This document shows, one piece after another, positions 1 through 28,435 of a stretch of DNA of 28,435 bases. The notes beneath the pieces were generated by a model, which searched no databases, had not been told where the DNA came from, and saw nothing but the letters and a program-made list of their open reading frames with translations. The DNA lies in the IMG/VR virus record IMGVR_UViG_3300027819_000151, positions 1 to 28,435 of that record. The stretch is one strand, 5' to 3'. The DNA comes from a virus. Taxonomy: Duplodnaviria > Caudoviricetes. A program made the translations under genes and the position numbers. How positions within the stretch are numbered: position 1 is the stretch's first letter; each line of letters starts with the position of its first letter.

Positions 1-599
1 CCCGCGCCGCCCGCGCCGCCGCCGCCACCGCCGCCGTAGGCGGGCGCGCTGAAAGCGGAACAGACGCCACCGGCATAACCGTAACCGGTAGCGCCGCCTG
101 AATCTGCCTGCGTAGCTGCGCCGACAGCGCCGGTATAATTGGCCCCACCACCGGAACCGCCGGCAACGCCAGAACCGCCGGAGCCACCGGAATAATTGCC
201 GCCGCCGCCTCCGCCGAGCGCCGTGATGGTGTCAAAAGTTGAATTCGCACCGCTGTCGGCGGGAACGGAAGTATTGCCGCCGCGGCCTGCACCGCCAGCC
301 CCGACCGTCACCGAATACGAACCAGGCCCGACCGCCCGCACCGCTTGATAGACAAGGCCGCCAGCGCCACCGCCGCCGCCGCCACCGTTTCCAGAACCGC
401 CGCCGCCGCCGCCCGCGACAACGAGGCATTCGACGTTGCTGCTGCCACTCGTCACCGCGAACGTGCCACCCGCGGTGAACGTGTGCACCGTGTACGCGCC
501 GTCTGTCGTGATTGTTCCGCCGGTTGCCATCATCCCGGCGGGCGCAAGCGCAGCCGACACCGCAAGTGCCATCGCGTTGAGGCAGCCTGGTACGGTCAT
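1..599 (-). CDS. Glycine-rich domain protein, putative tail adhesin/receptor-binding protein (3' end runs off the window)
   Basis: Not in the ORF track. The ATG at 599 overlaps the upstream TGA (ATGA). Reads MTVPGCLNAMALAVS...ATGGTITTDGAYTVHTFTAGGTFAVTSGSSNVECLVVAGGGGGG...GGGAGGLVY...YSVTVGAGG, typical of glycine-rich (polyglycine) phage tail-tip domains. Confidence 0.85.
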   Translation of the reverse strand, partial: MTVPGCLNAMALAVSAALAPAGMMATGGTITTDGAYTVHTFTAGGTFAVTSGSSNVECLVVAGGGGGGSGNGGGGGGGAGGLVYQAVRAVGPGSYSVTVGAGGAGRGGNTSVPADSGANSTFDTITALGGGGGGNYSGGSGGSGVAGGSGGGANYTGAVGAATQADSGGATGYGYAGGVCSAFSAPAYGGGGGGGAGGA

Positions 600-1534
600 T
601 TGATGTCTTTCAAGAGCGCGCAGGTCGCGCGCGTGGCCGACTCGACGTAATAGGTGAACACGTCCACCGCGCCCACCGCTGTCGTCAACGCCGGCACGGT
701 GCCGCCTGGGAATTTCCAGAATGCGTTGTATGCCAGGGTTTTCGCCGCGCTGGCGTGCTGCGTGATTACGATGCACCCCGATTGCCCTTGCACCGGATTG
801 GACGGCGCCGAAAGCGTGGAATTCTCCGTCATGGTCATGGTGAAATTGTTGCCGGTGTCGAGGTCGATCGCCGTCGCCCCGGTTGTCGAGGTCAGTCCGG
901 CCGGTGCCGCGCCGCGTTGCGCCTTCGTCCACACTTGCACCAGGTCGAGCTGCGCCAAGGCCGCAAGGGACACCGCAGCCTCTTTAAGTAGCTTACCCGT
1001 CACCCCATCGAAAAGGGCCAGGCGTCCGTCCGCCGAACTTGCAGGCCCAACTACATCCCCGGTCCCTGTGCCGTCCGCACCAGCCGGCCCGGTTGGCCCT
1101 GGTACGGTCGAATCCGCACCCGTCGCCCCGGTCGGGCCTTGCGGCCCTGTGTCGCCTGTGTCACCTTTCAATCCAGAAAGCGCCCCGCCTGGCCCGTTGC
1201 GATGATCCTCGATCGCCGTGACTACGCCGCCCGCCGTGGTGAGCTTGTAGACGCGCCGGTAATTTACCGTGTCGTCCCAATTTGTCGCCGCCGCGCTCGC
1301 GCTGAGTATTCCCGTCGCCACCTCAATGACGACATAATTCGTCGCTGCGTCGGTGAGCGTCAATGTCCCGGCGGCAATTTCGAACCCGCCCCATCGCCCG
1401 CCAAAATAGCCCCAGGTCAGCGCGTTCGTCGTGACAGGATCTTTCGCGTAGACCGTCGCCCAGTCCAGCACTTCGAAATTTTCATTTATCTGCACCTCGG
1501 GCGAAGCTGATGCGTTGATCGTTTGCAGGTTCAT
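596..1534 (-). CDS. Tail fibre protein with short collagen-like Gly-X-Y segment
   Basis: 312 aa. Contains GLKGDTGDTGPQGPTGATGAD..PGPTGPAGADG and a C-terminal beta-rich phage fibre domain (WKFPGGTVPALT..AVDVF). Lies directly downstream of the central tail gene. Confidence 0.8.
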   Translation of the reverse strand: MNLQTINASASPEVQINENFEVLDWATVYAKDPVTTNALTWGYFGGRWGGFEIAAGTLTLTDAATNYVVIEVATGILSASAAATNWDDTVNYRRVYKLTTAGGVVTAIEDHRNGPGGALSGLKGDTGDTGPQGPTGATGADSTVPGPTGPAGADGTGTGDVVGPASSADGRLALFDGVTGKLLKEAAVSLAALAQLDLVQVWTKAQRGAAPAGLTSTTGATAIDLDTGNNFTMTMTENSTLSAPSNPVQGQSGCIVITQHASAAKTLAYNAFWKFPGGTVPALTTAVGAVDVFTYYVESATRATCALLKDIK

Positions 1535-4506
1535 GCAGCTCGCTCCAATGGATAGCCACGGCCGACGCTGGCCGAGATTTGATACAGTCTGTAATGCACA
1601 GCGTCGCCTGGCGTAAGCCCGTCGGCGGCTTGCTCGGCGGCGGTGTAGACGGCCGCGCCAACGGCAGCGCCGATCGTTCGCACCACTGTTGCGTAGGTGC
1701 CATCGGCGTAAATGTCCAGCGCGTAGGCTTCTACCTCCTCGCCCAAAGGCACGCTAATTCCGAGTGTCCCGATAATGCGCACGTCGAACCGGGTACGCCG
1801 TTGCCAGGTGAAGGCAATGTTGTTCGAGGCATCGCGCTTGGCGCGCAAGTCGAACGGCGAAAAAGGTTTGAGCCCGACCGCGATGTCCGTGAACGCCTCG
1901 GCCGTCGCGCTACTTAACGCGCCGCCCAGGGTCACGCCCTTGTAAAAACGGGCAAGGCCGATTTCGCTATTCGTCATCGCGATTCGCCGCATCCCGTTCG
2001 CGGAAAGCGCGACGCACCGTTCGCTTGCTGCGTGACCCGCCATCGCCCACTCGGTGCCGCGCCCGCCGCGCAGCAATCCAGTCAGCTTGTATACGCCAGA
2101 GGAGATGAGCGTCGCCGTGCGGTATTGGATGAACTCGGCCCCGATCATCATCGCGTTGATGGCCTGGCTGTTTAGAAGCGCCGCGCGCGTGGTGCTTTGC
2201 AACTGGCCGAGCCCGACGTCGACCGTGACGCTGTTTTGTTCGTCAAAAATTCGGCCACCGTTCCACGCGCCGAGTGTCGTCGTGCAAGTGCCGAACACGG
2301 CGGGCAAGGGGATGGTCGCCTTGCGGACGTACTCCACATCGTCAACGCTTTGGAAAATCGCCGCGCCAGGCCACGCCGCCGTGTCACCCTTCGCCGCCGC
2401 ATAAAACCCGGCGTCGTTGTCTGCTTCGGCCAGTATTGGAATGTCCATCAATTCCATCAGCGTTACCGGAGGAAACAGCACTTCCGAGCTGGAAATGTAA
2501 TCAACGCTGGTCACCCCTGGGGACACGAGAACCGACGCGGAATCTACAACGGCCTCGAAGTCCAGGACCGGGTAAGAATCAGTTTTTTTCACCAGACGAA
2601 GGCGGAAGCTCTCGCCGTTGACGCCGGCCACCGTTACCACGTCGGTCGGTTCCAGGCGGCAATAATTGCCGAGCAGTTTGATTGTCGTGCTTACCACGCT
2701 CGCCGCTTGATCCGCGAGCATCGTGTCCGCAATGGCCTTGGCTTCGCCAGGCTCCATGCCGAGCGCCATTTGCACCGTATTGACGGTGCCCGATGCCGCG
2801 CTTATCAGCCTGTCGCTGTATTGTGTGTCGGTCTGGTAGTCGTCCAGAATGTTGATGTACGTCAGCGCGATCTGCGCGGGGATCTCCAACTCGTTCGCTT
2901 GCAACAGGGGCAAGGGTTCGGCCTCGCCATCCCCGCCGCTTGCGCCAAGGTCCGCGTAAGGGATGTCCGCGACCGAGGCCACACCGCGAGGGCGGAAGTA
3001 GATTTTGTCACTCACAACCATTTCGAAAAAGAACGCCGACATCAAAAGTTCGAGCGCCGTGCGCGTCGGCGCTATTTGCGAAATGCCAAGCGACGCGACT
3101 TTGCGGGTAATGCTAGATAACGCGGCGGCATCTACCTGCGAAGCCAAAAGGTCCGCGCGCTGGCACAGGGTCTCTACTGCCACCTTAACGGTCGGCGGCC
3201 CTTTTAGAATCGTCGGCGCGCTTGCCATCCACGGCAAGTATCCGGTCGGCGGCGCGTATACGTAATAGGCCGGGTCGGAAATAATCGTGCACCCCGAACC
3301 GTACTTCCATTGCTGCACCATCCCGGCCGGACCCCATGAGCCTGTGATACCGGTGAAGGCAATTCCCTGATCGACGCCATTTATCCAAAGGCCGAGCGTC
3401 CCCGCGTCAAGATCGAGCAACAAACTGGCGCGGCATCCTTGTAAATAGTTGTAGTTGGAAAAATGCGCTTGAACCCCGTTGTGCATCTTGTAGGCGCCCG
3501 AATAGTATCCGCCGCCCCACACCGGAAACAATCCATAGGAATTTTCATTTTCGCCGAGGATATGGCTGCTGTTGGCCGGCCAATCGTTCGGTCGCCAGTT
3601 CTCGTTGCAGATCCCGAGCCCGCCTGGATTGTCATATAGGGCGAATTCGCAATAATATTTTCCGGTCGAATGAAAAACGGTCGGCGCTGCCGAGCCCCAC
3701 GCATACGTCACCCAGGGGCCAGTCACATATAGGTTTGAATTCGGCTTCGCCCACGGCGGCACGATGTCGTAGCCATACCTAAAATTCGCTTCGCCGTTTG
3801 TCCCCTTCGACGTATCGAACGTCGCGAACCCGGCACCGTAGACCATGCCCGCCGCCACCACCTCGAACGTCAGATTCGGAACCTGGCCGCCCTGCCCGAG
3901 TTTCAGCCCTTCGATGAAAACGGAACCGCGCCCACGATAGGCCGGGGCATTGCCGATTCCGACGGCCGCCTCGTATGTTGGATCTGGAAGCTGGTCGTCG
4001 GCGCCTGTATAAACCGTCAGGCGCGTCCACTTGTTCGACACCACGCTGGCCGCGAGGCTTGATTCCGTCGCGTCCGAATCCGCCGTCCAGATCAATTCGC
4101 CATTCATCCAAATGCGGGCGATGCCGATAATCTCGTTGTCGGTAAGGCCAATCAGGCAATCCATGTCGTAGCTGATCGTGGAGCTTGTGACTTCGGTGCC
4201 GCCGCCGCCACCCTTGCCGCCGCTGCTCGTCGTCGTCGTGGTCGTCGTCGGCCGCCGATCTGTGTTCCACCACATTTGCCCTGCGATAGCCGCCGAGCCC
4301 AGGAGGAAAGGAATTGCCTGGCCGTATTCTGAGCCGGTAATTCGCAAATCCATCAATTGCTGCTGCTCGCCCTGGATTTTTTGCGTCGGACTTCCAACAA
4401 GGGCGCCGCCCAACATGGACCCGATCGACCACCCCAAAGCCGTGCCGACGCCGGGGACAATGGAACCGATGACGGCACCTGCCGCCGCAAGAACAAGCTG
4501 TGCCAT
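1531..4506 (-). CDS. Central tail/host-specificity protein (GTA megatron-like) with an inserted SPRY-like domain
   Basis: 991 aa. Motifs YGQAIP..G, SSGGKGGG, RIWMNGELIW, PAYRGR, PNLTFEV and LTGLLRGGRGTE. Follows the NlpC/P60 gene as in GTA-like tail tips. Confidence 0.9.
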   Translation of the reverse strand: MAQLVLAAAGAVIGSIVPGVGTALGWSIGSMLGGALVGSPTQKIQGEQQQLMDLRITGSEYGQAIPFLLGSAAIAGQMWWNTDRRPTTTTTTTSSGGKGGGGGTEVTSSTISYDMDCLIGLTDNEIIGIARIWMNGELIWTADSDATESSLAASVVSNKWTRLTVYTGADDQLPDPTYEAAVGIGNAPAYRGRGSVFIEGLKLGQGGQVPNLTFEVVAAGMVYGAGFATFDTSKGTNGEANFRYGYDIVPPWAKPNSNLYVTGPWVTYAWGSAAPTVFHSTGKYYCEFALYDNPGGLGICNENWRPNDWPANSSHILGENENSYGLFPVWGGGYYSGAYKMHNGVQAHFSNYNYLQGCRASLLLDLDAGTLGLWINGVDQGIAFTGITGSWGPAGMVQQWKYGSGCTIISDPAYYVYAPPTGYLPWMASAPTILKGPPTVKVAVETLCQRADLLASQVDAAALSSITRKVASLGISQIAPTRTALELLMSAFFFEMVVSDKIYFRPRGVASVADIPYADLGASGGDGEAEPLPLLQANELEIPAQIALTYINILDDYQTDTQYSDRLISAASGTVNTVQMALGMEPGEAKAIADTMLADQAASVVSTTIKLLGNYCRLEPTDVVTVAGVNGESFRLRLVKKTDSYPVLDFEAVVDSASVLVSPGVTSVDYISSSEVLFPPVTLMELMDIPILAEADNDAGFYAAAKGDTAAWPGAAIFQSVDDVEYVRKATIPLPAVFGTCTTTLGAWNGGRIFDEQNSVTVDVGLGQLQSTTRAALLNSQAINAMMIGAEFIQYRTATLISSGVYKLTGLLRGGRGTEWAMAGHAASERCVALSANGMRRIAMTNSEIGLARFYKGVTLGGALSSATAEAFTDIAVGLKPFSPFDLRAKRDASNNIAFTWQRRTRFDVRIIGTLGISVPLGEEVEAYALDIYADGTYATVVRTIGAAVGAAVYTAAEQAADGLTPGDAVHYRLYQISASVGRGYPLERAA

Positions 4507-4943
4507 TACACTACCCCCGGCAAGCGATACGCTGCGACAAAGCGTTGCGTGCGGCTCAACATCAATCTTGTTTCGATCACGCGCGGAGGCGACGCGTTGT
4601 TCGCGGCGTGAATGATGGAAAGGCCGCCGTGCGGGTAGTCGCCGAGGATCCCCAGGTGTTGCGGGTGTTGATCGACGACCAGCAGAATCGCGTCACCCGG
4701 TTTCATTTCCGCCTGACTAATCCGCGTCATGTTGGCGTCGCACCACTGCACCATGCTGTGGCCGTCCGGTGTTGGGGTATAGGCGGGCACATCGAAATCC
4801 GGCGCAACCAGGCCGAGTTCCCGCCCGACACAAATCAAAAGGCCGGAGCAATCCATGCCGACTCCAGGTAGACGGCTCATGTGATGGAACGGCGTGCCAA
4901 TGTAGCTGCGCGCGACGCGCATTACGTCTGCTCGGGTCGTCAT
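4506..4943 (-). CDS. NlpC/P60-family tail-associated peptidase
   Basis: ARSYIGTPFHH..R.PGVGMDCSGL (catalytic Cys), HLGI, IIHA. Confidence 0.92.
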   Translation of the reverse strand: MTTRADVMRVARSYIGTPFHHMSRLPGVGMDCSGLLICVGRELGLVAPDFDVPAYTPTPDGHSMVQWCDANMTRISQAEMKPGDAILLVVDQHPQHLGILGDYPHGGLSIIHAANNASPPRVIETRLMLSRTQRFVAAYRLPGVV

Positions 4944-5788
4944 TGCGCCGCCGCCGGTTTGATTAGACTGTTGACGCCCATGCGATGCGGTTCCCCAACG
5001 AAATTAAGCACGTTATTGAATTTGACGCGGCAATCCTCCTCAAGACGCTTTCTGCAACCGGCGACGACCCGGTATGTCCAGCCATAGTTCAGCGCCCCGC
5101 TCATTGGCTGTACAAGCTCGAACGTGCCGCCAGCCACAAAGGTTTTGATTTTGGCGGAGCGCCCGGCGAAGGTGCCGGCAAGGAACGTAATTTCCCCTTC
5201 GTCAAACCACCCGGTCGCCTCGGTGCGGGCCGAATCCCTGAGTGTCGAATTGCTTATCCACGCGGTGATCGTGCCGGTGTACGTGAACCCCGTCACGTCC
5301 TTGCGGCACCTGGCATCGCCCAGGCGCGCCCGGCACGTTTTGCTGCTTGCGTCCCCGACGGGCTGTTGAATGTATTGGCGCAAATCGCGCAGTTCCGCGA
5401 TCACAGAATTCTGCAAAAGCTGGAATTCGCCAACCGTCCCGGCGAGTAGCGTGTCGATCCCGTCGCCCAGAGCCATCCAGTTGTAGCGGAAAATCAGGAA
5501 CGCGGCGTTACGCCACACCCCGCCGAGCACGTCCGCCGTGGTGAACGTGGTCCCGTCGTGCAAGGTGGACAGCTCTAGGTTGCCGACTGCGGCGTCCGCG
5601 GCAATTACGATGTCGGTCGCGTCAAGCCCAGGGTCCGCGCGATAGGTGACGCCGCCGATCACGTCGTCGAGGTCGTGGGAAGTGAACCCGAACACTACGC
5701 TATCGGTGCGGGTGATTTTGAGCGCGATCGCGAGCGTTGTTGACCGCGTAGCAATGTGCGCCGCGAGCGCCGCCGGCAGGGTTTTCAT
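4940..5788 (-). CDS. DUF2163/BR0599-type tail hub protein
   Basis: Likely start MKTLPAALAAHIA at 5788. Motifs FGFTSHD.D, CRARLGDARC, GC.K...C..KFNNVLNF.GEP. Confidence 0.92.
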   Translation of the reverse strand: MKTLPAALAAHIATRSTTLAIALKITRTDSVVFGFTSHDLDDVIGGVTYRADPGLDATDIVIAADAAVGNLELSTLHDGTTFTTADVLGGVWRNAAFLIFRYNWMALGDGIDTLLAGTVGEFQLLQNSVIAELRDLRQYIQQPVGDASSKTCRARLGDARCRKDVTGFTYTGTITAWISNSTLRDSARTEATGWFDEGEITFLAGTFAGRSAKIKTFVAGGTFELVQPMSGALNYGWTYRVVAGCRKRLEEDCRVKFNNVLNFVGEPHRMGVNSLIKPAAAQ

Positions 5789-6366
5789 AGGCGAATCTCG
5801 ACAATGGGAATTGCCGTCCAATCGTAAAGTTTGTAGGCGATCCATTGCGGCAGCATCTTGTCGATATTGAACCGGCACGGAATGTCGAACTGCCCTTGCC
5901 ATCCGGTAGGATTGGCGCCCGCGGTGCGCGTGACAATGCCGGTTGTCATGTCCACGGTGTACGTGCCTCCGCCAGTCACCACCAGGCCGGCGGCCACCGG
6001 CTTCGATATTCGCTTTGGAGTCGCCAGCGCGCCGAACGTGTACATTTTGTGCATCTGCCACGTTGTATCCGTCGTGATGACAGTCAACGCCCCCTGGGCG
6101 CCGATGGCCTGGTAGTCGCTGAAATTCTTGAACCGGAACCCCTTGTGCATTCCAGCAACGCCGTGGAAAAACGCCAACAGGTCGTCCAGTTGGGCTTGGT
6201 TGCGCACTCCGTAGGACACGTCGCCCTCGCAAAGCGGGTATGACCAGTTTTGGTTGCGAACCTCCTTGCCGCCAAGGTTGCGCGCGACGGCCGTGGAATA
6301 GGCTGGCCCGAAATGCGCCCCGGCGGAAATGCTCTCGGGAAAGCGCGGCGTTTCGATAAACTCCAT
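5785..6366 (-). CDS. DUF2460-family distal tail protein
   Basis: MEFIETPRFP..IS.GA..GP.YST.V, G.E.RN..W, FF....G...GFRFK, G.FDIPCRF. Confidence 0.92.
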   Translation of the reverse strand: MEFIETPRFPESISAGAHFGPAYSTAVARNLGGKEVRNQNWSYPLCEGDVSYGVRNQAQLDDLLAFFHGVAGMHKGFRFKNFSDYQAIGAQGALTVITTDTTWQMHKMYTFGALATPKRISKPVAAGLVVTGGGTYTVDMTTGIVTRTAGANPTGWQGQFDIPCRFNIDKMLPQWIAYKLYDWTAIPIVEIRL

Positions 6367-8925
6367 TTAGTTGTTCCTCGCCATTGCCCGCTGCACACCT
6401 TGACCCGCCGCCGCCGCGATCTGCGCTTGCGATCTCCGGTCGGTCGCCCCGGTAATGTGGAACACATTGGTGACGTTGACGCCCGCACCATTCGGCATGA
6501 TGTTTCCAGACGAACTCGGGATGAATAGTTCCGGGCCGCGCTCGCCGACCATATACGGGGTGCCGGCAGTTACCGAGCCGCCCGAGGCTTTGAAAAAGGC
6601 GTCCGCTACAGGCGCCGCGGCCTGGGTGCTTGCCCCGAATAGATTTCCGAGCAACGAACTGAACCCGCCCGCGTTTTCGCCCATTGCCTTCGAAAGAGGG
6701 GCGAGGATGCTTTGCTTGATCGCGACGCGCGTGATGTCCGCGATGATGGAATTCGCGAGCGATTTGAAATCCATCTTACCGGTCTGCGTGAAGTTGACCA
6801 GCGCATCCTCCATATTCTGGAAAGCGCGGGTGAACAGGTCCTCGGTTTGCTTGGCGATGTTTTGCGATTCGTCGTAGTAATTGCGAAGCGCCTCGCTGGC
6901 CCCGTTCGACCATTCGGCTTGACTGGCGTTGATCGCCTTTGTGCGCTCCGTGTACGCAGCGATTTCCTTCGTATAGGTGTCGTTGACGACGGCGAGGTAT
7001 CTATCGAACGTGTCCCGGTCAATCTGCCCGCGGCGCAAATCCCCTTCCAGCCCTTGGCGCGATGTGGTTTGCTTGTCCTCGATCACCCCGATGCCGGCCT
7101 GGTCGGCGCGGAATTTCGCGCCGCGGCCGATCCCCGCTATCTCGCGGGCGTTCTGCTTGTTGATCGTGTCGATGTACGCTTGCGCCGCCTCCGTGGCGTC
7201 GATGTAGGACTGCGCGATCTTTTTGTTCGCGGCGGCCTCTTGAATACCGTTGATCTCGATATTGGCAACGGCGTCAGCGCGCACCTTCGCAAGCCGCGCC
7301 TGCGCATCGGCAATCTTGCGATCGTTCTCGATCTTGTCTTTTCCGACGAGCTGTTCGCGCTGTAGGCGCTCGATCTCCTGCTGGATCGCCGCCTCTTGCG
7401 CTTGGCTGTTGATGTTCAGGAACCCGAGTTTCGAGGCGTAGTATTGTTTTTCGTCGATGAGGTTTGCAGCGCGCCTCGCCTCCATGATCTTTTCGGCGTT
7501 GGCGTACGCGCCGATAGTGGCCTCGCTGCGTTTCTTGATCTGGTCGATGTCGTAGGTGAGCTGCGCCTTGGCTTCGGCAGCAGCAGCCGCCGCCGCTTTC
7601 CCGGAGTCCTTTTTTTGCGCCCCTTCGAAATCGAGCTTGGGCCGCGAACCCGGCGGTGCTTTGGTGAAACCGAAACCGGACGCCGCCTTCGTCTCGCGTT
7701 CGGCAATGCGCGCTTCGAGGAGCGATCCCATCGTTGGCCGCGCCAGGGTCTTCTGTATGTCGGCGTCCGCTTCGGCCAAGGCCGCAACGGCCAGCTTTAT
7801 TTCGCCTTGGAGCAGGAAAGACTTGGCTGCCTCCCATCCCCCGATCGACTTGCCAACAACGAGGAAAGAGCGCGCAACTCCGTCAAACATATCAATAAGG
7901 AAGGCGAGCGACCTGGACGCGGAGTTGGCGAAGTCTTGAATCGCTGTACTGTTCTTGAGGTCCTTCGATCCAGTTTCGACGCCGGCGATTCCCTTGAGCA
8001 AGTCAAGGAACGCGCCGCTCAGATCGTTGTACGCCGGGATCATATCGGTCGCGATGGCCGAGGCATACAGGCTGATCTGCGCGTGCAGCCGCTTCTGCGC
8101 GTCCGAGTATTCGTCTGCCTTGCGGATCTGTTCTTCGGTGAGGATGACTTGCCGCCCGCCCTCCGCCCCAAGTTCCTTGAGGAAGGGCAGCATTTCGGCG
8201 CCCGCCTTGCCGAATAGCGCCATTACGACGGCCGTCTTTTGCGTTCCGTCCTCGAATCCCGCAAGCGCCTTGGCGATGGTTTCGAATTGATCGGCAGGAG
8301 CCAACTGCTTGAACTTGCCCAAATCCAGCCCGAGCGCCGAGATTGCAGCGCCTGCTGCCTTGGAATCGTCGTCAACACCGGTGAGCGCCTTGCTCAGTTT
8401 CGCCGAAGCGCCGACTACGGCCTCCATGCCAATACCGCCGACGGCGGCGGAAACGGCAAGCGATGCAATGTTCTCCGAGGTGTCGCCGATTTTCTCGGCC
8501 ATATCCTGAAAGTCGCCGGCCTTTTTGACCAGGTGGTCTAGCGCCACGGCAGCGGCGATGAATCCGGTGGCGGCTGCCGCCCCCAACATGAGCAAGCCGC
8601 GCCGCGCCTCCTGCCCGATGGTGACCCATTGTTTGTGCCGCTCGGTCATCCTCAAGGCCGCGTCGGCTGCTTTCAATTGCGCCTCGGTTGCTCCGCGCAG
8701 GCCGAGCTTGAGCAATTCGGCTTCGCGCGCAGACTTGCCGATGGTCTGCGACTGGATGCCGAGCGCGCGCACATATTTGTCGATAGACGCGCTGGTGCCT
8801 TTCGTCACATTGGACGCGGCGATCCCGAGACCCGCGAGCGAGCGTTTCGCGTCCTCTAGCCCAGCCTTGAGCTTGGTAGAGTCTGCCGATACCTCGATGA
8901 CTCCCCTGCCGATTACGTCGCTCAT
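6367..8925 (-). CDS. Tail tape measure protein
   Basis: Likely start MSDVIGRG at 8925, with GAGGG upstream. Ala-rich helical protein, lambda-like C-terminal FKSLANSIIADI, ends with ASGGSV..G.PYMVGERGPELF. Confidence 0.93.
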   Translation of the reverse strand: MSDVIGRGVIEVSADSTKLKAGLEDAKRSLAGLGIAASNVTKGTSASIDKYVRALGIQSQTIGKSAREAELLKLGLRGATEAQLKAADAALRMTERHKQWVTIGQEARRGLLMLGAAAATGFIAAAVALDHLVKKAGDFQDMAEKIGDTSENIASLAVSAAVGGIGMEAVVGASAKLSKALTGVDDDSKAAGAAISALGLDLGKFKQLAPADQFETIAKALAGFEDGTQKTAVVMALFGKAGAEMLPFLKELGAEGGRQVILTEEQIRKADEYSDAQKRLHAQISLYASAIATDMIPAYNDLSGAFLDLLKGIAGVETGSKDLKNSTAIQDFANSASRSLAFLIDMFDGVARSFLVVGKSIGGWEAAKSFLLQGEIKLAVAALAEADADIQKTLARPTMGSLLEARIAERETKAASGFGFTKAPPGSRPKLDFEGAQKKDSGKAAAAAAAEAKAQLTYDIDQIKKRSEATIGAYANAEKIMEARRAANLIDEKQYYASKLGFLNINSQAQEAAIQQEIERLQREQLVGKDKIENDRKIADAQARLAKVRADAVANIEINGIQEAAANKKIAQSYIDATEAAQAYIDTINKQNAREIAGIGRGAKFRADQAGIGVIEDKQTTSRQGLEGDLRRGQIDRDTFDRYLAVVNDTYTKEIAAYTERTKAINASQAEWSNGASEALRNYYDESQNIAKQTEDLFTRAFQNMEDALVNFTQTGKMDFKSLANSIIADITRVAIKQSILAPLSKAMGENAGGFSSLLGNLFGASTQAAAPVADAFFKASGGSVTAGTPYMVGERGPELFIPSSSGNIMPNGAGVNVTNVFHITGATDRRSQAQIAAAAGQGVQRAMARNN

Positions 8926-8935
8926 GCTGGATCCC

Positions 8936-9256
8936 TCATGTCTTGCTCCGGTTTTCGCGCATCGTGGCGAGCGCGGTTTCTTCCATCGTGCGCAGGCTCT
9001 CGAACAGGCCAAGGCGTTCGCTGGCGGGGATGCCGATCATGCGCATCACCAGCGGGACCACGTTGTAGTCGAGGCCCACCGCGCCCACCGCCCCGATTCG
9101 CCATTGCGTTGACATAGCGACGAACACCTCGACCGCCCGCGCGTTGTCGGGCCAGATTTCGGTTTCCGGTGTCGCCTCCTCCAACGTGAGGCCAAACGCC
9201 TTCGCCTCTGCCGCGCTCGGCCCAGGCGTGTAAAGCGCGACCGAGGCGGCTTTTAG
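8936..9256 (-). CDS. DUF1799-like tail assembly chaperone C-terminal part (gpT analogue), reached by -1 frameshift
   Basis: EIWPDN..AV.VF.AMSTQWR....G.VGLDY motif. Lies in the -1 frame relative to the upstream chaperone. Confidence 0.85.
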   Translation of the reverse strand, partial: LKAASVALYTPGPSAAEAKAFGLTLEEATPETEIWPDNARAVEVFVAMSTQWRIGAVGAVGLDYNVVPLVMRMIGIPASERLGLFESLRTMEETALATMRENRSKT

Positions 9257-9564
9257 TTTTTTAGTTTTGACTGGATGAGCTGGTCGACATAGACGCGGTA
9301 CGTCGAGAGCGCCGTGCCGATATAATTTTCGAGCAGCGTTTCGACGTTTTCCCTGTTGAACGGATCCTCGAGATCCCATCCCTCGACCATTTCCATGAAC
9401 GAGTCGATGTCGCCTTTGTCCGAGCGCGACTTGATCCATTCGTCGAGCACCGTCTTCGTTCGGTGCTTGAACACGAATTCGATGGGCACTTCTGGCCCAC
9501 CGGCCACAGGAATCCCAACCTTCGCGCGGAAGGTGGGGTTTGCAACGAGCTTGAGCTTTGCCAT
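9253..9564 (-). CDS. Tail assembly chaperone (gpG analogue)
   Basis: 103 aa. NPTFRAKV.IP, VEGWDL..PFNREN...LL.NY. Lies between tail tube and tape measure genes. Confidence 0.9.
   Translation of the reverse strand: MAKLKLVANPTFRAKVGIPVAGGPEVPIEFVFKHRTKTVLDEWIKSRSDKGDIDSFMEMVEGWDLEDPFNRENVETLLENYIGTALSTYRVYVDQLIQSKLKN
9256..9262 (-). other. -1 frameshift slippery heptamer A AAA AAC of the tail chaperone
   Basis: Minus strand CTA AAA AAC TAA. The -1 frame continues L-K-A-A-S-V-A-L-Y into the DUF1799-like ORF, giving a fusion of about 209 aa. Confidence 0.85.
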
Positions 9565-10214
9565 CAGGCAGCCGCGTAGCGAACGGGCTCGGCCAGCAGC
9601 GACAGCGTGACCTCGACGGCCATAATCTCGTTGACGGTGAGCGACGGCGTTTTGTTCAGGCTGATGTAGGCGTTGTAGAGCAGCACGGCGGCGCTCGGCA
9701 GCGTGATCTTCACCGCGCGCGGCAAGCGGTCGTCATTGGCCGCTGCAGCCAGGATGAAGCCTGCGAGCGTGGGATCGTCTGCGATGCTGAAACTCAGGCC
9801 GGCCGCGTTTTTGAACGTCGGGATGCGTTTCTTGGCGTCCGCTTCGAGGAGCTGATAGTCGAGGAATTGCTGCTCGCCCCCGCTGCTGGAACTCGACAGA
9901 ATTTGCGAGAGTTGCGTCCAGGTCAGGATTTCCCGGATCGTGCCCGCGCCGCTCGCTGCCGGATAGATCGACGTGAGTGACGTGTCGATGCCGACCAGCG
10001 GAATGTCGTCGGCGACGGGCACGCCAGCCTTGACGATCTTGTCGGTCAGTCGCGTCCAGCCGCTTGTAACTTCCATGAAGTCGCCGGCCGCAATCGTATG
10101 ACCGACAGCGAGCGATGCGATGCCGGGGTTGGCGTTGCTGATTCCGGTCATTACTTTGGCGGCCCCATAGGACGCCGCGATTGCTACGATTGAACCATTG
10201 GGAAGCGAGATCAT
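9564..10214 (-). CDS. Major tail (tube) protein
   Basis: 216 aa. MISLPNGS.V.IA, ISNANP, SGW..L, SSSGGEQQF, IPT.KNA. Position before the chaperones. Confidence 0.9.
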   Translation of the reverse strand: MISLPNGSIVAIAASYGAAKVMTGISNANPGIASLAVGHTIAAGDFMEVTSGWTRLTDKIVKAGVPVADDIPLVGIDTSLTSIYPAASGAGTIREILTWTQLSQILSSSSSGGEQQFLDYQLLEADAKKRIPTFKNAAGLSFSIADDPTLAGFILAAAANDDRLPRAVKITLPSAAVLLYNAYISLNKTPSLTVNEIMAVEVTLSLLAEPVRYAAA

Positions 10215-10239
10215 TCGAGTGTTCCTTTCATCAGGACAT

Positions 10240-10264
10240 AAAAAAAGCCGCTGATTAAGCGGCC
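10240..10264 (-). terminator. Putative intrinsic terminator between tail completion and tail tube genes
   Basis: Minus strand GGCCGC-TTAATCA-GCGGC followed by T7. Confidence 0.55.
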
Positions 10265-10294
10265 AGTGGGATCGCCCGAAGGCGGGTTAAAAAT

Positions 10295-10654
10295 CTATGA
10301 CGTGTGCCAAAAACTGAAATCTTGCATCGTTCCGAAAAGCCCCGTGTCGGCCTCATACACGGCCACAGGCGCCCCCAGGACGGTTGTCCCGAGCGCGGTA
10401 TAGGCGCGCAGCGCGTCCTCGACTGAGCGCGACAGGGCAGCCGCGCCGTCCCTGGTGGCGTCCCAGCCGTTAACCTGGAACCGAGCATTTTTTTTCGACG
10501 GCACGGTCGGGTCGATGAAGTTCACGCCGACGCCGCCGACCTGCTGAAACGTGATCCGCGGCAGCGTCGTCACGTTGGCCGGCGCGATGTCGCGGTACAC
10601 CCGGCTGTTCACCAGGTTCTTGAGCGCCAGGAATATGCTCGCCTCGACTGTCAT
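10295..10654 (-). CDS. DUF3168-like tail completion/terminator protein
   Basis: Start MTVEASIF at 10654. Motifs RVY.D.AP, PRITFQQVGG, RFQVN.W..TR..A. Confidence 0.85.
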   Translation of the reverse strand: MTVEASIFLALKNLVNSRVYRDIAPANVTTLPRITFQQVGGVGVNFIDPTVPSKKNARFQVNGWDATRDGAAALSRSVEDALRAYTALGTTVLGAPVAVYEADTGLFGTMQDFSFWHTS

Positions 10655-11091
10655 GTCGGCAATCCCATCGTGCCATCTGAAAGTCGCTCGGCCATGCGGG
10701 CCTTTCCGGCAGCGATGGCCCGCTGCACATGGTCCCAGGCGGGCCGGATGAATGGGTGCGCTGGCGCGCGCGAGTGACCGTATTCGAGCAGGTGCCAATG
10801 CGGGGCCTTCGATTTGTTCACGCTCACGCGGTACACCTTGACATACTGCGATGAACGGTCGGCCGCGTACACGCGATAGATTGCATTGTTCAAGGTGCCG
10901 GTTTTGACGCCCGGCGGGTCCAACGGCATCCCGGTTTTGCGCGCGCCGGATGTATTGAGCTTCACTTCGTCATAGATCACGCGAGCCATAGCGGCCGCCC
11001 CACTGAATATCACGCTGTCCTTGATGCTGGCCTCGAACTTGTCCAGGTCCGCAACCAGGTTGCCGGTCAGCTTCGTCTCGATGTTCAGCAT
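10651..11091 (-). CDS. HK97 gp10-family tail component
   Basis: TGTLNNAI, APHWHLLEYG.SR.PAHPFIRPAWD. Confidence 0.9.
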   Translation of the reverse strand: MLNIETKLTGNLVADLDKFEASIKDSVIFSGAAAMARVIYDEVKLNTSGARKTGMPLDPPGVKTGTLNNAIYRVYAADRSSQYVKVYRVSVNKSKAPHWHLLEYGHSRAPAHPFIRPAWDHVQRAIAAGKARMAERLSDGTMGLPT

Positions 11092-11094
11092 CGT

Positions 11095-11424
11095 TCACCC
11101 CGTCAGGATCTGAGACACCGGCAGCGTGAGATATTCGCGCCCGCTTTTTGGATCAGGCAGAACTCCCTCGACCTGGTAAATGTCAGCCCCGTCCACCACG
11201 CGCATGCTCGGCTTGATGTCGGCCAGATAACGAATCTTCACCGTCGCCGTAACCTTCGACTGCGATGCGGCGGCGGCGATGAACTCGCGCGCGGACAGCG
11301 GGCGCACCTCGGCCCAGACGGTTGCGAAGGTGTCCCAACTTTCTGTGATGATGCCGGTGCCGGCGTCCTGCGCGCTTACCAGCGATTGAATCTGCACCGA
11401 ATGAGACAATTTTCCAGCTTGCAT
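11095..11424 (-). CDS. Head closure protein (head-tail adaptor, SPP1 gp16-like)
   Basis: Start MQAGKL.H.V.IQ at 11424. Motifs W..FATVWAEVRPLSARE, KIRY...I...MRV. Confidence 0.92.
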   Translation of the reverse strand: MQAGKLSHSVQIQSLVSAQDAGTGIITESWDTFATVWAEVRPLSAREFIAAAASQSKVTATVKIRYLADIKPSMRVVDGADIYQVEGVLPDPKSGREYLTLPVSQILTG

Positions 11425-11425
11425 T

Positions 11426-12028
11426 TCAGACACCCATATTTTTGCGAAACTTGCCGAGGAGATACCGCACGCCCATCGGCAATTCAGCTCTCGCGTTTTC
11501 GTCCACGGCTTCCCGGTTTGCGAACCAGTGCGCAATGCAAAGGTGCATCGCCTGCCTGATCGGCTCGGGCACTTCCTCGGGCGGCGAATCGTCGGACGGG
11601 TAACCGACCGTGTAGCGCACGCGCACCGAGTCCACGTCCGTGCGCGCTGACGGCCAGGACACGCCGTAGGCCAGCAGCAGTACTGACGCCCTTGCGTAGT
11701 CGCTGAAGCGGTATTGATCTGCTGCAAGCACGGTATCCACGCCGTCCGGGTCGAGATACTTCACCGACACGATGGAGCGTACCGGCCCGCCTGGCAGGTC
11801 GATAACGGATGCGAACGAGTTGCCGGCGATTTCCAGCGTTTTCGCTACCAGCGAAATTTCCAGTTCTTCCTCGCACGCCTGCCGCGCGGCCTTGATCAGC
11901 TTCGTGATGCGCGCGGCCTCGACGTAGGCAGGCGGCGAATTCGTATCCATTGCTGCGCGCACATTTTCACCAGCCTCGGCCAGGCTGATCGGCTCGGTCG
12001 TGCTTTCGGTGATGATCTTCGGTGTCAT
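11426..12028 (-). CDS. Head-tail connector protein (gp6-like, long type)
   Basis: Start MTPKIIT at 12028. Motifs EPISLAEA, LIKAARQ.CE, PV.SI.SVKY.D, VPEPIRQA....IAHWF.NREAV. Confidence 0.92.
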   Translation of the reverse strand: MTPKIITESTTEPISLAEAGENVRAAMDTNSPPAYVEAARITKLIKAARQACEEELEISLVAKTLEIAGNSFASVIDLPGGPVRSIVSVKYLDPDGVDTVLAADQYRFSDYARASVLLLAYGVSWPSARTDVDSVRVRYTVGYPSDDSPPEEVPEPIRQAMHLCIAHWFANREAVDENARAELPMGVRYLLGKFRKNMGV

Positions 12029-12618
12029 GCTGCAATCCTCTCGAAAGCAAGCCACGTATTTTCAACATGAACAATCTGCGCTCCCGCAGCGTGAAGTTCA
12101 TCCAACACTTCGCGCACATCTACCGTTCCCAGGTCGTGATAGTCGTGCCAGATCACAATACCGCCAGGTCGTGTCACAGCCCGCGCCAATTCCGTGTCGT
12201 GCAAAATAGCATCGCGACTATGGTCTCCATCGATGAACACCGCGTCGCATGGGTCAAGGTCGGATGCCGATAAGTCGAAAGAACCGCGCGGACGCAGGAT
12301 CAACTCGAATCTCGGATCATCGGCAGCCAACTCGCCCGGCCTGTCTGGAACCTCGTCACGTTGGACGCGCTTGGCGGGAATGTAGCCTTTCGGAACGTCG
12401 ATTCCTTGATAGCGTTCGATCCCCTGAACATTGCGCAGAATTGCCTTTGCCGTTCGTCCGGTATTGCAGCCAAATTCAAGCACTCCCTTTGGCTTGGAGC
12501 TTGCGACCAGCGCAATCAATGCCTCAAGCTCGCCCGGATTCATGTACCGCATTGGTAGGCCGGATAGGTCAACCGATATAACGTCAAGCTGCGATTTGTT
12601 GGCGGTCGGCAATGGCAT
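12025..12618 (-). CDS. Class I SAM-dependent methyltransferase (Methyltransf_24-like, probable O-methyltransferase)
   Basis: VLEFGCNTGRTA (motif I), DAVFIDGDHS, PGGIVIWHDY. Confidence 0.88.
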   Translation of the reverse strand: MPLPTANKSQLDVISVDLSGLPMRYMNPGELEALIALVASSKPKGVLEFGCNTGRTAKAILRNVQGIERYQGIDVPKGYIPAKRVQRDEVPDRPGELAADDPRFELILRPRGSFDLSASDLDPCDAVFIDGDHSRDAILHDTELARAVTRPGGIVIWHDYHDLGTVDVREVLDELHAAGAQIVHVENTWLAFERIAA

Positions 12619-14107
12619 CAAGAAACTCCGTTAAGTACCGCTCAGCGCGTGGCATGTCGATTTGCTTCCGGCAGGCGTGCATCTTGCTGAAACATTCGCA
12701 CGGCGTGATCGGCTGTATCCAATGGCAACGCGGGTCGCCGTGGTCATACAGGCGCGCAGATTCGTGACCGCCAAATACCGCTACCAGCGGCGTCTCGACC
12801 GCCTGCGCCAGGATGATCGCAAAGCCGGGGGAGCAGAACACAAGCCGCGCCTGCGCGGTCAATGCCGCCAACGTTTCGAAATCAAGCTCGCCACGGTGGC
12901 ATTCGGCGTCGGCGCCAATGTCCTGCCCGACCATCCATTCCTTTCGTGGCTCCAAATCGGCAACGGAGACCAAGAAACGGCCTTTTCGGGCGATCTGAGC
13001 CAGTTGCGCGTAGGCTGCATAGTCCGGGTTGCGTTGTGCACATCCTGCCCATTCGGTGCGGTCCACCAGTGGCCGGTAGATCATCAACGGCTTGCCCGGC
13101 TGCCACTTATCGAGCCATTCCTGCGCCTTTTCCTGCCAAGCGTCAGGAATTGGCAGCCGAAAGTCAGCCGGAACCACCTTAACCACGCTATTCGCCGCCA
13201 TCGCCCCAAGGAAGCTCCCGGTGGCGCGGATTTGGTCGTGGCTGTACCAAATTCTCTGCGGCATAACCGCTGGCGGCTTGCCATGAGCGTATTGCCCAAC
13301 CTCGCGCTTCGCGTTCTTGGCCTGCGTCCGTAAAGCTGTAGCTTTAGGCACCAGATGCACCGGCAGATCGTGAAAAACTGAGGGCCAGGGCGTTTCCAGC
13401 CAGACTTCGTGCGTCTGCACCAGTTTTCGCACAATTGCGCGCTCGTGCAGGTTGTCTCCCAAACCGTGCATCCCTTGCAGGTACAGCGGCGGCTTGCCAG
13501 GGATCAAAGCCTTGTCGATCGGCAGGCGTTCAAAACAGGTAATAGCCGTCTGCCGCGTAGCGTTGACTACCTCCACCCCACGCGCCCGAAGATCAATGCC
13601 GAGCTGCACCATCCGCCGCGTCCACTCCGGCATCGTGCCCAGGTTCGGCAGCCCGCCTTCGTGGTCGCCGTGATGATGGCTTTCCCCGCCAGGACCTCTC
13701 TGCATGTCATAACCGAGCAGGATGATCCGCGCTGCGCCCCACAGGTAAGCCAAGCCGATCGCCTGGTAGCCGCTATTTAGTCCGGTGTGAATCCGTCCCG
13801 GCTTGGTCGATAGGCCAGGCTCGTCAACCGCCTCGACATAATTGATACCCGCCATCCGTTCGGCGCACGTCCATAATTCGCTTGTCGTCTGTTCCGCCTC
13901 TGCGCCGTACACTCTCCACCAGCGAGCATCCGAGGCATAGAGCACATCCGCCCACGGCGCTTTCCGAAACGTCGTACAGACCGCGATTACATGCCGGTCT
14001 TGCGGCGCTTGCCCTCGCCATGTTTTGGTAAGTGCAACGTCTGCGTCGGTGAGTGATGGGCCGCTTGCAAGGCAGACAACGGTCGACCCGCGCCATCGTC
14101 CGCCACT
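12584..14107 (-). CDS. Two-domain glycosyltransferase-like protein; 5' part apparently reached by -1 frameshift from the upstream small gene
   Basis: The frame is open upstream of the GTG at 13945 and encodes RWRGSTVVCLASGPSL...VIAVCTTFRKAPWADVLYASD. Together with NSGYQAIGLAYLWGAARIILLGYDM this resembles a DUF115/Maf/sialyltransferase-like fold. The C-terminal half begins GMHGLGDNL (GT9-like GT-B). Confidence 0.75.
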   Translation of the reverse strand, partial: SGGRWRGSTVVCLASGPSLTDADVALTKTWRGQAPQDRHVIAVCTTFRKAPWADVLYASDARWWRVYGAEAEQTTSELWTCAERMAGINYVEAVDEPGLSTKPGRIHTGLNSGYQAIGLAYLWGAARIILLGYDMQRGPGGESHHHGDHEGGLPNLGTMPEWTRRMVQLGIDLRARGVEVVNATRQTAITCFERLPIDKALIPGKPPLYLQGMHGLGDNLHERAIVRKLVQTHEVWLETPWPSVFHDLPVHLVPKATALRTQAKNAKREVGQYAHGKPPAVMPQRIWYSHDQIRATGSFLGAMAANSVVKVVPADFRLPIPDAWQEKAQEWLDKWQPGKPLMIYRPLVDRTEWAGCAQRNPDYAAYAQLAQIARKGRFLVSVADLEPRKEWMVGQDIGADAECHRGELDFETLAALTAQARLVFCSPGFAIILAQAVETPLVAVFGGHESARLYDHGDPRCHWIQPITPCECFSKMHACRKQIDMPRAERYLTEFLDAIADRQQIAA

Positions 14108-14271
14108 TTTCCCACGACTTCCTTGTTCGATTGAGTTGTGAGCTTGATGCGTACCAGCCCGGCGCGCTCAAGGTCCCGTGCAAGACTGTTCTCAAGCATG
14201 ATGGGCCGACCCTCGTTCGCGCTTATGCGACCGTGTACAAAATCGGTGAGAGGAACTACTTCAACTTGCAT
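13987..14271 (-). CDS. Small capsid-adjacent protein (94 aa), putative head-associated module
   Basis: GGAG RBS then ATG at 14271. MQVEVVPLTDFVHG...EGRPIMLENSLARDLERAGLVRI resembles the small proteins that follow HK97-type capsid genes. Basic, low-complexity tail. Confidence 0.75.
   Translation of the reverse strand: MQVEVVPLTDFVHGRISANEGRPIMLENSLARDLERAGLVRIKLTTQSNKEVVGKVADDGAGRPLSALQAAHHSPTQTLHLPKHGEGKRRKTGM
14058..14113 (-). other. Putative programmed -1 frameshift signal: G GGA AAA plus H-type pseudoknot
   Basis: Heptamer at 14113-14107 is in frame (GTG GGA AAA). Stem GGCGGACGATGG/CCGTTGTCTGCC is 12 bp with 3 G-U pairs. Loop GGGTCG can pair with downstream CGGCCC. SD-like AAGGAAG lies just upstream. 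Confidence 0.75.
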
Positions 14272-14285
14272 GTGCGCATCTCCAG

Positions 14286-14322
14286 AAAAAAAGCCCGCCA
14301 GGCAATCACGCCCGGCGGGCTT
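14286..14322 (-). terminator. Intrinsic terminator after the major capsid gene
   Basis: Minus strand AAGCCCGCCGGGC-GTGATT-GCCTGGCGGGC followed by T7. Confidence 0.85.
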
Positions 14323-14339
14323 CGTCATGCCACTGCGAA

Positions 14340-15536
14340 TTACGACCCGACCAGGTCGGCGTTCTTGACGAACGCTTCCGGCCGATAGGTCGCCAAAGCG
14401 AGGCGCTCTTCGCAGCGAATGGTGATCATGTTCTTCACGAAATCGTCTTCGTTTTGCGTTGCGATCACCACGTTGATCTCTTCACGATCGAAGAGTTGAG
14501 CGCCCATCTCGAACGCGCCGACGAGGGCGGTATCGACGGTCATCGCTTGCGTTGTCACCGCCGGACGGCCCCACAAGGAGGGTGTCGCCAGCGATTGCGG
14601 GTTCGCAAAGATGTACGCGCCAGTGCTTTCTTTCGTCAGCTCGATCGCAGCCCAGTCCGCCGGATTGAGAACGATTCCGGTTGCAGGGTACTCGGCGAGT
14701 TCCGACTGGAGAAGCATCAGCCGCAACACGTCGATTTTGGTCGGCGACGCAACCACAATTGGCGCGCTGTACGCGGTGGCTTGCGTATAGATGCCGTTCA
14801 GGTTGTTGCCGGAGCCAGAGCCCTTCAGCAACTGCGCCTCCTCCACCAACTTCAGGCCGTAACGCAAGCGGCCGTCGATGTTCGACTGGAGTTGAAGGAA
14901 GTCATCCAGGATCTGCTTCGATGCCTTGATGAAATGCGCGACCGTAACGACAGGCGACTGCACCCATTCGTAGGTGATGGTCGATTCCGGCTTCTTGACG
15001 GTCTCCGAAACCGTTGCAGCATTGTTGGTAAAGCCCGTTTCCCGAACATAGGAGATCATGTTCGATCCGGTGCGGCCCGGAGTGATGAGATCGCGCACGC
15101 GCAAACGCCGCTGTGTGCCCGGGACCAGGGGCTGTTGATCGGGCGCAACGCCAACCGTCGTAGTGTTGGTCGTATCGACGCTGGTGATCGCGGCCTTGAT
15201 CTGGTAGAGGAACCCGGACTGAACCGAGCGCATCCCACCGGACTCCAGCCACGCCTTGAACTCCGGCGACTCGGTAACATGCGCACCGAGCGAACGCACC
15301 GCGGCGATCTCATTGGCGCCGCGCCTCGCCGCTTTCTGCTCGACCTCGAGCAGCCGCGCCTGCAGCTCGCCCTGCTTGATCAGCAGTTCGTCAACTTTCG
15401 GCTTCATTTCCGCAGACATGTCGCCGTGTTTCTTGGCCTCGGCCAGCGCTTTTTCACCGGCCTCCTTGACCTGGTCGCCGATCTTTTTCAGTTCGGCCTT
15501 TACATCGTCGATCGTAAATTCGTTTGGTGCACCCAT
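14340..15536 (-). CDS. Major capsid protein, HK97 family
   Basis: 398 aa with coiled-coil delta domain. Motifs RLRVRDLI..G.T, E...KPES, ASKQILDD..QL, FVKNMITIRCEERLAL..YRPEAFV. Confidence 0.97.
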   Translation of the reverse strand: MGAPNEFTIDDVKAELKKIGDQVKEAGEKALAEAKKHGDMSAEMKPKVDELLIKQGELQARLLEVEQKAARRGANEIAAVRSLGAHVTESPEFKAWLESGGMRSVQSGFLYQIKAAITSVDTTNTTTVGVAPDQQPLVPGTQRRLRVRDLITPGRTGSNMISYVRETGFTNNAATVSETVKKPESTITYEWVQSPVVTVAHFIKASKQILDDFLQLQSNIDGRLRYGLKLVEEAQLLKGSGSGNNLNGIYTQATAYSAPIVVASPTKIDVLRLMLLQSELAEYPATGIVLNPADWAAIELTKESTGAYIFANPQSLATPSLWGRPAVTTQAMTVDTALVGAFEMGAQLFDREEINVVIATQNEDDFVKNMITIRCEERLALATYRPEAFVKNADLVGS

Positions 15537-15546
15537 GATGGGCTCC

Positions 15547-16410
15547 TTATAGCGAAAATGATTTGATTGCCAACATCAGTTCAGTTGCCTCGGCAGCGTT
15601 TTGCGTGCCGTTTCCAGTAGCGTTTTGCGTACCGGCCCCGGCAGCGCAAGGCGTGCCGGTCTTGAATTCTTGGAGCATGGCTCTGCGCTCGCTTCGGGGC
15701 ATTCCAGCCTTCGCCAGCGCCATGTCGAGCAGAAAAGCCGCAACGCGGTCACCCTTGGCGTTCGCGTCCTTTTTCACTTCGTCCGCCGGCAGTAAGGCAT
15801 CAGCGAAGCCTTGATCGACAGCCGCGGTTCCGCCAATCCATGTTTCGGCGTCCATCATTTTTTGCACGGCCTTTGCTTCAAGCCCGCTGCGCGCCGCATA
15901 GATGTCAGCCATCGCGGTGTCGAACGGCTCCAGCGTGTCGGCGATGTCGCGCAAATCCAGCCGGTTGCCGATTGCGACGACCCAAGTATCGTGAATCATC
16001 AGAAAGCCAGCACGCGCGATCAGCACTTCGTCGCCGGCCATCGCGATGATCGAAGCCGCTGACGCGGCAATACCGAGCACCTTTACCGTGACGCTGCCCT
16101 TGTGATCGCGGAGCAGGTTGTAGATCGCCATCCCCTCGAACAAATCGCCGCCGGGAGAATTGAGGTTGACGACCACATCCTTTTCCGCACCGATGGAGCG
16201 CAGCGCCGCGGCGATCCGCTTCGTTGTAACGCCTTCGCCGGTCCAGGGGTCTTGGCCGATGGGGTCCAGAATCGAGATAGTGTTATCAACAGCCGGCGCA
16301 GCCGCCATCAGGTCCGGCGTCCACCGCTCCAGCGCCTGGGGGGCAAGTTCCCACTGGAGGCCGTTAGGGCGCTCTATCTGTCTGGCTTGCGGCATGGTGC
16401 GTTTAAGCAT
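15547..16410 (-). CDS. ClpP-type head maturation protease
   Basis: Start MLKRTMPQ at 16410. Motifs LNSPGGDLFEGMAIYN, AASAAS.IAMAG, FLMIH, MDAETW, GFAD. Confidence 0.95.
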   Translation of the reverse strand: MLKRTMPQARQIERPNGLQWELAPQALERWTPDLMAAAPAVDNTISILDPIGQDPWTGEGVTTKRIAAALRSIGAEKDVVVNLNSPGGDLFEGMAIYNLLRDHKGSVTVKVLGIAASAASIIAMAGDEVLIARAGFLMIHDTWVVAIGNRLDLRDIADTLEPFDTAMADIYAARSGLEAKAVQKMMDAETWIGGTAAVDQGFADALLPADEVKKDANAKGDRVAAFLLDMALAKAGMPRSERRAMLQEFKTGTPCAAGAGTQNATGNGTQNAAEATELMLAIKSFSL

Positions 16411-16414
16411 GGTT

Positions 16415-17728
16415 CTACTCCTTGGCCGGAGAGCCGGCAGTTGTGGGTTCAATCCCGAGCCACGCCTTGAGCGCGTTCTGCGCACCCTGAGCAGCCGCAT
16501 TGGTGCCTTGGTTCATGTCGTCAATGTCCACCATTGCACTCTGTACTGTGAGCACCGCGGCATTGCCGCCCATCGGCGCCAGGTTCTCAAGCTGCCGGCA
16601 CTCGTCGCGGGTGTAGATTCCGACGTTGACCATGCTCGAATAGAACGCGGCGCGCGAGGTGCTGTCGGCGCGCAGCAGGCCCTCCAGGTTGAAACTGGCG
16701 AAATACGTTTTCCGCTCCACCGGCGTGAGCAGGTTTTTCCTCACCGCCTGCTCGATGCGCACGCACCAATGCCGCAGCGTGAACGTGAGAAACCAGATCA
16801 TCTTTTGCTCAAGACCGGTGCCCCAGTTCGAGTCCTTGCCGCCGTGTCCGATCATCGCCGGATCGACGCGATACCAGCGGCACATCTCCTCGACGTTGAA
16901 TGACCGGCTCGCCAGCAGTTCGGCTGACACCGGATCGAATCCGAGCTTTTGAAATCCGGTGCTTTTTTCGAGCACCATCACGCCGCCGGAATCGGAAACG
17001 CTCTTGACGTGCGCGCGGATCTCCTCGCGCTGCTCTTTTTTCAGAATCGCGTCCATCGTCACGATGCCGGGTGAGCGCATTGCGCCTTGGAACGTCTCGG
17101 CGCTCGCCTTGTCGGTCTCGATCGACGTGCCGAACACGTTTGCACCGTAGGCAATCGGCGACAACCCGAGCACGCCGTCGGTAGAAAACGCCGGGATGTG
17201 CATCAGGTTCGCTTCCGGGATAACCCGTTCCGCGCCGTCGCGGTAGCGATACTCCCATGCGCCGCTCGGCAGGCGGCGAATGATCATGCGCGCGGGCAGT
17301 AGAAAGTGCAGCGAGATGACCGACTTTCCGCTGCGGATTATCTCAATGTACGCATTGCCCCAGAGCAGCATTGAGGCAACCACTACCTCCCAAAACACGG
17401 CCGCCGTCATGTCGGCGTTCGGCTGATCGTGCAGAATCGTGTACAGGTCGTGCCCAGTTGCCGGCGTGCGCGATCCGTCTGCGTTGCGCTGATAGAAGCG
17501 AAACGGAAGCGTGGCCAGCGTCTCCGAGATTAGCCGCACGCACGCCCACACGGTCGCGAGTTGCAGCGCCTTATCCACACTGACACTCTTGCCGGTAAAT
17601 GATCCGGTGCCCGCCCACTCGCGCCAGAATGCGCCATCCTGCAGGCTGATTGGCACGCCGAGCCAGCTTTGCAGCGCGGCCCGGATGGCGGACTTGATTC
17701 GGCCCGGACGCTTTTCTATGGTCTGCAT
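16415..17728 (-). CDS. Portal protein, HK97 family
   Basis: Start MQTIEK at 17728. Motifs VWACVRLISE..A.LP, QPN..MT...FW, LLWGNAY, GLSPI, NLEGLLRAD, T.DE.R..ENL.P. Confidence 0.96.
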   Translation of the reverse strand: MQTIEKRPGRIKSAIRAALQSWLGVPISLQDGAFWREWAGTGSFTGKSVSVDKALQLATVWACVRLISETLATLPFRFYQRNADGSRTPATGHDLYTILHDQPNADMTAAVFWEVVVASMLLWGNAYIEIIRSGKSVISLHFLLPARMIIRRLPSGAWEYRYRDGAERVIPEANLMHIPAFSTDGVLGLSPIAYGANVFGTSIETDKASAETFQGAMRSPGIVTMDAILKKEQREEIRAHVKSVSDSGGVMVLEKSTGFQKLGFDPVSAELLASRSFNVEEMCRWYRVDPAMIGHGGKDSNWGTGLEQKMIWFLTFTLRHWCVRIEQAVRKNLLTPVERKTYFASFNLEGLLRADSTSRAAFYSSMVNVGIYTRDECRQLENLAPMGGNAAVLTVQSAMVDIDDMNQGTNAAAQGAQNALKAWLGIEPTTAGSPAKE

Positions 17729-17739
17729 CAATGTTTCGC

Positions 17740-19491
17740 CTATGCCATGATCGGATTTGCCAGGAAATCGTCGAGACTGCCTTCGGGTTCTGCCTGTTGC
17801 ATCACGCCGATGGCCATGAACAGTGCAGCCGCATCGTCTATCTTGTCGGCGCTGCGCTTCCTGTCCGGCGCCATGTTCATGTTCTCGTCGCGCCGGGGCA
17901 CCACGTTCGAAGCGCACCAGTTGAGCACCGCATCGCCTCCGTGCCGCAGGTTTCCAGAGAGATACAGCCGCTCGGTCTCAATCATTGCCGGGTGATACGA
18001 CTTCGCCCCCTGCCTAAATTCTTCAAGCGGCAATTCTGCCGCCTGGAGCCGGTTCACCAGGTCGCGAAGATTCCAAGGGTCGTAAGCGATGACCTTCGGC
18101 GTGAATCGGTGGGCGAGTTCAACAATGTCTTTTTCTACAAACGCGTAGTCGATAACCTTCCCTGGAAGCTGCGTTATCAACCCCGCCGCCACCCATCCCG
18201 CATACGGCACTGTCCCGCGCTCGGTGCGCTGCGCAATGGCTTCAACCGGCACCCAGCGCCGGCCCCACGTGTAGACGATGCCATCGACACGCCAGATTAA
18301 GCGGAACGCCATAAGGTCGGTCGTTGCCGCACCATCAAGCCCGGCCCAGCAGTCCTTGCCTTCAAGGAACTTGAGATCGACCGGCCCGTTGCAGCGCTTC
18401 CAGCGCTCGATATTCAGCCACGTATTCGCCGCCGCGGCCTGCCGATTCAGCCGCTTGATCTTGAACTCGGCGTGAGTGCCCGGCATCTGCTTGGCTTCGA
18501 TCGCGGCCTTGCGGATCTCGCGCTCCAGGATCGGATTGACCTCCATCAGCGGATTCGCCTTCGGCCATTTCGATTCGTCGAAGTCGTCGTCGGCCGGCCT
18601 GTAGTCCGATTCGCCAGGCTGACTTACCTGTTCGTCTAGCGCGAAGATCAGCATGAAAAAGTGATCGGCCTCAATCAGCCCGCTCAGCACCTGCTGCGCG
18701 AACAGCCGCATTTCAGGCCACGGCCCGGGCGTCTCGTAACCCTCTGTGGTGGTGTACAGCCACAGCGCATTGAGGCGCGCGCCGGCGGCAGATTTCAGCA
18801 CGTTCAGCAGGTCGTGCGTCTTGTGGGCGTGGATCTCGTCCAGCGCCGTGTGCGATGGATTCAGCCCGTCCTGCGTTGAAGCGTGGGCGTTGATCGGCTT
18901 TAAGTTGCCGCCCACCTGCCAGTTCGTGATCGCGTTGGCGAACACCTCCAGGTTGAAGGCGTCGCGCAAGTCATGGGTTTGCTCGACCATCTTCTTCGCG
19001 ATGTTGAAGATAATCCGAGCTTGGTCTCCGGTCGTCGCGGCAGTGATGACCTGCGGGCCAGGTTCGTCCTCATAGCAAAGGCAATAGAGCAGGATCGCCG
19101 CCGCGAGCGTGCTCTTAGCGTTCTTGCGCGCGACAGCGAACAATGCGCTCGTGAATCTCCGCGTGCCGTCCGGGTTCCTGAATCCGAACAGGTTGACCAG
19201 GAAAAAGATGTGCGACGCGTGCAACACGATCGTCGGCGTCGCCCACTTGCCTTCGACGTGCGGGAGCTGCTCGATGAATTGGCAGACCTCGTTCGCATGG
19301 ATCAATGAAAACTTGAACGGCCCGCCTTTCGTCGCTGCCCGCTTGCGGTCCTTCACGTAGCGCGACGCGGCGAGCCTGACCCATTTTCCGTGCCGCTCGC
19401 CATCGGCGTCAGCCAGCGCGTCGCGCGCGAAGGTATCGGCAATTGCTACAAAGTCACGCGCGGCGGCTCGAGTCCTTTTTTTTGCCGCCAT
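17740..19491 (-). CDS. terL: Terminase large subunit
   Basis: Walker A variant VARKNAKST, DGLNPS...LDEIH, W.KANP, GLD, AYDPW, KIDD..ALFMA. Confidence 0.97.
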   Translation of the reverse strand: MAAKKRTRAAARDFVAIADTFARDALADADGERHGKWVRLAASRYVKDRKRAATKGGPFKFSLIHANEVCQFIEQLPHVEGKWATPTIVLHASHIFFLVNLFGFRNPDGTRRFTSALFAVARKNAKSTLAAAILLYCLCYEDEPGPQVITAATTGDQARIIFNIAKKMVEQTHDLRDAFNLEVFANAITNWQVGGNLKPINAHASTQDGLNPSHTALDEIHAHKTHDLLNVLKSAAGARLNALWLYTTTEGYETPGPWPEMRLFAQQVLSGLIEADHFFMLIFALDEQVSQPGESDYRPADDDFDESKWPKANPLMEVNPILEREIRKAAIEAKQMPGTHAEFKIKRLNRQAAAANTWLNIERWKRCNGPVDLKFLEGKDCWAGLDGAATTDLMAFRLIWRVDGIVYTWGRRWVPVEAIAQRTERGTVPYAGWVAAGLITQLPGKVIDYAFVEKDIVELAHRFTPKVIAYDPWNLRDLVNRLQAAELPLEEFRQGAKSYHPAMIETERLYLSGNLRHGGDAVLNWCASNVVPRRDENMNMAPDRKRSADKIDDAAALFMAIGVMQQAEPEGSLDDFLANPIMA

Positions 19492-19951
19492 CGATTAGTT
19501 CCAGAAAGCGATTCGTTTTTTTCTTCGCCCCAGCGGGAGAGACACGCGAGCGCGAGGATGGCGTCATGCCGAACTCGGTTTCCGCCTTGTGCATCTGCTC
19601 CTGCGCCTTGTTCGAGACAGCCAGGTACGGGTTCTGAATCGGAAACCCGGACGGCGAAATCAGCACCTCGCCCTGCTTTGCGACCATGCTCTCGGCCACG
19701 AGATAGCGCCCGCACGCCTGGCAATAGCGCGCGAACGCATTGAGATCGATGTCGGTGATCATGTTGTTGCGGACGAGCTTCGGAAACTCAATCGCCCACG
19801 CCGCGCGCGCCTCCCCGCTCAGCCACGCCGGCGGTTTCAGCGTTTCATCGACGGCGTCAGGTTGCGGCTCGGCCTCGGGTAGCGGGCGGTGTCCTGGATG
19901 ACCGGCGAGCAATTTGAGATGCGTCGGTTTTGGTTTTCGGCCTGCTCGCAT
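19454..19951 (-). CDS. terS: Terminase small subunit, P27 family
   Basis: GRKPKPT.LK.L.G.PG.RPL, PP.WL, YCQ, QNPY, EFGMTPSSRSR. Confidence 0.95.
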   Translation of the reverse strand: MRAGRKPKPTHLKLLAGHPGHRPLPEAEPQPDAVDETLKPPAWLSGEARAAWAIEFPKLVRNNMITDIDLNAFARYCQACGRYLVAESMVAKQGEVLISPSGFPIQNPYLAVSNKAQEQMHKAETEFGMTPSSRSRVSPAGAKKKTNRFLELIDGGKKKDSSRRA

Positions 19952-20141
19952 GGTTGCCTAAAAATAGATGAAAAAAAGGTGCTTTTCGCTCCGAAAAATG
20001 AACATCGGCGTAAAAGGGGCGTAATCGACGTGTATGCGTTTTTCGAGCTTCGCCCTACTACCCTACCACCCTACCTGCGAAAAAAAGATCATCAATTCAA
20101 TAGCTTGGAAGTGCCATTTCCACCATGCTGCCGGAGAAAAC

Positions 20142-20335
20142 CATGCCACTTGCACCGCGTGGAACCGGGCACGTTTCTGGCCGCGTGCTCGCCGGAGAGC
20201 TTCATGCCACTTGTTCGCGCCGATGCAGTCAGACCCTCTGGCACGATCTAGGCCGCAGGCTCACCGGCGAGCCTCATGCCAACTCAGTGTGTCGCTGCCG
20301 TTGTCGCCCCTGGCACGATCAGCCCCGCGTGCTCG
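20142..20335. repeat. Degenerate 72-bp tandem repeat containing TGGCA(C/T)G boxes every 36 bp in alternating orientation
   Basis: GGGCACG at 20167, CATGCCA at 20203, TGGCACG at 20239, CATGCCA at 20275, TGGCACG at 20311. An extra CATGCCA is at 20142. CCGCGTGCTCG is also shared between units. Confidence 0.75.
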
Positions 20336-20340
20336 GCGGA

Positions 20341-20704
20341 AAATGGATGTAGTCCCTGACGTGCGCCGCGATTCGCTAGCGCCTCACATCCAAAGGAACG
20401 TGCTATCTGGCACCACGATTAGCTCTGACGAAATGAACAGCTATCGCCAGCTTGTGCGCCTTGGTTACATACACGGCATGAGGTTAATCACCACAAAGAC
20501 GAATATGTGAATGGTATTCACCACGTCAACGGCATAGAGGGCTTTTGGTCGCACCTGAAACGTGGGATCAAAAGCACTCACGCTTCTGTGTCACCGAAAT
20601 ATCTACAGCGGTATGTAGATGAATTCGCGTTCCGCTACAACAACCGGCAAGCGCCCGCCGCTATGTTTAGCAGGATGCCGAAGCAGTTTTCCAAGCCAAA
20701 CTAA
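20341..20704 (+). pseudogene. IS1595-family transposase remnant (5'-truncated, frameshifted)
   Basis: VPDV.R.SL.PHI..NV..GTTISSDE..SY..L...GY.H, then a frameshift near 20480, then VNH..DEYV.G..HVNGIEGFWSHLKRGI..TH..VSPKYLQRYVDEFAFRYNNR. Confidence 0.9.
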
Positions 20705-20716
20705 TTTCTTTAATCA

Positions 20717-20920
20717 CTACTTGCCTTTGCTCTTGTGAGCAAAGGCTTCTTTTATTCGTTCTTCTGCCTTATAACTTCGGGGTTGCGCTTGGGACAATTG
20801 GTGACCTGAGATAATCGCAATTGGCGGGTATTGATAAACAATAAACCGCTTATCTGGAGTCCAATCTTTCGGCGCATTAGATGATTTGACGCCTGCGTTA
20901 AGTTGCCTTAGTTCAAGCAT
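20717..20920 (-). CDS. Hypothetical protein (67 aa)
   Basis: ATG 3 nt after the stop of the protease gene, in the AT-rich island. No recognisable motif. Confidence 0.45.
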   Translation of the reverse strand: MLELRQLNAGVKSSNAPKDWTPDKRFIVYQYPPIAIISGHQLSQAQPRSYKAEERIKEAFAHKSKGK

Positions 20921-20923
20921 GGA

Positions 20924-21775
20924 TTAGCTCTCTCGATTAAATTCCGCAGAATAATAATGCTTGCGCGTTACCCATTTGAAACCTTCGTGCTTAGTAATAG
21001 TTGCCACTTCAATTGGCCCGCCCACAGTGGGTGCTCGTAAACTAAATTGCGTGAATTTTGCAGCAGTATCAGCAAGAAAGTAAGCCAAATCTATTGCATC
21101 CTGGATTGGCATTGCGGGTAAATGTAGCGGTACACATAGCTTGTTTATTAATTCATCCCTTGTATCAGTGGCGATCTTAGGATCAAGCCCAAGCTGCACC
21201 AATGCCTCATGAGCCCGACTTCCCAAGCCAAGAATTAAACGATCAAGAGCCTCGGTCTCACCTGCCCAACGAGGGCCAAAATGACTATCTTCATAAATTC
21301 GGTTGGGGCCTTCGCATTTGTCTCCATTAATCAGTATCTCCCACACTTCTGGTAATACTGATCCAGCAGAATATCCGCAAACTCTGTATCCCATGTAATA
21401 GTTTGGAACACCGTTTGGATATTCCTTAACGTAACATTCGTCAAACAAAAATTTCTTGGCTTTCGCTGCCACATCTTCAATCGTGTAAGACATCGGGTCA
21501 AGTTCATATTCCCCCTTCTGGTAATGCGGTGCCATGAATTGCGGGGGCGTAAGCTTTTCCCGAAGGTCTTTTGACAGGGTAGCAATCGACGCCGAACCTA
21601 TACCGCCACTACCGTATGTCATAGCCCCTATCGGCCAAACTTTGACAAGATTGAATATTTTGTTGGCATTGTTGTAAACCTTTACAACGGCACCAGCAGG
21701 ATCAACAAACGAAGTCGCGCTATCAGCGGCAAGAACAACACCGTCATTAACTCTAATTGTGACGACTATCGTCAT
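20924..21775 (-). CDS. Proteasome beta-subunit-like Ntn hydrolase (Thr1 protease)
   Basis: Start M-T-IVVTIRVNDGVVLAADS (Thr1, LAADS), NANKIF (catalytic Lys position), C-terminal TVGGPIEVATI. Confidence 0.8.
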   Translation of the reverse strand: MTIVVTIRVNDGVVLAADSATSFVDPAGAVVKVYNNANKIFNLVKVWPIGAMTYGSGGIGSASIATLSKDLREKLTPPQFMAPHYQKGEYELDPMSYTIEDVAAKAKKFLFDECYVKEYPNGVPNYYMGYRVCGYSAGSVLPEVWEILINGDKCEGPNRIYEDSHFGPRWAGETEALDRLILGLGSRAHEALVQLGLDPKIATDTRDELINKLCVPLHLPAMPIQDAIDLAYFLADTAAKFTQFSLRAPTVGGPIEVATITKHEGFKWVTRKHYYSAEFNRES

Positions 21776-21950
21776 GGGGTCTTTGAGGAAAAGACGTGGA
21801 TTTCGACCCCAATATAGCATCGTCTAGAAGCTGCTCAAACGCCTTCTTGTGGTCTAGCGATTCCGCAGGATCGGGAAGGCACTTAGGTTTCATCCGTTTC
21901 GGCAAAACCTTTCTTTTTACTTCTTTTTTTGGCTTCAGTCCAGCCCCCAT
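21753..21950 (-). CDS. Small basic hypothetical protein (65 aa)
   Basis: Lys/Pro-rich N-terminus and helical HKKAFEQLLDDAI. Overlaps the start of the protease gene. Confidence 0.5.
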   Translation of the reverse strand: MGAGLKPKKEVKRKVLPKRMKPKCLPDPAESLDHKKAFEQLLDDAILGSKSTSFPQRPHDDSRHN

Positions 21951-22061
21951 GTCTTTGATAGTAAACAGCTAATTTATGCAAACCGCCGCAATTTGTAGTA
22001 GGCTTTACCCATTACTTGTACTCAAGTATTTTTTAACCACATGATTTGGTAGGAGAACCTC

Positions 22062-22076
22062 ATGAGGAAAGTTTAA
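22062..22076 (+). other. Minigene ATG AGG AAA GTT TAA with strong RBS
   Basis: AGGAGA at 22051-22056, 5 nt before the ATG. Followed immediately by a GC-rich hairpin at 22077-22116. Confidence 0.4.
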
Positions 22077-22182
22077 GCCTTCGCGTCCCACGCGGGACAC
22101 CACCGACGCGAAAGGCACAAAAAGTAAGACCCGCATAAGCGAACTCTTGGCGGAGAACTTATACGGGTCTTGGTGGCGCAAC

Positions 22183-22250
22183 GGGGCGGGTTTGGTAACG
22201 GGGAGAGACTCCTAATCACTGACCCAAGGGTTCAATTCCCTTCCGCTCCA
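22183..22250 (+). tRNA. Non-canonical tRNA-Arg(CCT)-like RNA
   Basis: Acceptor GGGGCGG/CCGCTCC plus A. T arm AAGGG-TTCAATT-CCCTT. Anticodon arm AGAGA-CTCCTAA-TCACT (one mismatch). Shortened D region GTT-TGGT-AAC. 68 nt. Confidence 0.6.
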
Positions 22251-22306
22251 TTTTCTATAACAACGCTTTTGATAGTGGCCTAACTTAGCTTACCCTGTCA
22301 AGAGCA

Positions 22307-22322
22307 CTGTATAAAAGGACAG
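22307..22322. promoter_or_regulatory. LexA (SOS) box
   Basis: CTGT-ATAAAAGG-ACAG matches CTGT-N8-ACAG and overlaps the RBS of the downstream small gene. Confidence 0.7.
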
Positions 22323-22326
22323 TATC

Positions 22327-22467
22327 ATGAGCAAGAAACAAGGCAACGAAACAACTGGCAAGAAAGCTGCAAGCAATGCGGGTAAGGTTCTCAATAACCC
22401 TAACTCGTCTAAGGCCGCGAAGTCTGCTGCCGCTTCTGCTTTAACCCAGGTATCGAAGAAGAAGTAA
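22327..22467 (+). CDS. Small basic protein (46 aa)
   Basis: Below the ORF-track cutoff. AAGGA RBS. MSKKQGNETTGKKAASNAGKVLNNPNSSKAAKSAAASALTQVSKKK resembles a widespread small hypothetical family (T.K.AAS.A.KVL..P..SK..KS.A.SALTQ). Confidence 0.8.
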   Translation: MSKKQGNETTGKKAASNAGKVLNNPNSSKAAKSAAASALTQVSKKK

Positions 22468-22481
22468 GCGTAGTTTGTTTT

Positions 22482-22526
22482 AGCACAGCAACGCGGGGTA
22501 TCACTATTACCCCCGTTGCTTGTGCT
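22482..22526. terminator. Long hairpin between convergent genes, probable terminator
   Basis: AGCACAGCAACGCGGGGTA-TCACTAT-TACCCCCGTTGCTTGTGCT. Confidence 0.6.
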
Positions 22527-22563
22527 TCATCCTCTACATCGGCTACGTTCGGGGCCAACGCAA

Positions 22564-23283
22564 TTACATCGTCACCGCCGTCGCCTCTGGCACGATCTTC
22601 TCCGCGTCGAGTGCGCTCACCGCGAGTTCAGCGAGGAGCCGCAGTGCGACCGCGTTGTTGATCACTTTCTTTTCCTGCTTGACGCGCACGATTGCATCGA
22701 AGAGCGCATTGAACGTCGCCAACTCACCGACCAGGACCTGCGCCTTCTTGCTCGCCTCGATGCGCGCGAGGAAATCGATGAAAGCCGTTTTCTCCTCGGG
22801 CAGAAAAAGGATCGTCAGTTCCTCGTATTTCGGCCGCGTGATGCCGAGGGCCGCGAGCTTCTCGTCGGTGCACTTGAAGGCGTCGTCGGTGACGCCGCTA
22901 TATTGCTTCCACTCCAGCGACTTCATGCTGGTATAGAGCTGCGCCAGGATGTTCGGGTCGTCCTTGCCGTTGATCGCGTTCTGCGACAACTGGATCGCCA
23001 GGCGCCGTTCTTCGCTCAACTCGCTCAGAACGTCCAGCACGTCGGCCTCTTCGATCCCAGCCTTGATCGCGGCGCGCACGCGGTGATTGCCGCTCAGCAC
23101 TTCGCCGCGATAGACGACTGGCACACCCATCAGCTTCCCGTCCTGCTTGATGTTGGCGACGAGCTGGCTAAACTCCTGCGGCGTCATGTAGCGCGCGTTC
23201 TTCTCCAGCAGCTTCAACTCGCGCAGTTTGACCTTGACGATCCGGCTTTCCACCTTGTCCAGCGTATTTTCGGAGCCATTCAT
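22564..23283 (-). CDS. ParB/Srx-like N-terminal domain protein
   Basis: ELK.LEKNARYM....F..LV.NI..DG, P.V, VLSGNHRVRAA...G, LS.NAI.G.DDP. Confidence 0.88.
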   Translation of the reverse strand: MNGSENTLDKVESRIVKVKLRELKLLEKNARYMTPQEFSQLVANIKQDGKLMGVPVVYRGEVLSGNHRVRAAIKAGIEEADVLDVLSELSEERRLAIQLSQNAINGKDDPNILAQLYTSMKSLEWKQYSGVTDDAFKCTDEKLAALGITRPKYEELTILFLPEEKTAFIDFLARIEASKKAQVLVGELATFNALFDAIVRVKQEKKVINNAVALRLLAELAVSALDAEKIVPEATAVTM

Positions 23284-24544
23284 TGAACACTTCCTGGATA
23301 GATTGGTTGCGAATTGACGACTGGTACTGCAGGTGATCGGCGGTGCGCTTGGCCAATTCGAATATCCCGCGGTACTTCATGGAAACGGGCTTGGTCGTGA
23401 ACGCCGTGGTCACGATGTATTCGACCCTGATCAGCAGCCGGCGGTTGATCGGATCGATCACGTCCCGGCAGGCCGCGATCATCGGTATCAGTTTCGATAG
23501 CCTGCGTTCACGCGAGACTGAGAAATCCGAGAGCATGTAAAGCTCGCGCGTCTTATCGCCGAATCGCGTTTGCGCGAAGATGAATCCGCCGGCAAGCGCG
23601 CCATCGATCAGCACCAGGCAGTTGAACTGGCCGGTTGTGTGTTCAATGCCTTTGGCGAGGTAGACGTTTTTCAGATACGTCATCCGTTTGCCATCGACGA
23701 CGCACACAGATACCTTGCTCTCGGCCGTAATCGCGGCAGGATCGACCGCGGCGTATTTGAACTGCACTTCATTCGGCAGCCGGCGCCGCAGCGACGCGGC
23801 CTGATTGCTCGAATAGGTATAGACCGGCTTGTTCGAGCCGCGCCATTCCGTTGTCGGCGTGCGATCGGCGAGCAACTGATCCGAGATCACGCAGTACGGA
23901 ATACCCCGCTGCTCAAGCGAGGCGATGAACCCCGGCAGCGAATCGGGATTCCAGATTCCGTATTTCGGCGCGGGCCAGTCGACGTTTTCGTTCACGAGCT
24001 TGTAGATCCGCTCATAGCCGCCTTTGTAGGTCGGCGCAAAGCACGCGACACCGCCACCGCTGCGTTCGGCCCGGTCCACCTGCTCGGTGAAGTCGCCGGG
24101 GTAGAACTCCTCGATCTTGATTTCCGACACCAGCGTCGCGAGCTTGGGCAGCGCCTGATCCACGAACGTCCTGAAGCGCTCACGGTAGTGTCGGTAGTGC
24201 ACCTGGGCGTACTCGTTCTTGCCAGTGAACTGGCCCATCGCGCACGCCACCATCACGGCCGCCACGCGCCCACGGAAGTCCAGGCCGGCGATTGCGGGTT
24301 CGACGAACTCAAGATCGCCCTTGAACCGGATATCGAACTCGCGCCCCATCGCGAGTGCACCGATGCTGCAGGTGAGTAGCGACACGTCGTTCGAATAGAC
24401 GCGGCAGCCGGGGTGCCGCATCTTCACCGCGCGATCAAAGCGGAAGCTGCCCGAACACCCCACATACACGTCGCCCCACTCATCAAACGGCACCGTGGCG
24501 AGCACCTGTCCGACGACCTCTTTTGGGACGGCGCCGATGAACAT
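23168..24544 (-). CDS. Putative DNA-modification enzyme: adenine methyltransferase-like N-terminus plus GNAT/Mom-like C-terminus
   Basis: DVYVGCSGSF (motif I-like), SNDVS (motif II-like), FAPTYKGGYE (DPPY-like). C-terminal LVLIDG.LAGGFIF..LYMLSDF.V...RRLSKL...TTAFTTKPVSMKYRG.F. Confidence 0.65.
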   Translation of the reverse strand: MFIGAVPKEVVGQVLATVPFDEWGDVYVGCSGSFRFDRAVKMRHPGCRVYSNDVSLLTCSIGALAMGREFDIRFKGDLEFVEPAIAGLDFRGRVAAVMVACAMGQFTGKNEYAQVHYRHYRERFRTFVDQALPKLATLVSEIKIEEFYPGDFTEQVDRAERSGGGVACFAPTYKGGYERIYKLVNENVDWPAPKYGIWNPDSLPGFIASLEQRGIPYCVISDQLLADRTPTTEWRGSNKPVYTYSSNQAASLRRRLPNEVQFKYAAVDPAAITAESKVSVCVVDGKRMTYLKNVYLAKGIEHTTGQFNCLVLIDGALAGGFIFAQTRFGDKTRELYMLSDFSVSRERRLSKLIPMIAACRDVIDPINRRLLIRVEYIVTTAFTTKPVSMKYRGIFELAKRTADHLQYQSSIRNQSIQEVFNEWLRKYAGQGGKPDRQGQTARVEAAGEERALHDAAGV

Positions 24545-24582
24545 TTTGCCCTTTACCGTTTGTCGGAAACTTAAGTAACTTG

Positions 24583-24610
24583 TTGATTATTAACGTATAT
24601 ATGCTATACT
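24583..24610 (+). promoter_or_regulatory. Sigma70-type promoter (extended -10)
   Basis: TTGATT-16 nt-TATACT with TG-n before the -10, in an AT-rich patch ahead of the plus-strand operon. Confidence 0.7.
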
Positions 24611-24890
24611 TCACTCAAGGCCAAGAGCTTCTTGGCTGAGCCGGCCCGACCCGCCGCCTGAGGATCAAAGCACCCAGACGGAAACGACCAGAACATCGGC
24701 CAAGCGGGGGACACCCGGAAAATCAAACGAACAAAAGGGACGGCGCTCGTACCGCCGTCCATTCCAATGCCCTTGCGCGAGCGAGGGTGTCGGAATACCG
24801 CGCCAGGCGGCTCCCTGGAAAAAGCGAAGCCCCGGACGGCTTGGAACCGACCGAGGCTTCTGACCAAACCAAACTGCAAAGGAGTTTGAA
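24611..24890 (+). ncRNA. Candidate structured leader RNA
   Basis: About 280 nt without a credible ORF, containing at least five hairpins separated by A/C-rich linkers. Confidence 0.4.
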
Positions 24891-25214
24891 ATGGCTGTCC
24901 AAAGTGTAACCCAATCAGAAGCGCTCCAACGGGCGCGCAACAGCAATAGCACCGCCAACTTCAGCGCGATCTTCGAGGGATTCGAGTCCAAAGGAATCCC
25001 GGCGGCAGAAATCGAGCCGCGCGTCAACGTCCTCACCTATAACGCTTGGCTGGCTCTTGGCCGTCAGGTGCGCCGCGGTGAGCACGGTGTCAAGGTCTGC
25101 ACCTTTGTCTCAATGACCAAGAAGAACGAGTCCGGCGTAGCCGAATCGATTGGTCGGCACCCGCGCGGAGTCACCGTTTTCCATGTTTCACAAACCGACC
25201 CGGTGCAAGCATGA
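24891..25214 (+). CDS. ArdC-like N-terminal ssDNA-binding domain protein (stand-alone)
   Basis: AAGGAG RBS. Motifs [26 protein letters not shown]. Confidence 0.85.
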
Positions 25215-25690
25215 GCACCAGAGTCCTGAATCAAGAAACCGGCGCTTACCTGTCCGACGACGACGTGATCAAGATGGCGGTCTCCATCATCAATCACCGC
25301 TTCGGGCTCAAGCGCGCGTCGCTCAATTCGCCAAGCATGGTCCGCGACTACCTTCAACTCACGTTGACCGGCAAAGAGCACGAAGTTTTCGCGTGCGTGT
25401 TCATCGATGCGCAGAACCGCGTCATAGCGGTCGAGGAACTATTCCGTGGCACTCTGACGCAGACCAGCGTCTACCCGCGGGAAGTCGTTAAGTCCGCGCT
25501 GCACCACAACTGCGCGGCCGTGATCTTGGCGCATAACCACCCAAGCGGCGTGGCCGAGCCCTCACACGCTGACCAGTGCCTCACCACCAGCCTCAAGCAG
25601 GCCCTGGCCATGGTGGATGTGAAAGTGCTCGACCACTTCATCATCGCCGGCGGTTCGGCTCTGTCCTTCGCAGAACGGGGGCTGATATGA
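25211..25690 (+). CDS. radC: RadC-like JAB domain protein
   Basis: EHEVF..VF.D..NRVI..EELF.GTL....[33 protein letters not shown]. Confidence 0.95.
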
Positions 25691-26394
25691 GCGACGTCCG
25701 GGACAGAATCACCAAGCTCCTCGCGATGGCGACCCACGAGCGCAGCAACGAACACGAAGCAGAAACCGCCATGAGGATGGCCGAAAGGCTGATGCGTCAG
25801 CACAACATCGACGCAGCCGACCTCGAGGCCGCAACCGGCAAGCAGACCGTCTACACCTGGGCTTCCGCCACGATTGCCATCGGCGAAAAAGCCAAACCCA
25901 TGAGCTGGCGCCCGATGTGGATCGGCTTCCTCGGCATGGGCGTCGGCACATTTTGCGACTGCAAGGTGATCTGGTCGACGGATGCGACCTACGGCCACTG
26001 CATCAAATTCATGGGCGACGAGGCAGATATCGAATACTGCGCTTGGCTGTTCAAAAAGCTGCGCGATTTCGGTTACGCCGAATCCAAATCAGTCGCCGGA
26101 AAGCACCGCGACACCTTCCAAAAAGCCTACGCGCTCCGCTTGATCGACCGCATGAAAAAGCTGCGCGCCGAACGTGACGTAGCCATGAAAGCGGCAGTCA
26201 CGAAAACGGGCACCGCGTTGATGGTGGTGCAAAACAAACTGGTGCTGCGTGACGCGCAATTCGGTAAGCAGCGCCACGGCCGTACCAGCCGCGTCAGATT
26301 CGCAAGCGACGGATTCACCCAGGGCCGCGCCGCAGCGGAGAAGGTGAATTTCAGCCGTCCGATTGGCTCAAGCGGCCAGCGGCAGATTTCGTAA
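25687..26394 (+). CDS. DUF2786 domain protein
   Basis: Start [15 protein letters not shown]....NEHEA..A..MA..LM.QHNI. C-terminal GF.QGRAAA..V. Confidence 0.88.
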
Positions 26395-26450
26395 CAGCAC
26401 TCGAATATCCCAAGGGCCTCGCCCTTGGGCAACCTTATAGGAGCTTCAAA

Positions 26451-27449
26451 ATGGCACACGAAATTGATTTCAGCAACAAGCGCGCGAACATGGCCTACGT
26501 CGGCGAAACGCCCTGGCACAGCCTGGGTGCGAAACTTCCGGCCGGCGCAGATATGGAAACCTGGCGCAAAGCCGCCGGCCTCGATTGGGAAGTGGTCGAA
26601 ACCCCGGTTATGTTCCAAGACGGCACGCCCCCCGCGTTCCATGAATTCCCGACGCAAAAGGTGTTGCTGCGCAGCGACACGCGCGCGCCGCTCTCGACCG
26701 TTTCGAAGTGGTACAACACCGTCCAGCCGGGCGAAGTGCTCGGCTTCTTCGACGAGCTGGTCAAGTCTGCCGGTTTTCAGCTTGAGACGGCTGGCTCGCT
26801 TCGGGGCGGTAATCGAATCTGGGCGCTCGCCCGCGTCGGCGAGGATGCCAAGATCATTGACGGCGACATGGTCCGTCCGTACCTCTTGCTCGCCACCAGC
26901 TACGACGCCTCAATGGCGACCACGGCGCAGTTCACGAGCATCCGGGTGGTCTGCAATAACACCCTCACCGCAGCCGTCGGCGACAGCAAGCGCGGCGTGA
27001 AGGAAGGCGCGGCAGAGCCGAAAGTAAAAATTGCGCACCTATCCAAGTTCGACGCCCAGGACGTGCGCGAGCAGTTGACAATCGCCGTCTCCGGTTGGGA
27101 CGAGTTCATCATCAAGAGCCGCCTGATGGCACAGGCACCGCTGGACGAGGAGCTGGTCGACGCCTTCCTGCTCAATCTGTTCAAGACGAAGCGCGATGAT
27201 CTCGTAGCGGCCGAGAAAGCGCGCAACACGAAAGGCTACAAGCGCGTGCTGGAACTGTTCAACGGCGCAGGCGCGGGCAGCGACATGGCCGGCAAAACGG
27301 TCTGGGGCGCCGTGAACGCGGTCACGCAATACGTTGACCACGAGCGCGGCAACAAGCGCGAAACCGGGCTCGACGCCGCATGGTTCGGCGAAGGCGCCAC
27401 CTTGAAGGATCGGGCGTTCTCGATTGCCAAGGAGCTTGTGCTCGCCTAA
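26451..27449 (+). CDS. DUF932 domain protein (phage/plasmid-related)
   Basis: MAHEI...MAYVG.TPWH.LG, AGLDW.V, LETAGSL.GG..IWALA, YLLLATS.D, T.IRVVCNNTL, T.WG.VNAVT.YVDH. Confidence 0.93.
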   Translation: MAHEIDFSNKRANMAYVGETPWHSLGAKLPAGADMETWRKAAGLDWEVVETPVMFQDGTPPAFHEFPTQKVLLRSDTRAPLSTVSKWYNTVQPGEVLGFFDELVKSAGFQLETAGSLRGGNRIWALARVGEDAKIIDGDMVRPYLLLATSYDASMATTAQFTSIRVVCNNTLTAAVGDSKRGVKEGAAEPKVKIAHLSKFDAQDVREQLTIAVSGWDEFIIKSRLMAQAPLDEELVDAFLLNLFKTKRDDLVAAEKARNTKGYKRVLELFNGAGAGSDMAGKTVWGAVNAVTQYVDHERGNKRETGLDAAWFGEGATLKDRAFSIAKELVLA

Positions 27450-27458
27450 CGCGAAAAC

Positions 27459-27530
27459 TGGAGCGGCCCTGCCGAATCGAACGGCAGCGGTTGCCCTGGT
27501 GGAACCAGAACGACTTTCCCAATTAGCCGC
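27459..27530 (-). ncRNA. Non-canonical tRNA-Gly(TCC)-like RNA with encoded CCA
   Basis: GCGGCT-AATTGGGAAA-GTCGTTCTG-GTTCCAC-CAGGGCAAC-CG-CTGCCG-TTCGATT-CGGCAG-GGCCGC-T-CCA, 72 nt. Confidence 0.6.
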
Positions 27531-27548
27531 AAAACGAAAAGGACGGAC

Positions 27549-27911
27549 ATGAAAACAGCATCGTTTTTCACTTACTTCGGCCCAGGCCGGATCTCGATCG
27601 CGCGCGCCACACCGCGCAACACGCCGGTCGGCTACCGGATTTATAAACCACTCGCGCCGGGGCCGTGGTTCAACAGCGTGCCCGAAGATATGTACCGCGA
27701 GCTCTATTTCGACCAGCTTGGGCAGCTTAACCCGCCCGGTGTCGTGGCTGCGCTCCACGCGCTAGCCGTCGGTGCCGAGCCAGTCCTGCTCTGTTGGGAA
27801 AAGCCGCCGTTTCACAGTGCTAACTGGTGTCACCGCCGCATGGTCGCCGAGTGGTTCAAGACCACGCTCGACCTGGACGTGCCAGAAATCGGGGAACCCG
27901 ATCATGGCTAG
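27549..27911 (+). CDS. DUF488-like protein
   Basis: ISIAR.TP, LAP, Y..LY..QL..L.P, VLLCWEKP....CHRR.VAEW. Confidence 0.8.
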   Translation: MKTASFFTYFGPGRISIARATPRNTPVGYRIYKPLAPGPWFNSVPEDMYRELYFDQLGQLNPPGVVAALHALAVGAEPVLLCWEKPPFHSANWCHRRMVAEWFKTTLDLDVPEIGEPDHG

Positions 27912-28435
27912 CCTGCCGATCGCCTCGGTCATTCCGAACCCGGACCAGCCGAGAAAACGATTTGAGCCGCAGGCCCTCGCAGAGCTCGCGGCGTCGATCA
28001 AGATGAACGGCTTGATTCAGCCGATCACCGCGCGCGCCTTGCCAGACGGCCGCCACATGATCGTGGCCGGCGAGCGGCGTTGGCGTGCTCACCTGCTGGC
28101 CGGGCTCGACACGATCGAGGCTAACCTGATCGATATCACCGATAGCGAGCGCGATATTCTCGCCATCGTAGAGAACCTGCAACGCGAGGGCATCACGCCG
28201 CTTGAGGAAGGCCGCGCTTTCCAAAAAGTGATCGACACGGGCGTCACCGCCGAGCAGCTTGCGCACCGGCTCGGGCTCAAACAGCCTTGGCGGATAACCG
28301 ATCGCACGTCGCTGCTGCGCCTGAATCCGCCTTATCTCGACCTCCTAGAGAAAGGCCACCTTTCACCCTCGCAGGGTTTCGAACTCGCGCGCCTCGGCCC
28401 GCAGGACCAGAACATGCTGTTCGGCCTGATCACGG
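27904..28435 (+). CDS. ParB/RepB/Spo0J-family protein (3' end runs off the window)
   Basis: Not in the ORF track. PNPDQPRKRF....LAELAASIK.NGLIQPI, IVAGERRWRA, ENLQRE.ITPLEEG. Confidence 0.93.
   Translation, partial: MASLPIASVIPNPDQPRKRFEPQALAELAASIKMNGLIQPITARALPDGRHMIVAGERRWRAHLLAGLDTIEANLIDITDSERDILAIVENLQREGITPLEEGRAFQKVIDTGVTAEQLAHRLGLKQPWRITDRTSLLRLNPPYLDLLEKGHLSPSQGFELARLGPQDQNMLFGLIT

Follow-up and report, generated by a model that had tools for sequence, protein, structure and literature searches.

The gene for gpFI of phage lambda directly follows the capsid gene, and the protein has a separate N-terminal DNA-binding domain ahead of its head-binding domain. The gpFI protein bridges the capsid and terminase-DNA (PMC13595911), and in TP901-1 a -1 shift has been proposed to connect a gpFI-like protein with the capsid protein, a proposal that found no confirmation in a Western blot (Popovic 2012; PMC4493119). 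The motif classes of bacterial -1 frameshifts include the X XXY YYZ heptamer and the Z_ZZN tetramer (PMC4066793). In phage structural genes, -1 frameshifts are described for lambda G/GT, T3, A2, T7 and the Listeria phages A118 and A500, where a slip on X XXY YYZ gives a minor, C-terminally extended morphogenesis product, and the capsid extensions of T3 and A2 bear Ig-like domains (PMC5009743). Glycosyltransferases of the mycobacteriophages Che8, Corndog and Myrna modify capsid and tail-tube proteins (Freeman 2023; PMC12363180); these phages are actinobacterial, and neither a frameshift nor a head-binding tag is mentioned in the available account.

The same gene order as described here is found in the Pseudomonas phage D3, where orf6.5 and orf7 (PHROG 7993 and PHROG 4603) belong to the series capsid gene, small gene, overlapping enzyme gene and connector gene, with an in-phase C CCA AAG and an enzyme domain of about 44% identity. 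The D3 record differs in that it lists two separate hypothetical genes, with an internal start for orf7 and the frameshift unmarked, and in that the D3 enzyme has the Maf-like domain only, with a GT9-like gene located further downstream. Homologs of the D3 enzyme are carried by PMG1 and PP9W2. The text of a cryo-EM study of the D3 virion, in which nine capsid subunits were modelled, contains no match for “glyc,” “gp7” or “frameshift.”

Here, we analyzed a stretch of 28,435 nucleotides from a virus in the Caudoviricetes (IMG/VR record IMGVR_UViG_3300027819_000151), hereafter the window. A preliminary description of the locus had proposed that a -1 frameshift fuses a small capsid-adjacent protein to a glycosyltransferase-like enzyme. 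The features under consideration are the following:

11426..12055, minus strand: head-tail adaptor gene (phrog_442, E 5e-24), the downstream boundary of the cassette
12025..12621, minus strand: SAM-dependent methyltransferase (PF13578, E 2e-12), overlapping the end of the enzyme
12584..13501, minus strand: GT-B domain, GT9/TibC-like (phrog_6804), part 2 of the -1 frame
13496..14107, minus strand: Maf/GT42-like Rossmann domain (phrog_4603), part 1 of the -1 frame
13987..14271, minus strand: small post-capsid gene of 94 aa, an ORF from ATG 14271, with GGAG at 14283-14280
14058..14104, minus strand: candidate H-type pseudoknot with stems 1 and 2
14107..14113, minus strand: slippery heptamer G GGA AAA, which falls into the codons of the small gene as X XXY YYZ
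14118..14124, minus strand: SD-like AAGGAAG, seen in the sequence
14286..14320, minus strand: hairpin followed by T7, an intrinsic-terminator-like candidate read by eye, separating the capsid gene from the small gene
14340..15536, minus strand: HK97-type major capsid protein of 398 aa (PF05065, E 2e-50; phrog_10)

The -1 frame is opened by a TGA at 14170-14168 and runs from 14167 to 12584, with the GTG at 13945 as its first ATG, GTG or TTG. Both WRGSTVVCLASGPSL and APWADVLYASD sit in this frame, with only an ACG at 14152 and an ATC at 14131 upstream of the motif. We could thus confirm that the 453-aa ORF lacks its N-terminal motif and that no ATG, GTG or TTG lies between the TGA and the motif. 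Relative to the folded domain, this ORF begins at residue 51, with two core strands missing and the invariant residues A10, G12 and S14 absent; the first two strands and the GPS loop of the Maf-like domain are encoded upstream of GTG 13945. The motif-bearing N-terminus is likewise missing from 73 of the 83 database homologs with the N-domain, which points to a systematic annotation error.

The 94-aa protein starts with a domain (residues 1-45) resembling the gpFI C-terminal domain and the L9 N-terminal domain, which a linker connects to a basic tail; the part of the gene that encodes the tail overlaps the 5' end of the enzyme frame. At its distance of 158 nt from the start codon of the small gene, the heptamer GGGAAAA (14113-14107) reads G GGA AAA, and a -1 slip at this site leads to a product of 55 + 507 = 562 aa; the sequence agrees with the preliminary description on both points. 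Among ten other genes in the window, X XXY YYZ (Y = A/T) occurs in phase at 2 of 4632 codons, and from these genes the chance of an in-phase heptamer per stretch of 33 codons is about 1.4%. Judged by these counts, the G GGA AAA at the small gene is more than a chance occurrence.

Homologous loci, in which conservation of the heptamer was to be expected if the proposal was correct, were compared across 99 usable clusters of relatives (46 capsid-linked, 52 other). An in-phase slippery heptamer was present in 31 of the 46 capsid-linked clusters versus 6 of the 52 others (Fisher p 9e-9, a value that is overstated since kin are not independent), while the other two phases of the capsid-linked clusters contained one in 8/46 and 7/46 clusters, respectively. 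The 31 in-phase sites comprise 16 different heptamer sequences. Of the 15 capsid-linked clusters that lack a heptamer, 12 have an in-phase Z_ZZN, which is common by chance, and three (L083, L198 and L205) have neither motif. An overlap between the small gene and the enzyme frame is retained in 45 of the 46 capsid-linked clusters. Of 39 clusters with matches to the small domain, 38 have them in the frame that requires a -1 shift, one has them in frame and none has them in the third frame; this test is partly circular since the small-domain profile was built from 24 of the same loci. In several relatives (L004, L085, L147, L174 and L207), the enzyme frame has a stop directly before the slippery run, and the change of frame is thereby confined to that site. 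Natural in-frame fusions of the small domain to a complete enzyme domain, which had also been suggested as a check, were found in 44 of 240 database proteins, representing 31 clusters, with two of the fusion proteins (P0031 and P0034) matching phrog_2616, phrog_4603 and phrog_6804.

The conserved phase with a changing heptamer, the missing starts, the stop-pinned relatives and the natural fusions thus provide strong support for the frameshift, and on this comparative evidence we consider a ribosomal -1 shift very probably real. One alternative is that the enzyme is translated from a non-canonical or internal start of its own (ACG 14152, ATC 14131, GTG 13945 or a GTG/TTG as in D3) and that the heptamer is incidental. 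The D3 lineage indeed has an in-frame GTG/TTG 13 codons before a Trp, and a possible own start is present in 6 of the 46 capsid-linked clusters, as compared to 45 of the 52 others. We nevertheless find this explanation very improbable, because the ACG and ATC in the window have no preceding SD, a start at GTG 13945 would remove the Rossmann core, the stop located right before the slippery run leaves no room for a start in several relatives, and one member of the D3 lineage (L074) lacks the GTG/TTG mentioned above yet keeps C CCA AAG. Slippage of the RNA polymerase rather than of the ribosome is suggested by runs of A7-A10 or T6-T9 in some relatives (L038, L174 and L194), but is even less probable, since most sites (GGGAAAA, CCCAAAG, CCCTTTG, GGGAAAC, AAACCCC) have runs of only three to four bases and since heptamers are enriched in one codon phase only, which a slipping polymerase would not require.

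We also considered the possibility of an assembly indel or a decaying pseudogene, given that the window comes from one virus record of metagenomic origin, 52% complete, and that contigs rather than raw reads were compared. Contigs from three runs in other studies (X3, X8 and X11) bridge the site without gaps, and no substitution is listed for them in 14055-14127; two further contigs (X1 and X2) were left out of this check because they may come from the source sample. The agreement of the contigs from three other studies and the occurrence of the same frame relation in 38 clusters, as well as in sequenced isolates such as D3, effectively refute an error or a pseudogene.

The preliminary description had additionally pointed to stimulators of the shift, and these were confirmed as sequence features but not as elements shared across the family. 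No common SD was seen when the upstream 22 nt of 14 sequences were compared by eye, and the role of AAGGAAG is doubtful because it is not conserved in the relatives; a conserved SD stimulator is thus not supported. The 12-bp stem (14104-14093/14082-14071), the loop GGGTCG (14089-14084) and the CGGCCC (14063-14058) are all present, with the core of stem 1 formed by 14101-14093 with 14082-14074 and stem 2 by 14089-14085 with 14062-14058. Within the clade of the window (13 sequences), 99.1% of the cells in stem 1 and 92.3% in stem 2 are paired, with one base pair having two compensatory changes; 96.7% of the cells are paired in this clade, a value reached by 6 of 500 shuffles, while slid controls gave 26-56%. 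The folding energy of the hairpin in the window is ordinary, both in comparison with shuffles (z -0.47; 56 of 200 equally stable) and with synonymous recodings (z -0.04). A pseudoknot or hairpin common to the family is not supported, since the family as a whole shows no surplus of folding past the site (mean z -0.01; other class -0.30; p 0.30) and the pairing in stem 2 was no better in the capsid-linked than in the other loci (3.5/8 versus 3.8/8). The alignments thus support the candidate pseudoknot within the clade of the window only.

What could be the function of the small domain? The top Foldseek match is the C-terminal domain of lambda gpFI, 2LSM (E 0.039, prob 1.0), which is also matched by the profile of the small domain (E 0.062), and as in lambda the gene has the capsid gene as its immediate upstream neighbor. 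Judged by its E-value the gpFI match is a weak one, and in a structural comparison with VIA 2LSM (Z 5.3, rmsd 1.4, 43 aligned, rank 10) is level with domains of GINS, primase and L9. No Pfam family matches the small protein, FI included, and since its domain is located at residues 1-45 we regard it as gpFI-like in function at most, and not as a member of the family. In contrast to lambda gpFI and the TP901-1 protein, the domain is N-terminal, a basic tail follows, and the shift occurs after the domain and appends an enzyme. The predicted complex of the small domain with the capsid protein scored 0.66, as compared to 0.00 for the best of three controls, with agreement among the runs in 100% of the contacts and a partner pLDDT of 83; the mark applied to this score, which is only roughly valid here, was attained by 116 out of 157 pairs with a solved structure and by 2 out of 215 mismatched ones. 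The predicted interface on the capsid protein is a Gly-rich loop at about residues 234-251. The complex was predicted with one capsid chain and a similar solved complex was not excluded, and in the shell the docking site may be filled by a neighboring subunit. These models lend support to the earlier suggestion that the small domain is a capsid-docking tag, and we judge a gpFI-type fold with capsid binding to be probable.

Maf is a flagellin glycosyltransferase. The first part of the -1 frame (model pLDDT 95) resembles Maf 5MU5 (Z 16.4, rmsd 2.7, 174 aligned), of which only the central domain was matched (270-512 of the 632-residue chain), the GT42 enzyme CstI 2P56 (Z 10.2), the diphosphokinase MptE 8SD5 (Z 11.3) and ST3Gal sialyltransferases. 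The second part matches 3TOV (Z 19.4), TibC 4RAP (Z 19.0, rmsd 2.8, 254 aligned) and WaaF 1PSW (Z 17.2), and has a C-terminal Cys/His cluster; TibC is aligned from residue 93 and thus without the N-terminal beta-barrel which, along with a four-Cys iron finger, characterizes the BAHT heptosyltransferases. What the enzyme shares with Maf, CstI, TibC and the GT9 proteins are domain folds, at 11-16% identity. Curated cut-offs were not reached by PF01973 for part 1 (17.9 versus 34.6 bits), nor by PF01075 (13.1 versus 22 bits) or TIGR02195 and TIGR02201 (13-14 versus 135-170 bits) for the GT-B domain; the enzyme profile had no significant match among the PDB sequences, and the matches in the ESM Atlas are unnamed viral clusters, some of them MptE-like. 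The best match of the N-domain (Maf) and the second-best of the C-domain (TibC) are both protein glycosyltransferases, TibC being a protein heptosyltransferase (PMC4358343). The glycosyltransferase-like nature of the enzyme thus finds support in the folds, but there are two enzyme domains rather than one, and the product of the -1 frame is predicted to be a two-domain glycosyltransferase, Maf-like and GT9/TibC-like. The adjoining methyltransferase, which some relatives carry as a fusion with the enzyme (long homologs bearing PF13578) and which has a weak match to TIGR04371 (E 0.007), is likely a sugar O-methyltransferase.

Even with a real frameshift, the N-domain may not be a glycosyltransferase but an MptE-like diphosphotransferase or sugar-tailoring enzyme, considering that 20 of 24 members match the MptE-like family PF01973 at E up to 0.05, or the small domain, with a fold common to GINS, primase and L9, may be a mere translation leader. 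Both ideas are improbable: Maf scores higher than MptE and sialyltransferases are among the matches, the GT-B domain and the methyltransferase adjoin, and the small domain not only passed the prediction of the capsid complex but is kept in the 31 clusters of in-frame fusions, where a leader would be superfluous.

We hypothesize that a minority of ribosomes would shift to the -1 frame at the slippery site, thereby swapping the basic tail for the two-domain enzyme while the N-terminal capsid-docking domain is retained. A few enzyme molecules, substoichiometric on the head, would then be tethered to the assembling particle, where they would likely glycosylate a virion protein, the acceptor being perhaps the capsid protein or another head or neck protein. 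The unshifted 94-aa product may act like gpFI, with its basic tail linking head and DNA. The Maf-like domain could add a nucleotide-activated sugar, possibly of the CMP-nonulosonate/Kdo type, the GT-B domain could add or extend another sugar and the methyltransferase could cap the glycan. We lean toward such a head-docked, frameshift-tethered glycosyltransferase acting on the virion, a reading that we consider somewhat probable.

Alternatively, the tag may bind heads but the enzyme, carried by the head or only co-expressed with it, may modify DNA or the glycans or proteins of the host surface (LPS, flagellin, pilin), or the frameshift may mainly keep the dose low. The top match of the GT-B domain is to LPS-type GT9 enzymes (3TOV; WaaF 1PSW), the D3 structure paper mentions no glycan, and some standalone copies are located away from the head genes, such as in phiNP, where the enzyme gene sits between the lysis and terminase genes. 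Since 45 of the 52 clusters that are not capsid-linked have a start of their own, the enzyme can evidently do without the tag in places. Yet we regard a target outside the virion as unlikely, since the cassette lies between the capsid and connector genes in a late operon, a time at which the host surface would hardly be remodelled, the overlap is so consistently kept in the capsid-linked clusters, and Maf and TibC act on proteins. GenBank labels a standalone homolog as “structural protein” in PAJU2 and as “head morphogenesis” in P7.

Whether a widespread virion-glycosylation system, with a gpFI-like packaging helper, equipped with a DNA-binding tail, and a head-docked enzyme produced from one gene, exists in HK97-type phages including D3 is in our view an evenly balanced question. 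If so, frameshifting would set the ratio of enzyme to helper and bring the enzyme to its substrate, a new use in which an enzyme is joined to a targeting domain rather than a structural protein being made longer; in the available accounts of known phage frameshifts the appended part is Ig-like or a chaperone, whereas here an accessory post-capsid gene shifts and appends an enzyme of 200-670 aa. Lineages would alternate between frameshifted, fused and free forms of the enzyme, although we claim no order of events because 45 of the 95 inner branches are open in our tree, a quick version from which L218 was omitted as too short. It would also explain why most database copies of the enzyme are annotated without the N-terminus, and capsid glycosylation would reach beyond the actinobacterial phages, with glycosylated virions predicted in D3-like Pseudomonas phages as well as in numerous environmental ones, a prediction with consequences for phage recognition by hosts and antibodies. 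D3, which is in culture and has cryo-EM maps, offers a direct test of the arrangement. The literature covered by our search contains no description of the frameshift, and the preliminary description, too, knew of none.

A DNA-pattern scan for members of the clade gave 36 matches, mostly unrelated, with one new member (L257/L277), and a scan with the 94-aa protein gave three loci, one of which was already in the set while two were not this cassette. The small domain is represented by 698 clusters, and its alignment is too variable to serve in a locus scan. On the question of other cargo, a search for longer proteins returned only two, which is weak evidence. No integrase was found in the record, as far as its 52% completeness extends. 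Finally, the terminator-like hairpin that precedes the small gene would reduce the expression of genes beyond the capsid gene.

The window is a virus record of 28.4 kb, 52% complete; its minus strand carries a head module of the HK97 type with the following cassette, in order of transcription.

15536-14340, minus: major capsid gene (HK97-type), first in the cassette
between the capsid gene and the 94-aa gene, minus: hairpin plus T7
14271-13987, minus: small gene, 94 aa
ending at 12584, minus: enzyme frame (-1)
12621-12025, minus: methyltransferase gene, next after the enzyme frame
after the methyltransferase gene, minus: head-tail adaptor gene, which closes the cassette

The preliminary description proposed that a -1 frameshift joins a capsid-docking tag to a glycosyltransferase-like enzyme, and every sequence element that it named (heptamer, open -1 frame, absent start, 562-aa product) is found in the window. 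GGGAAAA at 14113-14107 parses as G GGA AAA in the small-gene frame, the -1 frame opens past a TGA at 14170-14168 with its first ATG/GTG/TTG only at 13945, and slippage yields 55 + 507 = 562 aa. Ten other window genes, 4632 codons in all, contain 2 in-phase heptamers (Y = A/T). PHROG 4603 (Maf-like domain) aligns from profile position 1, beginning 41 codons 5' of the GTG at 13945; the C-terminal half matches PHROG 6804 (GT9-like domain). When the -1 product (503 aa) is modelled with AlphaFold (pLDDT 95), the conventional 453-aa ORF begins at residue 51; it thus misses two core strands as well as the invariant residues A10, G12 and S14, and seems unlikely to fold alone. An assembly indel had been raised as a concern; contigs from three other studies (X3, X8 and X11; contigs, not raw reads) cross the site without a gap.

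Conservation was assessed in 253 loci plus the window, obtained with many duplicates from searches (the best 80 of 140 matches, 7 matches, the best 80 of 100, and the best 80 of 564, two of these already in the set) and from 8 phage records hand-picked from 73 matches. The ASGPS motif of the enzyme domain served as anchor in 241 of 254 loci, which formed 102 clusters at 70% identity; the 99 with at least 250 nt upstream were used. Classes were assigned blind to the heptamer, a small-domain match or a capsid gene within 600 nt defining 46 capsid-linked clusters beside 52 others and one in-frame fusion. An in-phase X XXY YYZ (Y = A, T or C) at most 90 nt from the anchor was present in 31/46 capsid-linked versus 6/52 other clusters, and in the other two phases in only 8/46 and 7/46 capsid-linked clusters, whereas a conventional start codon was present in 6/46 versus 45/52. 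The Fisher values for these class contrasts (p = 9e-9 and 8e-14) exaggerate the case because of kinship among the relatives. As 16 different heptamers occur, phase and position are conserved despite sequence turnover. The small domain lies in the frame requiring -1 in 38 of 39 clusters with a match, a partly circular count, the profile having been built from 24 of these loci, and at five loci (L004, L085, L147, L174, L207) a stop shuts the enzyme frame immediately 5' of the slippery run.

The absence of a heptamer in 15 of the 46 capsid-linked clusters counts against the proposal. Twelve of these carry an in-phase tetramer, which in five is C_CCU located as in the window; the remaining 3 show neither element. 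The C_CCU of L011, L018, L020, L106 and L220 lies 42 nt before the anchor codon, where the window has A_AAA; C_CCY is described as a functional shift motif in E. coli (PMC4066793).

Natural in-frame fusions, which the preliminary description had named as a check, do exist. At locus L012, the small domain and the enzyme are encoded in a single frame, and L011 is its sister in the tree (support 89). We examined 240 database proteins, 120 listed of 907 matches and 120 listed of 1730, the latter enriched for fusions because the search was seeded with one; in 44 (31 clusters at 70%), one being L012's own product, an N-terminal small-domain match precedes a complete enzyme domain. P0031 and P0034 match PHROG 2616, 4603 and 6804 in order, the full architecture predicted for the 562-aa product. 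The motif-bearing start is missing in 73 of 83 N-domain proteins among the matches listed (120 of 907), which is what one would expect if gene prediction overlooks the shift. Pseudomonas phage D3 shows the arrangement in orf6.5/orf7, with C CCA AAG and an annotation as two genes; the proposal is testable in this phage. Taken together, these data make a programmed -1 frameshift very probable.

Loci L082 (PAJU2), L086 (P7), L084, L087 and L088 have standalone homologs that begin with a start codon of their own, jumbo phages being among the carriers; that of PAJU2 (ORF010, "structural protein") sits after the head-tail adaptor, and that of P7 is HdmB. Longer variants include P0008, P0013, P0050 and P0055, the last two also with the tag in frame; in some of the proteins a methyltransferase domain is fused to the Maf-like and GT9-like ones, and the enzyme frames of L003, L004 and L014 span 657-675 codons.

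The stimulatory elements fared less evenly. The sequences that would pair in the proposed H-type pseudoknot are present in the window, and in its clade (13 distinct sequences) the 9-bp stem 1 is paired at 99.1% and the 5-bp stem 2 at 92.3%, with one pair varying between G-C, C-G and U-A. This pairing score was equalled by 6 of 500 shuffles, although relatedness alone can produce such a result and the structure was drawn from the window sequence. Neither the window nor the family as a whole (mean z -0.01) shows a remarkable folding energy, and stem 2 was not found conserved outside the clade, so that the pseudoknot is a plausible clade-level feature rather than an established one. The SD-like AAGGAAG is present in the window but not shared by relatives.

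Residues 1-45 of the small gene are predicted to fold as a beta-beta-alpha-beta domain (pLDDT 80), with the C-terminal domain of lambda gpFI (2LSM) as the best Foldseek match (E 0.039), also recovered by profile search (E 0.062). 2LSM ties with GINS, primase and L9 domains, which have the same fold; gpFI is the phage member of this set. The C-terminal domain of gpFI is reportedly the head-binding one, as attributed to Popovic in 2012. When residues 1-48 were co-folded with residues 110-398 of the capsid protein, the predicted complex scored 0.66, whereas the best of 3 controls scored 0.00; contacts agreed at 100% between runs and the partner pLDDT was 83; the score mark is reached by 116/157 solved and 2/215 mismatched pairs and is only roughly valid with the alignments used here. 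The model places the tag at a Gly-rich loop (KGSGSGNNLNG) that we take to be the outer-surface G-loop in HK97, and in the assembled shell a neighbouring subunit may occupy it. On these models, docking of the small domain on the capsid protein is likely. gpFI itself is described as bridging capsid and terminase-DNA (PMC13595911).

The small-domain family comprises 698 clusters at 50%. The unshifted tail (window 14106-13987, minus, and relatives) overlaps the 5' end of the enzyme and stays open at least 10 codons past the anchor in 45/46 capsid-linked versus 17/52 other clusters. Its last 15 residues have a K+R fraction of 0.32, RGR/GRP/GRK endings occur in 11, and the C-terminal end is basic in 94 of 144 small-protein representatives. 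This openness and the basic ends suggest a selected DNA-binding tail within a dual-coding stretch. In P0199 (399 aa; no Pfam match) the order is reversed, with an unclassified enzyme-like part before the small domain and tail in frame, while P0215 (388 aa) has about four small-domain repeats and matches DUF7210 and, weakly, DUF7302, linking the tag to both.

Enzyme residues 1-200 best match the central domain of a Maf glycosyltransferase (5MU5; Z 16.4, rmsd 2.7, 174 aligned), followed by MptE (Z 11.3) and the sialyltransferase CstI (Z 10.2). Maf glycosylates flagellin. Residues 199-496 match GT9 (3TOV, Z 19.4), TibC (4RAP, Z 19.0, rmsd 2.8), described as a protein heptosylation enzyme (PMC4358343), and WaaF (Z 17.2); the enzyme scores fall below curated family cut-offs. 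The appended part is the Maf-like domain alone (about 185-245 codons) in 38/46 capsid-linked clusters and a GT9-like gene is seen in 12/46, which marks the Maf-like domain as the core cargo of the shift.

We suggest that most ribosomes would produce the 94-aa gpFI-like helper, while a minority, slipping at G GGA AAA, would yield a head-docked enzyme that most likely glycosylates a virion protein, the glycan perhaps being tailored by the methyltransferase. Virion glycosylation is known in mycobacteriophages (as cited in PMC12363180). The main rival is that the shift is real and the target is not a virion protein. The cryo-EM study of D3, in its available part, models capsid subunits only and mentions neither glycan, gp7 (the orf7 product) nor frameshift (PMC12749128). 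A stoichiometric decoration is therefore less likely, though one that is transient or sparse would be compatible with this. We consider this rival rather improbable, and the combination of shift, head docking and virion-protein glycosylation somewhat favoured.

In known phage frameshifts, as far as the available parts of the sources extend, the lengthened product is a tail chaperone or a capsid or tail protein (PMC5009743, PMC3711429, PMC10885494, PMC4066793), whereas here the appended part is a predicted glycosyltransferase. In an earlier proposal, cited second-hand in PMC4493119, a -1 shift joins a gpFI-like domain to the capsid protein itself, whereas here the tag precedes the shift and an enzyme is appended. 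The accessible part of PMC11445458 deals with gpFII alone and has no bearing. No account of a frameshift joining a gpFI-like tag to a glycosyltransferase was found in the literature covered, which consists of partial texts and takes in few subscription papers; we regard it as a real and conserved variant of programmed -1 frameshifting, apparently undescribed.

Elsewhere in the window, a site at 9262-9256 was singled out within 9564-8936 (minus). A low-GC stretch at about 20000-22500 includes a 298-aa ORF (20924-21820, minus, starting MTIVVTIRVNDGVVLAADS) that by eye resembles a proteasome-type Ntn hydrolase, and a nearby short ORF (20507-20704) looks like a transposase remnant. Upstream of the terminase region, neighbouring 458-aa and 239-aa ORFs (22564-24544, minus) look by eye like DNA-modification and ParB-like genes.

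Follow-up and report, generated by a model that had tools for sequence, protein, structure and literature searches.

A conserved minigene–pseudoknot leader precedes a compact tRNA-like RNA predicted to carry alanine and to read the minigene's own rare arginine codon

A stretch of viral DNA of 28,435 nt (the window) holds, within 200 nt, a minigene whose second codon is the rare arginine codon AGG and, after two hairpins, a small tRNA-like RNA whose CCT anticodon matches that same codon. Is this match coincidental and, if it is not, what might a transcript that carries both a rare codon and its reader do? The window is a contig of a tailed phage or prophage (terminase and capsid genes; 239-19951 and 22564-27911), and the unit sits in a low-GC patch 3' of a broken IS1595 transposase. 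The preliminary description of the locus listed a Shine-Dalgarno sequence (SD), the minigene, both hairpins and a tRNA-like RNA with CCT; all of these are present (Table 1), and the leader is conserved in 18 others. The string AGGAG-ATG-AGR occurs once in the whole window, both strands considered, and AGG makes up 16 of the 341 arginine codons in 20 prophage genes. The window had no Rfam match, hence no known ribozyme or riboswitch was found in it.

Table 1. Features of the unit and its neighbours, in positions of the window
Feature	Position	Strand	Remarks
IS1595-family transposase remnant, broken	20340..20704	+	PF12762, E 2e-14 on 20507-20704; likely carrier
Shine-Dalgarno AGGAGA of the minigene	22051..22056	+	Read from the sequence; SD-like motif before the start in 18/19 leaders
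Minigene ATG-AGG-AAA-GTT-TAA	22062..22076	+	Codon 2 is the conserved rare Arg codon
Pseudoknot stem 1	22077..22116 (arms 22077-22087, 22105-22116)	+	Stem 2 has its 5' strand in this loop (22098-22104)
A-rich linker of the pseudoknot	22117..22125	+	A-rich in 18/18 aligned leaders
Stem 3, a long hairpin within the loop of the pseudoknot	22126..22171	+	z -3.7, 1/200 shuffles
Stem 2, 3' strand of the pseudoknot	22172..22178	+	Pairs with 22098-22104 in the hairpin 1 loop
Compact tRNA-like RNA	22183..22250	+	68 nt, anticodon CCT, CCA not encoded
46-aa basic protein	22327..22467	+	Frequent, non-obligatory downstream partner; after 9/19 leaders

Nineteen leaders were found in total, the window's included, the leader being made up of ribosome binding site, start, codon 2 and three-stem pseudoknot, and an intact tRNA-like RNA of 66-70 nt follows 15 of them. 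Seven units came from a search pattern for the RNA, with both acceptor strands fixed and a short D region; in these the acceptor is conserved by construction of the pattern, and one of them (L037) is the window's own sequence. This pattern matched 18 viral loci and at least 120 metagenome loci (39 of 64 metagenome parts), and among the matches listed SD-ATG-AGG/AGA lay 120-128 nt upstream in 7 of 117 distinct contexts. In most other contexts the compact RNA was of the same family but had a different anticodon and no minigene, and some contexts held ordinary tRNA fragments. The remaining 12 were reached through the leader: BLAST with the L054 unit identified two in 401 genomes from the order holding an Accumulibacter record, and leader-only covariance models identified ten more genomes with a leader (overlapping draws). 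An intact RNA followed 8 of these 12. The leader model had no match in 151 alphaproteobacterial, 151 acidobacterial and 5 mixed genomes, which are samples and not proof of absence, and BLAST of the unit against phage and plasmid records gave no relevant match. A pattern scan of GTDB (38 of 64 parts) gave no unit among the matches listed (at least 120, of which 110 had fewer than 8 of 10 pairs). Three further viral scans yielded no unit, and L329, examined from the seven loci of a fourth, is not one. The RNA-side pattern applied to 216 genomes returned five units, all already known, along with 19 chance matches.

These homologs bear directly on the match between codon and anticodon. The combinations of codon 2 and anticodon in the 15 intact units are AGG/CCT (10), AGG/TCT (2) and AGA/TCT (3), with no AGA/CCT. 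A CCU anticodon is limited to AGG, and UCU pairs with AGA and can also read AGG by wobble; codon 2 is therefore readable by the unit's own RNA in all 15. The coupling has P=0.022 over the 15 units and P=0.066 if L028/L092 are counted once, the small number of units being the limit on both values. The minigene and the first anticodon base were left out of the tree, 9 of whose 16 inner branches have weak support. It places L325 (AGA/TCT) and the window (AGG/CCT) as sisters with support of 100/98, and L028 and L092 (AGA/TCT) elsewhere; at least two independent paired switches thus took place. Codon 2 is AGG or AGA in 17 of the 19 leaders. The arginine codon is kept in 15/15 leaders with an intact RNA and lost, to ACA, in two leaders with no detectable RNA (P=0.035 over 19). 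The preliminary description had allowed that the match could be coincidental and had proposed a homolog search as the check. In that comparison the minigene is kept and the AGG/AGA codon and CCT/TCT anticodon change together, and so a functional link between minigene and RNA is strongly supported. With codon 2 readable throughout and at least two paired switches, the aligned units indicate that the match is not chance.

What kind of RNA is it? ARAGORN did not call it as a tRNA and called no tmRNA, and the Rfam tRNA model scored the RNA at 24.4 bits, the gathering score being 29. The window copy has a 7-bp acceptor (including G1-C72, G2-C71, G3.U70 at 22185/22247 and G4-C69) with A73 at 22250, a D hairpin of 2-3 bp, a long bulged anticodon arm with the loop CTCCTAA at 22209-22215 (CCT at 22211-22213), a 5-bp T arm at 22226-22242 and no variable arm. 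Covariation supports a 7/5 acceptor/T branch, and an 8/4 branch can be drawn for some copies only. G1-C72, G2-C71, G3.U70 and A73 are present in 15/15 intact RNAs, with pairs 4, 5 and 7 varying with compensation (G4-C69 in 13/15), and the same invariant set holds in 8/8 RNAs that were found by the leader alone. The RNA letters of the independent groundwater contig X4 read C4-G69 with compensated T-stem pairs, and G3, U70, A73 and CCT are unchanged. U33 and A37 occur in 15/15 anticodon loops; some copies have weak anticodon stems and odd T loops.

The available text of PMC9976931 gives A73, G2-C71, G3.U70, G4-C69 and G20 as bacterial alanine identity and A20 as the main determinant for E. coli ArgRS. 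GGA is found in the D region of 0/15 RNAs and the arginine determinant A20 cannot be placed; 9/9 host tRNA-Arg genes, selected by that motif, carry GGATAGAGC. Because G3.U70 and A73 are invariant, the D arm is vestigial and A20 is not placeable, we predict from these elements that the RNA is an alanine acceptor reading an arginine codon and not a tRNA-Arg; the label tRNA-Arg(CCT)-like given to it earlier does not hold. As for a canonical tRNA-Arg, A20 in a regular D loop and the cloverleaf of the standard model were not found, and C35, U/G36 and A/G73 were. The elements of the arginine set that the RNA has are A73, G2-C71, C35 and U36, and the presence of C35, U36 and A73 makes charging with both alanine and arginine possible.

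The compact RNA family also stands without a minigene, often behind a simple hairpin, and at least five such stand-alone RNAs have CCT or TCT anticodons (L003, L034, L073, L105, L119). Separately, six stand-alone compact alanine-type RNAs (L025, L081, L019, L026, L047, L021) have, by eye, the stop-reading anticodons TTA or CTA and are followed 30-40 nt later by transposase-like genes, TAG being the stop codon in five of these. Three short RNAs (L018:1501-1566, L038, L082) we take to resemble the lone tRNA-like domain of tmRNA.

The leader forms an H-type pseudoknot of three stems and an A-rich linker, in which the loop of hairpin 1 pairs with bases 3' of hairpin 2. Over 18 leaders 89.9% of cells pair, with two-sided changes at 18 of 21 pairs, versus 31-47% in slid controls, a comparison biased in favour of the model, which was drawn from the same sequences. 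Two-sided changes occur in five of the six pairs of stem 2, the knot helix, and in all ten counted pairs of stem 3, and the stem 1 hairpin has z -3.4 (0/200 shuffles as stable). A competing GTCCC/GGGAC pairing had been noticed in the window; it is indeed present there but is not conserved, as 22096 is changed in both related contigs and L325 has an imperfect version of it. The additional pairing that is conserved belongs instead to the pseudoknot, 22098-22104/22172-22178, and in two related contigs a change at 22177 makes stem 2 pair perfectly. Relative to the A of ATG, stem 1 begins at +16 in seven leaders, the window among them, at +19 in nine, at +18 in two and at +14 in one. Since an initiating ribosome covers the mRNA to about +15, the knot would permit initiation and, once codon 2 has been read, the ribosome would reach it in one or two steps. 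The minigene start overlaps the stop of a long upstream gene in 6/19 leaders.

No U-tract terminator was found on the plus strand before the RNA; stem 3 is terminator-like when read on the minus strand. Folding tests revealed no consistent switch, and a comparison of knot-intact with knot-melted folding, biased by masking, gave five up, one down and eight equal. A scheme in which the ribosome frees the acceptor stem from the SD was rejected, as five of seven cases were no different from shuffled heads.

Several copies place the unit inside insertion sequences. L321, L323 and L336 carry it within complete IS1595 elements that have inverted repeats and show target duplications of 8 bp, the right end in L051 and L056 is similar (6 and 4 of 24 positions mismatched), and contig X4 joins the transposase end, a different passenger and the unit. 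A matching right inverted repeat was not found in the window with up to six mismatches allowed, and no IS1595 was seen in the flanking DNA examined of the remaining copies. We interpret the unit as a conserved cargo cassette of IS1595-type mobile elements, and the window copy as a remnant in a prophage.

Small genes lie downstream of most units, and their identity varies freely between units. The 46-aa protein belongs to a widespread family (1764 matches) and was rejected as an obligatory partner given its frequency after the leaders (Table 1) and the absence of the unit from all 32 viral loci with its homologs. A non-decoding role for the compact RNA would draw on these neighbours: the RNA would serve the downstream passenger gene as a signal for processing or stability, or would act as a decoy for toxins that cut tRNA, and tuning of the downstream gene would fall to the minigene. 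The small genes after most units, the weak anticodon stems and odd T loops of some copies, and the inactivity in translation of some allo-tRNA(UAU) in the available text of PMC5389517 agree with such a role. We consider it improbable, as it leaves the joint codon/anticodon switches and the conservation of U33 and A37 unexplained and the downstream genes vary freely.

Other features of the neighbourhood are listed here as observations. The window has two passengers between transposase remnant and unit: a 283-aa protein (20924-21775, minus strand) with a faint proteasome-subunit match (E 0.2) and no PADLOC match, and a 65-aa ORF (21753-21950, minus strand) that is retained in contig X4, where the larger passenger gene is replaced. 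Further window genes are DAM-like/GNAT, ParB-like, ArdC, RadC and DUF932, and the head genes include one methyltransferase and a weak glycosyltransferase match. A small phage-type gene is present as a 3' remnant on the minus strand at 22409-22558, and a strong hairpin at 22482-22527 (z -6.4 for 22470-22530) overlaps its coding strand; an intact relative stands after the unit in L321. DUF5343 matches were found in two of the scanned upstream genes (L051, L056), and a relative of these upstream of the L323 unit (L353:7351-8049) matches the PADLOC candidate PDC-M34A (E 6e-9). L336 (G033) has a 270-nt insert, with a 48-codon ORF and short flanking inverted repeats, that splits the leader from the RNA.

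We then compared the unit with known systems. Phage lambda bar is a toxic minigene that likewise has a rare codon at +2 of a very short ORF, of two to four codons in this class; it is not known to have a conserved pseudoknot or a tRNA-like RNA linked to it. In tmRNA, the tRNA-like domain has an alanine acceptor stem, no regular D stem and alanine as the rescue residue; unlike tmRNA, the unit's RNA has a true anticodon loop, lacks a message domain or tag and is only 68 nt long. The CreT toxins of CreTA (Haloarcula hispanica, Halobacterium hubeiense) are closer to the leader, having an SD, a start, a rare AGA/AGG right after the start, a short ORF and a stable structure 3'; the available text of PMC8501985 names an SD, a start, a pair of rare codons and a stem-loop among what CreT needs and reports that the cognate tRNA relieves their toxicity. 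The unit has the strong SD, the efficient start and a stable downstream structure in its pseudoknot, but two consecutive rare codons are absent from the window. Such tandem arginine codons occur in 7 of the 15 intact units, and the other 8, including the window (AGG-AAA), have one; the unit further differs from CreT, as described there, in its three-stem pseudoknot, the cognate decoder on the same transcript and its place as insertion-sequence cargo. No CRISPR-derived CreA was seen; a scan of 16 window proteins gave no Cas family, Rfam had no match to the window, and homolog flanks were judged by eye. The toxic AGA minigenes of PMC2490762 share a two- to four-codon ORF with a rare codon at +2, and in its available text they come with neither a conserved pseudoknot nor a linked tRNA-like RNA.

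The RNA, for its part, recalls the allo-tRNAs (PMC5389517; review PMC7609411), which combine alanine (G3.U70) or serine identity with unrelated anticodons, including those for AGA/AGG, and which, like irregular tRNA polycistrons, occur near transposons and toxin-antitoxin genes. Alanine identity with a non-cognate anticodon is found in 15/15 RNAs of the unit. The allo-tRNAs described there have 8/4 or 9/3 branches and a long variable arm, whereas the unit's RNA is 66-70 nt long with a 7/5 branch, a vestigial D arm and no variable arm, and no cognate minigene was seen in the available text of the two papers. Identity and anticodon also disagree in the tRNA-ProX of Streptomyces, for which a stress benefit from mistranslation has been proposed; it has a proline-tRNA body and a dedicated ProRS, and the available text of PMC10404621 shows neither minigene nor pseudoknot. 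Because defining features of CreT, allo-tRNAs, tRNA-Arg and tmRNA are each missing, the unit could not be filed under any known family on its sequence. Neither an IS1595 element with a tRNA-like RNA nor a unit of tRNA-like RNA, minigene and pseudoknot was found in titles, abstract openings and open full text; the allo-tRNA supplement, with its locus figures and sequence sheets, could hold related RNAs. Within that scope, the pairing of minigene and pseudoknot, with co-variation of codon and anticodon, appears to be the new part.

Four of the 19 leaders are without a working decoder, and these copies help to weigh the possible functions. L304 retains SD-ATG-AGG and the knot with the anticodon arm of its RNA deleted. 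L327 (G625) has AGA-AGA with no nearby stop, then a gene of canonical tRNA-Arg type that has decayed and whose anticodon loop is 8 nt long. L305 (G077) and L328 (G547) are unrelated leaders with ACA at codon 2, an intact knot and no detectable tRNA-like RNA (L328 has a doubtful tRNA-like remnant with no profile match); their ACA may reflect decay or retargeting to a threonine tRNA. In addition, contig X14 (242 nt, depth 2.7) has a leader followed by a short hairpin in place of the RNA. The preliminary description had suggested an RNA-only toxin/antidote pair. Minigene and pseudoknot would form a CreT-like trap for tRNA-Arg(CCU/UCU), on blocked ribosomes or as peptidyl-tRNA, and the compact RNA would be a cheaply charged decoy feeding the trap, the loss of which (e.g., by phage-triggered tRNA decay) would arrest the cell. 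This has the best precedent of the models considered (CreT, PMC8501985; PMC2490762), in that the SD, start, rare arginine codons and stable stem are those of tested toxins as the available text describes them. The L028 minigene, ATG-AGA-AGA-TAA, corresponds to AUG-AGA-AGA-UAA, which in the available text of PMC2490762 is the strongest tRNA trap among AGA minigenes and has the most peptidyl-tRNA-Arg4. L305 and L328, in which the RNA is not detectable, lost the arginine codon that 15/15 intact units keep, and toxin-antitoxin-like genes adjoin several units (by eye, from translations). We nevertheless find it doubtful: L304 and L327 retain their arginine codons with a damaged decoder, tandem arginine codons are confined to the minority of units noted above, and both parts lie on one transcript, where the antidote would be expected to be the stable partner. 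An alanine-charged antidote would also mistranslate host AGG codons.

Codon use was counted in genes around the units. The co-oriented upstream genes of seven CCT units contain 1 AGG and 10 AGA among 79 arginine codons, compared with 9 AGG of 55 upstream of three decoder-less units and 12 of 68 in three IS1595 transposases (P about 0.001); against the prophage genes (16/341) the AGG deficit is not significant (P=0.11), and it rests on seven partly related genes. The AGA/AGG share of arginine codons is 11/33 in 10 downstream ORFs and 14/117 in 10 upstream genes (P=0.007); the counts are for intact units, of which five lacked an ORF under the rule applied. The upstream proteins gave no sign of constitutive AGR-to-Ala recoding, with alanine opposite AGR at 9.7% and opposite CGN at 10.5%. 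The three IS1595 transposases share AGG at three arginine columns; a decoder serving the element's own transposase was rejected, as six other arginine columns are equally invariant (in three related genes) and also because alanine is the wrong residue at arginine columns.

The avoidance of AGG upstream is what a toxic RNA might leave behind. In this case the compact RNA would be a deliberate Arg-to-Ala missense suppressor that serves addiction, or abortive infection directed at phage genes rich in AGG/AGA, with the minigene-pseudoknot as its brake or sponge. Its alanine identity is invariant with a non-alanine anticodon, induced allo-tRNAs of mixed identity killed E. coli (PMC5389517, in the text available), and the RNA is the part repeatedly lost or collapsed to a hairpin (L304, L305, L327, L328, X14), as toxins often are. 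We think this unlikely, since at least five CCT/TCT RNAs stand without the minigene, a sponge would trap host tRNA-Arg equally, and with a vestigial D arm decoding may be weak. The canonical tRNA-Arg-type scaffold of the L327 partner, a single decayed case, points instead to supply of an arginine-codon reader. The upstream AGG avoidance fits the rivals as well as it fits a sensor.

We tentatively favour, and could well be wrong in favouring, a leader that acts as a one-codon sensor gating release of an alanine-charged AGG decoder. A ribosome would initiate on the minigene, coupled in 6/19 leaders to the stop of an upstream helix-turn-helix-type gene, with the pseudoknot starting just past it. 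If AGG is decoded promptly, the ribosome would enter stem 1, the precursor would be unfolded or turned over and little RNA would mature. When cleavage, sequestration or draining makes tRNA-Arg(CCU) scarce, the ribosome would wait at codon 2 with the knot intact, and the RNA would be excised by the normal tRNA-processing enzymes and receive its CCA. AlaRS, blind to the anticodon, would then charge it, alanine would be inserted at AGG, stalling would be relieved and the leader shut off, at the cost of Arg-to-Ala errors. We prefer this sensor because the RNA stands without the minigene, some orphan leaders retain the arginine codon, and two ribosome states follow from the geometry. As the compact RNA exists widely without it, the leader seems to have been added as a control, and the persistence of the four decoder-less leaders with their structure intact is what a harmless sensor would allow. 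A leader sensing tRNA-Arg(CCU) depletion and controlling tRNA supply had been the second suggestion of the preliminary description; sensing fits slightly better than toxin/antidote because two of the four decoder-less leaders keep the arginine codon, but the RNA is predicted to carry alanine and so cannot simply top up tRNA-Arg. Gating through RNA stability or processing is something we infer, since no terminator or folding switch was found. Several points speak against the sensor. Hosts own the relevant tRNA-Arg (CCT and TCT in four of five genomes tested, TCT only in the fifth), so supply would matter only under stress; rescue by a tRNA that accepts arginine would be free of errors; and alanine at the three AGG columns shared by the transposases would probably do harm.

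Common to the viable models is that ribosomes would read one rare arginine codon against a pseudoknot, and that the same transcript would yield an alanine-type reader of that codon. On balance we incline to the view that the unit is a protein-free module of pseudoknot minigene and alanine-charged decoder, an RNA-only toxin-antidote or sense-respond circuit with co-evolving codon and anticodon, through which mobile elements would switch conditional Arg-to-Ala recoding of AGG/AGA on or off upon attacks on tRNA. A 67-nt RNA missed by ARAGORN and by the Rfam threshold would then be under selection for decoding, and the leader would offer a 130-nt sensor for the depletion of a single tRNA. Irregular tRNAs of alanine or serine identity, whose role near transposons and toxin-antitoxin genes is left open in the available text of PMC5389517, would gain a testable purpose. 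If true, this would be a natural tRNA-like RNA paired with its own cognate minigene, with mistranslation placed under codon-specific feedback.
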